This document shows, piece by piece, positions 1 to 64,000 of a DNA stretch of 64,000 nt (position 1 is its first letter; each line of letters opens with the position of its first letter). The DNA lies in the NCBI GenBank assembly GCA_017436125.1, contig JAFSDS010000026.1, positions 862 to 64,861 of the forward strand, written 5' to 3'. A model generated the notes under the pieces. The model worked only from the letters and a program-made list of their open reading frames with translations. It did not search any database and was not told the origin of the DNA. Origin of the DNA: Oscillospiraceae bacterium (GTDB lineage Bacteria; Bacillota; Clostridia; Oscillospirales; Ruminococcaceae). The position numbers and the translations under genes are program-made.

Positions 1-533
1 TCACTGCTATGACCGCTATCGCAATCTTCGAAACCAACACTGGTATCCTCTTCCCGCTCTTCAGCGACATGGTTGACGTAACCAGAACCGGTGCTGTTAA
101 CGCATACGACGCTGGTACTTCCGGCCTTGCATCTGGTCTTCTTACCTGCGGTAACATCGCTATCGTTCTCGCTGGCGCATACCCCATGGTAAAATTCATC
201 ACCGACAAATTCGGTAAAGCTCTCGAAAAACTCGGCGCAATGCTCGGCATGAACGCTGCAGGTTCTGCAGGTCTTGTTGCAACCCTTGCTAACAACATCG
301 CAATGTTCAACATCCTCAAAGACATGAACCCGAAAGCAAAACTCCTCAACTGCGCATTCGCAGTATCCGCAGCATTCGTATTCGGCGACCACCTCGGCTT
401 CTGCGCTGGTAACAACGCTGAAATGATCGGCCCGATGATCGTTGGTAAACTTGTTGCTGGTATCCTTGCAGTAGTTCTCGGCCAGTTCATGGCTCCCGCA
501 CTTCTCGCAAAAATCCCCGGCGCAAACGAATAA
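1..533 (+). CDS. eutH: Ethanolamine permease EutH, C-terminal part (5' end lies outside window)
   Basis: Frame is open from the window edge. Polytopic hydrophobic sequence with NIAMFNILKDMNPKAKLLNCAFAVSAAFVFGDHLGF, typical of EutH. A eutQ-like gene follows. Confidence 0.7.
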   Translation, partial: TAMTAIAIFETNTGILFPLFSDMVDVTRTGAVNAYDAGTSGLASGLLTCGNIAIVLAGAYPMVKFITDKFGKALEKLGAMLGMNAAGSAGLVATLANNIAMFNILKDMNPKAKLLNCAFAVSAAFVFGDHLGFCAGNNAEMIGPMIVGKLVAGILAVVLGQFMAPALLAKIPGANE

Positions 534-569
534 TAATTAAATAATTAGTTATTTTTCAATGCTACCCTT

Positions 570-598
570 GGAGCGCCTATTGCCGCGATAGGCGCTCC
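570..598 (+). terminator. Stable GC-rich hairpin after eutH (11-bp stem, no U-tract)
   Basis: ggagcgcctat-tgccgcg-ataggcgctcc. No T-run follows, so it may be an attenuator or stabiliser rather than a full terminator. Confidence 0.3.
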
Positions 599-661
599 TC
601 TTAAAGATATCAAAAGACTCTCCATTGAGTCCTTATTCTATACAGAAGGAGGCGCATATCA

Positions 662-1117
662 ATGAATATCAGTGAAGAACTGATTAAGGAGATTGTCGCC
701 AAAGTCTGCGCAAACATGAAAGAAGAAGACGCTGTACCTCTCGAAAGAAACGTACTTTCCAACGGCATGATGAGCATCAAGACCGCAACCGTTGAATGCG
801 AGCCTTTCCCCTTCGAAATCGGAGATGCACAGGATAAGACTTTCGCAACCGACGTTCTCTCTCTTGAAGAGTCTCCTCGCCTTGGCGCAGGCGTCATGGA
901 AATGAAAGCCGGAGCAGAGTTCCCCTGGACCCTTAACTACGATGAAGTTGAATACATCATCGACGGTACCATCGTACTCAAATCCGAAGCTGGCAATGTT
1001 ACTGCTCATGCAGGCGACATGACCTATATTCCTAAAGGCACCAGCATTCATTTCTCCACACCTGATTACGTAAGATTCATCTACGTAACCTACCCTGCAG
1101 ACTGGGCAAATCAGTAA
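662..1117 (+). CDS. eutQ: Ethanolamine utilisation cupin protein EutQ
   Basis: AGGAGG lies 8 nt upstream. 151 aa with a C-terminal cupin barrel (WTLNYDEVEYIIDGTI...GDMTYIPKGTSIHF). Sits directly after eutH. Confidence 0.7.
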   Translation: MNISEELIKEIVAKVCANMKEEDAVPLERNVLSNGMMSIKTATVECEPFPFEIGDAQDKTFATDVLSLEESPRLGAGVMEMKAGAEFPWTLNYDEVEYIIDGTIVLKSEAGNVTAHAGDMTYIPKGTSIHFSTPDYVRFIYVTYPADWANQ

Positions 1118-1131
1118 TTTAATTATTGATT

Positions 1132-1161
1132 AAAAAACACCGCTTAGGCGGTGTTTTTTTT
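1132..1161 (+). terminator. Rho-independent terminator of the eut operon
   Basis: acaccgc-ttag-gcggtgt followed by T8. Confidence 0.8.
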
Positions 1162-1185
1162 GTTGCCCAAATTTATGTTTTTTGG

Positions 1186-1214
1186 TTGTTACGCCGGGTA
1201 AATTGTGATAGAAT
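1186..1214 (+). promoter_or_regulatory. Putative sigma-A promoter (TTGTTA-17-TAGAAT with TGn extension)
   Basis: Hexamers at 1186-1191 and 1209-1214, with TG at 1206-1207. Lies 34 nt upstream of the amidohydrolase start. Confidence 0.4.
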
Positions 1215-1247
1215 AAACAGTAGATTTTTACGAAACGAGGCGAAAAT

Positions 1248-2042
1248 ATGCCTGATTACAGAATAATCGACGTTCATAACCACATATATCCGGAAAAAAT
1301 AGTTGGGAAGGCAACAGACGCCATAGGCGAATTTTATGATATTGATATGCAGCACCTTGGAACCGGAAACGAACTTGTTGAGGCAGGGAAGAGGGCTGGC
1401 ATTGAAAAATTTGTTGTATGCTCCGCGGCAACAGTTCCGCAGCAGGTTACTATAATCAATAATTTTATTGCGGCGGAATGTGAAAAACACCCGGAGTTCA
1501 TTGGTTTTGGAACACTCCATCCCGGTTTTGAGGATTACAGTGCAGAGATAAAAAGAATGAAAGAAATGGGGCTTACCGGGGTTAAACTCCATCCGGATTT
1601 TCAGAAATTTTATATTGATGACCCGGACGCTCTTCCCATGTTCAAAGCGATAAGGGATAATGATATGTGGCTTATCGTTCATCTTGGCGACGACAGATAT
1701 GAATATTCCCAGCCGGAAAGAATGGCAAAAGTTATTGATGAGGTGCCCGGACTTAAACTTATCGGTGCTCATTTCGGCGGATACCGCCGCTGGGAATCTG
1801 CTTTGGATGTTTATAAACCGGGAACGCTTTATTTTGATATTTCAAGCTCCATGCATTTTATGACAAAGGAACTTATTTTTAAATTCTTCGACCGCTATGG
1901 AATCGAAAGTTTCTTTTGGGGAACGGATTTTCCTATGTGGGATCACAAAGAGGAGCTTGATCTTTTCTTTTCCCTCGGTCTTTCCGAAGAGGAAAACCGT
2001 ATGATACTCTATGATAATTTTGCAAAAGCATATGGACTTTAA
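1248..2042 (+). CDS. Metal-dependent amidohydrolase (TIM-barrel, amidohydrolase_2-like)
   Basis: N-terminal IDVHNHIYPEK motif. 264 aa with later HLGD and GTDFP motifs. Confidence 0.65.
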   Translation: MPDYRIIDVHNHIYPEKIVGKATDAIGEFYDIDMQHLGTGNELVEAGKRAGIEKFVVCSAATVPQQVTIINNFIAAECEKHPEFIGFGTLHPGFEDYSAEIKRMKEMGLTGVKLHPDFQKFYIDDPDALPMFKAIRDNDMWLIVHLGDDRYEYSQPERMAKVIDEVPGLKLIGAHFGGYRRWESALDVYKPGTLYFDISSSMHFMTKELIFKFFDRYGIESFFWGTDFPMWDHKEELDLFFSLGLSEEENRMILYDNFAKAYGL

Positions 2043-2043
2043 T

Positions 2044-2075
2044 AAAAAACGGCGGAAAATTTCCGCCGTTTTTTA
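2044..2075 (+). terminator. Rho-independent terminator
   Basis: acggcggaaa-a-tttccgccgt followed by T6. Confidence 0.85.
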
Positions 2076-2335
2076 TAATACTATGCAGCCGGTTAATTGA
2101 ATTTATTGAGATTTTGTAATATAATTTTAAAGGCTGGTTGTTTTTTAAAATCAGTCACAAAAAGGATAAAATTTCCTATAATAATGTATAATAATTTTAA
2201 TATAAATACTTGTTTTTTTACAGGTGTTATGTTAAACTGATTATAATAGCAAAATGAATTATTGTCGGAATTTATGTCCGGCATAATCGTGTTGCAAAAT
2301 TTTCGGAAAAAACAAAAGAATGTGAGGGAAAAACA

Positions 2336-4120
2336 ATGAAACGTATTTTTTCCATCATGGTAGCTGTTATCATGGTTCTCGCTCTTGGCGTTACTGCACT
2401 TGCAGTTGCACCGGACAAAACCGTTAACGTTACCATCACCCCCAGTGTTACCGAAATTCCTGTTGGCAGCACTGAAAACAGAGTAGTTTTCACTGTCGAA
2501 GCAGAACCTTCTGCCGCCGGTTTTGACGTAATCGCTCTTGTTGTTAAAGGCGAAAACGACAAAATCCTTGTAGATACTGCAGACGGCTTCGACTATAACG
2601 CAGATCTGGAGTATCATCCTAAATATACTCCCGATGGTTATTTTGAAAGCGTAAAAATAGAAGAGTTCCTTTATATTGAGGATTCTCTTTATATTTTCTT
2701 TGCAGAAGGCAGAAAACCCCTTCAGGAGAAAGTTGCTCTTGCAACTTTTACCGCAACCATTGATACCAGCGTTGCAGGTGAATATTCCATTCAGCTTTGC
2801 AACCTTGGCGTTGACAGCGTTGCCGGTACCAGCGAAGAGAACCATACCATCAACGTAACCAGCATCCCCGTAAAAGTTGTTTGCGGCCATACCGGCGAAA
2901 CCGAAGTTAAAAATGCAGCAGAAGCAAACTGCGGCAACAGCGGTTATACCGGCGATGTTTACTGCAAAGACTGCGGTGAGAAAATTGCAGACGGTGAAGT
3001 AATCGAAGCAACCGGCAAACACGTTGGCGGCACTGCAACCTGTAAAGAACAGGCAGTTTGCGAAATCTGCGGAAACAAATATGGCGAACTTGCTGCACAC
3101 AAAGGCGGCACTGCAACCTGCAAAACCAAAGCAGTTTGCGAAGTTTGCGGCGATTCCTACGGTGAACTTGATGCAGCAAACCACGAAGAAAAAGAACCCG
3201 TTCTTTACGACGTAGTTGAAGCAACCTGCACTACCCCCGGCTTTACCGGAAACAAAGATTATCTCTGCTGCGGCCAGACCATCCCCGGCAGCACCACCCC
3301 CAAGAACCCCGATAACCACGGCGAACATGGAACCAAAGTTATCAACGCAGTAGCTCCTGACTGCAAGAACGACGGTTATACCGGCGATACCGCTTGCGAA
3401 GGATGCGGAAAAGTTCTTGCTAACGGCACTGCTATCCCTGCAACCGGAAACCACGGCGGCGGCGAAGCAAACTGCCAGAAAGGTGCTATCTGCGCAGGAT
3501 GCGGAACTGAATATACCAAACCGGATCCTGATATTCACGTAAACACCGAAGTAAGAGATGCTAAAGAAGCAACCTGCGGCGATGAAGGCTATACCGGCGA
3601 TACTTACTGCAAAGACTGCGGCGCTAAAGTAAAAGACGGTGAAGCAATTCCTGCAACCGGCGAACATAAAGGCGGCAGCGCAACCTGCTCCACTCTTGCA
3701 GAGTGCTCTGTATGTAAACAGCCTTACGGCGAATACAATCCCGAAGTTCACGAAAAAGAATACTCTATCGTAAAAGAACCTACTTGTACCGAAGTTGGTG
3801 AAAGAGCAGTAACCTGCAAATGCGGAACCGTTCTTCCCAGCGAAGAGATCGAAGCTCTCGGACATGAGTATGGTGATTGGGTAGTTGTAAAACCTGCAAC
3901 CAAGAAAGAAGAAGGCAGCAAAGAACGTACCTGCGAACGTTGCGGTGACGTTGAATCTGCTGTTATTCCTAAGATCAAAGATACTGAAAACAGCATCATC
4001 ATCGACATGAATGGCAAAGGCCAGACCGGCGGGGAATCCAACCCCAATACCGGTGCTCCCGTATTCGGTGTAGTTGCCCTTGCAGCATGCGCAGTTGCTG
4101 TTATCGGTAAAAAACACTAA
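2336..4120 (+). CDS. Secreted surface protein: signal peptide, cohesin-like module, six Cys-rich (CxxC) modules, C-terminal sorting signal
   Basis: GAGGGA RBS. Signal peptide ends ...ALA/VAP. Repeated C-x5-GYTGD-x2-C-x2-CG and GG-x-ATC-x6-C-x2-CG modules. C-terminus is NPNTG + hydrophobic helix + KKH. Confidence 0.85.
   Translation: MKRIFSIMVAVIMVLALGVTALAVAPDKTVNVTITPSVTEIPVGSTENRVVFTVEAEPSAAGFDVIALVVKGENDKILVDTADGFDYNADLEYHPKYTPDGYFESVKIEEFLYIEDSLYIFFAEGRKPLQEKVALATFTATIDTSVAGEYSIQLCNLGVDSVAGTSEENHTINVTSIPVKVVCGHTGETEVKNAAEANCGNSGYTGDVYCKDCGEKIADGEVIEATGKHVGGTATCKEQAVCEICGNKYGELAAHKGGTATCKTKAVCEVCGDSYGELDAANHEEKEPVLYDVVEATCTTPGFTGNKDYLCCGQTIPGSTTPKNPDNHGEHGTKVINAVAPDCKNDGYTGDTACEGCGKVLANGTAIPATGNHGGGEANCQKGAICAGCGTEYTKPDPDIHVNTEVRDAKEATCGDEGYTGDTYCKDCGAKVKDGEAIPATGEHKGGSATCSTLAECSVCKQPYGEYNPEVHEKEYSIVKEPTCTEVGERAVTCKCGTVLPSEEIEALGHEYGDWVVVKPATKKEEGSKERTCERCGDVESAVIPKIKDTENSIIIDMNGKGQTGGESNPNTGAPVFGVVALAACAVAVIGKKH
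2411..2881 (+). other. Cohesin-like beta-sandwich module (domain-level call)
   Basis: Pattern VNVTITPS..IPVGS..VVFTVEAEP..AGFDVIALVV...LYIFFAEG..EKVALATFTATIDTSVAGEYSIQL...IPVKVV resembles type-I cohesin strand order. Recognised by eye only. Confidence 0.45.
4040..4120 (+). other. Cell-wall sorting-type signal (NPNTG, TM helix, basic tail)
   Basis: ES-NPNTG-APVFGVVALAACAVAVIG-KKH-stop. Confidence 0.6.
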
Positions 4121-4143
4121 TTTTTCCGAAAATATAATCAGCA

Positions 4144-4172
4144 GAAAGGATGCCTAATAAGCATCCTTTTTG
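4144..4172 (+). terminator. Rho-independent terminator
   Basis: aaggatgc-ctaataa-gcatcctt followed by a T-run. Confidence 0.75.
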
Positions 4173-4188
4173 CCTATAAAAGCAACAG

Positions 4189-4229
4189 AGAAAACGGTCC
4201 TGTTTTATAAGGACGGGACCGTTTTCTTA
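4189..4229 (+). terminator. Second hairpin terminator
   Basis: aaaacggtcc...ggaccgtttt (10-bp stem) followed by ctt. Confidence 0.5.
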
Positions 4230-4316
4230 CGGAAATAAAAGATATTGAAATGTTTTTAAAAAGCATTAAAAACAGTTTAATGTTTTTTATTTAAAAGAAT
4301 AGTGAGGTTGGTCGTT

Positions 4317-6791
4317 ATGAAAAAAATAATCGCATTGGTTATGGCATTCTGTCTTGCTTTCGGCGGAGCACCCGCTGTTATGGCAGAAGAAACTATTGAT
4401 CCCTATTCCGGTATTGAGGGAAGCGGAAGCTATACTTACGTTGCTCCCTGGGTATCTGAAGAGGAACTTTCCGTAGTTTATGATGATAACATTGTTGTTG
4501 AAGAAATTCCGGTGCTTTATTCTTCCGGCAATCCCGAGTATACAGCTGATTTGACCGTGATAGCAGATCAGATGAGAGAAAAAATGGTAGCAAGAGAAAA
4601 AACTGCCGCGTTCTATTATGAGTTTGACAGCGCCCCTGTTCTTGAAATTATCGAAGCTAAGGAAGAAGAACTTGGCAGAGAAATTACCAACGATGAATAT
4701 GTAAGCATTGTAAATGCATATCTTAAAGAACTTGTTAACGGTTTAAGAGCGGAGGCTTTTAAAGAAACCGGTGTTTCTGTTGAGGGTGACTATCTTTACA
4801 GACATGTTGGAAGAATCGGCCTTACTTATTCCTGGTCCTACAGAAAACCATATTTTAAGGTGATAATCAGTTTTTCTGAAAAAGCCGGAAAAGATATGCT
4901 TTATTTCTCCACTGCGGAGCAGGAAGCTGAGCTTACCAAAGCTATTGAAGAAGTAAAAGCAGGTTTTGGCTTTACCGATAAAACCAACGATTATGAAAAA
5001 GTAAAAACAATTTATGATTATATAACCGCAAACGTCACTTACGACTGGGCAAACCTTAATAACGATGCAAATCTTGTAAAATTCTCCGCATACGGTGCAC
5101 TTATAAATAAAACCTGTGTTTGCCAGGGATATGCATCCCTTCTTTACAGATTTTTGACTGAAGAGGGTATTTCCGTAAGAATTATCGGCGGAACCAGCCA
5201 GGGGAAGGGCCATGCATGGAACATCGTTCGCCTCGGCGATTATTACTACAATGCAGACTCCACCTGGGATGCGGGCAGAGCGGAATATGAATACTTCCTT
5301 TGCGGAAAAAACAATTTTGATGACCATACCCGCGATGCTGAGTGTGATACCGCAGAGTTCCATTCTGCACATCCCATGAGCGAAACGGATTTTGATCCGA
5401 ATACTCTTCCGAAGGATTATACTGTAACCTATGATGCAAACGGCGGAACCGGCGCTCCTTCTTCCGAAACAGTTGCAGCCGGCGAAAACACTGTGATCAC
5501 CGATGTTGTTCCGGAAAAAGAAGGCTATGTATTCCTTGGCTGGGCGGCAGCTGCCGATGCAGCCAAAGCGGAATATAAAGCCGGAGATCAGTATTCTAAC
5601 GGTGAGGATATTACCCTCTATGCAGTATGGGAAGAAAATCCCTATATCGCAAGCGGTTACTGCGGCGGTGAAGGCGACGGAACAAACCTCAGCTGGACTC
5701 TTGATAAAAAAGGTCTTCTTACCATAAGCGGAACCGGAGCAATGGCTGATTATGAAAGGATCTTTGTTCGCGACGAAGCAACCGGACGCTATTACGCTAA
5801 AACAACAACCCCGTGGGTAGATTATAAGGGCACTGTTAAAACCATTGTTCTTGAAGAAGGAATGACCACTGTCGGAAGCTATGCTTTCTATAGCATGGCT
5901 CTTGAGGGAGAACTTGTTCTTCCCAAAACCCTTAAATCCATCGGAAACTGGGGCATTGCAGTAAATAATTTTACCGGCGACCTCGTAATTCCGGAAGGCT
6001 TTGAATCCCTTAAAACTGCGGCTCTTCAGGGTGTGGGAGATTTTGAGGATGTAAGCATTCCTTCCACCCTTACCTCCATTATTGCAGCTCCTTTCAGATA
6101 TTGCAGAGTAAAGAACATAAATGTTGCTGAAAGCAACCCGAACTTTAAATCTGTTGACGGAATTATGTTCGATAAAACCGGAACAAAACTTATCCAGTTC
6201 CCGGATGCACGTACCGGAGAATACACCGTTCCGGAAGAAGTTTCCCATATCGGAAGCAGTGCATTTGATACCAGCGATCTTTCAAAAGTAGTTGTTAAGG
6301 GCAACGTTACAATGGTCGAAAGTATGGCCTTTAACGGATTCAGCGGAAAGGTATTCTTTGAAGGCGAAGTTAACAGAGTTGTTTTTGAAGCTTTCGGATA
6401 TCCTCAGGACGGAGATACCGATATTTACTTCCTTAACGGACCGCCTAAAACTATTGAGATAGATGAATATGGCGCTTCCTTTGGACCCGGATCTGTTCTT
6501 TATTACCTTAAAGGTACCGAGGATAAATGGGAGTTTGATGAAAACGGCCTTTGGAACGGATACGAAGTTCATGAATACGATCCCGGTGCTATCGAAACCG
6601 GCGACACAAACGGTGACGGCGTTATCAATGCCCGTGACAGCCAGAGGCTTTATGAATATATCGTCGGAAAAAACAAAACCGATGACGAGACTGTAATTAA
6701 AGCGATGGACGTTAACGGCGACGGTGTTGTAAATGCCCGTGACAGCCAGAGACTTTATGAACATATTATCGGAAAAAATCCTTTGGATTAA
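4317..6791 (+). CDS. Dockerin protein with transglutaminase-like core, Listeria-Bacteroides (Flg_new) repeat and a BspA-type LRR cassette
   Basis: ATG at 4317 lies 9 nt after GAGG (the ORF track starts at GTG 4302). Signal peptide MKKIIALVMAFCLAFGGAPAVMA. Cys-His-Asp core CQGYASL...GHAWNIV...DSTWD. YTVTYDANGGTG...ITLYAVW repeat. LRR_5-like repeats. Two dockerin segments at the C-terminus. Confidence 0.85.
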   Translation: MKKIIALVMAFCLAFGGAPAVMAEETIDPYSGIEGSGSYTYVAPWVSEEELSVVYDDNIVVEEIPVLYSSGNPEYTADLTVIADQMREKMVAREKTAAFYYEFDSAPVLEIIEAKEEELGREITNDEYVSIVNAYLKELVNGLRAEAFKETGVSVEGDYLYRHVGRIGLTYSWSYRKPYFKVIISFSEKAGKDMLYFSTAEQEAELTKAIEEVKAGFGFTDKTNDYEKVKTIYDYITANVTYDWANLNNDANLVKFSAYGALINKTCVCQGYASLLYRFLTEEGISVRIIGGTSQGKGHAWNIVRLGDYYYNADSTWDAGRAEYEYFLCGKNNFDDHTRDAECDTAEFHSAHPMSETDFDPNTLPKDYTVTYDANGGTGAPSSETVAAGENTVITDVVPEKEGYVFLGWAAAADAAKAEYKAGDQYSNGEDITLYAVWEENPYIASGYCGGEGDGTNLSWTLDKKGLLTISGTGAMADYERIFVRDEATGRYYAKTTTPWVDYKGTVKTIVLEEGMTTVGSYAFYSMALEGELVLPKTLKSIGNWGIAVNNFTGDLVIPEGFESLKTAALQGVGDFEDVSIPSTLTSIIAAPFRYCRVKNINVAESNPNFKSVDGIMFDKTGTKLIQFPDARTGEYTVPEEVSHIGSSAFDTSDLSKVVVKGNVTMVESMAFNGFSGKVFFEGEVNRVVFEAFGYPQDGDTDIYFLNGPPKTIEIDEYGASFGPGSVLYYLKGTEDKWEFDENGLWNGYEVHEYDPGAIETGDTNGDGVINARDSQRLYEYIVGKNKTDDETVIKAMDVNGDGVVNARDSQRLYEHIIGKNPLD
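6600..6791 (+). other. Dockerin module (two Ca-loop/helix segments)
   Basis: GDTNGDGVINARDSQRLYEYIVGK ... DVNGDGVVNARDSQRLYEHIIGKNPLD. Confidence 0.8.
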
Positions 6792-6868
6792 TAACAAAGT
6801 ATAAAATATAACTTTAATTTGTAAATTGAGGGAAACAAAATCCCTGGTTATAAAAGGAGAAGTTGAAG

Positions 6869-9826
6869 ATGAAAAAGAAAATTCTGTCCTTGGTATTAGC
6901 TTTGACCATGATTTTCGGCGGAATTGTTCCGGCTTTTGCTGTTGAACTTAAACCCATCGAAGATTATGTTCCCAATACCGAAGAAAACGAAGTAGTTTCC
7001 GGTGAGGAAGAAATCGTTGAAGAAATTCCTGTTATGTATGCAGCACAGACCGGATATTGCGGCGATTATCTTGACTGGGAATATGAAGCAGGTGTTCTTA
7101 CCATTTTTGGTGAAGGCGCTATGTATGACTATACCGTCAAATCTTCTGTATTTGAAACAAAAGTTGATACTCCTTGGTTCAATTTTAAAGACAGCATTAC
7201 TTCCGTAGTTATTGAAGATGCAACCACCATTGGTGATTATGCTTTCTACGGATGCTCCAAACTTGCTTCTGTTACCACTGCAGACAGTGTTGAATCCATC
7301 GGTGACGGTGCATTTTACGGATGCTCTGCACTTAAGGATGCTGTTCTCCCCAAAGAACTTAAAACAATCGGAACCAGTGCTTTTGAAAACGCAGGACTTA
7401 ACGGTAAAGTAATTCTTGGCGAAAAAGTAACCTCCGTTGGCGAAAAAGTATTTAAAGGAACCTCCATTACCGAAGTAGGTATTCCTGCTGGAGTAGAATT
7501 TATTGGTATCGGCGCATTCTGTGCAAAAGAAGGTCTTGTAACCATCTCTGTTGCAGCAGAAAACGAAAACTATGTTGCTGTTGATAATGTACTTTTCAGC
7601 AAAGACATGAAAACCATTATGCAGTATCCCTCCGGAGCAGCTGCAGCAGAATATACCGTTCCTTACGGCGTTGAAAAAATCGAAAGCTATGCTTTTGCCG
7701 GCAATAACATCAAAACTGTTGTTGTTCCCGAAAGCGTAACTCTTGTTGAACGTCACGCATTTACCGGATGCACTAACCTTGAAAATGTTACCTTCGGCGG
7801 AAAAGCTCCCGAAGTTTATGCGGCAACGCATGACGACCCTTCCTTCAACGTTAAAACCGAACTTAACTATGTTGCAGGTTCCGAGGGCTGGGATCCCGTC
7901 GGCGGCGAATGGAACGGATATAAAGCAGTTCCTCTTGGCTTTGTGGAAATTGCAAGCGGAACCTGCGGCGATAACGCTGAATGGACCCTTGGAAGCGACG
8001 GAAAACTTGTTATCAGCGGCAGCGGCGAAATGTATGACTATGCAGTAAAATCTGTTCTTCCTACCATTTCCACCACTGCTCCCTGGGATGCATATAAAGA
8101 AGCTATCAAAGAAGTTTCTGTTGAAGACGGCATTACCTCCGTCGGAGCTGCTGCTTTCTACGGATGTGAATACATCGAAGAAGTTGAACTTGCAGATTCT
8201 GTAAAAGAAATCGGCAACATCGCATTTTACGGATGCAAAAAACTTGCTGCTGTTAAAGGTGCAAAAGGCCTTGTTACCATCGGAAACTCCGCTTTTGCAA
8301 GAACTTCCATTACTGAATTTACCGTTGCAAAAACCGTAACCTCTATCGGTACTAACGTATTTGATGAAACCGCAAAACTTGCTTCCATCAAAGTTGAAGA
8401 AGGCAACGCAAACTATGTTTCTGTTGACGGTGTTCTTTTCACCGCAGATAAAGAAACTCTTATCAAATATCCCTCTGCAGCAACTGCAGCTGAATATGTT
8501 GTTCCCAGAGGCGTTAAAACTGTTGAGATCCTTGCATTTGAAAACCCCAACCTCGCAAGAATTTATCTTCCCGAAAGCTTTGAAGAAGCTGAATATATGG
8601 CATTCTCCAAATGCGAAAGCCTTAAACATGTTTACTTCAGGGGCGACGCTCCCAAAGTTTCCGCAGCAGATATCCCGATTGCTTCTTTCGGCGAGGGTGT
8701 AACCCTTTATTATATCAGCGGAACCGAAGGCTGGACTGAAGGTACCTGGAACGGATATACCTGCAAAGTATGGGAAATTGATGTAATCGCAAGCGGAACC
8801 TGCGGCGAAGGCCTTACCTGGACTCTTGATGGTGCAGGAAAACTTATCATTTCCGGCGCAGGAAAAATGGATGATTATGATATCCTCTCCTATGACGGCG
8901 TTGATGCAATAACCAGCGCTCCCTGGGATAGCTATGAACGTTTTATCACTTCTATCTCCATCGGCAACGAAGTAACTTCCATCGGCGATAACGCATTCTA
9001 TAAATATGAAAATGTTGGCGCCGCAGTAATCGGAACCACCGTTGAATCCATCGGCCAGAACGCATTCTATGGATGTGAAGGCGTTTCCAGAGTAATCCTT
9101 CCCGAAACCCTTAAAACCATCGGCGACGAAGCTTTTGCCGGAACCGGAATTACTGATATCACTGTTCCTGCTTCCGTAACCTCCATCGGAAACGATGCAC
9201 TTAAAGATACCGATGCACTTGCAAACATCAAAGTTATCGAAGGCAACGCAAACTATGCTTCTGTTGACGGCGTTCTTTTCAGCGCAGACAAAAAAGCACT
9301 TATCAAATATCCTTCTGCAAAAGAAGGAACTTCTTATGAAGCTCCCGCAGGAGTTGAAACTGTTGAAAGCAACGCATTCGACAGCGAAAAACTTACTTCT
9401 GTAACTCTTCCCGAAAGCCTTAAAACCGTTGAGCACAGCGCATTTATCGGCTGCGAAAACCTTAAAGAGGTCGTATTTAACGGAAAAGAACCCACCGTAA
9501 CCGAAGCCGGCAGTGAAGCTTCTTCCTTCGGCGAAAACGTTGTTCTTTACTATTTCGAAGATAACGGCTGGACCGTTGAAAACGAAAAATGGAACGGTTA
9601 TACCACCAAAGTATATGTTGAATATCTCCGCGGCGACGTTAACGAAGACGGTTTTGTAAATGCCCGTGACAGCCAGAGACTTTATGAACACCTTGTTGGT
9701 AAAAAACCTCTTATCGAAGGTTCCAAAGGCCTTAAAGCAGCTGACGTTAACGAGGACGGCATTATCAACGCCCGCGACAGCCAGAGACTTTATGAACACC
9801 TTGTTGGTAAAAAACCTTTTGTATAA
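6869..9826 (+). CDS. Dockerin protein with three tandem BspA-type LRR cassettes
   Basis: AAAGGAGA lies 9 nt before ATG 6869. Signal peptide ...GGIVPAFA. Three cassettes each start with xxGxCG..W(T/E)...G.L.I.G.G.MYDY and end with ...GW...WNGY. Dockerin at the C-terminus. Confidence 0.85.
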   Translation: MKKKILSLVLALTMIFGGIVPAFAVELKPIEDYVPNTEENEVVSGEEEIVEEIPVMYAAQTGYCGDYLDWEYEAGVLTIFGEGAMYDYTVKSSVFETKVDTPWFNFKDSITSVVIEDATTIGDYAFYGCSKLASVTTADSVESIGDGAFYGCSALKDAVLPKELKTIGTSAFENAGLNGKVILGEKVTSVGEKVFKGTSITEVGIPAGVEFIGIGAFCAKEGLVTISVAAENENYVAVDNVLFSKDMKTIMQYPSGAAAAEYTVPYGVEKIESYAFAGNNIKTVVVPESVTLVERHAFTGCTNLENVTFGGKAPEVYAATHDDPSFNVKTELNYVAGSEGWDPVGGEWNGYKAVPLGFVEIASGTCGDNAEWTLGSDGKLVISGSGEMYDYAVKSVLPTISTTAPWDAYKEAIKEVSVEDGITSVGAAAFYGCEYIEEVELADSVKEIGNIAFYGCKKLAAVKGAKGLVTIGNSAFARTSITEFTVAKTVTSIGTNVFDETAKLASIKVEEGNANYVSVDGVLFTADKETLIKYPSAATAAEYVVPRGVKTVEILAFENPNLARIYLPESFEEAEYMAFSKCESLKHVYFRGDAPKVSAADIPIASFGEGVTLYYISGTEGWTEGTWNGYTCKVWEIDVIASGTCGEGLTWTLDGAGKLIISGAGKMDDYDILSYDGVDAITSAPWDSYERFITSISIGNEVTSIGDNAFYKYENVGAAVIGTTVESIGQNAFYGCEGVSRVILPETLKTIGDEAFAGTGITDITVPASVTSIGNDALKDTDALANIKVIEGNANYASVDGVLFSADKKALIKYPSAKEGTSYEAPAGVETVESNAFDSEKLTSVTLPESLKTVEHSAFIGCENLKEVVFNGKEPTVTEAGSEASSFGENVVLYYFEDNGWTVENEKWNGYTTKVYVEYLRGDVNEDGFVNARDSQRLYEHLVGKKPLIEGSKGLKAADVNEDGIINARDSQRLYEHLVGKKPFV
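9630..9826 (+). other. Dockerin module
   Basis: GDVNEDGFVNARDSQRLYEHLVGKKP ... DVNEDGIINARDSQRLYEHLVGKKP. The two halves share an exact 42-nt repeat (9668-9709 and 9776-9817). Confidence 0.8.
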
Positions 9827-9832
9827 GATATG

Positions 9833-9864
9833 AAAGAAGCCCCGGATTTTCCGGGGCTTTTTTA
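9833..9864 (+). terminator. Rho-independent terminator (GCCCCGG family)
   Basis: agccccgg-atttt-ccggggct followed by T6. Confidence 0.85.
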
Positions 9865-9893
9865 TTGTTTTGATATGATGAATGGAGTATAAT
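9865..9893 (+). promoter_or_regulatory. Putative sigma-A promoter TTGTTT-17-TATAAT
   Basis: Hexamers at 9865-9870 and 9888-9893, 36 nt upstream of ATG 9930. Confidence 0.5.
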
Positions 9894-9929
9894 ACCATAC
9901 ATAAGATATCTTACATTTCGGAGGATAAA

Positions 9930-12479
9930 ATGAAAAAGACCATAGGCCTTGTTGTTCTTATTCTTATGATTTTTGCTGTTTTTTCGGTCAATGCTTTTGC
10001 GGCAACAACCCTTGCAAGCGGTTATTGCGGCGGAGAAGGCGACGGAACAAATCTTACCTGGACCATAGACGGCGATGGGACCCTTACCATAAGCGGAACC
10101 GGTGCCATGAAAAATTATCACTGTAAGTTTGACGGTGTATCGTTTCAGTATCTTACAACCGCGCCATGGGGTGAATATCGTGACAAGATAAATACCCTTG
10201 TGCTTAGTGAAGGTATAACAACAATCGGTGAATACGCTTTCAGTGAGTGCTCAAATCTTAAAGGAGAACTTATGCTTCCGAGCACTTTAACAGACATAGA
10301 AGGATATGCTTTTAAAAGCTGCAGCGGTTTTACCGGAGATCTTATTATTCCGGACAGCGTAGTAAATATAGGCGCACTTGCATTCTATAAATGCGAAGGC
10401 TTTGACGGAAAGCTTGTAATAAGCAAAAATGTAACATCTGTTGAACAGGCAACTTTCCAGTCGTGTTATGGCTTGAGCGGAAATCTTATTATTCCTGAAG
10501 GAGTAACTAAAATTGCCAAATATGCTTTTAACGGCTGTAAAAGTTTTACAGGCGATCTTATAATCCCGGACAGCGTAACCGAAATCGGAGAAGAAGCATT
10601 TTCTGTTTGTGACGGTTTTGACGGAAAATTGGTAATAGGCAAAAATGTTTCGGTAATAGAAAAGGCAGCCTTTGAATTTTGCGATGCTCTTAAAGGTTCC
10701 GTTGTTTTAAGCGATAAAATAACAAATATCGGAAGCTATGCTTTTAAATTCTGCGGAATAAACGAATATTATTTTGAAGGAAATGCCCCAACCGTAACTG
10801 CGGCAGACGTGACGGGTTCTTCTTTTGATTCCGCTAAAGATACGATTTATTATCCTGCGGATAATACTTCCTGGGTCATAACCGACGGCCTTTGGAACGG
10901 ATATAAAACCGCTGCGCTTATTGCATCCGGTTATTGCGGCGGAGAAGGCGACGGAACAAATCTCGCCTGGACCCTTACCGCGGACGGAACCCTTACCATA
11001 AGCGGAACCGGGAAAATGGCGGACTATGATTACGATTATGATGTATACGATAACGGCTATACCCATACAACCGCTCCCTGGTTTGCATATAAGGAAAGCC
11101 TTAATACCCTTGTTCTTAAAGAGGGCATAACCTATATCGGAAAATGCGCTTTTTCAAATCTTGATACCCTTAGCGGAAATCTTACACTTCCGAAGAGTCT
11201 GGAATCCATAGGCTATGCAGCGTTCAGCAAATGCTCCGGTTTCAGCGGAAATCTTGTTCTTCCCAATGGCCTTAAAACCATAGGCGCGCATGCTTTTGCC
11301 GAATGCGAAAACTTTGTTGGAAGCCTTACTATTCCGGAGAGCGTCACCGAACTCGGTGCTTCTGCATTCAGAGAATGCCGAGGATTTGACGGAACGCTCA
11401 CCGTTCCGGGAAGCATTAAAGAAATCAATGAATGGACATTCTTTATCTGCGACGGATTCAGTAAGCTTGTTCTCGGCGAGGGCATAGAAACTATTAAACA
11501 GGAAGCTTTTTCAAACAGCGAAGGATATACAGGAAAACTTATCCTTCCGGAAAGCCTTGAATCCATAGGATATTCGGCTTTTCAGTATTGTGAAGGGTTC
11601 ACCGGTGATCTTGTTATCCCGAACAGCGTAACATCCATCGGAGATTGTGCGTTCAAAGATTGCAGAGGTTTTGACGGAAAACTCGTCCTTTCCGAAAATC
11701 TTCTTTCCATAGGGGAACAGGCTTTCAGCTGGTGCAAAAACTTTAACGGCGACCTTATCATTCCGGACAGCGTAACGGAAATAGATGCCTATGCCTTCCA
11801 GACCTGCAGCGGTTTTGACGGAAAAATCGTTATAGGTAAAAACGTAAAAACCATTGGTATGAATGCCTTCAATAACTGCTCCGGACTTACCGGTGATCTT
11901 ATTATTCCGGACAGCGTAACTGAAATAGGCGAAAGAGCGTTTGCTATGTGCGTAAAACTTGACGGGGAACTTGTTCTTTCAAAGAAGCTTACGAGAATAA
12001 ATGACAGTGTTTTCGAATATTGCAAAAACCTTTCCGGAAAAGTTGTTATCCCGGCAAATATCCTGAGCATCAGGGATGATGCCTTTGATGAATGCGGAAT
12101 CGATAAATTCTATTTTGAGGGCAACGCCCCCTCCGTAAGGATTGCAACGGCCACAAACTCCTCTTTTGATGCTGAAAAGGACGTTATTTATTATCCCGTC
12201 GGAAACGGCACCTGGGAGATTGTTGACGGAAAATGGAACGGCTATAATGTCAAAACATATGACCCTAATGTAAAAATTATGATCGGTGACTGCAATGGCG
12301 ACGGGGTAATAAATGCCCGCGACAGCCAGAGGCTTTATGAGCATATTGTCGGTAAAAATCCCTTTGCAAAAGGTTCCGATGAATATACTGCCGCCGATGT
12401 TAACGGCGACGGAATCATCAATGCCCGTGACAGCCAGAGACTTTATGAACATATAGTCGGCAAAAATCCCCTTAATTAA
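9930..12479 (+). CDS. Dockerin protein with two long BspA-type LRR cassettes
   Basis: GGAGGA lies 5 nt before ATG 9930 (the ORF track starts at 9882). Signal peptide MKKTIGLVVLILMIFAVFSVNAFA. Two ASGYCGGEGDGTNL.WT... cassette starts. Many xIPxSVxxIGxxAFxxC repeats. Dockerin at the C-terminus. Confidence 0.85.
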   Translation: MKKTIGLVVLILMIFAVFSVNAFAATTLASGYCGGEGDGTNLTWTIDGDGTLTISGTGAMKNYHCKFDGVSFQYLTTAPWGEYRDKINTLVLSEGITTIGEYAFSECSNLKGELMLPSTLTDIEGYAFKSCSGFTGDLIIPDSVVNIGALAFYKCEGFDGKLVISKNVTSVEQATFQSCYGLSGNLIIPEGVTKIAKYAFNGCKSFTGDLIIPDSVTEIGEEAFSVCDGFDGKLVIGKNVSVIEKAAFEFCDALKGSVVLSDKITNIGSYAFKFCGINEYYFEGNAPTVTAADVTGSSFDSAKDTIYYPADNTSWVITDGLWNGYKTAALIASGYCGGEGDGTNLAWTLTADGTLTISGTGKMADYDYDYDVYDNGYTHTTAPWFAYKESLNTLVLKEGITYIGKCAFSNLDTLSGNLTLPKSLESIGYAAFSKCSGFSGNLVLPNGLKTIGAHAFAECENFVGSLTIPESVTELGASAFRECRGFDGTLTVPGSIKEINEWTFFICDGFSKLVLGEGIETIKQEAFSNSEGYTGKLILPESLESIGYSAFQYCEGFTGDLVIPNSVTSIGDCAFKDCRGFDGKLVLSENLLSIGEQAFSWCKNFNGDLIIPDSVTEIDAYAFQTCSGFDGKIVIGKNVKTIGMNAFNNCSGLTGDLIIPDSVTEIGERAFAMCVKLDGELVLSKKLTRINDSVFEYCKNLSGKVVIPANILSIRDDAFDECGIDKFYFEGNAPSVRIATATNSSFDAEKDVIYYPVGNGTWEIVDGKWNGYNVKTYDPNVKIMIGDCNGDGVINARDSQRLYEHIVGKNPFAKGSDEYTAADVNGDGIINARDSQRLYEHIVGKNPLN
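12285..12479 (+). other. Dockerin module
   Basis: GDCNGDGVINARDSQRLYEHIVGKNP ... DVNGDGIINARDSQRLYEHIVGKNPLN. Confidence 0.8.
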
Positions 12480-12529
12480 AAGGTAAAATAAAATCTGTTA
12501 TTTTAACAAAATTTTATAGTTTTATTTAT

Positions 12530-12569
12530 AAAAAACGCCCAAAAGTGCTTGACATTTGGGCGTTTTTTC
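12530..12569 (+). terminator. Rho-independent terminator
   Basis: acgcccaaa-(11-nt loop)-tttgggcgt followed by T6. Confidence 0.8.
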
Positions 12570-12577
12570 TTTATAAT
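12549..12577 (+). promoter_or_regulatory. Consensus sigma-A promoter TTGACA-17-TATAAT, overlapping the terminator
   Basis: The -35 (12549-12554) lies in the terminator loop. The -10 is at 12572-12577. Drives ylxM-ffh. Confidence 0.65.
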
Positions 12578-12629
12578 AATATGGTAGTTGTAAAGTAAAA
12601 AGCTTTACAAAACAAAGGAGGTGAACACA

Positions 12630-12992
12630 GTGCCGAAGGATATGAATATTTCTCTTCTGTTCGATTTTTACGGTGAGATCCTTACCGAAAAACAGCAGGA
12701 CGTTATCGATTATTATTATAACGATGACCTTTCCCTTGCAGAAATTTCCGAGCATCTCGGCATCACGAGGCAGGGTGTTCGCGATTCCATAAAAAGGGCG
12801 GAGGCAACTCTTCTTGATATGGAAGATAAGCTTGGACTTGCAAAGCGCTTCCGCGAGATCCAGCGCGGACTTGATACTATCATAAGCGAAGCCCACGCTA
12901 TCGAAGACGACAGCATCCGCGGAGCAACTATCCGTGACATAACCCAGCATACAATGAAAATTGTTGAAGTCGCTGGTCATCTTAACGATTAA
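12630..12992 (+). CDS. ylxM: YlxM/UPF0122 helix-turn-helix protein preceding ffh
   Basis: GTG 12630 lies 8 nt after AAGGAGG. LLFDFYGEILTEKQQDVIDYYYNDDLSLAEISEHLGITRQGVRDSIKRAE is the YlxM signature. Conserved position upstream of ffh. Confidence 0.85.
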   Translation: MPKDMNISLLFDFYGEILTEKQQDVIDYYYNDDLSLAEISEHLGITRQGVRDSIKRAEATLLDMEDKLGLAKRFREIQRGLDTIISEAHAIEDDSIRGATIRDITQHTMKIVEVAGHLND

Positions 12993-13004
12993 CGGAGAGA
13001 AAAT

Positions 13005-14387
13005 ATGGCATTTGAAGGATTATCCGATAAGCTTTCCGCTGTTTTTAAAAAGCTGAGAAACAAGGGAAAGCTCACCGAAAGCGACGTTAAAGCCGCTATG
13101 CGCGAAGTCCGCCTTGCTCTTCTTGAAGCGGACGTCAACTATAAAGTTGCAAAAGATTTCGTTGCAAAAGTAAGCGAAAGAGCTGTCGGCGCAGAGGTTC
13201 TCGAAAGTCTCACTCCCGCCCAGCACGTTATAAAAATCGTAAATGAGGAACTCACCGCTTTGATGGGCGAATCCAACGCAAGGATCCAGTTTTCATCAAA
13301 GATCCCGACGATAATTATGATGGTCGGTCTTCAGGGTTCCGGTAAAACCACCCATTCGGGCAAGCTTGCTCTTCATTTCAAAAAAATGGGCAGAAGACCG
13401 CTTCTTGTTGCGTGCGACGTTTACCGTCCTGCAGCAATCGATCAGCTTAAAGTTGTTGGAAGTCAGATAGATGTTCCGGTTTTTGAAATGGGCCAGATAG
13501 AGCCCCTCACCATCGCAAAAAAGGCCGTTTCTCACGCAAAGGACTATGGCAACGATATCGTAATACTCGATACGGCGGGCCGCCTTCATGTTGATACGGA
13601 GCTTATGGATGAGCTTCAGGGACTTAAAGATGAATTTAAACCCGAAGAAATTTTGCTTGTAATCGACTCCATGACCGGTCAGGATGCGGTAAACGTTGCC
13701 GCCGCTTTTAATGAAAAGCTCGGCATCACCGGTACCATCCTTACCAAGCTGGACGGCGATACCCGCGGCGGTGCGGCCCTTTCCGTAAGAGCTGTTACCG
13801 GCGCACCTATCAAGTTTATCGGTACCGGCGAAAAGCTTACCGATCTTGAACCTTTCCACCCGGACCGTATGGCTTCAAGAATCCTCGGCATGGGCGACGT
13901 TCTTACCCTTATCGAAAGGGCAGAGGAACAGATGGACGCCAAGAAAGCCGAAGAAATGGCCAAAAAGATGGGCGAAAACACCTTTGACCTCAACGATCTG
14001 CTTGAGCAGATGAAACAGGTCAAAAAAATGGGTTCCCTCAGTTCGATAGTCGCAATGCTTCCCGGAGCAAAGAAAAAGCTTTCCGACGAGGAAGAGGCGC
14101 AGGGCGAAAAACAGCTTAAGCGCACCGAAGCGATCATCAACTCCATGACTAAAAAGGAGAGGGCAAAACCTTCCATTATCGATGCAAAACGCAAAAAGAG
14201 AATTGCGGCAGGTTCCGGAACGGAAGTTTCTGACGTAAACCGCCTTCTTAAACAGTTTGAACAGATGCAGAAGATGATGAAACAGCTTTCCGGAAACGGA
14301 AAACAGGGCAGAAAGATGCGCCAGATGCTCAGCCAGATGGAAAATCAGGGCAATATGGGCGGCTTTGGCGGCGGAATGCCCTTTTAA
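13005..14387 (+). CDS. ffh: Signal recognition particle protein Ffh
   Basis: GLQGSGKTT P-loop, DTAGR, TKLDGD, and a Met-rich M domain. Confidence 0.97.
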   Translation: MAFEGLSDKLSAVFKKLRNKGKLTESDVKAAMREVRLALLEADVNYKVAKDFVAKVSERAVGAEVLESLTPAQHVIKIVNEELTALMGESNARIQFSSKIPTIIMMVGLQGSGKTTHSGKLALHFKKMGRRPLLVACDVYRPAAIDQLKVVGSQIDVPVFEMGQIEPLTIAKKAVSHAKDYGNDIVILDTAGRLHVDTELMDELQGLKDEFKPEEILLVIDSMTGQDAVNVAAAFNEKLGITGTILTKLDGDTRGGAALSVRAVTGAPIKFIGTGEKLTDLEPFHPDRMASRILGMGDVLTLIERAEEQMDAKKAEEMAKKMGENTFDLNDLLEQMKQVKKMGSLSSIVAMLPGAKKKLSDEEEAQGEKQLKRTEAIINSMTKKERAKPSIIDAKRKKRIAAGSGTEVSDVNRLLKQFEQMQKMMKQLSGNGKQGRKMRQMLSQMENQGNMGGFGGGMPF

Positions 14388-14461
14388 TTAAAGGTCTTTA
14401 GGCTATATGCCAAATGATAAATCAGTTTTAAATTTTTATTTAACCATAGGAGGAAAAAACA

Positions 14462-14704
14462 ATGTCCGTTAAAATCAGACTGCGCCGCATGGGCGCTAAA
14501 AAAGCTCCCTTTTACAGAATCGTAGTAGCAGATTCCCGTTATCCCAGAGATGGCCGTTTCATCGAAGAAGTTGGCTATTATGATCCTACAAAAGAACCTT
14601 CCGTAATCAAAGTTGACAAAGAGAAAGTTGAAAAATGGATCGCTTCCGGCGCACAGCCCACCGATACCGTTAAAGCACTTCTCAAAATCGAAGGCGTTCT
14701 CTAA
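14462..14704 (+). CDS. rpsP: 30S ribosomal protein S16
   Basis: [26 protein letters not shown]. Confidence 0.97.
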
Positions 14705-14721
14705 TGCCGGAGGTTTTCAAC

Positions 14722-14955
14722 ATGGAAGAACTGCTTGCTGTAATCGCACGCGGCCTTGTTGAGGATAAGGATGCAGTTTCCGTAACTGTTGATGAGCCGG
14801 ATGAGGAAGGTACCGTTGTTTACCATCTTCATGTTGCAGCTTCCGATATGGGAAGAGTTATCGGCCGTCAGGGCAAAATTGCCCGTGCGATCCGCACCCT
14901 TATGCGCACAGCTGCGAACCGTGCCGGCAAGAAAGTTGCTGTCACGATCGAATAA
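14722..14955 (+). CDS. KH-domain RNA-binding protein (YlqC/UPF0109 family)
   Basis: GGAGG lies 8 nt before ATG 14722 (an alternative ATG 14704 overlaps the rpsP stop). GRVIGRQGKIARAIRTL is a KH motif. Confidence 0.85.
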   Translation: MEELLAVIARGLVEDKDAVSVTVDEPDEEGTVVYHLHVAASDMGRVIGRQGKIARAIRTLMRTAANRAGKKVAVTIE

Positions 14956-14970
14956 TTTTCAAAAATCAGA

Positions 14971-15000
14971 TTCCCTCGTCAAAACAATTTGACGGGGGAA
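14971..15000 (+). promoter_or_regulatory. 13-bp stem-loop between the KH gene and rimM (no U-tract)
   Basis: ttccctcgtcaaa-acaa-tttgacgggggaa. Possible processing or attenuation element within the operon. Confidence 0.3.
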
Positions 15001-15027
15001 TTGTAAAATTATGCGAGGTTTTATTAT

Positions 15028-15540
15028 ATGAAAAAACAGTTTCTTGAAGTCGGCGAAGTTGTAACCGTCCATGGCCTTCGCGGAGATCTGCGCCTTTATC
15101 CATGGTGTGATCCGGGCGATATTGAGCGCAGCGCAAGAATGTATCTTGATGAAAACGGTGAACAGGAATACCGCGTTTCCTATGCCAAACCCCATAAGAA
15201 TGTATATCTTGTTAAACTCAAGGGCGTTGATAATCCTGAAGAGGCAAGAAAGTTTATCGGCAAGGTCCTCTATATGAACCGCAACGATATCCCCATGAAA
15301 AAAGGCGATTATTTTATTCAGGATATCATCGGACTTAAAGTTGTTGATGCCGAAGGCAGAGTTTACGGTGAAGTTACCGATGTTGCTCCCACCGGCGCAA
15401 ACGATATTTACTGTGTGTGTGATGCGGACGGAAAAGAAACCTGGATTCCCGCTATTCCTCAGGTAATAGATACCGTGGATATCGACGGCGGTGTTCTCAC
15501 CATCACTCCCATGAAAGGACTTTTTGACGATGAGGATTGA
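15028..15540 (+). CDS. rimM: 16S rRNA processing protein RimM
   Basis: VGEVVTVHGLRGDLRL N-terminus, PRC-barrel C-terminus, operon context. Confidence 0.9.
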   Translation: MKKQFLEVGEVVTVHGLRGDLRLYPWCDPGDIERSARMYLDENGEQEYRVSYAKPHKNVYLVKLKGVDNPEEARKFIGKVLYMNRNDIPMKKGDYFIQDIIGLKVVDAEGRVYGEVTDVAPTGANDIYCVCDADGKETWIPAIPQVIDTVDIDGGVLTITPMKGLFDDED

Positions 15541-16219
15541 TATCGCAACTCTTTTTCCGGATATGTGTGAGGTTGTGCTCAGTACGAGCATCATAGGAAG
15601 AGCAAGAAAAGCGGGTTTTATCGAGGTTTATTGCCATAATATCCGCGATTTTTCCGAAGATAAACACCAGCGCGTTGACGCAGCACCTTATGGCGGCGGA
15701 AACGGAATGCTTATGCAGGCAGATCCCATCTATAAATGTTATGAGCACGTATGCGAAGAAGCGTGCTCAAAACCCTTTGTGATTTATATGTCACCCCAGG
15801 GGGCTGTGCTCAATCAGAAAATGGCTGTTGATTTTGCGAAAAATTATGAGCATCTGTTCCTCATCTGCGGACACTATGAGGGTGTTGATGAACGTATTAT
15901 TGAGGAGATCGTCGATATGGAGGTTTCCGTCGGAGACTTTGTAATGACCGGCGGCGAGCTCGGTGCTCTTGTTCTTACTGATACCGTCGGAAGACTTTGC
16001 GACGGAGTTCTTTCGGAAGACGTTTGTTTTGAGGATGAAAGCCACTATTCCGGCCTTCTCGAATATCCTCAATATACCCGTCCCCAGATATGGCACGGAA
16101 GAGAAGTCCCTTCGGTACTTCTTTCCGGAAATCATAAGCTTATATCCGATTGGCGCCATGAACAGGCGGTAAAACGCACTATGGAAAAACGTCCGGATAT
16201 GCTTAAAAAAGAGGAATAA
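15530..16219 (+). CDS. trmD: tRNA (guanine37-N1)-methyltransferase TrmD
   Basis: MRIDIATLFPDMCE N-terminus. ATG 15530 overlaps the rimM end (the track starts at TTG 15524). Confidence 0.95.
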   Translation: MRIDIATLFPDMCEVVLSTSIIGRARKAGFIEVYCHNIRDFSEDKHQRVDAAPYGGGNGMLMQADPIYKCYEHVCEEACSKPFVIYMSPQGAVLNQKMAVDFAKNYEHLFLICGHYEGVDERIIEEIVDMEVSVGDFVMTGGELGALVLTDTVGRLCDGVLSEDVCFEDESHYSGLLEYPQYTRPQIWHGREVPSVLLSGNHKLISDWRHEQAVKRTMEKRPDMLKKEE

Positions 16220-16220
16220 A

Positions 16221-16937
16221 ATGTTTGGAACAATAGTAAACGTTGCAACGGTTATTGCAGGCGGCCTTATAGGTATGCTCCTTAAAAAGGGCATCAAAAG
16301 CGAGATCATGGATAATGTGATGAAAGCGGAGGGCGTCGCTGTTCTGATAATCGGAATGAGCGGAGTTTTTACCAATATGCTTTCCGTTGGAGAAGAGGGA
16401 AAGATCGTTGAATCCGGCGGCCTTATCCTTCTTATAAGCCTTGCGCTGGGAACACTTATCGGTGAGCTTATCCGCCTTGATGACAGGATAAACGGCCTTG
16501 GAAGCTGGGTTGAGAAAAGAGTAAAAACCGATGGATTTGCAAAAGGCTTTGTTTCTGCATTCATCATTTTCTGCGTCGGCTCCATGAGCATTATAGGGGC
16601 GGTAAACGACGGACTTTCCGGAGACAGCAGCGTTCTTATAGTGAAAAGCGCCCTTGACTTTATAACCGCCATGGTGCTTGCATCCGCTATGGGTATAGGC
16701 GTTGTTTTTGCCTGTGTTCCGCTTTTTATGTATCAGGGCCTTATTTCGCTTTTTGCGTCTTTTATAAAACCGGTTATCGAAGCATATCCCGATATGATGA
16801 TACAGTTTTCCATGGTCGGCTATGCCATCATTATGTGCATAGGCATCAACTTTATTGTCGGCCCTAAAATAAAAACTGCGAATCTTCTTCCGGCAATGCT
16901 CGTTCCGGTGCTGTATAACCTGCTTATAAATGTTTAA
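16221..16937 (+). CDS. DUF554-family integral membrane protein
   Basis: MFGTIVNVATVIAGGLIGMLLKKG N-terminus typical of DUF554/YdfK. About 7 hydrophobic segments. Starts 2 nt after trmD. Confidence 0.7.
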   Translation: MFGTIVNVATVIAGGLIGMLLKKGIKSEIMDNVMKAEGVAVLIIGMSGVFTNMLSVGEEGKIVESGGLILLISLALGTLIGELIRLDDRINGLGSWVEKRVKTDGFAKGFVSAFIIFCVGSMSIIGAVNDGLSGDSSVLIVKSALDFITAMVLASAMGIGVVFACVPLFMYQGLISLFASFIKPVIEAYPDMMIQFSMVGYAIIMCIGINFIVGPKIKTANLLPAMLVPVLYNLLINV

Positions 16938-17016
16938 AACTTATGGTTATTTTAGACAAATAAGCTGAATAAATTTAACCGAGTTATGGGATTTTTATAG
17001 AAAATCACCTATTTCG

Positions 17017-17045
17017 TTGAATTGGAAAAATTAAACTGTTATAAT
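17017..17045 (+). promoter_or_regulatory. Sigma-A promoter TTGAAT-17-TATAAT with TGn extension
   Basis: Hexamers at 17017-17022 and 17040-17045, with TG at 17037-17038. Confidence 0.6.
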
Positions 17046-17087
17046 AAATACAACAATTAAAATATTGTTTATGAGGAGATTTATTAT

Positions 17088-17351
17088 ATGTATTCTAATG
17101 CTGTTAAAGTTCAGAACCAGGTCGGCCTTCATGCTCGTCCCGCAACTTTCTTTATTCAGAAATCCAATGAGTTCAAATCCTCTATTTGGGTAGAAAAAGA
17201 CGAAAGAAGAGTTAATGCAAAAAGCCTTCTCGGCGTTCTTTCTCTCGGAATCACCGGCGGAACCGAAATCACCATCATCGCAGACGGTGTCGATGAAGAA
17301 GAAGCTGTAAATTCTCTTGTAAAACTTGTTGAATCCGGTTTTGCTGACTGA
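17088..17351 (+). CDS. ptsH: Phosphocarrier protein HPr
   Basis: GLHARPA (His15) and NAKSLLGVLSLG (Ser46) motifs. 87 aa. Confidence 0.95.
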   Translation: MYSNAVKVQNQVGLHARPATFFIQKSNEFKSSIWVEKDERRVNAKSLLGVLSLGITGGTEITIIADGVDEEEAVNSLVKLVESGFAD

Positions 17352-17372
17352 TCAATAAAAATTTGAATTTTT

Positions 17373-17407
17373 TGCGCCGCAAGTAGTGATATTTGCGGCG
17401 TTTTTTG
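17373..17407 (+). terminator. Rho-independent terminator
   Basis: cgccgcaa-(10-nt loop)-ttgcggcg followed by T6. Confidence 0.8.
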
Positions 17408-17453
17408 TTACAATAGAGAAAATATAAAATCCGTAAAAAGGAGGCCGGAAAAA

Positions 17454-19289
17454 TTGGATAACCCGAGATTGCCCTATCTTCATGAAAAAACACTTTCGCT
17501 TCCGATGGAACCCGGCGTCTATATAATGCATGATAAAAGCGGAAAAGTAATCTACGTCGGAAAAGCAAAAAAACTGAAAAACCGCGTAACAAGCTATTTT
17601 CGCAATGTTGAAAAACATCTTCCGAAAGTTTATAAAATGGTGGAGCATGTTCACGATTTTGAATATATAGTGACGGACAGCGAATTTGAGGCGCTTATTC
17701 TTGAATGCAGCCTTATAAAGCAGTATTCGCCAAAGTACAACATTCTTCTTAAAGACGACAAAGGATACAGCTATGTCCGCATTTCTCCGGGACCATACAG
17801 CAAGCTTACGGGCGTTTTACAGAAAAACGACGACGGCGCGGAATATCTCGGTCCATATATAAGTTCATACGTTGTTCGCCAGACCGTTGCGGAAGCAAAT
17901 AAGGCGTTTATGCTTCCAACTTGCAGCAGAAAGTTTCCCCAGGAATTCGGAAAGGGAAGGCCCTGCCTCAACTATTACATCAAAAACTGCATGGGCGTTT
18001 GCCGAGGAAGGATCTCTGAAGAGGAGTATAACGAAACCCTCAATGAAGCATTGGATTTTATAAAAGGCGGAAGCGCCGCATCCGTTGAAAAGCTTACGGA
18101 AAGAATGTTTGCCGCGGCAGAAGCGGAAGATTTTGAGCGGGCGGCAGTTCTTAGGGACAGAATAAAGGCCATAGAAGGCATTTCCAGCCGCCAGAAAGTC
18201 GTTTTCTCAAAGGTAAAGGAACAGGACGTTGTCGCCATCGCAAAAAGCGGAGAAAACTGCTGTGCTGTTGTTCTCAGTTTCCGCGGAGGAAGACTTGTTG
18301 ATAAGGACGAATACATCCTTAAAGATTTTGGAACGGAGCCGGCCTTTGTAACGGAGTTCCTCCAGAGTTTTTATTCCGAAAGGACTGATATTCCAAAGGA
18401 GATAGCACTCCATGAAAAATGCGAGGATGCGGAACTTCTGGAACGCTGGCTTTCCGAAAAAGCCGGAAGAAAAGTAAGCATAACCGTTCCGCAAAAAGGC
18501 GAACGCAAACAGGTCACGGATATGGCCTATAACAATGCGGCGGAGCGCCTTTCTCATGAAAAATCAAGAACAAGCAGAGAAGTTGCGGTTCTTGATGAAC
18601 TGGGAAGGCTTCTCGGCATGGAAAAAGCGCCGGAAATAATAGAAGCATACGATATCTCGAACTTCGGTGCGGAAACGGTTGTCGGCGGAATGGTCGTTTA
18701 TGAAAACGCAAGACCGAAACGAAGCGATTATAAAAAGTTTTCCATAAAAACCGCCGTTGCTCCGGATGACTATGCCTGTATGTGTGAAATGCTGGAGCGC
18801 CGGTTCAATCATTATTTTGAGGAGCAGGGAAGCGGGTCTTCCTTCGGAAGAAAACCGGATCTTATCCTTCTGGATGGCGGCAAAGGCCATGTTGCGGCGG
18901 TCCAGGAACTTTTTGACCGTATGGGAATCGACGTGCCTCTTTTCGGTATGGTAAAGGACGACCGCCACAGAACCCGCGCCATCGCAAAAAACGGCGGAGA
19001 AATCGCTATTTCTCCCGTAAGAGAGGTTTTTAACTTTGTAACGGCGGTCCAGGACGAAGTCCACCGCTTCACCATTGGATACAGCCGCCAGAAGCACGCA
19101 AAAACAAATTTTGAAATGCTTATAACAAAGGCCGAGGGCATCGGACCAAAGCGCGCCGCCGCCCTTATGAAGCATTTTAAAACCATGAAAGCTATAAAAG
19201 CGGCAACGGAGGAGGAACTTTGCGAAGCTCCGGGAATGACTGCGGCGGCGGCAAAATCACTAAGGGAATTCCTTGACAGCGAAGAATAA
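17454..19289 (+). CDS. uvrC: Excinuclease ABC subunit C
   Basis: TTG start 9 nt after AAAGGAGG. GIY-YIG motif (GVYIMHDKSGKVIYVGKAKKLKNRV), UVR domain, C-terminal HhH. Confidence 0.95.
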   Translation: MDNPRLPYLHEKTLSLPMEPGVYIMHDKSGKVIYVGKAKKLKNRVTSYFRNVEKHLPKVYKMVEHVHDFEYIVTDSEFEALILECSLIKQYSPKYNILLKDDKGYSYVRISPGPYSKLTGVLQKNDDGAEYLGPYISSYVVRQTVAEANKAFMLPTCSRKFPQEFGKGRPCLNYYIKNCMGVCRGRISEEEYNETLNEALDFIKGGSAASVEKLTERMFAAAEAEDFERAAVLRDRIKAIEGISSRQKVVFSKVKEQDVVAIAKSGENCCAVVLSFRGGRLVDKDEYILKDFGTEPAFVTEFLQSFYSERTDIPKEIALHEKCEDAELLERWLSEKAGRKVSITVPQKGERKQVTDMAYNNAAERLSHEKSRTSREVAVLDELGRLLGMEKAPEIIEAYDISNFGAETVVGGMVVYENARPKRSDYKKFSIKTAVAPDDYACMCEMLERRFNHYFEEQGSGSSFGRKPDLILLDGGKGHVAAVQELFDRMGIDVPLFGMVKDDRHRTRAIAKNGGEIAISPVREVFNFVTAVQDEVHRFTIGYSRQKHAKTNFEMLITKAEGIGPKRAAALMKHFKTMKAIKAATEEELCEAPGMTAAAAKSLREFLDSEE

Positions 19290-19291
19290 CA

Positions 19292-19320
19292 TTGACATTT
19301 ATGCCGAAAAATAGGATAAT
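19292..19320 (+). promoter_or_regulatory. Sigma-A promoter TTGACA-17-GATAAT
   Basis: Hexamers at 19292-19297 and 19315-19320, upstream of rsmD. Confidence 0.5.
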
Positions 19321-19347
19321 AGAACTATCCCAAACGGAGGTATTTTT

Positions 19348-19893
19348 ATGAGAGTTATTACCGGAACTGCAAAGGGAAAACGCCTTGTTACCCCGGAGGG
19401 CAGAGATGTTACCCGCCCCACCGGAGAGAAAGTTAAAGAGGCTCTTTTTTCTTCTATCCAGTTTCTTATAGAGGGTGCGGATGTGCTCGATCTTTACGCA
19501 GGAAGCGGCCAGCTTGGTATCGAGGCTCTTTCCCGCGGAGCAAGATCCGCCGTTTTTGTTGACAGCGCAAAGGCTGCACAAAAATGCATAACCGAGAACC
19601 TTAAAAACTGCGGTTTCACCGATATGGCAAAGCTTAAAACCGGGGATGCGCTTATGTATCTTTCCAGCGCATTTGAAAAATTCGACATCGCATTTCTTGA
19701 TCCGCCATACGCGGCGCAGCAGCTTCCGATAGTGCTTCCTGCGCTTTCAAAAGTTATGCGTCCCGGCGGCGTTGTGCTTTGTGAAACTTCAAAAACTATC
19801 GATCTTCCCGAAGAGATCGGAAAACTTGTTAAAGCGAAAGAATACCGCTACGGAAGCACAAAAGTGCTTATGTATAAACGCGGCGAGGACTGA
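19348..19893 (+). CDS. rsmD: 16S rRNA (guanine966-N2)-methyltransferase RsmD
   Basis: MRVITGTAKGKRL..RPT..KVKEALF, LDLYAGSGQLGIEALSRGA, DPPY. Confidence 0.9.
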   Translation: MRVITGTAKGKRLVTPEGRDVTRPTGEKVKEALFSSIQFLIEGADVLDLYAGSGQLGIEALSRGARSAVFVDSAKAAQKCITENLKNCGFTDMAKLKTGDALMYLSSAFEKFDIAFLDPPYAAQQLPIVLPALSKVMRPGGVVLCETSKTIDLPEEIGKLVKAKEYRYGSTKVLMYKRGED

Positions 19894-19894
19894 T

Positions 19895-20371
19895 ATGAAA
19901 AAAGCAGTTTGCCCCGGGAGCTTTGATCCCATCACAAACGGGCATATCGACATTATTAAAAGAGCGGCGGAACTTTTTGATGAAGTTACCGTTCTTGTTG
20001 TGACAAATCCGGATAAAAATTGCGTTTTTTCTCCGGAAGAAAGATGCACCCTTATAGAAAAAGCTGTTGAAGGCATCGACGGAGTAAAGGTCGATTGTTT
20101 CAGCGGGCTTTTGGCGGATTACGTAAAACAAAACGAAATGAATGCCATTGTTAAAGGCATCCGTTCCTCTTCGGATTTTGAGTATGAGTTCCAGATGGCT
20201 CTTGCCAACAGGAGCCTTGCTCCAAACGCAGAAACGGTTTTTATTACTGCGGATCCGCAGAATATGTACGTAAGCTCAAGCCTTATAAGGCAGATAGCAA
20301 CCTTTGGAGGAGATGTTTCCGACTTTGTTCCGAAGGTTATTGTTGAGGAAATTGAAAAAAGACTTAAATAA
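19895..20371 (+). CDS. coaD: Phosphopantetheine adenylyltransferase
   Basis: ATG 19895 lies just after the rsmD stop. AVCPGSFDPITNGHIDII motif. Confidence 0.95.
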   Translation: MKKAVCPGSFDPITNGHIDIIKRAAELFDEVTVLVVTNPDKNCVFSPEERCTLIEKAVEGIDGVKVDCFSGLLADYVKQNEMNAIVKGIRSSSDFEYEFQMALANRSLAPNAETVFITADPQNMYVSSSLIRQIATFGGDVSDFVPKVIVEEIEKRLK

Positions 20372-20390
20372 ACAGGGGAGGACATAAATT

Positions 20391-20876
20391 ATGCCTATTG
20401 AAGAGATCCTTGATCAGCTTGATGAACTTATTGACCGTTCCTGGTCCCTTCCGCTTACCGGCGGACGCTGTGTTGTTGACGCAGACAAAGTACGCGAACT
20501 TCTTGATGACGTTCGTCTTAATTTGCCCACCGAAATAAGACAGGCTCAGTCCATCGTTGCAGACCGCACCGAAATCGTTGACGCCGCAAAGAAAGAGGCA
20601 GAAGCAATCATCGCCCGCGCAGAAAAACGCGCAGCCGCTCTTGTTGAGGAACAGGAGATCGTTCGCCAGAGCAAAAACAAAGCCGCTGAAATCACCCAGC
20701 AGGCACAGCAGCAGAGCCGCGAAATGCGCCAGAGCGCAAAAGACTTTGTTGACAGCATCCTCAAGAATACCGAGGAAACTCTCGGCGCTTCCCTCAACGA
20801 AGTTAAAAGCACCCGCGCCGCATTCAACCAGCAGCAGAAAGCTGCCCAGGCTTCTGCACAGCAGGCACAGAAATAA
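20391..20876 (+). CDS. Hypothetical coiled-coil protein (ATP-synthase b/E-like heptads)
   Basis: GGGGAGGA RBS. 161 aa, Ala/Gln/Glu-rich helical sequence. No catalytic motif recognised. Confidence 0.6.
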   Translation: MPIEEILDQLDELIDRSWSLPLTGGRCVVDADKVRELLDDVRLNLPTEIRQAQSIVADRTEIVDAAKKEAEAIIARAEKRAAALVEEQEIVRQSKNKAAEITQQAQQQSREMRQSAKDFVDSILKNTEETLGASLNEVKSTRAAFNQQQKAAQASAQQAQK

Positions 20877-20885
20877 TGATTTTAA

Positions 20886-20920
20886 AAGCGCTTCTTTTTC
20901 AGAAAAAGAAGCGTTTTTTA
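20886..20920 (+). terminator. Rho-independent terminator
   Basis: gcgcttcttttt-cag-aaaaagaagcg followed by T6. Confidence 0.8.
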
Positions 20921-20979
20921 TCACCAAAAATCCCCACGAAAGAGGATTTTTTGATTTGAAATCACAATAAAAACCCATA

Positions 20980-21012
20980 AAAAAGCCCGTTTTTATCAAA
21001 CGGGCTTTTTTC
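20980..21012 (+). terminator. Second rho-independent terminator upstream of the dcw cluster
   Basis: gcccgt-(9-nt loop)-acgggc followed by T6. Confidence 0.6.
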
Positions 21013-21101
21013 TTTTCCACATATTCCCACAAAGCACGAAAAATGCCGATTTTTCGCATTGTTAAGCCAAAAAATTAATTTGTAAATTTTTCAAAATACT
21101 A

Positions 21102-21129
21102 TTGCATTTTCTGTATTTTGATGTATAAT
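21102..21129 (+). promoter_or_regulatory. Sigma-A promoter of the dcw cluster (TTGCAT-16-TATAAT)
   Basis: Hexamers at 21102-21107 and 21124-21129. Confidence 0.6.
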
Positions 21130-21139
21130 ATTAATGAAA

Positions 21140-21163
21140 GTGGTGAATTGTGGGGAGAAGTGG
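21140..21163 (+). promoter_or_regulatory. Three GTGG(G) direct repeats at 10-bp spacing: MraZ-operator-like
   Basis: GTGG at 21140, 21150 and 21160 (aaaGTGGtgaattGTGGggagaaGTGGct), just downstream of the -10. Confidence 0.6.
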
Positions 21164-21210
21164 CTAAACTTTTTCAAAATTCATCAAAAAACGGAAAGGG
21201 AGGGAAGACA

Positions 21211-21630
21211 ATGTTCATCGGCGAATATTACCACAGTCTTGATGAAAAAGGCCGCGTTAATTTTCCGGCAAAGCTTCGCGAAGAGCTTGGCGAACAGTTT
21301 GTTATAACAAAAGGCCTTGATGGCTGTCTTTCCGTCTATTCCATGGCTTCGTGGGAACGCATTAGCGAGATCGTTGCCGGACTTCCTCAGGCAAAGGCAA
21401 GAGATCTTAAACGCTTTATGTTCTCCGCCGCTACCATTGTTAACCCGGACAAACAGGGAAGAGTTCTTGTAACTCCGACCCTCCGCACTTTTGCAAACAT
21501 TGTAAAAGATGTTGCTGTTATCGGCGCTTCCGATCACGTTGAACTCTGGGATAGAGAAACCTGGATAAAACGCAATTCCGAAATCGATTCCGATGAAATT
21601 GCAAAAGCGATGGACGAACTTGGATTCTGA
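21211..21630 (+). CDS. mraZ: Transcriptional regulator MraZ
   Basis: MFIGEYYHSLDEKGRVNFPAKLRE and a second SpoVT/AbrB-like half (DKQGRVLV). The track ORF starts further upstream at 21118. Confidence 0.95.
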   Translation: MFIGEYYHSLDEKGRVNFPAKLREELGEQFVITKGLDGCLSVYSMASWERISEIVAGLPQAKARDLKRFMFSAATIVNPDKQGRVLVTPTLRTFANIVKDVAVIGASDHVELWDRETWIKRNSEIDSDEIAKAMDELGF

Positions 21631-21640
21631 GGTGGCCGGG

Positions 21641-22576
21641 ATGAGTGAAATGGATTTTCAGCATATTTCGGTGCTCCTTAACGAATGCATCGAACAGCTT
21701 AATATAAAACCCGATGGCATTTACATCGACGGAACTGCCGGCGGCGCCGGACATTCTTCCGAAATTGCAAAACGTCTTACAACCGGAAAACTTATCGCGC
21801 TGGATAAGGACCCGGATGCAATAAAAACCGCGACCGAACGGCTCGCAAAATACCCTTGCGCCGAGGTTATCCGTTCCGACTTTGCCGAGATTCCCGCAGT
21901 TCTCGACAGACTTGGAATAGAAAAGGCAGATGGAGTCCTGCTTGACCTCGGCGTAAGCTCCCATCAGCTCGACGCGGCTGAAAGGGGTTTCAGCTATCAC
22001 AATGAAGCGCCTCTTGATATGCGTATGAGCCAGGAAGGAACTTCTGCATACGACATCGTAAACAATGCTTCCGGTGCCCAGCTTGCGAAGATACTTTACG
22101 ATTACGGCGAAGAAAAATTTACTCCGCGAATCGTCAACGCTATTGTTGATGCAAGAGCGGTAAAACCTATAGAAACAACAACTGAGCTTGCAGAAATCGT
22201 TAAAAACGCATATCCTGCGGCAGCAAGAAGAGGGGGCGGACATCCGGCTCGTCAGACTTTCCAGGCTCTTCGCATCGCAACAAATGGGGAACTTGATCGC
22301 CTTGCGGAAGCGCTTGACAGAGTTTTTGACAGACTTGCTCCCGGCGGAAGGTTTGCGATAATCACCTTCCATTCCCTTGAGGACAGAATGGTCAAAAGAG
22401 CTTTTGCGGAATACACAAAAGGCTGCACCTGTCCTCCGGAATTTCCGGTTTGTGTTTGCGGAAAGACCCCAAGGGGAAAACTTACAACAAGAAAACCTAT
22501 CGAGCCCACCAAAGAGGAGCTTGAATATAACCACAGGAGCAGAAGCGCAAAGCTTCGCGTAATTGAAAAACTTTGA
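21641..22576 (+). CDS. rsmH: 16S rRNA (cytosine1402-N4)-methyltransferase RsmH
   Basis: HISVLLNECI..., DGTAGGAGHS, DLGVSSHQLD. Confidence 0.95.
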   Translation: MSEMDFQHISVLLNECIEQLNIKPDGIYIDGTAGGAGHSSEIAKRLTTGKLIALDKDPDAIKTATERLAKYPCAEVIRSDFAEIPAVLDRLGIEKADGVLLDLGVSSHQLDAAERGFSYHNEAPLDMRMSQEGTSAYDIVNNASGAQLAKILYDYGEEKFTPRIVNAIVDARAVKPIETTTELAEIVKNAYPAAARRGGGHPARQTFQALRIATNGELDRLAEALDRVFDRLAPGGRFAIITFHSLEDRMVKRAFAEYTKGCTCPPEFPVCVCGKTPRGKLTTRKPIEPTKEELEYNHRSRSAKLRVIEKL

Positions 22577-22615
22577 GTTTGAGGAATTTTAAAATTTTGA
22601 GAGGGGGAAAAAGTT

Positions 22616-23101
22616 TTGTCAGCAGAGGTTGCTTATGTTCTTGAAAATTTTGCTGCCAAAACAGCCGTTGAGCAAGATAAAGAGCTCAAAAGCCGTTCTT
22701 TAAGAATAATCCAGAACCGCAGAAAAGAAAAAGGCATTGCTCCGGCAAAAATCATCCTCGGAGCAATTATGACCATAGTTATCTGCGTTGTAATGATTTA
22801 CAGCCAGGTAGTTCTTACCGAGCTTACCAGCGAAGTTGGTTTTTATGAAAATCAGATAACTGACCTCAACACCGAATATGTAAGACTTCAAAGCGAACTT
22901 GAAGCAAGCACCTCCATAAAAACCCTTGAGGAAGCGGCAGAAAACAAACTCGGTCTTGCAAAAATCGATTCCAGCCAGGTGGAATATGTAAGCCTTACCG
23001 GAACGGACGACATCACTGTTGCCCAGACCGGCGGCATATATCTTGCTGAGCAGTATTGGAATAATTTCGTTGCATTCATTGCGGAATACTTGCCCTTCTG
23101 A
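22616..23101 (+). CDS. ftsL: Cell division protein FtsL-like (single TM helix plus coiled coil)
   Basis: TTG start 8 nt after GAGGGGG. TM helix IILGAIMTIVICVVMIY followed by a coiled coil. Lies between rsmH and the PBP. Confidence 0.7.
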   Translation: MSAEVAYVLENFAAKTAVEQDKELKSRSLRIIQNRRKEKGIAPAKIILGAIMTIVICVVMIYSQVVLTELTSEVGFYENQITDLNTEYVRLQSELEASTSIKTLEEAAENKLGLAKIDSSQVEYVSLTGTDDITVAQTGGIYLAEQYWNNFVAFIAEYLPF

Positions 23102-23222
23102 AATAATAATATAAACAATGTAGCGCCGCTGCGTCTTTATGTTAAGCGGCGCTGTCTTCATAATTGGGGATAAGACCGAAAAGGGTCGAAAACTTGGTGA
23201 AAGGAGTAAAATAAGAGGAAAA

Positions 23223-25445
23223 ATGAGTAAATCACCAAGCGCGGTTATAAGAATAAGAATTTTAGCGGCGTGCATTGCCATAGCTTTTATAGGCTTTGGT
23301 ATTCTTTTGGTGCGCCTTTTTCAGATTTCAATAATCGATTCGGAAAAATATCAGCAGGAGGCGGCGGAAAACCAGTTTCAGGTAACCTCCATTTCTCCGG
23401 AACGCGGAACCATTTATGATACCAACGGCAATAAGCTTGCCATGAGTACCACCGCATGGACAGTCTGCGTTTCTCCCGCGGATATCAAAAACGACACACA
23501 GAGAAACCTTATCGTTTCCGGACTTTCGGAAATTCTTGGGGTTAAAGAGGACTATGTCAGGGAAAAATGTGAAAGAAGCAACTACTATCAGGTCATCAAG
23601 GCCAGAGTTGATAAAAAGGCTGTTGAAGAGGTAACCGCCTTTGCGGCAAACAACGGTGTTTCAAAATGCGTTTTCATAAGAGAAACCGTTTCCCGTAAGT
23701 ATCCTTATGAGAACTTTGCTTCCTCCGTTATCGGTTTTGTAAACTCCGAATACGTTGCGTCCTACGGTCTTGAAGCACAGTATGATGAAGTTTTAAGCGG
23801 CACCGCCGGAAAACTTATTTCCGCAAAGGACTCCTGGGGCCAGGCAATGCCCTTCGGCTATGACGAGCTTTATTCCTCCGAAGACGGAAACAGCATAGTT
23901 ACCACTCTTGACGAAGGTATCCAGTATTTTGTTGAAAAACACCTTGAACTTGCGGTAAAGGAACACAGCGTTCAGGAACGCGGAGCCTGTATCGTAATGG
24001 ACGTCAACACCGGCAAGATCCTTGCCATGGCGACCAAAGGTGACTTTGACCCTAACAACTATACAGCTCTTCCGGATTCCGTAAAGGAAGAGATCGAAAA
24101 ACTTCCGGAAGATGAACAGGGTGCCGCAACTCAGGATGCCCAGTTTGCCATGTGGAGAAACAAGGCAATTTCCGACCCCTATGAGCCCGGTTCCGTTTTC
24201 AAGATCATAACTCTTGCGGCGGCTCTTGACAGCAACACGACCACCCTCGGCGACAGCTTTACCTGTATAGGTTATGCAAATGTTGCGGACAGAAAGATTT
24301 CCTGCTGGAAGAACTTCGGCCATGGAGAACAGACCCTTGCGGACGCAGTACAGAACTCCTGTAACCCGGCTTTCATCCAGATAGGCCTTAACATGGGCAT
24401 AAGCAACTTTGAATATTATTTTGAAGCTTTCGGCTTTACCGATAAAACCGGAATCGACCTTCCCGGTGAGGCAAACAGCATTTACTATAACAACGGCATG
24501 ACCGAGATAAACCTTGCGTCAAGCTCCTTTGGCCAGACCTTTAAAGTAACTCCCATCCAGCTTGTTTCCGCTGTTTCTGCGGCGGTAAACGGCGGAAATC
24601 TTTATAAGCCCTATCTCGTACAGAGAGTTATTTCCGAAGACGGAAGCATTGTTGAGGAATATGAGCCCACCCTTGTTCGCCAGGTTATTTCCGAACAGAC
24701 TTCCAAAACCGTTGTTGAGATACTTGAAACCGTTGTAAGCGACGGTTCCGGCCGAACCGCGGCTGTTCCAGGATACCGTATCGGCGGCAAGACCGGTACT
24801 TCCGAAAAACTTGATGACGTTAATGAAGAAGGAAAAGTTGAAAACTATGTTTCCTCCTTCCTTGCGGTAGCTCCCATCGAAGATCCTCAGATAGTTGTTC
24901 TTCTTCTTCTTGATGAAGCACAGATGGAAAACCCTTACGGTTCCGTTGTTGCGGCTCCGGTTGTCGGTGCAATGCTTGCGGATATTCTTCCTTATATGGG
25001 AATCGAACCGAACTACACCCAGGCGGAACTTGACGCCATGACCGGAAAGGTCAAGGATGTTACCGAAAATCTTGTTCATGACGCAATGACCACTCTTCGC
25101 CTTCAGGGCTATTCCGTAACCATAGTGGGCGAAGGTACCACCGTTGTTGCCCAGTCGCCGGAAGCAGGTTCCCAGCTTGCCGCAGGCGGCACCATTACCC
25201 TTTATACCGACGAAAGCCTTATCCCGAAAGAGATAGAGGTCCCGGATGTTGAGGGCATGACTGTTACCGAAGTAAACAATGCTATAATCGGCGCGGGACT
25301 TAAACTTAAGCTTATCGGCGTAAGCGAATCCGCAACCGATCAGATAGCCTACATACAGACTCCCGCAGCCGGAGAAAAGGTAATGCCGGGAACTATCATA
25401 GAAGTCAGCTTTACTGTAAAAGAACCCGAAGAGGGCGAAGGCTGA
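23223..25445 (+). CDS. Class B penicillin-binding protein (FtsI/PBP2B/SpoVD type) with two PASTA domains
   Basis: ATG 23223 after AGAGGA. TM anchor, SVFK (SxxK), SCN (SxN), KTGT motifs. Two C-terminal PASTA repeats. Confidence 0.92.
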   Translation: MSKSPSAVIRIRILAACIAIAFIGFGILLVRLFQISIIDSEKYQQEAAENQFQVTSISPERGTIYDTNGNKLAMSTTAWTVCVSPADIKNDTQRNLIVSGLSEILGVKEDYVREKCERSNYYQVIKARVDKKAVEEVTAFAANNGVSKCVFIRETVSRKYPYENFASSVIGFVNSEYVASYGLEAQYDEVLSGTAGKLISAKDSWGQAMPFGYDELYSSEDGNSIVTTLDEGIQYFVEKHLELAVKEHSVQERGACIVMDVNTGKILAMATKGDFDPNNYTALPDSVKEEIEKLPEDEQGAATQDAQFAMWRNKAISDPYEPGSVFKIITLAAALDSNTTTLGDSFTCIGYANVADRKISCWKNFGHGEQTLADAVQNSCNPAFIQIGLNMGISNFEYYFEAFGFTDKTGIDLPGEANSIYYNNGMTEINLASSSFGQTFKVTPIQLVSAVSAAVNGGNLYKPYLVQRVISEDGSIVEEYEPTLVRQVISEQTSKTVVEILETVVSDGSGRTAAVPGYRIGGKTGTSEKLDDVNEEGKVENYVSSFLAVAPIEDPQIVVLLLLDEAQMENPYGSVVAAPVVGAMLADILPYMGIEPNYTQAELDAMTGKVKDVTENLVHDAMTTLRLQGYSVTIVGEGTTVVAQSPEAGSQLAAGGTITLYTDESLIPKEIEVPDVEGMTVTEVNNAIIGAGLKLKLIGVSESATDQIAYIQTPAAGEKVMPGTIIEVSFTVKEPEEGEG

Positions 25446-25480
25446 TAACAGAAAAAACATTTTAATCGGAGGTGATCCCT

Positions 25481-26917
25481 TTGCTTTTATCCGAACTTTT
25501 AAGGGATGTTGAATATACCGGAAAAATTGAAGATATTGAAATAAGGGATGTCACGGGTGATTCCAGAAGAGTTGAACCCGGCTCTGTTTTCGTATGCATA
25601 AAGGGCGGAAACATAGACGGTCACGAATATGCCGCCGCCGCAAAAAGAAACGGCGCCGCATGGATAGTTGCGGAGCGGGATACCGGAATTGCCGAACAGA
25701 TAATCGTTCCTAATTCAAGGGCGGCATACGCCGTTATGTGTGCAAATATAAACGGCCGCCCCGCCGAAAAAATGAAGCTTATCGGCGTTACCGGAACAAA
25801 CGGAAAAACAACAATAACCTATCTTATAAAACATATCCTTGAATCCGCCGGCAAAAAAGTCGGACTTATCGGAACCATCCAGAACGTTATCGGCGATATC
25901 GCTCTTCCGGCAAAATATACCACCCCGGATGCGGCGGAGCTTCATGTCATCTTTTCAAGAATGGCAAACGCCGGATGCGACTATGTTGTAATGGAAGTTT
26001 CTTCCCAGGCGCTTGACCAAAAGCGTGTTGAGGGATGTCATTTTGAAACGGCGGTTTTCACCAATCTTACCCAGGATCACCTTGATTATCACGGCACGAT
26101 GGAAAACTATTTTGAAGCAAAAAAAGAGCTTTTCAGGAACTGTGAAAACGCGGTACTCTGCATCGATGACGAATACGGAAAGACCCTTGCAAAAGAACTT
26201 TCCTGCCCGGTAAAAACCGTTTCAATAGGCGATATCCTTGCGGACTATACAGCCCATGACGTTAAAAACTCCGGCGGCGGATGCAAATTCGCCATGGTCG
26301 GAAAAGGAGATATCGGAAGAGTAAAATTTTCCATGCCCGGAAAATTTTCCGCTTCCAACGCAATGCTTGCGGCCTGCGCCGCAATGAACTGCGGCCTTTC
26401 TTTTGAAGAGGCCGTTGAAGGTCTAAATTCCTGTCCGGGAGTTAAGGGCAGGGTGGAGGTCATCCATTCCGGAGATTTTACCGTTATCCGCGATTTTGCC
26501 CACGGACCCGACGCCCTTGAAAAAGTTTTGGATTCCATCAGAGAATGCGCAGAGGGAAGGATAGTCACCCTCTTCGGCTGTGCCGGAAACCGCGATAAAA
26601 CAAAACGTCCTCTTATGGTAAATGCCGTTGCGGCAAAATCCGATTTTATGATACTGACAAGCGATAACCCCCGCCATGAACCGGTTGAGGAGATCGCAGA
26701 AGATACTCTTCCTGCAATCAAAAAATGCGGCGTTCCGTATCACTATGAGCCGGACAGATACAAAGCAATAAAATGGGCCCTTGAACATTGTGAAAAAGGC
26801 GACGTTCTTCTTCTTGCAGGAAAAGGCCATGAGGATTATCAGGTCCTTGATTTCGGAACCGTTTATTTTGACGAAAAAGTCATAGTAAAAAATTTTATTG
26901 AAGAAATGGAAAAATAA
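25481..26917 (+). CDS. murE: UDP-N-acetylmuramoyl-tripeptide synthetase MurE
   Basis: GVTGTNGKTT P-loop, Mur ligase middle and C domains, DNPR motif. TTG 25481 lies 8 nt after GGAGG (the track's GTG 25472 overlaps the SD). Confidence 0.93.
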   Translation: MLLSELLRDVEYTGKIEDIEIRDVTGDSRRVEPGSVFVCIKGGNIDGHEYAAAAKRNGAAWIVAERDTGIAEQIIVPNSRAAYAVMCANINGRPAEKMKLIGVTGTNGKTTITYLIKHILESAGKKVGLIGTIQNVIGDIALPAKYTTPDAAELHVIFSRMANAGCDYVVMEVSSQALDQKRVEGCHFETAVFTNLTQDHLDYHGTMENYFEAKKELFRNCENAVLCIDDEYGKTLAKELSCPVKTVSIGDILADYTAHDVKNSGGGCKFAMVGKGDIGRVKFSMPGKFSASNAMLAACAAMNCGLSFEEAVEGLNSCPGVKGRVEVIHSGDFTVIRDFAHGPDALEKVLDSIRECAEGRIVTLFGCAGNRDKTKRPLMVNAVAAKSDFMILTSDNPRHEPVEEIAEDTLPAIKKCGVPYHYEPDRYKAIKWALEHCEKGDVLLLAGKGHEDYQVLDFGTVYFDEKVIVKNFIEEMEK

Positions 26918-26929
26918 AGCGAAAGGGGA

Positions 26930-28312
26930 ATGAACGCTTTGCTTCCGCTTAAACTTAAAGAGATTGCTGAGGCCATCGGCGCAAAAACAAATAAAGAGAT
27001 CCCGGATATTGAAATAACCAATATCTGTACGGATTCAAGGGATGTTCGCCCCGGCAGCATATTCGTCGCCCTTTGCGGCGAAAGATTTGACGGCCACGCT
27101 TTTGTAAAAACCGCTATGGAAAAGGGCGCCCTTTGGGCTGTTGTTCAAAAAGAAGGGGACTATGGAACGGATAACCTTCTTTTCGTAAACACCACCCGCC
27201 AGGCTTTTCTTGATATTGCCGGCCTTTACCGAAGCAAATTCACTCCTAAAGTAATTGCGGTAACCGGTTCCGTAGGCAAAACCACCACAAGGGAAATGAT
27301 AGCCGCCGTTATAAAGAGCAGGTATAACACCCTTAAAACAGAAAACAATCTCAATAACGAAGTGGGCGTTCCCAAAACCATTCTTGAACTTGACGAGAGC
27401 ATTGAAGCTATGGTGCTTGAATTCGGAATGACAAATCTTGGCGAAATAAGGGAACTTACCGTTCCGGCAAAACCGGATATCGCGGTAATAACCTGCATCG
27501 GTACCTGCCATATCGAAAACCTCGGTTCAAGAGAAAACATAAGAAAAGCGAAGCTTGAGATAATAGAAGGCCTTAAGGAAGGCGGAACGCTTCTTCTCAA
27601 TAAAGATAACGATATGCTCCGGGATATTTGTCTTCCAAAGCAGAATGTGGTATACTATGCTGTTGAGGACAACACTGCGGACATCACCGCAAAGGATATT
27701 GTTGAGCAGGACGGCGAAACGGATTTCGTTATCTGCTGCAAAACAGGAGAATACCGTGCTCATATTCCTACAATGGGTGTCCATAACGTGCTCAATGCCC
27801 TTGCGGGTTTTGGTGCCGGTGTTGCCGCAGGTATGGAGCCGGAGGAATGTGCAAAGGCGCTTGCATCCTTTAAAAATACCGGAATGCGCCAGAAAGTTAA
27901 AACTTGCCGCGGAGTAACGGTGGTCGAAGACTGTTACAACGCAAATCCGGATTCTATGAAAGCCGCTCTTAATACCCTCGGTGCTCAAAAAACCACCGAC
28001 GGTGCTCAAAAAATAGCCGTGCTCGGCGATATGCTCGAACTTGGAACCGTTGCGGAAAGTTCCCATTATGAAATCGGAAAACTTGCGGCGGAAAAGGCGG
28101 ATGTTCTTTTCTGCTGCGGTGAACTTTCAAGGCTTATTGCCGCGGGAGCATGGGTAAACGGGATGAAAACAACAGCTTTTCATTTTGAAACAAAGGAAGA
28201 CCTTGCTGAAAAACTCAGAAAAACCGCAAAACCCGGCGATATTATCTGGCTTAAAGCCAGCCGCGGAATGAAATTTGAGGATATCGCAGAGGCATTTTAC
28301 GAAGAAAACTGA
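26930..28312 (+). CDS. murF: UDP-MurNAc-pentapeptide synthetase MurF
   Basis: VTGSVGKTTT P-loop, Mur ligase fold, position after murE. Confidence 0.93.
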   Translation: MNALLPLKLKEIAEAIGAKTNKEIPDIEITNICTDSRDVRPGSIFVALCGERFDGHAFVKTAMEKGALWAVVQKEGDYGTDNLLFVNTTRQAFLDIAGLYRSKFTPKVIAVTGSVGKTTTREMIAAVIKSRYNTLKTENNLNNEVGVPKTILELDESIEAMVLEFGMTNLGEIRELTVPAKPDIAVITCIGTCHIENLGSRENIRKAKLEIIEGLKEGGTLLLNKDNDMLRDICLPKQNVVYYAVEDNTADITAKDIVEQDGETDFVICCKTGEYRAHIPTMGVHNVLNALAGFGAGVAAGMEPEECAKALASFKNTGMRQKVKTCRGVTVVEDCYNANPDSMKAALNTLGAQKTTDGAQKIAVLGDMLELGTVAESSHYEIGKLAAEKADVLFCCGELSRLIAAGAWVNGMKTTAFHFETKEDLAEKLRKTAKPGDIIWLKASRGMKFEDIAEAFYEEN

Positions 28313-28330
28313 CAAAACGGAGGAATAAAT

Positions 28331-29308
28331 ATGCAGATAGCATTGGTAGCATTTGTTGCTTTTGCAATTTCGGCCCTTTCCGGCCATTGGCTTATCCCCG
28401 CCCTTAAAAAACTTAACTTTGGCCAAAGCATTCTTGAAATCGGCCCAAACTGGCATAAAAGCAAGGAAGGAACCCCCACCATGGGCGGCATTATGTTCAT
28501 CATCGGCATTATCGCCGCAAGCTGTCTTGCTTTCTTCTTCCTTCTCGATGCTCCGGCAACAGAAAAGATCAAATACGGAAGCGGCCTTGTAATGGCCCTC
28601 GGATACGGCCTTCTCGGCTTCATTGATGACTATACCAAGGTAGTCCGCAAACAGAATGAAGGCCTTACCGCAAAACAAAAACTTATCGGCCAGGTTCTTC
28701 TTGCGGTTATGTTCCTTGTTGGCCTTCATATTTCCGGAACTCTTTCCACCGTTCTTGTTATCCCTTTTATCGGCCAGCTTGATATCGGATTCCTTTACTA
28801 TCCTCTTGCTGTATTCATCATTGTCGGCGCTTCGAATGCGGTTAACCTTACCGACGGAATCGATGGACTTTGTTCTTCCGTAACTTTTGTCTGCGCATGC
28901 GGATTTATTGTTATGGCAGCCATTCTTGAACATACTTCCATGAGCTTTATGGCTGCTGCCCTTGCTGGCGGATGCGCGGGCTACTTCCTCTGGAACTGCT
29001 ATCCCGCAAGAGTATTTATGGGAGATACCGGCTCGCTTTTCCTTGGCGGAATGGTCTGTGCCCTTGCGTTCGGACTCAATATTCCGATGATCCTTGTTTT
29101 TGCAGGTATTGTTTATGTTATCGAAACCCTTTCCGATATCATCCAGATCGGAAGCTATAAACTCCGCAAAAAACGCGTTTTCAAAATGGCACCTATTCAC
29201 CACCATTTTGAACTCAGCGGCTGGAGCGAATGGAAAATTGTTATTGTATTCTGCATTGTAGGTCTTTGCGGTGCGGCAATTTCCGTTCTTGCGGTCACTA
29301 TGATTTGA
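28331..29308 (+). CDS. mraY: Phospho-N-acetylmuramoyl-pentapeptide transferase MraY
   Basis: KEGTPTMGGIMF, NAVNLTDGIDGL, FMGDTGSL, HHHFE motifs. Confidence 0.97.
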   Translation: MQIALVAFVAFAISALSGHWLIPALKKLNFGQSILEIGPNWHKSKEGTPTMGGIMFIIGIIAASCLAFFFLLDAPATEKIKYGSGLVMALGYGLLGFIDDYTKVVRKQNEGLTAKQKLIGQVLLAVMFLVGLHISGTLSTVLVIPFIGQLDIGFLYYPLAVFIIVGASNAVNLTDGIDGLCSSVTFVCACGFIVMAAILEHTSMSFMAAALAGGCAGYFLWNCYPARVFMGDTGSLFLGGMVCALAFGLNIPMILVFAGIVYVIETLSDIIQIGSYKLRKKRVFKMAPIHHHFELSGWSEWKIVIVFCIVGLCGAAISVLAVTMI

Positions 29309-29338
29309 TTTATCCCCCTTTTTTAAGAAAGGATCCAA

Positions 29339-30520
29339 ATGAAAGCTATTACGATTGATTTAGAAAGCTTTATACCGCGTTCTGCGGCAAAAGAGCACCT
29401 TTTTTTGCCGAAGAAGAAAAGAGGAAAAATCGACGTTACTTTTCTGACGCTGGTTTTGGTTCTTCTTACCTTCGGTCTTGTTATGCTCTTTTCTGCAAGC
29501 CATGCTTTTGCTTTTTATAATGACGGCGACAGCTTTTATTATATCGAGCGTCAGCTTGTTTTTGCGGTAATGGGCGTTGCGGCAATGCTTTTTATATCCC
29601 AGCTGAACTATAAATGGCTCCGGAAATGGTCCGTTGTTATTTTCATCGGCGCGGTGCTCCTCCTTCTCTATACAGATATTTTCATGCGCGACCAATACGG
29701 TTTTGCAAGATGGTTCTATATTTTCGATTTTTCGTTCCAGCCTTCGGAGATCGCAAAATTTGCAATTATCGTTCTTTTTGCACATCTGGCTGCAACAAAC
29801 TCCGATAAAATGGGAACTTTCCGCTACGGTGTTCTTCCTTTCGGAATCTGCCTTGGAACCGTTGCTCTTCTTGTTATATTGAGCCGTCACCTTTCCGGTA
29901 CCATTATCGTCGGTATTCTCGGAATCGCTATGATGTGGTTTGGCGGAACAAAACTCCGCTATTTTGCAATGCTGGTCGGCGCAGGAGCTGCGGCGGTTAT
30001 CGTTGTTCTTATTGTTCCGGCCTTCATGGAATACGCCGGTGACCGCGTTACAACCTGGCTTGATCCTTATTCCGACCCTCTCGGTGCAGGATTCCAGACC
30101 ATTCAGGCACTTATCGCCATCGGTTCCGGCGGACTTTGGGGCGTTGGACTCGGAAACTCCCGCCAGAAATACCTCTATATCCCGGAACCGCAGAACGACT
30201 TTATTTTCCCGGTTGTTGTTGAAGAGCTTGGCTTTATCGGTGCAGCTCTTGTTATAATTCTTTTTGCGCTTCTTGTTATCCGCGGATACGTTATCGCAAT
30301 GCGCTGCCCGGATAAATTCGGCGCTCTTCTTGCGGCAGGATGCGTTACCCATATCGGCCTTCAGGTTCTTCTTAACATCGCCGTTGTTACAAACACAATA
30401 CCGAACACCGGTATTTCTCTTCCGCTTTTCTCATACGGCGGAACAGCGCTTTTGATGACCCTTGGTGAAATGGGCGTTGTTCTTTCCGTTTCAAAAAATT
30501 CCTCGATAAAAAAGAGCTAA
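29339..30520 (+). CDS. ftsW: SEDS-family peptidoglycan polymerase FtsW/SpoVE
   Basis: Polytopic protein. FQPSEIAKFAII, PEPQNDFIF, GISLPLFSYGGTALL motifs. Confidence 0.9.
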   Translation: MKAITIDLESFIPRSAAKEHLFLPKKKRGKIDVTFLTLVLVLLTFGLVMLFSASHAFAFYNDGDSFYYIERQLVFAVMGVAAMLFISQLNYKWLRKWSVVIFIGAVLLLLYTDIFMRDQYGFARWFYIFDFSFQPSEIAKFAIIVLFAHLAATNSDKMGTFRYGVLPFGICLGTVALLVILSRHLSGTIIVGILGIAMMWFGGTKLRYFAMLVGAGAAAVIVVLIVPAFMEYAGDRVTTWLDPYSDPLGAGFQTIQALIAIGSGGLWGVGLGNSRQKYLYIPEPQNDFIFPVVVEELGFIGAALVIILFALLVIRGYVIAMRCPDKFGALLAAGCVTHIGLQVLLNIAVVTNTIPNTGISLPLFSYGGTALLMTLGEMGVVLSVSKNSSIKKS

Positions 30521-30532
30521 AAGGAGGAAAAT

Positions 30533-31657
30533 ATGAAGATACTTTTCGCCTGCGGCGGAACCGCCGGACATATTAATCCTGCGGTTGCGGTTGCAAATTA
30601 TATGAAAGAAAACGATCCGGAGACAGAGATACTTTTTGCCGGCAACCCCAACGGAATGGAAGCAAGGATCGTTCCCAATGCGGGCTATGATTTTGCTCCG
30701 ATAAAAGTTCTCGGAATCCAGCGCAGACTTTCCATGCGCAACATAAAAAACAACGTAAAAGCCCTTTGGTATCTTGCAACAAGCTCCGCAAGGGCAAAAG
30801 AGATAATCGACGGCTTTAAGCCGGATATCGTTATCGGAACCGGCGGCTACGTAAGCGGCCCGGTTGTCAGAAAAGCCGCTTTGATGGGATATAAGACCAT
30901 CGCCATGGAAAGCAATGCTTTTCCCGGAATGACCACAAAGCTTCTTGCAAAACATGTTGATAAAATCCTTCTTGACGTTGAAGAAAGCAAAAAATTCCTT
31001 CCGGAAGGAAAGGAATATGTCGTTACCGGAAATCCCGTCCGCCAGGAAATTTTCAGCCAGGACAGAAAAGCCGCGAGAGAATTTTACGGAATTGGAGACA
31101 GGATCTGCATCCTTTCCTTTGGCGGAAGCCTTGGTGCTCAAAGGCTTAACGAAGCGGTTGCAGAGCTTATGGCATGGCATCTTGGCGAAAAAGATTTTGT
31201 CCATATCCACGGTTCCGGCTCCTATTACGGACCCTCCTATTATGCGGATATGCTCAAGGAAAAAGGCATAAATGCTGATGAGCATAAAAACCTTATAATC
31301 CGCGAATACATAAACGATATGCCCCGCTGTCTTGCGGCGGCGGACCTTGTTATTTCCCGCTGCGGCGCCATAACCCTTGCGGAACTTAAAGCCGCGGGAA
31401 GAGCCTCCGTGCTCATCCCTTCTCCCAATGTTGCGGAAAATCACCAGTATCATAACGCCATGGTGCTCGCAAATCACGAAGCCGGCGTTGTTATTGAAGA
31501 AAAGGACCTTACAGGTGAGCTTCTTTGCAAAACCGTAAAGGAACTTACCGAAAATCCGGAAAAACTTATAAAACTTTCCGAAAACGCAAAAGCTCTTGCA
31601 ATAACCGATGCAAACGAACGCATCAGAAAAGAAATTATTTCTCTTTACGAAAGATAA
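30533..31657 (+). CDS. murG: Lipid II glycosyltransferase MurG
   Basis: GGTAGHINPAVAVA N-terminus. RCGAITLAELKAAGRASVLIPSP C-terminal motif. Confidence 0.95.
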   Translation: MKILFACGGTAGHINPAVAVANYMKENDPETEILFAGNPNGMEARIVPNAGYDFAPIKVLGIQRRLSMRNIKNNVKALWYLATSSARAKEIIDGFKPDIVIGTGGYVSGPVVRKAALMGYKTIAMESNAFPGMTTKLLAKHVDKILLDVEESKKFLPEGKEYVVTGNPVRQEIFSQDRKAAREFYGIGDRICILSFGGSLGAQRLNEAVAELMAWHLGEKDFVHIHGSGSYYGPSYYADMLKEKGINADEHKNLIIREYINDMPRCLAAADLVISRCGAITLAELKAAGRASVLIPSPNVAENHQYHNAMVLANHEAGVVIEEKDLTGELLCKTVKELTENPEKLIKLSENAKALAITDANERIRKEIISLYER

Positions 31658-31663
31658 CGGAAA

Positions 31664-32518
31664 ATGAAGTTCAGATTTAAAAAAACGGAGAAAAAGCAAA
31701 CCGAAGGAAGGTTTGTGGATAATGCGAAGAAAAAGCAGCGCAAAGCGGCAAAACGCCGCAGACTTACGCCGTTTTTAATCGTCATGTCCGTTTTTATCCT
31801 TGCCGCGGCGATTTATCTTTGCCTTACGATGCTTTTCAACGTTGACCGCATTGAGATCATCGGCAACACCCTCTATGAGGAAAGGGATCTTATCGAAACT
31901 TCCGGTATTGAAAAAGGCGAAAACCTTTTCGAGGTTGATACAGCCTATGCGGAAAACAAGCTCTATGCGGTTTTCAGCTATGTTGAGGAAGTTGAGGTAA
32001 AACGAAGTTTTCCCAACGGTGTTACCATCACCATCACAGAAGCGGAGCCTTTTTCCGTAATTGAGGAAGCGGACGGCTATACCCTCGTAAGCGCAGGAGG
32101 AAAAGTTCTTGAACGCGGACTTGAGGAAGTTCCGAGAGGTATGCTTTCCGTTCGCGGAATAAGCACCATCACCAGTACGGAGGACGATATCAAACGAACC
32201 GAACTCATGCAGAGAATCATAAATACCATGCGTGAACTTGAGATGGAGGGATATGATTTCCTCGATCTTCGTGATACCCTCGATATCACCATGATTTATG
32301 ACAACAGGGTTAGGGTCCAGCTTGGAAACGAACTTGAACTTGAATATAAACTCCAGTTTGCGGATAAAGTTATCCGGGAAAATCTTTCAAAAACCGGCTA
32401 TCAGCTTGTTGATGCTTCCGTACCGGGAGAGATAATGACTAAGGAAATGACCGTTTCTCCCTGGGATTCCCTCGGAAGAGTTTCCGGAACAGGCTATGCG
32501 GACGAGGATGAGGAATAA
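31664..32518 (+). CDS. ftsQ: Cell division protein FtsQ/DivIB (POTRA)
   Basis: Basic N-terminus, one TM helix, then a POTRA-like VDRIEIIGNTLYEERDLIETSGIEKGENLF. Confidence 0.8.
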   Translation: MKFRFKKTEKKQTEGRFVDNAKKKQRKAAKRRRLTPFLIVMSVFILAAAIYLCLTMLFNVDRIEIIGNTLYEERDLIETSGIEKGENLFEVDTAYAENKLYAVFSYVEEVEVKRSFPNGVTITITEAEPFSVIEEADGYTLVSAGGKVLERGLEEVPRGMLSVRGISTITSTEDDIKRTELMQRIINTMRELEMEGYDFLDLRDTLDITMIYDNRVRVQLGNELELEYKLQFADKVIRENLSKTGYQLVDASVPGEIMTKEMTVSPWDSLGRVSGTGYADEDEE

Positions 32519-32520
32519 AT

Positions 32521-32703
32521 ATGAAAAAATACGACAGAATGTTTTCGATAAGCCTTGCGGTTATCGGTTTTAGTAATATTATATTTGCGGGTTCAAATAT
32601 TTTTGAATTTGAACTTCCGGGTGTGATAGTTATTCTGATCGGGATTCTGAATGTTGCGGCTGCAGTAATGCTGATTTATTCTTCGGTTAAAAAGATGAAT
32701 TGA
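32521..32703 (+). CDS. 60-aa two-TM membrane protein, translationally coupled to ftsQ
   Basis: ATG lies 2 nt after the ftsQ stop. Two hydrophobic helices. A terminator follows. Confidence 0.5.
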   Translation: MKKYDRMFSISLAVIGFSNIIFAGSNIFEFELPGVIVILIGILNVAAAVMLIYSSVKKMN

Positions 32704-32726
32704 AAAGGAAATTGATATAAAAAGAA

Positions 32727-32760
32727 TTGGCGGAGGAAGATTCTTCCGCCTTTTCTTTTT
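32727..32760 (+). terminator. Rho-independent terminator
   Basis: ggcggagg-aagatt-cttccgcc followed by TTTTCTTTTT. Confidence 0.7.
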
Positions 32761-32808
32761 ATGTCGAAATTTTTTGATAAAATAATAAGAAAAAATATTA
32801 TATATACC

Positions 32809-32837
32809 TTGCAAAAAAGTATTGGATTTGATAATAT
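32809..32837 (+). promoter_or_regulatory. Putative ftsZ promoter TTGCAA-17-TAATAT
   Basis: Hexamers at 32809-32814 and 32832-32837. Confidence 0.4.
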
Positions 32838-32892
32838 TGTATATAGGATTATTCTATCCATTTGAGGAAGTTAAAACGGAGGATAGTTAGAT

Positions 32893-33978
32893 ATGCAGAT
32901 GAATTTTGATATGGATAATGAAACCGGTCGTGTTATTAATATAAAAGTTGTCGGTGTTGGCGGCGGCGGCGGTAACGCAGTTAACCACATGGTAGTAAGC
33001 GAAGTTCAGGGTGTGGAGTTTATTTCTCTTAACACCGACAGACAGGCTCTTATGAAATCCAAAGCAACCGTTAAAACCGTCATCGGCGAAAAAACCTGTA
33101 AAGGCGGCGGCGCGGGCGGTAACCCCGATGTTGGCCAGAGAGCAGGCGAAGAAAGCCGCGACGAGATCCTTGCAGCTCTTAAAGGTGCACAGATGGTGTT
33201 TGTAACCGCAGGTATGGGCGGCGGCACCGGAACCGGTTCCGCAGCTATCGTTGCAGAAGTTTCCCGCGAACTTGGCGCACTTACCGTCGGTGTTGTTACA
33301 AAACCTTTCGCATTTGAAGGCAAACGCAGAATGGAACAGGCAGAGAGCGGTATCCTTGCTCTTCGCGACCATGTTGACGCACTTATCGTTATCCCCAACG
33401 AAAGACTTAAAGAAGTTTCTGAAACCAAGATCACCTTTATGAACGCTTTTGCACAGGCTGATGACGTTCTCCGTCACGGCGTACAGAGCATCAGTGATCT
33501 TATCAATATTGAAGGCTTTATCAACCTTGACTTTGCAGACGTTTGCAGCATCATGAGAGATGCGGGCGTTGCACACATGGGTGTTGGCCGCGCAGCAGGT
33601 GAGGACAAAGCTGAAAAAGCAACCAAAGCTGCTATTTCCAGCCCTCTTCTTGAAACCTCCATCGATGGCGCACACAGAGCTATCGTCAATATCCTTGCTT
33701 CTCCCGATATCAGCATGGAAGATGTTGATAAAGCAGCAACCATGGTAAGAGAAGCCTGCGCAGACGACGTAAACCTCATCTTCGGTGTTGCATTTGATGA
33801 AAATATGAACGATGAAATGGCTATCACCGTTATCGCAACCGGTTTTGACGACAATGGTGTTAAAAAGGTTTCCACCGAAATGCCTGCTTTTATGACCGGT
33901 TTCGGTGATGAAGAACCTGTTTCCGGTGAACCCAGCTTCCTCGATGACGATCTTATGTCCCTTTTCGGCAAAAAATAA
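32893..33978 (+). CDS. ftsZ: Cell division GTPase FtsZ
   Basis: GVGGGGGNAVNHM, GGGTGTGSAAIVA (tubulin signature), NLDFADV. Confidence 0.98.
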   Translation: MQMNFDMDNETGRVINIKVVGVGGGGGNAVNHMVVSEVQGVEFISLNTDRQALMKSKATVKTVIGEKTCKGGGAGGNPDVGQRAGEESRDEILAALKGAQMVFVTAGMGGGTGTGSAAIVAEVSRELGALTVGVVTKPFAFEGKRRMEQAESGILALRDHVDALIVIPNERLKEVSETKITFMNAFAQADDVLRHGVQSISDLINIEGFINLDFADVCSIMRDAGVAHMGVGRAAGEDKAEKATKAAISSPLLETSIDGAHRAIVNILASPDISMEDVDKAATMVREACADDVNLIFGVAFDENMNDEMAITVIATGFDDNGVKKVSTEMPAFMTGFGDEEPVSGEPSFLDDDLMSLFGKK

Positions 33979-33992
33979 TTTGACTACATAAC

Positions 33993-34030
33993 AAAAAAAG
34001 CCCTTTCGTAAAAGCGAAAGGGCTTTTTTA
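33993..34030 (+). terminator. Rho-independent terminator
   Basis: agccctttcg-(6-nt loop)-cgaaagggct followed by T6. Confidence 0.85.
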
Positions 34031-34066
34031 TTTCGCATATCCGCATCCTTTTTTTCATAAAGTTTT

Positions 34067-34672
34067 ATGAGAAAGAGGGTGTTTTTTATTTCTGCAAATA
34101 ATTATTCGGATTTTAACAGAATGATAGAGCGATATGAACAGGAGATGCGAAGGATATTTGAACAAAAACAGCGCATTGCCGGATTTGAAGAACCGGCGGT
34201 TAAAACCGCAGTCTATCCGGAGGATGCACCTAAAATTCCTCCGGTTCAGGAGCAGGAAAATACAGCTGTTTTGAAACCGGAGGAGAAAATATCTTCCGAA
34301 GAGGAAAACAAAACAGGAAAGATAATTGCGGAAGTTACCACCGGTGGAGGGGCAATTCCGCTTTTGGGAGTAACAGTCGTTATAGACCGTCTTGATCCTG
34401 ATGATCCCAAGGGCAGAAAGGAACTTATTGCAATCGAAACGACGGACCGAAGCGGAAGAACAAAACCGGTTGAAGTTCTTGCGGTGGAAAGGGATCTTTC
34501 CCTCGAACCTGGGAACAGCGATCCTTTTACGATTTTTTATGTTACCGCAGAAACGGCCGGCTATGAACCGGTAAAAGACCGGCCTGTTGATGTTTTTGCG
34601 GATGAGATATCTATTTTAAAAATCGATCTTATTCCAAAACCGGAAAAACTTTCCGGAGGTGAGAATTTTTAA
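34067..34672 (+). CDS. Hypothetical protein with C-terminal carboxypeptidase-regulatory-like beta-sandwich
   Basis: C-terminal GAIPLLGVTVVIDRLD...RSGRTKPVEV...TIFYVTAETAGYEPV pattern. Start uncertain (no clear SD). Confidence 0.45.
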   Translation: MRKRVFFISANNYSDFNRMIERYEQEMRRIFEQKQRIAGFEEPAVKTAVYPEDAPKIPPVQEQENTAVLKPEEKISSEEENKTGKIIAEVTTGGGAIPLLGVTVVIDRLDPDDPKGRKELIAIETTDRSGRTKPVEVLAVERDLSLEPGNSDPFTIFYVTAETAGYEPVKDRPVDVFADEISILKIDLIPKPEKLSGGENF

Positions 34673-35820
34673 TGGTAAAAACCTATGTTGCTGTTCCGGA
34701 ATTTATAACGGTACATCTTGGCCCTCCGGATTCTCCGGCGGAAAACGTGACCGTTTCTTTCCCGGAATACATAAAAAATGTTGCATCCAGCGAAATTTAT
34801 CCAACATGGCCGGAAAATGCCCTTCGGGCAAATATCTATGCACAGGTGAGTTTTGCCCTTAACCGGATATATACCGAATGGTACCGGAGCAGGGGATATC
34901 CCTTCGACATAACCTCTTCCACCAGCTATGACCAGAAATTTATAAAAAACCGCAATATTTTTGAAAACATAAGCGAAATAGTCGATGAGCTTTTTAACCG
35001 ATATATCGTAAAACAGGGGAGCCAGAACCCTTATTTTGCGGAATATTGCAACGGAACAACGGTAACCTGCAGCGGGCTTTCACAATGGGGAACAGTTGAC
35101 CTTGCAAACCGGGGTATGACGCCCTATGAGATTCTCCAGTATTATTACGGCGATGATATTGATATAAAAATCGCGCCCATTCTGCCATACGTGGAATCCT
35201 ATCCGGGAACGCCGCTTCGCCTTGGAAGCAGGGATTATGAGGTAAGGCTTATCCAGCAGAGGCTGAACCGCATAGGCAGAAATTTTCCCGCAATACCTAA
35301 GATAAATCCAGTTGACGGGGTTTTCGGTGAACAGACGGAAAATGCGGTAAAAGCTTTTCAGCGTGTTTTTAACCTTAACCCGGATGGGGTAGTTGGTTCC
35401 GCAACATGGTATAAAATCTCGTTCATTTATACTTCCGTTCGGAAGCTTTCGGAACTTTACGGAGAAAGCGAAAGCCTTTCGGATATACCGACCCAGTTTG
35501 TGGAACCGCTTGAACTCGGCGACAGCGGAAGCAGGGTCCGGCTTTTGCAGTATTACATAAATGTTCTTTCCGCTTTCTATAACGAACTTTCGGAAGTTCG
35601 GGAGGACGGACAGTTTGGAGAGGAAACAAGACAGCAGGTACTTAATTTTCAGCGGGTGTTTGGCCTTACACAGGACGGAATAGTGGGCATAGGAACATGG
35701 GATGCGCTTTATGATGCATACCTCGGAATCCTTCGCTCCGTTCCGCAAAAATATTTTAACGAAACGGTAAATGTTCCAAATGTTGGCCAGTATCCGGGCT
35801 ATGATTATCAGAGAATGTAA
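34672..35820 (+). CDS. SpoIID/LytB-like domain protein with two PG_binding_1 repeats
   Basis: ENALRANIYAQVSFALNRI and GLSQWGTVDLANRGMTPYEILQYYYG resemble SpoIID. Two repeats of G..V..LQ..LN....P..DG.FGE.T..AV..FQ....L..DG.VG..TW. Confidence 0.6.
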   Translation: MVKTYVAVPEFITVHLGPPDSPAENVTVSFPEYIKNVASSEIYPTWPENALRANIYAQVSFALNRIYTEWYRSRGYPFDITSSTSYDQKFIKNRNIFENISEIVDELFNRYIVKQGSQNPYFAEYCNGTTVTCSGLSQWGTVDLANRGMTPYEILQYYYGDDIDIKIAPILPYVESYPGTPLRLGSRDYEVRLIQQRLNRIGRNFPAIPKINPVDGVFGEQTENAVKAFQRVFNLNPDGVVGSATWYKISFIYTSVRKLSELYGESESLSDIPTQFVEPLELGDSGSRVRLLQYYINVLSAFYNELSEVREDGQFGEETRQQVLNFQRVFGLTQDGIVGIGTWDALYDAYLGILRSVPQKYFNETVNVPNVGQYPGYDYQRM

Positions 35821-35832
35821 GGTGATACTTTT

Positions 35833-36339
35833 TTGAACGGCGAACATGAATTCAATATAAGACAGATACAGCGCGCCCTGCGGATATTGCACAAAAACGG
35901 TGATGATATCCCGATTATTTATGAGGATGGGATATTCGGCGAAGAAACAAAACGGGCGGTTATAGCTTTTCAGGCACAAAAATCCCTTGACCCAACCGGA
36001 ACAGTCGATTACGGAACATGGGTGCTTCTTATGGAAAAGGCAAATGAATATATTGAAAAAGCCGCGGAGCCTTTTCCGATTTTTCCCTATGTAAACGATG
36101 AGAAAAGCGGAGTTTTGCCGGATGAGGAGGGAAAGACCGTTTGGTTTTTACAGGCTATGCTCATAGCCATAGGGGAAAAATATTCCGGTGTTGAGGAAGT
36201 TATGTTAAATGGAAAAACAGATTTTGCAACACAAAACGCACTTAATTATATCCACAGCAAAAACAGAAGCCAAAACGCAGAGGGAAAACTTTCAAAAGAA
36301 AGCTGGAATTCTGTTGCAAGGCTTTTCAATTCACTTTAA
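35833..36339 (+). CDS. Peptidoglycan-binding (PG_binding_1) domain protein
   Basis: TTG start. IRQIQRALRIL...DGIFGEETKRAVIAFQAQKSLDPTGTVDYGTW. Confidence 0.6.
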   Translation: MNGEHEFNIRQIQRALRILHKNGDDIPIIYEDGIFGEETKRAVIAFQAQKSLDPTGTVDYGTWVLLMEKANEYIEKAAEPFPIFPYVNDEKSGVLPDEEGKTVWFLQAMLIAIGEKYSGVEEVMLNGKTDFATQNALNYIHSKNRSQNAEGKLSKESWNSVARLFNSL

Positions 36340-36342
36340 AAA

Positions 36343-36375
36343 ATGGGCGGAAAAAACTTCCGCCCAAAATTTTTG
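36343..36375 (+). terminator. Hairpin terminator (interrupted T-tract)
   Basis: gggcggaa-aaaac-ttccgccc followed by aaaattttt. Confidence 0.5.
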
Positions 36376-36383
36376 ATAATTTT

Positions 36384-36447
36384 TGTAAAGTTAGCTTGAC
36401 ATTTATCTTTTACGGTGTTATAGTGTAAATGTAAAGTTAACTTGACA
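36384..36447 (+). repeat. 18-nt direct repeat TGTAAAGTTARCTTGACA, two copies 46 bp apart
   Basis: Copies at 36384-36401 and 36430-36447 (17/18 identical). Each contains TTGACA. Confidence 0.8.
36396..36424 (+). promoter_or_regulatory. Sigma-A promoter TTGACA-17-TATAGT with TGn extension
   Basis: Hexamers at 36396-36401 and 36419-36424, with TG at 36416-36417. Confidence 0.6.
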
Positions 36448-36475
36448 AATTTTCGGCAGAGGAGGAATCTTTGCA

Positions 36476-36679
36476 TTGAAGAATAAAATTGAAGAAATAA
36501 GAAAAGCAAAAGGCATCCGCCAGGAGGATTTTGCAAAAATCATGGGCGTTTCGCGCCAGACCATAAGCTCCCTTGAAACGGGAAAATATAATCCTTCCAT
36601 CTTTCTGGCATATAAAATCGCAAAGTTTTTTGAAATGACCATCGAAGAGGTTTTTATCTTTGATGAGGAGGAAATCTAA
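36476..36679 (+). CDS. Small XRE-family HTH transcriptional regulator
   Basis: TTG start 9 nt after GGAGGA. IRQEDFAKIMGVSRQTISSLETGKYNPS is an HTH_3 motif. 67 aa. Confidence 0.85.
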   Translation: MKNKIEEIRKAKGIRQEDFAKIMGVSRQTISSLETGKYNPSIFLAYKIAKFFEMTIEEVFIFDEEEI

Positions 36680-36692
36680 AAGGAGAAAAATC

Positions 36693-37094
36693 ATGAAATT
36701 TGAAAAAAAGATTTATCTTAATATTTTCTATGTTGTTATCGGTCTTGCTCTCATCGGCTGCGGAATTGCCGATATCGTTGACAGCTTTTGGAGCGGAATG
36801 GGCGGTGCCCTTATCGGCGTCGGCGTTATCCGTATCGTTCAGTATGTAAGATACCGCAAGAACCCCGAATATCGCGAAAAAATGGAAATCGAAGTAAACG
36901 ACGAACGCAATAAATTCCTCAGCGGAAGAGCCTGGGCCTGGGCCGGATATGCTTTTGTTATGCTCAATGCGGTGGGAACCATAGCCTTCAAGATTCTTGA
37001 AAATGATCTTCTTTCCCAATACTGCGCATATTCCGTTTGCATAATCATCGTTTTTTACTGGATCTCCTTCCTGTTCCTCAGAAAAAAATATTGA
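36693..37094 (+). CDS. Hypothetical membrane protein (4 TM)
   Basis: ATG 36693 lies 6 nt after AAAGGAGA (the track ORF starts at 36660). Hydrophobic helices. Operon partner of the XRE regulator. Confidence 0.65.
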   Translation: MKFEKKIYLNIFYVVIGLALIGCGIADIVDSFWSGMGGALIGVGVIRIVQYVRYRKNPEYREKMEIEVNDERNKFLSGRAWAWAGYAFVMLNAVGTIAFKILENDLLSQYCAYSVCIIIVFYWISFLFLRKKY

Positions 37095-37107
37095 TAAAGG
37101 TGTAAAA

Positions 37108-37341
37108 ATGAAAAGTATTGAAAGAAAACCAAGAAGAATAGCTGTTGCGGTTCTTTCCGTAATCGTTATTGCTATTATGTGGATAAATAAAGACGTTCTT
37201 GGCCTTTGGAGCGGTATTTCTTCGGAGGATATACTTCCTCTTCTTATGACAAACGGCCTTGTTATGCTGGCAAAAATCGCCGTTCTTGCGGGCGGTATCT
37301 ATCTTATAAAAACCGTCTTTGCAAAAATAAAAAACAGATAA
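37108..37341 (+). CDS. Hypothetical small membrane protein (2 TM)
   Basis: 77 aa with two hydrophobic helices. AAAGGTG lies upstream. Confidence 0.5.
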   Translation: MKSIERKPRRIAVAVLSVIVIAIMWINKDVLGLWSGISSEDILPLLMTNGLVMLAKIAVLAGGIYLIKTVFAKIKNR

Positions 37342-37376
37342 AAAGGGCCTCCGCAATGCGGAGGCTTTTGCTTTTA
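37341..37376. terminator. Bidirectional rho-independent terminator
   Basis: gcctccgc-aat-gcggaggc flanked by an A-run and a T-run. Shared by convergent genes. Confidence 0.8.
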
Positions 37377-38303
37377 TATGTTGCCAAGAATAAGATCAAG
37401 AAGGCTCGGTTCCGGTTTTGTGTCATCGTTAAGAATGGATTCCATAAATCCTTCGCGAACACCTACGGCATGAATTTCCATGCCGCTGCATCCCATTTTT
37501 TTCATAACGCCGGAAAGGACCGCCATTCCCGGAACGAGGGTGCGAATGCGCTTCGGCGCAACTTCAGCAATAAGTTCAACGGCTTCGTCGGGGCGCTCTG
37601 CAAGGAGCTTCATCATAAGTTCAAGCTCTTTAAGGGAAATCTCATTTCCTTTTTTGATGGTCGCATTATAGAGCTTCTGGATGGCCTTGGCGGTGCCTCC
37701 CATGGCAAAAAGCATTCCCCCGCAGGGGCAGAAACCTTCTTCGGAAAGAGAATCTCCAACGCATTTTTCTATTGCGGAAATTTCATCCTCCGTTGGAACA
37801 TTTCCTTTGGAAAAGCGCTTTGCGGTGCGGCTGCTTCCAAGGGGAAAACTTGCGCTTTTGATAGGTCCGTTTTTGTCATAGGTAAAAACCTGGATGGAGC
37901 CGCCCCCAAGGTCGCATCCGATGCCGCTTTCGGAATCGGAGATGCTTTTAAGGGCAAGATAATCATATTCGGCCTCTTCATCGCCGCTTATCATGCGTAT
38001 CTTCATCCCGGTGCGAAATTCCACCTGTTCAAGAACATCCTCTGCATTGTCGATATAGCGAAGAGAAGCGGTTGAAAAACATTCAACCCTGTCACAGCGA
38101 TAGTGGCGGCATGCCTGCTGATGTTCCTCAATGGCCTGAATTATATGCTCAATGCCGTCCTGTGAAAGGGAAGTTCCAACGGTGTTTTCAACGATTTTCG
38201 AATATATCGCAAAATCATAGATGCTTCGGTATTCTCTGTCCTCCGTTTCAAAAATATCAAGACGAAGGGTGTTGGTTCCAAAATCGATTATACCTATTCT
38301 CAT
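37374..38303 (-). CDS. Ppx/GppA-family phosphatase
   Basis: ATG at 38303 with GGAGG upstream. MRIGIIDFGTNTLRL, EEAEYDYLA, DLGGGSIQV motifs. The track ORF extends spuriously to 38516. Confidence 0.85.
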   Translation of the reverse strand: MRIGIIDFGTNTLRLDIFETEDREYRSIYDFAIYSKIVENTVGTSLSQDGIEHIIQAIEEHQQACRHYRCDRVECFSTASLRYIDNAEDVLEQVEFRTGMKIRMISGDEEAEYDYLALKSISDSESGIGCDLGGGSIQVFTYDKNGPIKSASFPLGSSRTAKRFSKGNVPTEDEISAIEKCVGDSLSEEGFCPCGGMLFAMGGTAKAIQKLYNATIKKGNEISLKELELMMKLLAERPDEAVELIAEVAPKRIRTLVPGMAVLSGVMKKMGCSGMEIHAVGVREGFMESILNDDTKPEPSLLDLILGNI

Positions 38304-38430
38304 AAAAATGCCTCCGGGGAAAAAGTATATATTTATTTTAGCACAAAGAAAGATTTTACTCAATAAATATATTATTTGGCGCGGTTTTGTGCTATACTGT
38401 TTGTGTATAGACAGAAAGCGAGGGAATATT

Positions 38431-39342
38431 ATGGACGATATAATCATTATTGGCGCAGGAACAGCCGGACTTACCGCCGCAATATATGGACAGAGAGCGG
38501 GACTCTCCTGCCGCATTTTTGAAAAATTTGCTCCCGGCGGCCAGATAGTAAATTCACCATCAATAGAAAACTATCCGGGAATGTATGGGGTTTCGGGCTA
38601 TGATTATTCCATGGCGCTTTTTGAACAGGCACAAAAATGCGGTGCAGTGGCAGAATTCGCCGAAGTTACGGGCATAGATTTTTCCGGAAAGAATAAAAAA
38701 GTCATGACGACCGCCGGCGAATTTGAGGCAAAGGCCGTTATTATTGCAAACGGCGCCGCAAGAAGAAAAATCGGATGCAAGGGCGAAGAGGAATTTGAAG
38801 GCAGGGGAGTTTCCTACTGCGCAACCTGTGACGGCGCGTTTTTCCGGGGAAAAACCGTTGCGGTTGTTGGCGGAGGAGAAAGCGCTTTTGAAGAAGCGGA
38901 ATACCTTGCGGAAATCTGCGATAAGGTCTATCTAATTCACAGAAGAGATATTTTTTCCGCCGCAAAAACTGCTGTTGATTCCGTGCTCAAAAAGAAAAAC
39001 GTAACCGTGCTCACAAATTCCGTCATTGAAGAAATCAAGGGAACAAATGCCGTATCTTCCGTTGTTATTAAAAACAGAGCAAACGGAAGTACCGTGGAAA
39101 TGCCCCTTTCCGCTGTTTTTGTTGCCATAGGTCTTTCTCCGGATAACGGACTTTATAAAGACGTGCTCAAGCTTGATGAATACGGATATTTTGATGCGGA
39201 AGAGGACTGCAAAACCAATATTGAAGGCGTTTTTGTTGCCGGCGATACCAGAAAAAAACATTTGCGTCAGCTTGTAACAGCGGCATCCGACGGTGCTGCA
39301 GCAGCAACAGCCGCGGCAAATTACATCAGAAAAAACTTTTGA
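38431..39342 (+). CDS. trxB: Thioredoxin-disulfide reductase
   Basis: IIIIGAGTAGLTAAIY, redox motif CATCDG, VVGGGESAFEEA. The track ORF starts upstream at 38221. Confidence 0.93.
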   Translation: MDDIIIIGAGTAGLTAAIYGQRAGLSCRIFEKFAPGGQIVNSPSIENYPGMYGVSGYDYSMALFEQAQKCGAVAEFAEVTGIDFSGKNKKVMTTAGEFEAKAVIIANGAARRKIGCKGEEEFEGRGVSYCATCDGAFFRGKTVAVVGGGESAFEEAEYLAEICDKVYLIHRRDIFSAAKTAVDSVLKKKNVTVLTNSVIEEIKGTNAVSSVVIKNRANGSTVEMPLSAVFVAIGLSPDNGLYKDVLKLDEYGYFDAEEDCKTNIEGVFVAGDTRKKHLRQLVTAASDGAAAATAAANYIRKNF

Positions 39343-39358
39343 TCAAAGAGGTGCTCAA

Positions 39359-40081
39359 ATGCGCGATTATAAAATCGAAACTGAAAAAAGAGTAGCGTTT
39401 ATCAAAGAAAAAATGGCGGAGGCCCATGCTCGTGGACTTATCTTCGGAAACAGCGGCGGAAAAGACAGTGCCCTTGTGGGTATCCTGTGCTCAATGGCAA
39501 CGGATAACGTGCTCGCGGTTGCAATGCCCTGCCATTCAAAGCGTAACTACGGCGAGGATATGGACGATGCGATTGCTCTTGCAGAGGCCTTTGGCATCGA
39601 AATGATAACCGTTGACCTTACAGAAACAAGAAGTGAACTTACCGAAGCTATCGGTGAAGAACTTTCAAAAGCTGCTCTTTCAAATATCGCGCCCCGTCTT
39701 CGTATGACAACTCTTTATGCCCTTGGTCAGACAAAAAACTATCTTGTTGTCGGAACAGGAAACAAAAGCGAGCGCTATATGGGATATTTTACAAAATGGG
39801 GCGACGGTGCTTTTGACCTTAACCCTATTGCGGATCTTACCGCGACGGAAATTTTTGAATTTTTGCGCTATCTCAAGGCTCCGCTCAATATAATTGAAAA
39901 AGCGCCCTCCGCAGGACTTTATGAAGGCCAGACCGATGAGCAGGAAATGGGCGTTACCTATAAGGCTATAGATGAATATATCACCACCGGAGAAACCGAT
40001 CCGAAATCCAAAGAGATAATCGACCGCTATCACAGGGTTTCGGAGCATAAACGCAAACTGCCGACGGTTTACGGTGAATAA
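39359..40081 (+). CDS. nadE: NH3-dependent NAD+ synthetase
   Basis: FGNSGGKDSALV PP-loop, GTGNKSE, YFTKWGDG. ATG 39359 after AGAGG. Confidence 0.92.
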   Translation: MRDYKIETEKRVAFIKEKMAEAHARGLIFGNSGGKDSALVGILCSMATDNVLAVAMPCHSKRNYGEDMDDAIALAEAFGIEMITVDLTETRSELTEAIGEELSKAALSNIAPRLRMTTLYALGQTKNYLVVGTGNKSERYMGYFTKWGDGAFDLNPIADLTATEIFEFLRYLKAPLNIIEKAPSAGLYEGQTDEQEMGVTYKAIDEYITTGETDPKSKEIIDRYHRVSEHKRKLPTVYGE

Positions 40082-40092
40082 CGGAGGAAACT

Positions 40093-40671
40093 ATGTCAGT
40101 TAAACAGGATTTTATCGATATTTTTCAGGAAAATGTAAAGCGCCCCGGCGCGGAAAAACTTCTTGAATGGCTTTGCCAGAGTGATTTTTTCACCGCTCCC
40201 GCTTCAACAAAATATCATTGCGCTTTTGAAGGCGGCCTTGCTTTTCACAGCATAAACGTATATAAGCTCCTTAAAAAACGCTGTGAGGAATATGGCATCA
40301 CCGACGGCGAAACCATAGCCATAGCCGGTCTTCTCCATGATGTCTGCAAGGCAAACTTCTATACCATAAGCTACCGCAACGCAAAAAACGAAAGGGGACA
40401 GTGGGAAAAAGTTCCTTATTATGCCGTTGATGACCAGTTCCCCTTCGGTCACGGCGAAAAATCCGTTTTTGTTATCGAGCGCTTTATGCGTCTTCGTGAA
40501 AACGAGGCTATCGCGATCCGCTGGCATATGGGCGGATTTGATGATACCGCAAAAGCCGGCGGCTTCAGCATAAGCCACGCCTATGAAAAATATCCCCTTG
40601 CGGTCCTTCTTCATATGGCGGATCTTGAGGCAACATATCTTTCCGAACAGGGAGAAAACGCAAAACACTGA
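40093..40671 (+). CDS. HD-domain phosphohydrolase
   Basis: YHCAFEGGLAFHS and GLLHDVCK (H...HD) motifs. 192 aa. Confidence 0.7.
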   Translation: MSVKQDFIDIFQENVKRPGAEKLLEWLCQSDFFTAPASTKYHCAFEGGLAFHSINVYKLLKKRCEEYGITDGETIAIAGLLHDVCKANFYTISYRNAKNERGQWEKVPYYAVDDQFPFGHGEKSVFVIERFMRLRENEAIAIRWHMGGFDDTAKAGGFSISHAYEKYPLAVLLHMADLEATYLSEQGENAKH

Positions 40672-40690
40672 TACATAAGGAAGTGAAAAA

Positions 40691-41158
40691 ATGAACCAGG
40701 TGCTGACTCCGGAGGAGTTTTGGGAAGCATATTGCGACCACAACATGGATCTTAACAAAGAGGAACTTTATTATGATGTATGGCAGTTTCTTGACGGCGC
40801 AAAAGGCTGTGACCGCCTTGCTTCCATGTGCCTTGCGGGTATAAAAACCGCAACCTCAAGCCTTTATGAGGCTTTTGAACTTGACGATGTAAAAGTTCCG
40901 GAGGAGGGGGATTACTCCATAATCCTTGACAGCGAAGAGGTTCCGCTTTTCATTCTCCGTGATACTAAAGTAGAGATAAAAAAATTCTCCGAAGTGGATG
41001 CGGATTTTGCTTTTAAGGAAGGCGAGGGTGACCAGACCCTTGAATATTGGCAGAAAACAAAGAAAAAATATTTTGAGAAAAAAGCCGAAGAATACGGAAT
41101 AGAATTTTCGGATGACACCCTCGTAGTCTGTGAGGAATTTGAGGTTATTTTCCAGTGA
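40691..41158 (+). CDS. ASCH-domain protein
   Basis: FWEAY N-terminus. KTATSSLYEAFE...VPEEGDYSIILD and FAFKEGEGDQTLEYWQ are typical of ASCH/YqfB-like proteins. Confidence 0.65.
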   Translation: MNQVLTPEEFWEAYCDHNMDLNKEELYYDVWQFLDGAKGCDRLASMCLAGIKTATSSLYEAFELDDVKVPEEGDYSIILDSEEVPLFILRDTKVEIKKFSEVDADFAFKEGEGDQTLEYWQKTKKKYFEKKAEEYGIEFSDDTLVVCEEFEVIFQ

Positions 41159-41159
41159 T

Positions 41160-41687
41160 ATGAATGTTAAAAACAACAGCAGAAAAAAAGCCTCCGTTGA
41201 AAAAATCGAAAACGCTTTTATGGAGCTTTTACAGACAAAAAAACGCAGTGAAATAACTGTTTTGGAAATAAGTGAAAAAGCCGGTGTTAACAGAAGTACT
41301 TTTTATGCAAACTTTCTCGATATGGATGATCTTGAAACGGCGCTGAAAAAGCGCCTGCTGAGCGAGTTCAGAAACGTTTATAAAGAAGAAATAAAAATGC
41401 GCAGCGGAAGCAACGATTTTCTAAAGCTTTTTTATCACATAAAAGATAACAAAATGCTTTACCGCGCATATTTTAAGCTTGGTGCAAGTTTTACCCCAAT
41501 GGATATTCGTTATGACAAAGGCCAGGCGGAAAAATATTTTAAAAATGAAGATATTGAATATCACCTTGAGTTTTTCTATAACGGACTTAACGGAATAATC
41601 AAAAAATGGCTCGAAAACAACTGCGATAAATCACCGGAAGAGATTGAAAAAATACTTAAAACGGAATATCAGGGAAGAAAGATATAA
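41160..41687 (+). CDS. TetR-family transcriptional regulator
   Basis: ITVLEISEKAGVNRSTFYANF is a TetR_N HTH motif. ATG lies 2 nt after the ASCH stop. Confidence 0.85.
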   Translation: MNVKNNSRKKASVEKIENAFMELLQTKKRSEITVLEISEKAGVNRSTFYANFLDMDDLETALKKRLLSEFRNVYKEEIKMRSGSNDFLKLFYHIKDNKMLYRAYFKLGASFTPMDIRYDKGQAEKYFKNEDIEYHLEFFYNGLNGIIKKWLENNCDKSPEEIEKILKTEYQGRKI

Positions 41688-41729
41688 AAAAACCGTGCCG
41701 GTAACCGGCACGGTTTTTTCTTTTTTTTT
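41685..41729. terminator. Bidirectional rho-independent terminator
   Basis: aaccgtgccgg-taa-ccggcacggtt flanked by A7 and a T-run. Confidence 0.85.
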
Positions 41730-41739
41730 GGCAGATTTA

Positions 41740-42750
41740 TCAGATTTTGTTTTCTTTTTTAAGCCATGCAACTTCGTCCTTAACAGTCTCTGCGCAGGGA
41801 CGGGTGGTATAGCCGAGTTCCTCTTTTGCCTTGCTGTAGTCAAAAGTGTTGTTTCTTGCAAGGTTATAAACGGAGAAGGTGGTCATAAGAGCCTTTTTGC
41901 CGCTTTTCTTTGCGTGCCATTCAGCAAGTTTTCCAAAAGTATAGGCAAGTTTTATAGGAAGGAACATTTTGATGGGTTTGCATCCGCTTTCCGCAACGAT
42001 TATTTTGCAGAATTCTTTAAAAGTGATCTCTGCGTTTGCAAGGATATAGCATTCGCCGTCGCGGCCTTTTTCCGCAGCAAGGATAGTTCCGTTTGCAAGG
42101 TCGCGAACGTCGGAAAGGTTAAAGGAACCGTCGATGCCGGCGGGCATTTCGCCTTTGATGATTTTGATAAGAGTGCCGGTGGTTTCGCTTATGGAGAAGT
42201 CCTCCGGACCGAGAATGCCGCTGGGATGGACAACGCAGGCATGAAGTCCGCGCTCTTTGCATGCGTCAAGAACATGCTGGGTGGCTTCTGCCTTGGTCTG
42301 GCTGTAACAGTCGATAAGTTTTTCCGGATGGAACTGGGTAACTTCTTTGATGGTAGTGCCTTTGGGAAGTTCCGGGATAGCGCCGGTGGAGCTGCAGTGA
42401 ACAAGTTTTACACATTCCGGATGAGCAAGAACGGCGTCGATGATATTATCGGTTCCGCCGACGTTTACGTCAACAACCTTCTGGTTGTATTCGGGGTCAA
42501 CGGTTACGATGCTTGCGATATGAAGGCAAACGGTTTCGATGCCTTCGGGAACGGTAAAGAATTTTTCAACGGATTCTTTGTCGCAAAGGTCGCCGTAAAC
42601 GATTTCAACCTCTTCGGGAAGATATTTTGCTGCAGGGTCATTGGGAAGTACAAAACCGCGTACTTTTTCACCTTTTGTAACAAGCTGGCGGCAGATGGTG
42701 CTTCCAAGGAATCCAGCGGCACCGGTTACAAGATAAATTTTGTTATCCAT
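41740..42750 (-). CDS. NAD(P)-dependent epimerase/dehydratase-family SDR (dihydroflavonol-reductase-like)
   Basis: GGAGG upstream. IYLVTGAAGFLGSTICRQL Rossmann motif and YSQTK catalytic motif. Confidence 0.85.
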   Translation of the reverse strand: MDNKIYLVTGAAGFLGSTICRQLVTKGEKVRGFVLPNDPAAKYLPEEVEIVYGDLCDKESVEKFFTVPEGIETVCLHIASIVTVDPEYNQKVVDVNVGGTDNIIDAVLAHPECVKLVHCSSTGAIPELPKGTTIKEVTQFHPEKLIDCYSQTKAEATQHVLDACKERGLHACVVHPSGILGPEDFSISETTGTLIKIIKGEMPAGIDGSFNLSDVRDLANGTILAAEKGRDGECYILANAEITFKEFCKIIVAESGCKPIKMFLPIKLAYTFGKLAEWHAKKSGKKALMTTFSVYNLARNNTFDYSKAKEELGYTTRPCAETVKDEVAWLKKENKI

Positions 42751-42881
42751 TTTGTTTCCTCCTTTTGATATGACTCAAACCATGTTCCGAAAGTCTTCGG
42801 GACTTTGACATGTTAAGAATATCACAAGCAAAAGAGGAAAAAACATCAAAAATCAACAAAGTGTTGGAATAATAAAATAAA

Positions 42882-42912
42882 CAAAAAAACGGCAGGTCTT
42901 TCGACCTGCCGG
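42882..42912 (-). terminator. Orphan minus-strand rho-independent terminator
   Basis: cggcaggtc-gaaa-gacctgccg followed by T7 when read on the minus strand. No annotated minus-strand gene ends here. Confidence 0.6.
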
Positions 42913-43146
42913 ATTTCAAGCTGTTAGAATTGCTCGGAAACTAACATCTTTTGCTCTTTTTTGCTCTAGTTATATAATACCCGTCGTTTATGATGAGTTT
43001 GTGATGATATTTTTTCACTTTGGTTACAATATAAAACCAGTTTGGTTAAACTTTTTCCTTAAAATGTTACAAAAAGTGTATCATGCCTGATTCTGAAAAA
43101 TGTTGAGGTATCGGATAGACACAAAGATGATCCGGGGTATATTATG

Positions 43147-43175
43147 TTGACTTATTTTCAATAATATAGTATAAT
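43147..43175 (+). promoter_or_regulatory. Sigma-A promoter TTGACT-17-TATAAT of the uvrBA operon
   Basis: Hexamers at 43147-43152 and 43170-43175. Confidence 0.7.
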
Positions 43176-43190
43176 GAAGGGTACTAAAAA

Positions 43191-43202
43191 GAACAAATGT
43201 TC
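43191..43202 (+). promoter_or_regulatory. LexA (Cheo-type SOS) box GAAC-N4-GTTC
   Basis: aGAACAAATGTTCa lies 16 nt downstream of the -10 and 25 nt upstream of the uvrB start. Confidence 0.7.
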
Positions 43203-43226
43203 ATATGACGAAAGGGGGGCGGAAAA

Positions 43227-45239
43227 GTGGATTTTAAGCTTGTTTCACCGTTCAAACCGACAGGCGACCAGCCGGAAGCCATTGAAAAGCTTGTTGAAGG
43301 CATAAACCGCGGCGACAGGGAACAGACCCTTTTGGGCATAACCGGCTCCGGTAAAACCTTTACCATGGCAAACGTCATTGAAAAGATAAACCGCCCGACC
43401 ATAGTTCTTTCCCATAACAAGACCCTTGCCGCCCAGCTTTGCAGTGAATTCAAGGAGTTTTTTCCGGATAACAGCGTTGAATATTTTGTATCCTATTATG
43501 ATTATTATCAGCCGGAGGCATATATCGCTTCAACTGATACCTATATCGAAAAAACAAGCGATATCAACGACGAGATAGAAAAACTCCGCCATTCCGCAAC
43601 GGCAGCTCTTTCTGAAAGAAGGGACGTTATCATAGTCGCTTCCGTTTCCTGCATCTATACCCTCGGCGACCCGATAGATTACCGAACCATGGTGCTTTCG
43701 CTCCGTCCGGGAATGCAAAAAGACAGGGACGACGTTATAAACCAGCTTGTCAATATGCAGTATGAGCGCAACGACATGAACCTTGTTCGCAACAAGTTCC
43801 GGGTAAGGGGAGATGTTATTGAAATTTGTCCCGCATATTCCGATGATAAAGTCATAAGGGTCGAATTCTTTGGTGACGAAGTTGACCGCATAACGGAGAT
43901 ACAGGCAGTAACAGGCGAGGTAAAAGGCGTTTTGAGCCATGCTTCTATCTATCCCGCATCACACTATATTGTTCCAAAGGATAAAATGCTCAAGGCTGTT
44001 GATGAGATACGCGAGGAATGCGAGGAACGTGTAAAATATTTTAAAGAAAAAGGCAAGCTTATTGAAGCACAGCGCATTGAGGAACGCACAAACTATGATA
44101 TGGAAATGCTGACGGAAGTCGGCTTCTGCAAAGGTATTGAAAACTATTCCCGTGTTCTTTCGGGAAGAGCCCCGGGCTCCTGTCCAACAACGCTTCTTGA
44201 CTATTTTCCGGAAGATTTCGTTCTTTTCATAGATGAAAGCCACGTAACCCTTCCCCAGGTAAGGGCAATGTCCGGCGGCGACCGCTCAAGAAAAGAAAAT
44301 CTTATCGAATACGGTTTCCGTCTGCCTTCGGCTTTGGATAACCGCCCTCTTACTTTTGAAGAGTTCGATAGCAAGCTTAACCAGATAATCTACGTCAGCG
44401 CGACCCCGGGCCAGTTTGAAAAGGACCGCAGCACCCAGCAGGTTGAACAGGTCATCCGACCAACGGGCCTTCTGGATCCGGAAATAAGCGTGCGTCCCGT
44501 TGAGGGCCAGATCGAAGACCTTCTTTCGGAGATAAATATGCGTGTTGAAAAAGGTGAACGCACCCTTATCACCACCCTAACAAAGAAAATGGCGGAGAAC
44601 CTTACGGATTATCTCATCCAGATGGGCGTAAAGGTACGCTATATGCACCACGATATCGATACCATTGAGAGAATGGAAATAATCCGCGATCTTCGCCTTG
44701 GCGAATTTGACGTTCTTTGCGGAATAAACCTCCTGCGCGAAGGTCTTGATATCCCGGAAGTAAGCCTTGTTGCAATTCTCGATGCGGATAAAGAGGGCTT
44801 TCTTAGAAGCGAAACCTCCCTTATCCAGACCATCGGACGAGCCGCCAGAAACGCGGAAGGCAAGGTCATCATGTATGCGGATACCGTTACGGACAGCATG
44901 GAAAAAGCCATTAGCGAAACGGAACGCAGAAGAAAAATACAGGATGCCTATAACAAGGAACACGGCATAATTCCAAAAACGATCAAAAAGGACGTCCGCG
45001 ATATTATCGAGATATCCAGTCATAAGGACGACGAAAAAGGCGGAAAACGCCGCATGAGCTATAAAGAAACCGAAGAGGAGATCAAGCGCCTTACCAACGA
45101 AATGAAGGCCGCTTCAAAGATCCTTGAATTTGAGCACGCGGCATATCTCCGCGACAGAATAAAGAAACTCCGGGAACAAATGGAGGATACAGTATATGAA
45201 TCAAAGTTCCATCGTCATAAAGGGAGCAAGGGAACATAA
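43227..45239 (+). CDS. uvrB: Excinuclease ABC subunit B
   Basis: GTG start after [29 protein letters not shown]-terminal UVR motif ([12 protein letters not shown]). Confidence 0.97.
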
Positions 45240-48027
45240 CCTTAAAAATATAGATGTTGAGATTCCAAGGGACAAGCTTGTTGTTTTTACGGGGCTTTCC
45301 GGCTCCGGAAAAAGCTCCCTTGCTTTTGATACGATCTATGCGGACGGTCAGCGCCGCTATATGGAAAGCCTTTCTTCCTATGCAAGAATGTTTCTCGGCA
45401 TGATGGAAAAGCCGGACGTGGATTCTATTGACGGACTTTCTCCGGCAATTTCAATCGACCAGAAAAACACCAGCAAAAACCCCCGTTCAACCGTGGGCAC
45501 CGTTACGGAGATATATGACTATCTCCGTCTGCTCTATGCAAGGATCGGTGTTCCGCACTGCCCTGTTTGCGGAAGAGAGATAAAACAGCAGACCATCGAC
45601 CAGATAGTCGATCAGGTGATGGAGCTTCCTGCCGGAACAAAGATCCAGCTTATGGCTCCGATAATCCGCGGAAGAAAGGGAGAATATGTAAAGGAACTTG
45701 AAGCCGCAAGAAAAAGCGGTTTTGTTCGCGTGCGCATTGACGGAAGCATATATGACCTTTCGGAAGAGATAAAACTTGAAAAAAACAAAAAACACACCAT
45801 TGAGATAATAGTTGACCGCCTTGTTGTAAAGCCGGAAGTTAAATCCCGTCTTTCGGATTCGCTTGAAACCGTTATGCAGCAAAGCGGCGGCCTTGCGGTT
45901 GTAAACATTATCGACGGCGAGGATCTTATGTTTTCACAGAATTACGCCTGCCCTGATCACGGCGCCGCCATTGACGAACTTTCGCCAAGAATGTTTTCTT
46001 TCAACAATCCTTTCGGCGCCTGTGAAAAATGTACCGGTCTCGGTGTATTCATGCAGGTGGATCCGGACCTTGTTCTTCCGAACAAGAATCTTTCCATCCG
46101 CGAAGGCGCTATCCATGCCTCCGGCTGGTATTATTATGAGGGCGGCATCGCAACCAACTATTACGAAGCCCTTGCAAAGGAATATGATTTTTCCCTCGAT
46201 ACCCCGGTAAAAGATCTTCCGAAATCCGTTATTGACATTCTTCTTTACGGAAGCAAGGGCAAAAAGCTTATGGTCAAGCGCGAGAGCAACAGTATGCACG
46301 GTTATTTCCAGAGCGAATTTGAGGGTATTATCAACAACATGGAACGCCGCTTCCGCGAAACGAACAGTGAATGGGTAAAGGAGGAAATCGCCCTTCAGAT
46401 GCGTTCCGTTGACTGTCCTGAATGTTATGGCGAAAGATTAAAGCCCATTTCACTCGGAGTAACCGTTTGCGGAAAGAACATAAGCGACTTTACAAAGATG
46501 TCCGTTAAGGAAGCTCTTGATTTTGTTGAAAACATGCAGCTTACCGAGCGCGAAAAGATGATATCCTATCTTATTATCAAAGAGATAAAATCCCGCCTCG
46601 GCTTCCTTAAAAACGTTGGACTTGAATATCTTACCCTTTCAAGAAGCGCAACGACCCTTTCCGGCGGCGAAGCCCAGCGAATCCGCCTTGCCACCCAGAT
46701 AGGTTCTTCCCTTATGGGAGTTCTTTATATCCTTGATGAGCCGAGCATCGGCCTTCACCAGCGCGATAACGAAAAACTTATCGGAACTTTGCACCACCTT
46801 CGTGACCTTGGCAACACCGTAATAGTTGTTGAGCACGATACGGATACCATGTTCGCCGCGGACCATATCGTTGATATCGGCCCGGGAGCGGGTATCCACG
46901 GCGGAAATATCGTATGCTCCGGAACGGTCGAGGATATTATGGCCTGTCCGGATTCAATAACCGGCGCATATCTTTCCGGAAGAAAGAAGATAGAAATTCC
47001 CGAAAATAGAAGGGAAGGCAACGGAAAAAGCATTGTTGTTCGCGGCGCAAGGGAAAACAACCTTAAAAACCTCGACGTTGAGTTCCCACTTGGAAAATTT
47101 GTTGTTGTAACCGGTGTTTCCGGTTCCGGAAAAAGCTCCCTTGTCAACGAAATTCTTTACAAAACACTTGCCCGGGACCTTAACCGAGCAAAATGCATTC
47201 CCGGTCACTGTGACGGAGTTGATGGTGAGGAATACCTTGATAAAGTTATCTGCATCGACCAGTCGCCCATCGGAAGAACGCCCCGTTCCAACCCGGCAAC
47301 CTATACCGGAGTTTTCACCGATATCCGCAACCTTTTTGCGGAAACGGCGGAATCCAAGGCAAGAGGATACAGCGCAAGCCGCTATTCCTTCAATGTTCGC
47401 GGCGGACGCTGCGAAGCCTGTGAGGGCGACGGTATAATCGAAATCGAGATGCACTTCCTTCCGAATATTTTTGTTCCCTGCGAAGTATGTAAGGGAAAGC
47501 GCTATAACCGCGAAACCCTTGAAGTGCATTATAAAGGCAAAAATATCAGCGATATTCTCAATATGACAGTTGAGGAAGCGCTTTTGTTCTTTGATAATGT
47601 CCCGAAAATCAAACGCAAGATACAGGTTTTGCAGGATGTCGGCCTTGGCTATGTAACCCTTGGCCAGGCAGCAACGACACTTTCCGGCGGCGAAGCACAG
47701 CGAGTAAAACTTGCAACGGAGCTTGCAAAACGCCCCACCGGAAAAACGGTATATATTCTTGACGAACCGACAACCGGACTTCATACCGCGGACGTTCATA
47801 AGCTTATTGAAGTTCTTCAAAAGCTTGTTGACGGCGGAAACACCGTTATCTTAATTGAGCACAACCTTGATGTTATAAAGGTTGCGGACCATATAATCGA
47901 CCTTGGTCCGGAAGGCGGCGACGGAGGCGGTACTCTTGTTGTTGCGGGAACTCCGGAAGAAGTTGCCGCATGCGAAGAATCCTATACCGGTCAGTTCCTT
48001 AAACCCATTCTTGAAAAGAAACTTTAA
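45196..48027 (+). CDS. uvrA: Excinuclease ABC subunit A
   Basis: [37 protein letters not shown]. Two ABC modules and zinc-finger Cys clusters. Overlaps uvrB by 44 nt. Confidence 0.97.
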
Positions 48028-48037
48028 CGGAGGAAAA

Positions 48038-48634
48038 ATGATTCTTTATCACGGCAGCAGTACCTTTGGAATAGAAACCCTCGAACCCCGTCTTGCGGAC
48101 CACGAAAGACCGTATATTTATATGTCAACGCTTGAAATAGTTGCGGGTTTTTATATGGTGAACGCGGTCGAAAGACCTTATTATTGGTTTCCATACGGTT
48201 TTGGCTCCGACGGAAAAGTTGAATATGATGAGCTTTATCCCGATGCTCTTCGCGAAGTTTCCGAAGGAAAAAGCGGATGTATATATGTGGTTGAAGCGGA
48301 TGAAAAAGACGTTTTGCCATTTAAAAATATCCCCTGCGCAAGACTTGGAACTGTTCCGATGAAAGTTAAAAAATGTATAGAGATACAAAACTGCTATGAA
48401 TGGTTTCTCGAGCAGGAAAAGCTTGGAAAATTCAGGGTGCGCCGCTATGAAGATAAATCCGAAAAAGAACTTCTTTGGTGGAACAGCAGGATTTTAAGTT
48501 ATATAGACGAAAAAGAAATGATAAGAACCCCGGACTGTTCCTATGCGAAATTTGTAAAGAAAAAATTTCCAAAGGTTTGGGAAGATTATGAAAAACTTTG
48601 TGCCGAAAAGGCTTTTAAGGAGGAAAAACTATGA
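48038..48634 (+). CDS. Hypothetical protein, paralog 1 (198 aa), co-transcribed with uvrBA
   Basis: GGAGGA lies 6 nt upstream of ATG 48038, which is 10 nt after the uvrA stop. Starts MILYHGS. No family recognised with confidence. Confidence 0.7.
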   Translation: MILYHGSSTFGIETLEPRLADHERPYIYMSTLEIVAGFYMVNAVERPYYWFPYGFGSDGKVEYDELYPDALREVSEGKSGCIYVVEADEKDVLPFKNIPCARLGTVPMKVKKCIEIQNCYEWFLEQEKLGKFRVRRYEDKSEKELLWWNSRILSYIDEKEMIRTPDCSYAKFVKKKFPKVWEDYEKLCAEKAFKEEKL

Positions 48635-49185
48635 TTTTTTATTGCCCAAGTGAGGTTCCGGGTCTTGAAAAAATAGCCCCCGGCGAAAATATCCTTATGA
48701 GCGATTCGAAAATAATCGCGGCTTTCTGCCTTGCAAATCCTCTTGAAAAGCCCTGGAACTGGTTCCCCTGCGACTTTGGTTCCGACGGTACCGTTCAGTA
48801 TCAGGAACTTTATCCAAATGCGTTTAAAGAATGTACCGAAGGAAAAAAAGGCTATATCTATGTTGCCGAAGGTGAGGAGGCTTCTGCAGAAGCTTCCGGC
48901 GAGCTTGTTTCTGTTTTTGTTCCTAAAAACGAGCTTGTGGTAAAGGAAGTCATCGGGATAGAAGACCTTTACGAATGGCTTATGGAGGAAGAGGATATGG
49001 GAAGATTCCGCCTTTATCCTTTTGAAGAGAAAACAAGGCAGGAGATCCTTCTTTGGGATAACTCCATTCTTCGTTATCTTTCAAAATACAAAATGATAGA
49101 AAATCCGGATTGTCCCTATGCAAAGTTTGTTCGCGAAAAACTTCCGAACGCATGGGCAAAATATGAAAAACTTTGCGGAAAATAA
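48631..49185 (+). CDS. Hypothetical protein, paralog 2 (184 aa)
   Basis: ATGA overlap with paralog 1. Shares WFP..FGSDG.V.Y.ELYP...EGK.G.IYV.E, YEW, PDC.YAKFV, YEKLC blocks with paralog 1. Confidence 0.7.
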   Translation: MIFYCPSEVPGLEKIAPGENILMSDSKIIAAFCLANPLEKPWNWFPCDFGSDGTVQYQELYPNAFKECTEGKKGYIYVAEGEEASAEASGELVSVFVPKNELVVKEVIGIEDLYEWLMEEEDMGRFRLYPFEEKTRQEILLWDNSILRYLSKYKMIENPDCPYAKFVREKLPNAWAKYEKLCGK

Positions 49186-49186
49186 T

Positions 49187-49225
49187 AAAAGCCCCCGAAA
49201 AAGCTGATTCGGGGGCCTTTTTTTG
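49187..49225 (+). terminator. Rho-independent terminator ending the uvrBA-extended operon
   Basis: gcccccgaa-(8-nt loop)-ttcgggggc followed by T7. Confidence 0.85.
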
Positions 49226-49308
49226 AATTTTTTTCAATAAAACTATATTAAAAAAGCTGAAAATATGTTATGATAAATTATCAATACATACTAAAAGGAG
49301 AGATCTCC

Positions 49309-50079
49309 ATGGCTGAACAGGCAATTTTCAAAAGTCAGACATTCGGCGGCTTTAATAAGGAAGAGGTCCTTAAATATATCGATAAAATGAGTGCGGAACA
49401 TTCCGAGGAGCAGGATAAAGCAAATGCGGAAATAATTTCTCTTAATTCCGAACTTTCTGAAAAAAACGCAAAACTTTCCGAAACAGAAGAAAAACTGGAT
49501 TCTCTCCAGAAAAAATATGACGAAATAATGGAAGCTTATGAGGAGCTTCGCCAGCATTATCTTATGCTCAAGGAGCACAGCGACAATATTGATGAGGAAA
49601 ACGAAAAACTTTCCGCACGTCTTGAAAAGACCGCAAAAGAGCTTGAGATCGAAAAGGAACTTAACCGCCAGCTTGAGGATAAACTTGAGGCAGAGGCACA
49701 GAAAGCGGATGAACGCGCCGCCCAGGAAAGACGCATTGCGGCAGCTATCGACGATGCAAACGACTCCACAAAGCTTATGCTTGCGACCGCAAAAACCGGA
49801 GCACAGAACATCATTGCAGAAGCACAAAGTTCCGCAGAGAGCATCAATGCCGAAATTGACGGCTTCAGAAGCGAACTTGAAAAAACCAAAAACTTTATGG
49901 AAGATTCCCTTGCTGTTCTCATTCAGCGCCTTGAATATATCGGAAAAACCGCCGAAGAAGCAAAACTCCCTTCCGAAGAACGCGGAAATAAGGTAAGCGA
50001 GATCCAGAAAAGATACGAAGATCTTGTTTCCGAAGCGGATATGAGGACCTCGGCCCTCAAAAGCAGATTTTTTCGTTGA
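49309..50079 (+). CDS. DivIVA-domain-like coiled-coil protein (possibly truncated by frameshift)
   Basis: AAAGGAGAG RBS. N-terminal FKSQTFGGFNKEEVLKYIDKM resembles the DivIVA N-terminal motif, followed by long coiled coils. See the 3' continuation at 50045-50266. Confidence 0.75.
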   Translation: MAEQAIFKSQTFGGFNKEEVLKYIDKMSAEHSEEQDKANAEIISLNSELSEKNAKLSETEEKLDSLQKKYDEIMEAYEELRQHYLMLKEHSDNIDEENEKLSARLEKTAKELEIEKELNRQLEDKLEAEAQKADERAAQERRIAAAIDDANDSTKLMLATAKTGAQNIIAEAQSSAESINAEIDGFRSELEKTKNFMEDSLAVLIQRLEYIGKTAEEAKLPSEERGNKVSEIQKRYEDLVSEADMRTSALKSRFFR

Positions 50080-50266
50080 GCCGCCAAAAAAAACTTCGGC
50101 AGTCGCAGCCGAAAAAGTAAAAGGCGGCGGGACTAAAAGCCCTCCACCAAGGCAAGCGGAAATAATAAAGCGGCCGCCAACGGCTATCCGCCAAAGACCG
50201 CAAAAACATCAGTCCTTTGCCGACGGGGTGAAGAGCCTGCTCAAAGCGATAAAAAGAATGTTATAA
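50045..50266 (+). other. Start-less +1-frame continuation of the DivIVA-like gene (candidate frameshifted 3' part)
   Basis: Frame open 50045-50263 with no ATG/GTG/TTG before 50228. Overlaps a T6 run (50068-50073). Stop at 50264-50266 lies 8 nt before the terminator hairpin. Confidence 0.5.
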
Positions 50267-50269
50267 ACC

Positions 50270-50305
50270 TTTTTCTGACCGGAATTTTTCCGGTCAGAAT
50301 TTTTA
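50270..50305 (+). terminator. Rho-independent terminator
   Basis: ctgaccgga-atttt-tccggtcag followed by aattttt. Confidence 0.75.
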
Positions 50306-50323
50306 ACCATAAGGAGAAAATCA

Positions 50324-51448
50324 GTGGAAAAACTTAAAATATCCTGTCCCTGCCTTTTGGGACTTGAAAGCGTGCTAACCGGCGAAATGAAACGCATGGG
50401 AGCACAGAATATCGTTGCGGAGGATGGCCGCGTTACCTTTGAGGGAACTTTTGAAGATGCCGCCGCCGCAAACCTTCGCCTTCGCACTGCAGAACGAGTT
50501 CAGATAATTGTTGCGGAGTTTGAGGCAAGAAGCTATGAGGAACTCTTCCAGGGCACTCTTGCGGCCCCCTGGGAGGAGTTTATCGGAAGAAAGGATGCGT
50601 TCCCGGTAAAAGGCAGAACGGTCCGCAGCCAGCTTTACAGCATGTCCGACTGCCAATCCATTATCAAGAAAGCAATTTGCAAACATCTTGAGGGCGTTTA
50701 TCACCAGAGCTGGTTCGATGAAACAGGTTCAACCATCCAGGTCCAGTTTATGATCCTTAAAGATAAAGTCCGCCTTATGCTCGATACTTCCGGCACCGGA
50801 CTTCATAAACGCGGATACCGCAAAAATTCCGTTGCGGCACCTATTAAGGAGACCATCGCCGCGGGTATTGCGGACCTTGCCCATATCTATCCGGACAGCG
50901 TTGTCTGTGACCCAATGTGCGGTTCCGGAACACTGCTCATCGAATCCGCCCTCAAGGCGCTCAATATCGCTCCGGGCCTTAACCGCCATTTTGCCGCGGA
51001 ACAGTGGGGCTGCTGGCCTTCCGAAACATGGCAGCATCAGCGCAGCGCATGCCTTGATGAGATCCGCCATGATACAACCTTTGTCGGTTACGGCTCCGAT
51101 ATCGACCCGGAAGCGGTCCGTCTTTCCATCGAAAATGCAAATAACGCCGGCGTTGGTTCAAAGCTCCATTTTGAGCAGCGCAACATGAAGGACTTTGTTT
51201 TCCCGGAAGCGGAAAAGAAGCTTATCGTTCTCTGCAATCCGCCCTATGGCGAACGCCTGCTCGATATCAAGGAAGCGGAAGAACTTTACAGAAGCCTCGG
51301 CAAAGTGCTCACCATGGACGAGGGAAGAAGCTTTGCGATAATTTCTCCCCATGAGGAATTTGAAAGCCTTTTCGGCAAAAAAGCTGATAAAAGAAGAAAA
51401 CTTTATAACGGCATGATCAAATGCCAGCTTTATATGTACTATAAATGA
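50324..51448 (+). CDS. THUMP-domain class I SAM-dependent RNA methyltransferase (YpsC/RlmL-N-like)
   Basis: GTG start after AAGGAGA. THUMP N-terminus, DPMCGSGTLLIE, NPPYGERL. Confidence 0.85.
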   Translation: MEKLKISCPCLLGLESVLTGEMKRMGAQNIVAEDGRVTFEGTFEDAAAANLRLRTAERVQIIVAEFEARSYEELFQGTLAAPWEEFIGRKDAFPVKGRTVRSQLYSMSDCQSIIKKAICKHLEGVYHQSWFDETGSTIQVQFMILKDKVRLMLDTSGTGLHKRGYRKNSVAAPIKETIAAGIADLAHIYPDSVVCDPMCGSGTLLIESALKALNIAPGLNRHFAAEQWGCWPSETWQHQRSACLDEIRHDTTFVGYGSDIDPEAVRLSIENANNAGVGSKLHFEQRNMKDFVFPEAEKKLIVLCNPPYGERLLDIKEAEELYRSLGKVLTMDEGRSFAIISPHEEFESLFGKKADKRRKLYNGMIKCQLYMYYK

Positions 51449-52248
51449 TGAAAAACGAGAGCAAAACATTATATATTCCCCTTTACGGAAAGGCTATGGC
51501 GAGCTGTAAAGGTATAATACTTCACGACCTGAGCGCGGAGAAAATATGGAAAAACGAGGGCTTTTCACTGAAAGGAAAAAGCCGTTCAAAATGGCTTGCA
51601 TACTTTTTGAGCATGAGGGCGGCGGTAATTGACCGCTGGCTGAGCGAAAAACTGCGGGCAAATCCGAAAAGCATGGTGCTTCATATCGGATGCGGTCTTG
51701 ATTCCAGAATCGAGAGGGTAAAGGAACCCCATGGGCTTTGGTATGATATCGATCTTCCGGAAGTTATCGAAGTTCGCCGCCGCTATTTTTATGAAAACGA
51801 TAATTATAAAATGCTCGGTGCGTCCGCTATGGAAAGCAACTGGATAAAGGCCCTGCCGGATTCAGAAAGCGTTTTCGTTGTTATGGAAGGAATCAGCATG
51901 TATCTTTCCGAAGAGGCTGTAAAGGGCCTTTTCAAGGCTCTGGCGGAAAAGTTCCCAAAGGCGGAGATCGTTATGGACGTTTATACTTCCGCGGCTGTAA
52001 AGGCTTCGCGCTATAAAAATCCTATCAAGGATGTTGGCGCAAGCGCATTTTTCGGTGTTGATGATCCGAAGCTTTTCGAAAACGAAAAAATAAAATTTGA
52101 AAAAGAACTTTGCATGACGCCGAAAGATATGATAAACGAACTTTCCGGTTTTGAAAAAGCCTTTTTCAAAACCATGTTTGCCGGAAACTTTGCGAAAAAG
52201 CTTTATAAAATTTACACATATGATTGTATCGGTGATGAATATGTATAA
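51445..52248 (+). CDS. Class I SAM-dependent methyltransferase (LCM/TcmP-like O-methyltransferase family)
   Basis: ATGA overlap with the upstream gene. VLHIGCGLDSR and VVMEGISMYL motifs. Confidence 0.7.
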   Translation: MMKNESKTLYIPLYGKAMASCKGIILHDLSAEKIWKNEGFSLKGKSRSKWLAYFLSMRAAVIDRWLSEKLRANPKSMVLHIGCGLDSRIERVKEPHGLWYDIDLPEVIEVRRRYFYENDNYKMLGASAMESNWIKALPDSESVFVVMEGISMYLSEEAVKGLFKALAEKFPKAEIVMDVYTSAAVKASRYKNPIKDVGASAFFGVDDPKLFENEKIKFEKELCMTPKDMINELSGFEKAFFKTMFAGNFAKKLYKIYTYDCIGDEYV

Positions 52249-52441
52249 AAGAATACGCGACCTTCGCGGAGATAAAGATTTGAGCCAAGATGCAATCGCA
52301 AAAATATTAAGTGTTAGCCAATCGACATATTCCAGATATGAGAGCGGATATCTTGACATTCCGAGCGAAATACTTATCAAACTTTCGGAATTTTATAAGG
52401 TATCCACCGATTATATCCTCGGTCTTTCCGATGAGGAGTGA
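52241..52441 (+). CDS. Small XRE-family HTH regulator
   Basis: MYKRIRDLRGDKDLSQDAIAKILSVSQSTYSRYESG. Start overlaps the end of the methyltransferase gene by 8 nt. Confidence 0.8.
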   Translation: MYKRIRDLRGDKDLSQDAIAKILSVSQSTYSRYESGYLDIPSEILIKLSEFYKVSTDYILGLSDEE

Positions 52442-53084
52442 TTCTTTGCCGTATTTTGCCAAAATCATATATAACTTACGCCGCACCGGAAGTTCGCTTT
52501 TTACCTATGACTGCGCCCACTGCGGAAAGGCGGTCAGGGGCAGGGCGCTTTGTGAGGAATGCGAAAAGCTTCTGATGCCGGCAGCCGAAGAAAATGAAAA
52601 TACGGTTTCTGTATTTTATTATGATTCGGCGGCAAAAAGCGCCTTGCTCAAGCATAAATTTTCCGGATGTGATTATTGTGCGGATACCCTTTGCGACTGG
52701 CTTTGCGTGGGTTTTGAAAAACTGGAGAATCAAAAATTTGATTTCGCACTTCCTGTGCCGTCCTTTGGCGTTACGGAAACAAAGCTGTATTATCTTGTAA
52801 AAGATTTTTGTGCGGCAAAAGAAATTCCTTTTAAGCCGTCCGTGCTCAAAAAGATACGCAAAACGGAAAAACAGCATAACCTTTCCGCAAAAGACAGAAA
52901 AGAAAATCTTAAAGATGCGTTTAAAGCCTCTTCGGCGGTTGCCGGAAAGACGGTTTTGCTAATTGATGATATTTTGACAACCGGAACAACTGTTTCGGAA
53001 TGCTCAAAAACTCTTCTTGAGGCAGGAGCAGAAAAGGTGTTTGTGCTCACGGTGCTCAAAACAAAATTTGATTATGAAGAATAA
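52431..53084 (+). CDS. comFC: ComF-family protein (zinc finger plus phosphoribosyltransferase domain)
   Basis: CAHCGK...CEECEK zinc finger. VLLIDDILTTGTTVSE PRTase motif. Start is either ATG 52431 or TTG 52446 (6 nt after GAGGAG). Confidence 0.8.
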   Translation: MRSDSLPYFAKIIYNLRRTGSSLFTYDCAHCGKAVRGRALCEECEKLLMPAAEENENTVSVFYYDSAAKSALLKHKFSGCDYCADTLCDWLCVGFEKLENQKFDFALPVPSFGVTETKLYYLVKDFCAAKEIPFKPSVLKKIRKTEKQHNLSAKDRKENLKDAFKASSAVAGKTVLLIDDILTTGTTVSECSKTLLEAGAEKVFVLTVLKTKFDYEE

Positions 53085-53117
53085 AAAAGCGGTTTGCATT
53101 GCAAACCGCTTTTTTTA
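53083..53117. terminator. Bidirectional rho-independent terminator
   Basis: gcggtttgc-att-gcaaaccgc flanked by A6 and T7. Confidence 0.85.
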
Positions 53118-53124
53118 TTCTTTT

Positions 53125-55575
53125 TTAATTATCACATATTTCAAGTATCGCTTTTGTAACAGCATAGGCTGTTTTCTGGATATCCCTTTTGTTGATAAGG
53201 CTTTCAAGGTCCGCCGGGTTTGAAACATATCCGACTTCAAGCATTACGGAAGGGCAAAGGGTAAAGCGGGTCACGTTGTAATAATCCTGACGGGAACGTT
53301 CATTATCGCGTTTAGTCACGCTGCTTATGTAATCAACAAGTTTTTGTGAAAAATCCGCACTGATGTCATAATGATAATAGACAATGCTTCCGCAGTAAAG
53401 ATTGGCATCGGAACTTTCAGGAATCGAGTTTGCGTGACAGCAAACATAAACGTCACAAAAAGCTTCCCTCGCGGGGTCCATTCTTCCGTAAGTTTCAAGT
53501 TTTCCTTCGGTGGTATAAAGGAGAATGGTTTCTGCCCCAAGGCTTTCAAGGCTTTGGTTTATGGCCATCATGTTGGCAAGGTTGATTTGAGCCTCATTAA
53601 CGCCTTCCTCGCCGGCAATGCTCAAAGCGCCGGGGTCAATTCCGCCGTGGCCGGAACAGAGTGCGATTCTTATTCCGGAAAGGGGTTTTGCCGTATCATC
53701 GGAAAGTTTCGGCTGCGGTTTTATAACAACGGAAAAACTTCCGTTTTCGGGGTCAGTAAAGAAATCCCAACCCCAGATTTTTTCGGTTGCATAAAAATTA
53801 AGGGTGATGCTTCCGTCGCCGTTATCCACCGCAACAATGCGTCTTGCAAGATTTGAGGCAGGGTTTGTGGAAGAAATATTGCTGTATTCCGTGTTATAAA
53901 GGGTTAGGGAAAGGGCTTTTTCATGCTGTTTTCCTTTAAAGGCGGGGATGTTTTCGCTTTTGAAGGTGATTTTCTCATAGCTGTCGCCGATAAGAAAATC
54001 TGGGGAACCGATTTTGGCGGTAATATCCGTGTTACCGGTGATTATACCGCATTGGGCGGGATTTATATATCCGCCCATGGAAAGCTTATACCATCCGCTT
54101 TCGGTTGTTTCCGTAACGTAGTCGGCACATCCGGTGCGAAGGGTCGTTATATAGTTTCCGTTTTTAAAATCCTCGGCCTCAACCCCGGCAAGGTTAACGG
54201 AAGCGCGAACGGCAAACGCCGCATTTTCTCCGATAAAATAATAGCTGCCTTCGCTGGTATAGTTTTTGACGTTTCCATTATATCGAAGGGTATAGGTAAC
54301 GCGGCCGATGGCCGTGATCTCGTTTTCCGGGTATTCACCGGAAAGATCGATGGTTCCTTTAAACGTTGCGGGAACGCCGTTATCTGCGTACGCTGCCTGC
54401 TCGAGTTTTACCTTTTTACCGCCGATTTCCGCGGAAACACTTCCGCCGGAAGGCCCAACGCAGGAAAGAGTGACAGTTGTTTCTCCGTTTTTAACGGCTG
54501 TTTCAGCCGCCGGCTGAATGGAAGAAAGCACTTTTGTGGTTGAAACATTTCCGGTGGAACCTCCGGTTCTTGAAAGGGTTACGGAAACAGTCTTGCCGCC
54601 CTGGGTAAAGCTGAAGGTTTTTCCCTTTTTCGGAACTTTTACCGTAACGGCAAAAGTTCCGTTTTCGCTGATGCGTGTTATTTCCTCGCCGTTCATATAA
54701 AGAGGCTTATCCGGATTTGAGGTTCCGAAGATGGTGTAGCTTTCGGTGGATACCTTAAGGCTTGATCCGGTGGGCCTTGTTATATCAAGCTTTTGCGAAA
54801 TGGAAAAATCCGCATACTGATCAAGAACTTCGCTGTTAAAATAATCCGCGAGGAAAGATGCCCTTCCGCCTTTGTTTTCAACAAGGTCATTGAGGTCGGA
54901 AAGGCAGAATCCGAATCCGTGGAGTTTATTTACAAGATACTGGTTGTTCAGTTCAAAAATATCGGAATAAAAATCGCCTTTAACGCTTGGAACAAGAACT
55001 TTTCCAAGGTCGTTTACGGAAACGATATTAGCGTTTTCAAATTTTGTGGCAATATCGGTAAGATATTCCTCGTATCCGTATTCGGAGTTGCAGGAAAGAA
55101 GGTTTTCTGTAAAAATGGTTTTAAAAAAGCCTTTTCCGTAATAATACTCCGCGGATGAAAGGGCGTTTTCATCTTCAAAGGGAAGATAAAACGAAAGATT
55201 ATCGCTTCCGTGCTTTTGAAGAAGTGAAGAAAAAGCCTCCTCGGAAATCCCGTTTTCAACCATAACTTTTGTTCCGGAAGGAAGATCGGGCAAAAGTTCT
55301 TCATCCGCAAAAACAATAATCTCATGGGGCGCGTCGCTTTGACAGCGAAGATAATCCGAATAAAAATCAATACTATCAGCACCGCGAAGATCAAGAACCG
55401 TTCCGCCAAAGGCGTTTTCATAAGTTCCGGAAACATGAGAAAAAGCTTCCTCTGCAGAAAATCCGTCATTTGGGGAAACGAATATAAAACGAGGAGGTTC
55501 TTCAGCGGCAAAAGCCGCTGCTGAAAGGGCAAAGGCAAGAAGAACGGCAAAAATAAGTGAAACTAACTTTTTCAA
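53125..55575 (-). CDS. Large secreted N-acetylmuramoyl-L-alanine amidase (C-terminal Amidase_3)
   Basis: TTG start coupled to the upstream stop (TTGA), with GGAGGA 9 nt upstream. Signal peptide ...AAAFAAEE. C-terminal CSGHGGIDPGA, CHANS, EVGYVSNP motifs. Confidence 0.85.
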   Translation of the reverse strand: MKKLVSLIFAVLLAFALSAAAFAAEEPPRFIFVSPNDGFSAEEAFSHVSGTYENAFGGTVLDLRGADSIDFYSDYLRCQSDAPHEIIVFADEELLPDLPSGTKVMVENGISEEAFSSLLQKHGSDNLSFYLPFEDENALSSAEYYYGKGFFKTIFTENLLSCNSEYGYEEYLTDIATKFENANIVSVNDLGKVLVPSVKGDFYSDIFELNNQYLVNKLHGFGFCLSDLNDLVENKGGRASFLADYFNSEVLDQYADFSISQKLDITRPTGSSLKVSTESYTIFGTSNPDKPLYMNGEEITRISENGTFAVTVKVPKKGKTFSFTQGGKTVSVTLSRTGGSTGNVSTTKVLSSIQPAAETAVKNGETTVTLSCVGPSGGSVSAEIGGKKVKLEQAAYADNGVPATFKGTIDLSGEYPENEITAIGRVTYTLRYNGNVKNYTSEGSYYFIGENAAFAVRASVNLAGVEAEDFKNGNYITTLRTGCADYVTETTESGWYKLSMGGYINPAQCGIITGNTDITAKIGSPDFLIGDSYEKITFKSENIPAFKGKQHEKALSLTLYNTEYSNISSTNPASNLARRIVAVDNGDGSITLNFYATEKIWGWDFFTDPENGSFSVVIKPQPKLSDDTAKPLSGIRIALCSGHGGIDPGALSIAGEEGVNEAQINLANMMAINQSLESLGAETILLYTTEGKLETYGRMDPAREAFCDVYVCCHANSIPESSDANLYCGSIVYYHYDISADFSQKLVDYISSVTKRDNERSRQDYYNVTRFTLCPSVMLEVGYVSNPADLESLINKRDIQKTAYAVTKAILEICDN

Positions 55576-55793
55576 ATTTTAAATTCCTCCGGGTCAAAGG
55601 TCGGAAGTTCCGGTGCGGCGGGGCGCGGAACTCTTAAAAGCGGGTCATAATCAAAAGAACGGCAGGAAAAACCTTTTTCAACGATGCCTTTCTTTTTGCA
55701 AAGAACTTTTTTTCCGTCGGAAGAAAGATATCCGCCGGAGCAGTATTCGCATCTTGGCTCGATTTTTTTATTGAAGAATTTTTTATCAAACAT
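55572..55793 (-). CDS. 73-aa Cys4 (zinc-ribbon-like) protein
   Basis: CEYC...(15)...C...(13)...C. GGAGG upstream. Stop overlaps the amidase start. Confidence 0.55.
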   Translation of the reverse strand: MFDKKFFNKKIEPRCEYCSGGYLSSDGKKVLCKKKGIVEKGFSCRSFDYDPLLRVPRPAAPELPTFDPEEFKI

Positions 55794-55931
55794 AAAACGG
55801 CGCCTCCGTTTTTTAAAATCTATAAAAATATTTTATCACAGATCATTTGGTTTGACTATGCCTAAATTCAGTTATTTTATGCATAATATGACTAAAAATC
55901 AGAAATTATTACTTTAAAATAAAAACGAAAC

Positions 55932-55962
55932 AAAAAAGCCCCGGAAAATCCGGGGCTTTTTT
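55932..55962. terminator. Rho-independent terminator (GCCCCGG family)
   Basis: agccccgg-aaaat-ccggggct flanked by A6 and T6. Confidence 0.85.
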
Positions 55963-55978
55963 AGCACAATATTTTATA

Positions 55979-56175
55979 TCAGTGAAGAGGATCTTTGCCG
56001 ACTATATGTTCATAGAGCCTTTGGCTGTCGCGGGCATTTATGATTCCGTCTTCGTTAACATCGGCCGCTTTGTATCCGTAAGATCCGTTTTCGAGTGGTT
56101 CCTTACCGACTATATGCTCATAAAGTCTCTGGCTGTCACGGGCATTTACAAAGCCGTCACAGTTACAGTCACCGA
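55979..56175 (-). other. Dockerin module
   Basis: GDCNCDGFVNARDSQRLYEHIVGKEP ... DVNEDGIINARDSQRLYEHIVGKDPLH. Confidence 0.8.
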
Positions 56176-57994
56176 GAAGTACTCCGGAGGGGCCGGATAT
56201 CGGAACGGTGAAATCATGATAGAAAAGTATGGAGTTATATTCAAGGCTCTGTATGGTTGCGTAATCGCCGTTGACTGTTACGACTGTGTTTGTGTCATAT
56301 TCGTAAGTGGTAGTGAGCCTTACTTTAAGGCGATAGGTTTTTCCCTCCTGAACGGTATCCCATGAGCCAACCCGGAAATCACCGTCATACCATTCATAGG
56401 CATAGATCCTTGAATAATCATCGGAAAGGGAAGGAACAGGGAAATCTCCGCCGTGGACAGGGAACGGAACATTTACTTTAATGGACGAAAGAACGCCCAC
56501 GGAAGTTTCGGGGAAAGTGTATTTTACAACGATTTTATTTTGGTTTTTAAAATCAACGGTCGCTTTTTTTCCGTTAACGGTTGCAAAAACGCCGTCATCT
56601 TTAAAAAGCGTTCCGTCGCCGATAAGATGTATCCTTACTTCATAAGCGGTATCTGTTTCATAGTTTTTTGTAACCTGACCTCTATCGTTCCACCATGTAA
56701 CAAGAGGAGCACCGTTTTCGGTCATTATTTCGTATCCGCAGTTGTTCGGAACATAAGCGGAGGTGCTTACAGGAGAACCCGACTTCGGAGGAACAACACC
56801 GTTTATTTCGACTTCTGTAATCCTTGTTTCGGGTGGGTTATGTTCAGCCGTAAAAGTATAGCTGACCTCCAGATAGTCCGTGCCGCCGGCGTATTTTATG
56901 TCGGATACGGAGTATTTTGAAAAATCAAGTCCGGTAAAAGTTGCGGAAATATTTTCGGGATCCGCAAATTTATATCCGTCGTTGGCATCAAATATTACCT
57001 GAAGAGTATATTTTTCTCCGGCCCAAAAAGCATTGCTTCCGTTAAGAATTTTTCCGCTGCTGTTTTTCCATGAATAGGAGGCGTGAACAATAGTATAATC
57101 GGAATTGCTCGGAACGCACATAAAGTTTTCGCGGACGGGATAAGCAAAGCTTCCGTGCTTTGGAAGTTCAAGTCCGCCGATTTCTATTGCAGCAATCTCA
57201 TAAAGTTCCGTGATATAATAAGGGATTTTTACGGTAAGTTCTTTTTTGTCACTGTTGAACTGTTTTTCGCACTTAACAGGTCCGTTGTTCTGCCATACGT
57301 CAACGTCATTTGAAAATTTATAGCCGCTGTTGGCCTTTAAAACAATGTTAAAATAATATTTTTCACCGGCAGAAAATCTGTCGGATTTTCCCATTACCTT
57401 GCTTCCGTAACTCCAATAGGAACTTACAACTTCGGAGTTATCATAAAGATGAACGAAAGAAACGGAAGGAGTTTCTCCGTCACGGGGGTTTCTGATATCA
57501 CGGAACTCGACCTTATTTATATCCGGATAGGTCCTTGTTCCGCTGACAGTAAAAGTAAATTTTACGGTTATGATTGAACGGTCACCGTGGATATAGGTCA
57601 CTTCGGAAGAATATTTATCGGAGCTTATTCCGCCAAGGGTAAGCTTAATATTGTTCGGGTCGCCAAAAACGCATCCGACTTTCGCATATACGTTAAAATC
57701 GACGCTGTACGTTCTTCCGGATTCAAACTTATAGTTTATATCGTCGATTACGGTGCCTTTTTCGTCCTTCCAGCTAAAGGACTGGAGCCGTAATTCATAA
57801 GGCACGCCGCTTGGAACACTAACGGCGTTGTATGTTGACATTTCAGCAGCTTTTTCACCGGCTATGGGAGCATGGATACCGTTTATTGTAACGTTTTGGA
57901 TAGTTGTGGCAGCAAAAGTGCTCGTCGGCATAAAACCTAAAAGCATAATAAAGCAAAGCAAAAAACATACCAGGCGCATTTTTGTTCTTCTCAT
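55979..57994 (-). CDS. Dockerin protein with five tandem ~115-120-aa beta-rich repeats
   Basis: ATG 57994 lies 9 nt after AAGGAG (the track starts at TTG 58000). Signal peptide ...PTSTFAATT. Five repeats share I..V.I.G...P..G....VP....Y......W.....G..Y......A..GY.F. Dockerin at the C-terminus. Confidence 0.85.
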   Translation of the reverse strand: MRRTKMRLVCFLLCFIMLLGFMPTSTFAATTIQNVTINGIHAPIAGEKAAEMSTYNAVSVPSGVPYELRLQSFSWKDEKGTVIDDINYKFESGRTYSVDFNVYAKVGCVFGDPNNIKLTLGGISSDKYSSEVTYIHGDRSIITVKFTFTVSGTRTYPDINKVEFRDIRNPRDGETPSVSFVHLYDNSEVVSSYWSYGSKVMGKSDRFSAGEKYYFNIVLKANSGYKFSNDVDVWQNNGPVKCEKQFNSDKKELTVKIPYYITELYEIAAIEIGGLELPKHGSFAYPVRENFMCVPSNSDYTIVHASYSWKNSSGKILNGSNAFWAGEKYTLQVIFDANDGYKFADPENISATFTGLDFSKYSVSDIKYAGGTDYLEVSYTFTAEHNPPETRITEVEINGVVPPKSGSPVSTSAYVPNNCGYEIMTENGAPLVTWWNDRGQVTKNYETDTAYEVRIHLIGDGTLFKDDGVFATVNGKKATVDFKNQNKIVVKYTFPETSVGVLSSIKVNVPFPVHGGDFPVPSLSDDYSRIYAYEWYDGDFRVGSWDTVQEGKTYRLKVRLTTTYEYDTNTVVTVNGDYATIQSLEYNSILFYHDFTVPISGPSGVLLGDCNCDGFVNARDSQRLYEHIVGKEPLENGSYGYKAADVNEDGIINARDSQRLYEHIVGKDPLH

Positions 57995-58063
57995 GATCAA
58001 GCGCTCCTTCCAAAATATATTACAAAGTGTATGAAAGAAATTTTCATATATCTTTACATTCTA

Positions 58064-58092
58064 ATTATATTTTTTAAAAGGAAAAGCGTCAA
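58064..58092 (-). promoter_or_regulatory. Sigma-A promoter TTGACG-17-TATAAT (minus strand)
   Basis: Reverse complement gives TTGACG (58092-58087) and TATAAT (58069-58064), upstream of the dockerin gene. Confidence 0.6.
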
Positions 58093-58142
58093 TACCCATT
58101 TTAAAAAGCGGTGTGGGAAAAAGTGTGAGCAAAACAGAAAAA

Positions 58143-59336
58143 TCAAAATTTTGTCTGTTTTGAAAGAAATCTGTTCCAAAGGCGGCGAAAAGCGGGCTCC
58201 TTTTCGCTTTTTGGCGGAACAAGGGAAAGAAGAAAAAGCGCCGCCATGCAAAGAAGGCTTACAAAAGCCGGTGCGGATGAGGAAAGAACGGCTTCATAGC
58301 TTCCGCCTTTAACAGAAAAAGCAGAAACCGTTTCTCCGGAGAAAAGAAGAAAGAACCAAAGCATACAAAAAGTGATCACAGAATGAAAAAGCCGGGAAAT
58401 CAAAAAAGGAACAAGCGATATTCCGCTTCTGTCCGTAAGGGCGGAAATTTGAAGAATAACGGAGATACCGGAAAAAGAGGCTATGGCTCCGGCTGTTGCC
58501 ACAGCCCAAAATCCGTTTATTTCTCCGCAGGCAAGACAACCGGCAGTGACTTCAAAAAAACCGGTTAAAAAAGCCTTTGCGGCCGGAATATTGGATACTG
58601 CGGAAAAAATCTGCCCCTCAAAAACAAGTTCAAGGGTGCCGCAGGCAAGAATGATAAATGCGCACATCCGAAAACAGCTTTCCGCCGCGGAAACAACGGA
58701 TTCTATAACGCAGGAAGCGTTAGATGACCTTTCAGTCGCCGCAAAAAGCTTGTTTTCTTCCGGTTTTTCAGAAAAGAGCGAGAGAAAAACGGCAATTATC
58801 GCGGCGGATAAAAACTGTGCCGCAAAAAGAAGAAAACCGATTTTTATGCTTCCGAAAACGCCGATGCCAACAGCTCCGATAAGAAAGGAAGGTCCGGCGT
58901 TTACACAAAAACAAAGAAGCCTTGCGGCATACTTTCTGTCAAGGCCGCCGCATATAACAAGGTCGTTTATGCATTTTGCTGCGGCGGGGTATCCTCCTAT
59001 TACAGCGGAAAGCAGGATTCCGCCGCAGTTTTGCGGAATTTTAAGAAACCGCAAAACAGGTTTAAAGAGCACATCGAAAAAATCCGCTGCGGAACTTTTG
59101 CATATAAAGACGGAAAGCGCCATAAACGGAAAAAGAGCGGGAATAACGGAAAAGGAACAGAGATAAAGCCCTTTTCTTATTCCTTCGCTGATTTCTGCGC
59201 TTTCGAATAAAAGCATCATCCCGACGGAAAAGGCAAGAAGTGCCGTAAGAAAGTTCCGCTTTGTCAAAAAAACACGCCCTTTCAGCAAGTTTGGAACAAC
59301 GCCATGCTTGAAGGAACGCAGGCATTGTGATATCAT
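58143..59336 (-). CDS. YlbJ-like nucleoside-recognition-domain membrane protein (sporulation integral membrane protein family)
   Basis: Polytopic protein. GLYLCSFSVIPALFPFMAL and GGILLSAVIGGYPAAAK resemble YlbJ. Start uncertain (ATG 59336 lacks an SD; TTG 59267 is an alternative). Confidence 0.7.
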   Translation of the reverse strand: MISQCLRSFKHGVVPNLLKGRVFLTKRNFLTALLAFSVGMMLLFESAEISEGIRKGLYLCSFSVIPALFPFMALSVFICKSSAADFFDVLFKPVLRFLKIPQNCGGILLSAVIGGYPAAAKCINDLVICGGLDRKYAARLLCFCVNAGPSFLIGAVGIGVFGSIKIGFLLFAAQFLSAAIIAVFLSLFSEKPEENKLFAATERSSNASCVIESVVSAAESCFRMCAFIILACGTLELVFEGQIFSAVSNIPAAKAFLTGFFEVTAGCLACGEINGFWAVATAGAIASFSGISVILQISALTDRSGISLVPFLISRLFHSVITFCMLWFFLLFSGETVSAFSVKGGSYEAVLSSSAPAFVSLLCMAALFLLSLVPPKSEKEPAFRRLWNRFLSKQTKF

Positions 59337-59380
59337 AATCTTATGAAAACAGTTCTTTTTTTAGAAAGGGGAAAGGCTTT

Positions 59381-60340
59381 TTGAAAAAAATTCTTGCCCT
59401 TGCCGCGGCGCTGGTTTTGATTCTCTGCGCCTGCGGCGCGGAAAAAATCGAAACAGATTATGACTTTACCGAAGTTGCGGAAAAAACCATGGCTCATATC
59501 GTCGAGGAAGCCCCAAACCCGGGCCATAGCCATATAAACGGCGAATGGACCGTTATCGTTGCCGCAAGAAGGGGCGAAGAAGTTCCTGAAGGTTGGTATG
59601 ATATTTATTACGAAAATCTTTGCAAGACCCTCAAAGAATGTGACGGCGAACTAAGCGGAACAAAACACAGTGACTATTCAAGAGCGGTGCTCACCCTTTC
59701 TGCCATAGGAAAAGATCCGACTAACGTTGCAGGATATAACCTTCTCGAAACCTATGCGGACTATGATTTTGTTACCCACCAGGGAATCCCGGGAAGCATC
59801 TTTGCCCTTATATCCCTCGACTGCCTCGGTTATGAGATACCCGGCGGCGAAATTACAAGGGAGATGTATATCGACCATATCCTTTCGGAAGAATATGAAG
59901 GCGGAGGCTGGGCGCTTATGGGAGAGGACCCTGACGTTGATCTCACCGCCCAGGTCATCCAGGCATTTGCTCCGTATTATGGAACAAATGAAAAAGTTAC
60001 CGCCGCCGTTGACAGAGCTGTTGCGGTGCTTTCAGAAGTTCAGAAGCCTGACGGCGGATTTTTCGCATGGGAAGCGGAAAACGTCCAAACGGCGGACCAG
60101 GTCATTATTGCGCTTTCTGCCATCGGCATCGATATCCGTACTGACGAGAGATTTATCAAGGACGGAAACTGGATAGGTTCCTACATCATGAAATATTATC
60201 TTGGCGAGGGCGCATTCAGCCATACCCTTGATATGCCGGAAAACGCTATGGCAACGGACCAGTGCATGCAGGCTTTTGTTTCCATGGAGCTTTTTGAAAA
60301 AGGCGAAAGATTCTATGATTTTTCATCCATCGCAAAATAA
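59381..60340 (+). CDS. Lipoprotein with prenyltransferase/terpene-cyclase-like alpha-alpha toroid repeats
   Basis: TTG start after AAAGGGGAAAGG. Signal plus Cys (LILCACG). Repeats EYEGGGWAL and QKPDGGFFAWE resemble QxxxGGW/F motifs. Confidence 0.6.
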   Translation: MKKILALAAALVLILCACGAEKIETDYDFTEVAEKTMAHIVEEAPNPGHSHINGEWTVIVAARRGEEVPEGWYDIYYENLCKTLKECDGELSGTKHSDYSRAVLTLSAIGKDPTNVAGYNLLETYADYDFVTHQGIPGSIFALISLDCLGYEIPGGEITREMYIDHILSEEYEGGGWALMGEDPDVDLTAQVIQAFAPYYGTNEKVTAAVDRAVAVLSEVQKPDGGFFAWEAENVQTADQVIIALSAIGIDIRTDERFIKDGNWIGSYIMKYYLGEGAFSHTLDMPENAMATDQCMQAFVSMELFEKGERFYDFSSIAK

Positions 60341-60349
60341 TCAGAATAT

Positions 60350-60380
60350 AAAAAAGCCCCGGAATATCCGGGGCTTTTTT
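60350..60380. terminator. Bidirectional terminator (GCCCCGG family)
   Basis: agccccgg-aatat-ccggggct flanked by A6 and T6. Confidence 0.85.
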
Positions 60381-60393
60381 GTTTACTTAACTA

Positions 60394-62085
60394 TCAGTCA
60401 AGAGGGTCTTTGCCAACGATATGCTCATAAAGCCTCTGGCTGTCGCGGGCATTGATAACGCCGTCGCCGTTGACGTCTGCCGCTTTATATTCGGCGGAAA
60501 CATTCACAATGGGATCTTTACCGACTATGTGCTCATATAGCCTCTGGCTGTCGCGGGCATTGACAACGCCGTCGCCGTTACAGTCGCCAAGTAGGAACTT
60601 TGCATTGGGATCATAGGCTTTTGCGTTATAGCCGTTCCATTTGCCGTCAATGATTTCCCAGGTGGTGTTGTCGGCGGTGTAATAAATAGTATCTTTTGCA
60701 GACTCGAAAGAGGGTTCTTCTTCTGTTGCCGCGATGACAACCGGTGCATCTCCTTTGAAATAAAATCTGTCAACACTGCAATTACGAAAAGCCTCTGCAC
60801 CGATTTTTGTTATTTTATCGTGTAAAACAACACTTCCTTTAAAATTGGGACAATATCCAAACGCAAAACCGTCTATAACAGAAACATTTTTCCCGACAAC
60901 AAGGTTTCCGTCAAAACCGCTGCAGAAGGAAAAAGCAGAGCGACCAATGGTTGTTACACTGTCAGGGATAATAAGATCCCCCGTAAATCCATTGCAGCTT
61001 GAAAAAGCTAATGAACCAATAGATGTTACGCCGTCAGGGATAACGAGGTTTCCGGTAAAACCCTTGCAATCGTTAAAAGCCCAGTCTCCGATGGATTTAA
61101 CGTTTTTAGGAATAATAAGTTCACCTGTAAAACCGGAACAATAGCAAAAAACGTAGGTGTTAATAGTTGTGATACCGTTCGGAATAACAAGTTTTCCGTT
61201 AAAGCCTTCGCAGCTCATAAAGGCACCGGATCCGAGACTTGTTACACTATCCGGAATTACAAGGTCTCCGGTAAAACCTTCACAACCAAGAAAAGCGTTT
61301 GCACCTATCGTTTTAAGGCTATTCGGAAGATTGAGTTTGCCGGTAAATCCACTGCAATTAGAGAACGCACCCGAATTGATAGTAGTTACGCTTTTTGGAA
61401 TTGTAAGTTTTCCTTTAATGTTGCTGCATCCCAAAAAAGCATTTCGTCCAATCTGGGTTATTCCTTCTTCAAGAACAAGGCTATTAAATTTATCAAGATA
61501 ATTTGCCCATGGTGCAGTTGTGATCCAATTACTGAAGTCATAAGCATAATTATACATCTGTCCCTTGCCTTTGATTCTGAGAACTCCTTTTGAATCAATC
61601 ATCCATGCAAGGTTAATTCCGGTGCCTTCCGCACCGCAATAGCCGCTGGCAATATAATCATCGGGATCGAATTCCGGGGAATATTCCTCCGGTTTTTCGG
61701 GTTCTTTACCATCTAGATAGATATATGTTACCGTAAGATAAAGATCATTGTCGTCATCCATGGATTTGGTGTATTTGATATCATAACCCTCAAGAGCGTT
61801 ATATCCCAAGTCGTATTTGTTATAATCGTCACCTTCCGACGTTACACCCGTAATTGAATAATCAAAATCATCCGGAGGTTCGGGCTGAAAACCCATTCCA
61901 TAATGCTGACCGTATAACAAAAAACCAATATAGACACTTTCGGGCGGATTTTCATCCTTTTCAACATTTTCCCATTTAACTTTAATATAAATGTTAACCT
62001 TTCCGGTATCGGCCGCAAAAGCGGGAACACTTGCAAAGCTTAAAAACATTGCAAGGCATAAAATGATGCTTATTATTTTTTTCAT
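60394..62085 (-). CDS. Dockerin protein: N-terminal ~150-aa domain plus one BspA-type LRR cassette
   Basis: GGAGGG RBS. Signal peptide ...SVPAFAAD. ASGYCGAEGTGINLAW cassette start. LRR_5 repeats. WNGY cap. Two dockerin segments. Confidence 0.85.
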   Translation of the reverse strand: MKKIISIILCLAMFLSFASVPAFAADTGKVNIYIKVKWENVEKDENPPESVYIGFLLYGQHYGMGFQPEPPDDFDYSITGVTSEGDDYNKYDLGYNALEGYDIKYTKSMDDDNDLYLTVTYIYLDGKEPEKPEEYSPEFDPDDYIASGYCGAEGTGINLAWMIDSKGVLRIKGKGQMYNYAYDFSNWITTAPWANYLDKFNSLVLEEGITQIGRNAFLGCSNIKGKLTIPKSVTTINSGAFSNCSGFTGKLNLPNSLKTIGANAFLGCEGFTGDLVIPDSVTSLGSGAFMSCEGFNGKLVIPNGITTINTYVFCYCSGFTGELIIPKNVKSIGDWAFNDCKGFTGNLVIPDGVTSIGSLAFSSCNGFTGDLIIPDSVTTIGRSAFSFCSGFDGNLVVGKNVSVIDGFAFGYCPNFKGSVVLHDKITKIGAEAFRNCSVDRFYFKGDAPVVIAATEEEPSFESAKDTIYYTADNTTWEIIDGKWNGYNAKAYDPNAKFLLGDCNGDGVVNARDSQRLYEHIVGKDPIVNVSAEYKAADVNGDGVINARDSQRLYEHIVGKDPLD

Positions 62086-62122
62086 TTCTTTCCCTCCGTT
62101 TGATAGGGTTTATTACACCTTG

Positions 62123-62150
62123 ATTATACCACTTTTATAAATTAAAGCAA
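62123..62150 (-). promoter_or_regulatory. Sigma-A promoter TTGCTT-16-TATAAT with TGn extension (minus strand)
   Basis: Reverse complement gives TTGCTT (62150-62145) and gTGgTATAAT (-10 at 62128-62123). Confidence 0.6.
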
Positions 62151-62152
62151 AT

Positions 62153-62185
62153 AAAAAAGCCCCGGAATATCCGGGGCTTTTTTTG
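62153..62185 (-). terminator. Rho-independent terminator (GCCCCGG family)
   Basis: agccccgg-aatat-ccggggct flanked by A and T runs. Confidence 0.85.
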
Positions 62186-62193
62186 CTTAACTA

Positions 62194-63540
62194 TCAGTCA
62201 AGAGGGTCTTTGCCAACGATATGCTCATAAAGTCTTTGGCTGTCGCGGGCATTGATAATGCCGTCGCCGTTGACGTCTGCCGCTTTATATTCGGCGGAAA
62301 CATTCACAATGGGATCTTTACCGACTATGTGCTCATAAAGTCTTTGGCTGTCGCGGGCGTTGATAACGCCATCGCCGTTACAGTCGCCAAGGAGGAACTT
62401 TGCATTGGGATCATAGGCTTTTGCGTTATAGCCGTTCCATTTGCCGTCAATGATTTCCCAGGTGGTGTTGTCGATGGGGTAATAGATAACATCCTTTTCA
62501 ACATTGAAAGAGAAGTTCGTAGACGTTGCTATTTTTACGGAGGGGGCGCTGCCCTCAAAATAAAATTTATCGACCCCACAGTTGCGGAATGCATTATTAC
62601 CGATTTTTGTTATTTTATCATGCAGAACAACTTTATCTTTAAGATTGGAACAACCATCAAAGGTACGTTCATTTATGACAGAAACACCGGTACCTATAAC
62701 GAGATTTCCGTCAAAACCACCGCAACTTGAAAAAGCAGAGCTGCCAATGGTTGTTACACTGTCGGGGATAATAAGGTCACCGGTAAAACCGTAGCAGTAG
62801 GAGAAAGCAGAGTAGCCAATAGTTGTTACGCTGTCTGGAATAACAAGACTTCCGGTAAAACTTTCGCAGCTATAAAATGCATCATTACCAATAGTTGTTA
62901 CACTGTCAGGGATAACAAGATTACCGTTAAAACCGTCGCAGCCATAAAAAGCACCATCGCCAATAGTTGTTACGCTATCCGGAATAACAAGACTTCCGGT
63001 AAAGCCGTCGCAGTCCAAAAAAGCAGAGTTGCCAATAGTTGTTACACCGTTTCCAATAACGAGGCTTCCTGTAAAACCGTCGCAGTTTACAAAGGCATAG
63101 CTGCCAATAGTTATTACGCTATCAGGAATAATAAGCTGTCCGGTGAGCCGTTTACAGCCAGAAAACACACTGGAACCTATTTCTGTTACACTGTTTGGGA
63201 TAATAAGATTCCCGGTAAAGCAGTAGCAGTCATAAAAAGCGCAATCTCCGATATATGTTATACCTTCTTCAAGAACAAGTGTTTTAAAACTGTCAAGATA
63301 GTCCCACCATGGAGCGGTGGATATCCAATCGTCATCAACATATTCTTCATCATAATCTTTCATTTTTCCGGTTCCGCTTATGGTGAGAACACCGTCGGAA
63401 TCAAGCGTCCAGCTGAGATTTGTTCCGTCGCCTTCCGCGCCGCAATATCCGCTTGCAACAGTTTCCGCACCAAAAGAATTCACCGGAATAACTCCGAAAA
63501 TCATAATCATGCAAAGCATGATGCTTATTACTTTTTTCAT
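62194..63540 (-). CDS. Dockerin protein with one BspA-type LRR cassette
   Basis: GGAGGG RBS. Signal peptide ...PVNSFGAE. ASGYCGAEGDGTNLSWTLD cassette start. Repeated LVIPDSVTTIG..AF..C. Dockerin at the C-terminus. Confidence 0.85.
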   Translation of the reverse strand: MKKVISIMLCMIMIFGVIPVNSFGAETVASGYCGAEGDGTNLSWTLDSDGVLTISGTGKMKDYDEEYVDDDWISTAPWWDYLDSFKTLVLEEGITYIGDCAFYDCYCFTGNLIIPNSVTEIGSSVFSGCKRLTGQLIIPDSVITIGSYAFVNCDGFTGSLVIGNGVTTIGNSAFLDCDGFTGSLVIPDSVTTIGDGAFYGCDGFNGNLVIPDSVTTIGNDAFYSCESFTGSLVIPDSVTTIGYSAFSYCYGFTGDLIIPDSVTTIGSSAFSSCGGFDGNLVIGTGVSVINERTFDGCSNLKDKVVLHDKITKIGNNAFRNCGVDKFYFEGSAPSVKIATSTNFSFNVEKDVIYYPIDNTTWEIIDGKWNGYNAKAYDPNAKFLLGDCNGDGVINARDSQRLYEHIVGKDPIVNVSAEYKAADVNGDGIINARDSQRLYEHIVGKDPLD

Positions 63541-63577
63541 TTCTTTCCCTCCGTTCGATAGGGCTTATTACACTTTG

Positions 63578-63605
63578 ATTATATCACTTTTATAAATTAA
63601 AGCAA
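63578..63605 (-). promoter_or_regulatory. Sigma-A promoter TTGCTT-16-TATAAT (minus strand), paralogous to 62123-62150
   Basis: Same architecture and nearly the same sequence as the 62123-62150 promoter. Confidence 0.6.
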
Positions 63606-63606
63606 A

Positions 63607-63638
63607 TAAAAAAGCCCCGGGATATCCGGGGCTTTTTT
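63607..63638 (-). terminator. Rho-independent terminator (GCCCCGG family)
   Basis: agccccgg-gatat-ccggggct flanked by A and T runs. Confidence 0.85.
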
Positions 63639-63650
63639 GCTTACTTAATA

Positions 63651-64000
63651 TCAGTCAAGAGGGTCTTTGCCAACGATATGCTCATAAAGTCTTTGGCTGT
63701 CACGGGCATTGATAATGCCGTCGCCGTTGACGTCCGCGGCTTTGTATTCATCGGAGTCCTTAACAAAAGGATTTTTACCGACTATGTGCTCATAAAGTCT
63801 TTGGCTGTCGCGGGCGTTGATAACGCCGTCGCCGTTACAGTCGCCAAGGAGGAACTTTGCATTGGTATCATAAGCTTTTGCGTTATAGCCGTTCCATTTA
63901 CCGTCAATGATTTCCCAGGTGGTGTTGCCGATGGGGTAATAAATGGTGTCTGATGCAGAATCGAAAGAAGGTTCGCTTGCGGTTGCCGCTCGAACACCGG
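63651..64000 (-). CDS. Dockerin/LRR protein, C-terminal part (5' end outside window)
   Basis: Not in the ORF track because no start lies in the window. Manual reverse translation gives ...IYYPIGNTTWEIIDGKWNGYNAKAYDTNAKFLLGDCNGDGVINARDSQRLYEHIVGKNPFVKDSDEYKAADVNGDGIINARDSQRLYEHIVGKDPLD-stop (TGA at 63653-63651). Confidence 0.8.
   Translation of the reverse strand, partial: GVRAATASEPSFDSASDTIYYPIGNTTWEIIDGKWNGYNAKAYDTNAKFLLGDCNGDGVINARDSQRLYEHIVGKNPFVKDSDEYKAADVNGDGIINARDSQRLYEHIVGKDPLD

Follow-up and report, generated by a model that had tools for sequence, protein, structure and literature searches.

A sorting-signal-bearing anchor with a predicted cohesin-like head beside dockerin-tagged LRR proteins in an uncultured Oscillospiraceae

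In the 64,000-nucleotide stretch of DNA analyzed here (the window), which comes from an uncultured Oscillospiraceae bacterium of the ruminant hindgut, one gene encodes a protein with a signal peptide, a head module predicted to fold like a cohesin, a Cys/His-rich stalk and a sorting-signal-like C-terminus, and seven further genes encode proteins ending in nearly identical dockerins. Our best explanation, which we hold with moderate confidence, is that this anchor protein belongs with ScaE and Sca2 as a scaffoldin that is monovalent and anchored in the wall, and that it displays dockerin-tagged adhesins; binding of the dockerins by the head is what we infer from the fold of the head and its gene neighborhood. 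An earlier note, made by reading the sequence, had proposed surface display of adhesin- or protease-like modules rather than a cellulosome. The cargo found in the window fits this proposal, and the cohesin–dockerin pairing is backed by gene context and, at moderate confidence, by fold, whereas the sequence tests for a cohesin went against it.

The anchor is recorded at NCBI as MBQ7123494.1, labeled ‘hypothetical protein’, and the four parts that the earlier note assigned to it were all located (Table 1). By its sequence, the N-terminus (MKRIFSIMVAVIMVLALGVTALAVA) would be a Sec signal peptide. No Pfam or NCBIfam model matched the anchor at E ≤ 0.1. The protein was not found in any of the GTDB species representatives scanned, including a metagenome-assembled genome with a 97% identical UvrA, and its gene may be strain-variable.

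Table 1. Coordinates of the anchor gene, its parts, and the dockerin genes of the window.
Feature	Position (nt)	Strand	Details
Anchor gene	2336..4120	+	594 aa; signal peptide, cohesin-like head, Cys/His-rich stalk, sorting signal
Signal peptide	2336..2410	+	aa 1-25, MKRIFSIMVAVIMVLALGVTALAVA; by eye from translation
Cohesin-like beta-sandwich head (predicted)	2411..2881	+	aa 26-182; AF2 model and Foldseek; family without Pfam model
Cys/His-rich stalk	2882..3970	+	aa 183-545; residue and motif count; no Pfam match
C-terminal sorting signal	4040..4120	+	NPNTG, 18-residue hydrophobic stretch, KKH, stop codon
Transglutaminase-like core, Flg_new, LRR_5, two-segment dockerin; secreted	4317..6791	+	dockerin from about nt 6597
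Three BspA-type LRR_5 cassettes, dockerin; secreted	6869..9826	+	dockerin from about nt 9629
Terminator-like hairpin	9833..9863	+	14-bp stem then T-run; 3' of third gene
LRR_5 protein, dockerin; secreted	9930..12479	+	dockerin from about nt 12282
About five 115-120-aa repeats, like-flavored dockerin; secreted	55979..58000	-	Pfam and sequence reading
LRR_5, like-flavored dockerin	60394..62085	-	Pfam and sequence reading
LRR_5, like-flavored dockerin	62194..63540	-	Pfam and sequence reading
Seventh dockerin gene, 3' part only (truncated at window end)	from about 63651 to 64000	-	dockerin segments read

The stalk (aa 183–545) contains 30 Cys and 11 His, and the head a single Cys. Where six Cys-rich modules had been described, Cys-rich repeats are indeed present, but we counted eight strict C-x(5-10)-C-x(1-2)-C-...-H units and two variants, a number that hinges on where the unit boundaries are drawn. 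Through the three Cys and the His of each unit, the stalk may bind Zn; because this composition appears to favor metal binding, we dropped the idea that the stalk cysteines form disulfide bonds. The stalk is homologous to that of a 1245-aa protein from another lineage (L092; BLASTP E = 9e-10), and as an extracellular spacer, such a stalk of Cys3-His repeats would be of a new type.

At its C-terminus the anchor carries NPNTG, the 18 hydrophobic residues APVFGVVALAACAVAVIG and KKH, as expected of the sortase-type signal that had been proposed; no other C-terminus in the window resembles a sorting signal. NPXTG is a motif of class B sortases (PMC11987632), and the NPNTG of the anchor fits it. There is some chance, though we think it unlikely, that NPNTG is incidental and that the anchor is instead retained by a C-terminal transmembrane helix, with neither sortase cleavage nor wall linkage, the rest of the scaffoldin explanation being unchanged. 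Consistent with such membrane retention, the Pfam Gram_pos_anchor model did not match the window protein and reached only E = 0.08–0.16 against its homologues, and neither a sortase gene nor a TLxTC signature was found when all frames of the window were scanned. The homologues carry SGKTFDAG or SPKTADAG in place of NPNTG, and the abundant relatives of ~290 aa have no P-x-T-G motif, just a hydrophobic segment followed by KKKK. Sortase processing is therefore not family-wide. What argues for wall linkage of the window protein is that its C-terminus has the canonical tripartite form of a sorting signal and that its motif type is documented for class B sortase.

As the earlier note had read them, the three genes that follow the anchor gene all end in a two-segment dockerin (Dockerin_1 E = 2.6e-12, 6.8e-12 and 2.4e-11 for genes 4317, 6869 and 9930), and each of the three also matches LRR_5. 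The four additional dockerin proteins that it placed at 55979–64000 were found as well, all on the minus strand and one of them truncated where the window ends; this seventh gene is whole on longer contigs (L094/L095), where it encodes 371 aa with LRR_5 and Dockerin_1. Across the six complete proteins, Dockerin_1 (PF00404) matched with E-values of 1e-10 to 1e-13 (39.9–48.7 bits against a cut-off of 22.9), and weak EF-hand Pfam matches overlapped the dockerins. The dockerins are of type I, with two segments of ~22 residues, each made of a D-x-N-x-D-G-x-x-N-x-x-D calcium loop and a helix. All 14 segments fit D-x-N-x-D-G-x-[IV]-N-A-R-D-S-Q-R-L-Y-E-[HY], in which NARDSQRLYE is invariant. Pairwise identity is 61–97% among the dockerins and 28–62% among the cargo regions, where these are related at all. 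This contrast lies far beyond chance, and near-identical dockerins on diverging cargo suggest one common partner.

The Pfam results also agree with the earlier description of the cargo as BspA-type LRR cassettes, a transglutaminase-like core and a five-repeat protein, and glycoside hydrolase families were not detected in the dockerin proteins of the window. Gene 4317–6791 matched Transglut_core (PF01841; aa 221–314, E = 3.2e-10, 40.7 bits against a cut-off of 23), Flg_new (3.5e-16), LRR_5 (1.1e-16) and Dockerin_1, and its translation has the Cys-His-Asp core in the motifs CQGYA, GHAWN and NADSTWD. LRR_5 cargo is present in all but one of the six complete dockerin proteins (E = 1.3e-100 for gene 6869–9826 and 1e-108 for gene 9930–12479) and in the seventh gene on the longer contigs. 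The LRR_5 regions gave partial NCBIfam HupY/LrrG matches, far under the HupY equivalog cut-off, and may function as adhesins.

For the head, the earlier suggestion of a cohesin-like module failed by sequence and fared better by fold. Pfam Cohesin (PF00963) gave no match up to E = 10 to the head, to the homologue P0003, to P0005, or to any of 15 aligned members of the head family. NCBIfam searches of the anchor and head produced no cohesin link, and comparison with PDB sequences (phmmer, hmmsearch) returned no cohesin. When the 15-member head profile was aligned by hhalign to cohesin 7 of CipA (sequence verified as 1aoh), the result was E = 0.19 with a probability of 0.3. Querying a word index for homologues of the head alone returned nothing. 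The family comprises 328 clusters from gut metagenomes, none with a precomputed Pfam domain.

Structure prediction for the head on its own gave a different picture. An AF2 model built from the alignment of 15 homologues was all-beta (pLDDT 75.9, pTM 0.76), and when it was compared with the PDB by Foldseek, cohesins of types I, II and III occupied ranks 1–7 and 27 of the 50 best matches (best E = 2.5e-6, TM 0.55–0.64). The best match was CohA2 of Clostridium acetobutylicum (6kgf; E = 2.5e-6, TM 0.56/0.62); ScaC of Ruminococcus flavefaciens (5lxv) matched at E = 3.3e-6, and ScaE (2zf9) and CohG (4n2o) were also within the 50 best. Other beta-sandwiches appeared among the matches too, namely CLIPPER, integrin, YcnI and the diphtheria toxin R domain. 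This model replaced a run on three sequences that was too weak (pLDDT 59), in which cohesins again came first in Foldseek, at a marginal E = 2e-3. Thus, the head appears to superpose on solved cohesins, with their nine-stranded jelly roll, at a confidence that is only moderate because the model is a prediction. At that same moderate confidence, the head is most likely a sequence-divergent cohesin, recognized through its predicted fold.

Related loci support the cohesin–dockerin pairing through their gene context. Among 1.8e9 representatives, the only full-length homologue of the anchor to be found was P0003, which shares its architecture and has a 34% identical head; its gene lies 31 nt downstream of one whose product combines a signal peptide with a beta module and a Dockerin_1 domain that has DHQRLFEHLQG segments. 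In L092, the 1245-aa head-and-stalk homologue follows an adaptor with a DHQTLFEHLQG dockerin, and more dockerin proteins flank this homologue. Head-and-stalk genes thus adjoin dockerin genes in two lineages beyond the window (L007/L090 and L092), and the dockerins beside them are of the same ‘QxL[YF]EH’ flavor as those of the window, where three dockerin genes adjoin the anchor and four are distant. L098 encodes a stalk and tail of the anchor type under an unrelated head, and the adjacent dockerin is of a different flavor too (IIDVGMLYSYVLG); between L098 and L007, head type and dockerin flavor switch together. The head profile aligned to the upstream module of L007 with E = 0.013 and a probability of 3%, and to the L098 head with E = 0.015 (hhalign, neither significant), and had no significant match to the Amidase_3 protein encoded at 53125–55575.

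The same data bear on whether the dockerins have their true receptor in a conventional cohesin whose gene lies in another part of the genome. In that case the head would be some other beta-sandwich adhesin or ligand-binding module that lies near dockerin genes through clustering of surface genes. We consider this rather improbable, a little more so than membrane retention of the anchor. It would account for the negative outcome of every cohesin sequence test on the head, the presence of non-cohesin sandwiches among the Foldseek matches, and the distance of over 50 kb that separates the anchor from four of the seven dockerin genes. Moreover, most dockerins of R. flavefaciens LRR proteins bound no cohesin that was tested, so that partners are hard to predict (PMC5301203). 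Weighing against a receptor elsewhere are the predominance of cohesins among the structural matches, the occurrence, in three distinct lineages, of a head-and-stalk protein next to a dockerin gene, and the joint change of head type and dockerin flavor.

Many genomes have dockerins but no recognizable cohesins, and no cohesin HMM matched anywhere in the window. Together with the weak EF-hand matches, these observations would suit dockerin-like modules that have no cohesin partner and that bind calcium in an EF-hand-like manner for folding, stability or attachment to wall polymers, the anchor being functionally unrelated to them. This we regard as very unlikely, in view of the symmetry of the dockerin segments, the repeated adjacency of dockerin genes to a cohesin-fold module, and the extreme conservation, in seven otherwise divergent proteins, of the helix residues that contact cohesin in known dockerins. 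Finally, we dropped the Amidase_3 protein and a prenyltransferase-like lipoprotein, both beside the second dockerin cluster, as candidate receptors, as nothing spoke in their favor.

As a monovalent scaffoldin, the anchor would work as follows. After export through Sec, a sortase, probably of class B, would join the tail of NPNTG, hydrophobic stretch and KKH to peptidoglycan, or at minimum the protein would be held in the membrane. The stalk of ~360 aa, built of small and possibly Zn-binding Cys3-His units, would carry the N-terminal head past the wall. There the head, as a highly divergent cohesin, would bind the near-identical dockerins of at least seven secreted proteins with Ca2+; the internal symmetry of these dockerins (NARDSQRLYEH in both segments) may allow a dual binding mode. 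As the head would bind the dockerins of all this cargo, we propose that interchangeable BspA-type LRR adhesins coat the cell surface, along with a single transglutaminase-like (papain-fold) protein and a single repeat protein, rather than carbohydrate-active enzymes. Because each anchor would offer a single cohesin, the cargo proteins would compete for it.

The earlier note considered that the pairing of this anchor with this dockerin family was not evident from established knowledge. The system has more precedent than this suggests, in ScaE, Sca2 and a probable operon of R. flavefaciens. ScaE of R. flavefaciens is a single-cohesin scaffoldin with a sortase signal that binds symmetrical group-4 dockerins, including that of a peptidase-Doc protein, and a group-2 LRR-Doc protein (PMC5301203). 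Like ScaE, the anchor has a signal peptide, one N-terminal cohesin (by predicted fold), a spacer and a C-terminus resembling a sortase signal, and the type III cohesin of ScaE (2zf9) matches the anchor head in Foldseek (E = 3.3e-4, TMq 0.59). Unlike ScaE, it has a head that Pfam Cohesin does not match and that shows no detectable sequence similarity, a spacer of Cys/His-rich repeats, and NPNTG instead of LPXTG; the window shows neither an X-dockerin partner of the ScaB/CttA type nor cellulosomal enzymes. Sca2 of the R. bromii amylosome (534 aa, one cohesin, C-terminal sortase signal) binds the dockerins of a peptidase, a ‘2x LRR’ protein and amylases, and was proposed by its authors to be a general cell-surface anchoring device (PMC4611034). 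It differs from the anchor in also holding GH13 amylases, a cargo type not seen in the window, in a cohesin that is recognizable by sequence, and in having a dissimilar stalk.

A close parallel to the dockerin genes is ORF01263–01267 of R. flavefaciens FD-1, a head-to-tail, group-4b run of four SIGN-transglutaminase-like-Doc genes and one SIGN-LRR-Doc gene that is described as a probable operon (PMC2930009). Cargo types and tandem layout are as in the window, but the window dockerins are of the NARDSQRLYEH flavor, and the gene for a putative cohesin anchor directly precedes the dockerin genes within their cluster. Cohesins outside cellulosomes, from the GH84C and GH33 enzymes of C. perfringens (2jh2, 2vo8, 2w1n) and from Archaeoglobus fulgidus (2xdh), also match the head in Foldseek (E = 1.5e-4 to 6.4e-4) and illustrate the use of this fold apart from cellulose degradation; the proteins of this group either serve in the assembly of enzymes or toxins or lack a known partner, and a sortase-type anchor bearing adhesin cargo is not among them. 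Similarly, the LRR_5 cassettes of the window cargo (E down to 1e-108) resemble BspA-type LRR surface proteins, such as the HupY/LrrG adhesin, but would attach through a C-terminal dockerin rather than a wall anchor of their own.

The known principle is unchanged by these results, as ScaE and Sca2 are already monovalent anchored cohesins with non-enzymatic cargo, and the system of the window seems to be a known type of surface display whose sequences have diverged. A broader reading, which we offer tentatively and think somewhat doubtful, is that the head represents an unrecognized, HMM-invisible cohesin family of at least 328 gut-metagenome clusters, whose Cys/His-stalk subfamily is the specific receptor of ‘QxL[YF]EH’ dockerins and forms a non-enzymatic, multi-tier adhesin display in uncultured gut Oscillospiraceae. 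Its tiers would be short membrane anchors, cohesin–dockerin adaptors, and long Cys3-His anchors that possibly bind Zn. Surveys of cohesins and dockerins depend on cohesin HMMs, and if this reading is true, a family that the models miss means under-counting in gut Clostridia. Some ‘orphan’ dockerins may then have overlooked partners, for example those of the R. flavefaciens LRR proteins (PMC5301203), and HMM-invisible cohesins could be the missing partners of such unbound ruminococcal dockerins. Given its adhesin-like cargo, the system would be relevant to how uncultured Oscillospiraceae adhere to particles, to the surfaces of a host or to other cells, and not to fiber degradation.

The anchor and dockerin genes first noticed from sequence alone were confirmed: the anchor parts, the dockerin matches, the conserved dockerin segments and a cargo (the non-dockerin part of each protein) without glycoside hydrolases were all found. 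The signal peptide, head, Cys-rich region and sorting-type C-terminus of the anchor lay where the earlier note had placed them. Of its 'six Cys-rich modules', the Cys-rich region stood but the number did not, as we counted eight strict C-x5-10-C-x1-2-C-...-H units and two variants. All three genes adjoining the anchor matched the Pfam Dockerin_1 and LRR_5 models, and the proposed second cluster of four also held, with three Dockerin_1 matches in the window and the seventh gene confirmed on longer contigs. The consensus D-x-N-x-D-G-x-[IV]-N-A-R-D-S-Q-R-L-Y-E-[HY] was present in 14/14 dockerin segments, and the dockerins were 61-97% identical in pairwise comparison, whereas the cargo was 28-62% identical or unrelated. 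The predicted cargo of LRR cassettes, a transglutaminase-like core and a five-repeat protein was recovered as LRR_5, Transglut_core and about five repeats, and family searches detected no glycoside hydrolase family in the dockerin proteins. The repeats of the 55979-58000 protein (minus strand) are of no recognised type; their sole match was CBM_4_9 (E 1.4e-4, below the gathering score).

Features of the anchor and dockerin genes, in window coordinates unless given as residues or sequence
Feature	Location	Strand	Remarks
Anchor ORF	2336-4120	+	594 aa, four parts in translation
Anchor signal peptide, Sec-type	MKRIFSIMVAVIMVLALGVTALAVA	+	read from sequence by eye
Anchor head	aa 26-182	+	poor in Cys
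Anchor stalk	aa 183-545, 2882-3970	+	363 aa; 30 Cys and 11 His
Anchor tail	NPNTG-APVFGVVALAACAVAVIG-KKH	+	sorting-signal-like C-terminus
Dockerin gene	4317-6791	+	Dockerin_1 E 2.6e-12, LRR_5, Transglut_core 3.2e-10, Flg_new (Pfam)
Dockerin gene	6869-9826	+	Dockerin_1 E 6.8e-12, LRR_5 (Pfam)
Dockerin gene	9930-12479	+	Dockerin_1 E 2.4e-11, LRR_5 (Pfam)
Dockerin gene	55979-58000	-	Dockerin_1 match; about five internal repeats of 115-120 aa
Dockerin gene	60394-62085	-	Dockerin_1 match
Dockerin gene	62194-63540	-	Dockerin_1 match
Seventh dockerin gene	runs past window end	-	371-aa LRR_5+Dockerin_1 protein on longer contigs

The anchor is labelled 'hypothetical protein' at NCBI (MBQ7123494.1, Oscillospiraceae bacterium), and an identical protein is present on 8 metagenome contigs. 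Because promoter-like sites lie upstream of it and a strong terminator-like hairpin follows the third gene (9833-9863), a single transcript may span the anchor and the two dockerin genes that follow it. Stop-free antisense ORFs overlap the anchor and LRR genes (2093-4117, 4743-6248 and 6896-9898, minus strand; 674, 501 and 1000 aa); with low-complexity translations opposite strong plus-strand Pfam matches, they were rejected as composition artefacts.

By sequence, the head did not score as a cohesin. The anchor matched nothing in Pfam or NCBIfam at E ≤ 0.1, the Pfam Cohesin model, with the limit relaxed to E ≤ 10, still found neither the head nor any of 15 members of its family, and sequence and profile searches of the PDB returned no cohesin. 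Comparison of the family profile with CipA cohesin 7 (sequence verified as 1aoh) by hhalign gave E 0.19, over a short stretch in the expected register. Judged by these searches, the head is not to be classed within Pfam Cohesin. In contrast, structure prediction supported the proposed fold, at moderate confidence. An AF2 model from three sequences was poor (pLDDT 59), yet its best Foldseek matches were still cohesins (E 2e-3), and a non-redundant 15-sequence alignment gave an all-beta model (pLDDT 75.9, pTM 0.76) for which ranks 1-7 against the PDB were all cohesins, led by CohA2 of C. acetobutylicum (E 2.5e-6, TM 0.56/0.62) and ScaC of R. flavefaciens (E 3.3e-6). Of the 50 best matches, 27 were cohesins, drawn from types I, II and III and including ScaE (2zf9), CohG (4n2o) and non-cellulosomal cohesins of C. 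perfringens and A. fulgidus; CLIPPER, integrin domains, YcnI and the diphtheria toxin R domain ranked below. Thus, the head is predicted to fold as a cohesin without scoring as one; its cohesin identity is, on the model, a qualified yes, and it most likely works like one.

The head is rare. An exhaustive phmmer search of 1.8e9 representatives found one full-length head homologue, P0003 (34% identity), and a profile search added two fragments. A wider profile, made after a metagenome scan, collected 328 clusters, none with a precomputed Pfam domain. Most are proteins of about 290 aa that combine the module with a signal peptide, a linker rich in T/P/G, and a hydrophobic segment plus KKKK, and this short-anchor family is abundant (1460 members in one 90% cluster). 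On contig L101 (7747-10663), a short anchored-module gene and its neighbour lplA directly adjoin a phage-integrase gene and a group of small phage-like genes, HTH and DnaB among them.

Related loci bear on the partner of the head. P0003 shares the anchor's layout, with a signal peptide and head followed by the Cys/His stalk, a hydrophobic tail and KKRK. Its start lies 31 nt downstream of a gene for a 275-aa protein that joins a signal peptide and a beta module to a Dockerin_1, whose segments read IMDHQRLFEHLQGIK. On human-gut contig L092, a 1245-aa homologue follows an adaptor gene (signal peptide, related module, second beta module, CarboxypepD_reg-like domain, dockerin IGDHQTLFEHLQGI) and is accompanied by a paralogue of the short anchored kind and by three large proteins whose dockerins are of other flavours (sequence types of the dockerin segment). 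The human-gut relatives L092 343-19763 and L090 1139-5851 hold an apparent multi-tier set in one locus: a short anchor of about 290 aa, a module-module-dockerin adaptor, a long Cys/His-stalk anchor and dockerin proteins of 1792 and 1853 aa. On contig L098, a 623-aa protein keeps the same stalk and SGKTFDAG...KKK tail but has an unrelated head plus Big_2, and its upstream neighbour's dockerin is of a different flavour, IIDVGMLYSYVLG. L098 8384-11117 and L007 600-3662 (the P0003 locus) occupy comparable positions, each a dockerin-protein and stalk-protein pair adjoining an Fe-hydrogenase-like gene; head and dockerin flavour are both replaced while stalk and C-terminal tail are retained, as though the modules of a cognate pair had been swapped. 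The flavour D-x-Q-x-L-[YF]-E-H thus goes with this head type in three lineages and a fourth locus exchanges both, the pattern expected of cognate pairs, although this contextual pairing is correlative and the sample small. The proposed cohesin-dockerin surface display is partly supported, by the predicted head fold, the related loci and the non-glycoside-hydrolase cargo but not by a cohesin sequence match. We lean towards a monovalent, ScaE/Sca2-like anchoring scaffoldin whose divergent cohesin-fold head would display dockerin-tagged adhesins; the main rival, a true dockerin receptor encoded elsewhere in the genome, seems unlikely.

If the anchor is such a scaffoldin, it would be exported via Sec and fixed by its C-terminal signal, and its N-terminal head would bind dockerins singly, one per head. 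The near-identical dockerin segments may permit a dual binding mode, by analogy with the symmetrical group-4 dockerins of R. flavefaciens, which bind ScaE in this way (PMC5301203). The Cys3-His units (small, three Cys and a terminal His) would form a rigid stalk, possibly Zn-stabilised. The stalk matches no Pfam family and recurs in P0003, L092 9871-13608 and L098 9246-11117, with homology between the anchor and L092 stalks (BLASTP E 9e-10); the odd number of Cys and the conserved His suggest extracellular Zn-binding units rather than disulfide modules. The tail is the sole sorting-signal-like C-terminus in all frames of the window, and its NPNTG agrees with the class B sortase motif NPXTG (PMC11987632). 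Against a sortase link stand the lack of a sortase gene within the window, the absence of a Pfam Gram_pos_anchor match and the divergent or absent sorting motifs of relatives, so that the tail may serve either for wall linkage or for simple membrane anchoring.

Housekeeping genes (ffh, uvrC, PBP, murE/murF-type ligases, ftsZ, uvrB, uvrA, rlmL) separate the two dockerin clusters. UvrA is 97% identical to that of sheep-rectum MAG Oscillospiraceae bacterium RGIG6405 and 94% to those of other ruminant-gut MAGs. The head was not found in GTDB species representatives, including the MAG with 97% identical UvrA; the locus may be variable among close relatives or absent from those MAGs. Window positions are shifted by +265 nt against a 64,767-bp contig (L001/L095, ENA ERZ28019037 k141_412149), which places the window in a longer assembly from the same organism. 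Adjoining the second cluster, 53125-55575 (minus strand) encodes an 816-aa secreted protein with a C-terminal Amidase_3 (N-acetylmuramoyl-L-alanine amidase); its N-terminal region of about 630 aa has no family match and no similarity to the head family. Inside the cluster, the gene at 59381-60340 (plus strand) resembles that of a lipoprotein (N-terminal LILCAC) and weakly matches a squalene-hopene-cyclase/prenyltransferase-like repeat. Since a 'putative terpene cyclase' module also occurs in a dockerin protein of R. bromii (PMC4611034), this fold may recurrently accompany such systems.

Both the anchored single-cohesin principle and the cargo types are already known. ScaE of R. flavefaciens is sortase-anchored, has a single cohesin and binds group-4 dockerins, including peptidase-Doc, and group-2 LRR-Doc (PMC5301203). 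The dockerin-containing proteins of strain FD-1 hold 28 LRR and 10 transglutaminase modules, and four transglutaminase-like-Doc genes and one LRR-Doc gene form a head-to-tail 'probable operon' (PMC2930009). Sca2 of R. bromii has one cohesin and a sortase signal; it binds the dockerins of a peptidase and of a '2x LRR' protein, and a general role in anchoring proteins to the cell surface has been proposed for it (PMC4611034). Unlike those systems, the one described here has a head family undetected by cohesin HMMs, a Cys/His repeat stalk on the window anchor, a different dockerin flavour, only adhesin-like cargo in the window and a host outside the studied ruminococci; our search of the literature on cohesin and dockerin in Oscillospiraceae found no account of such a system.
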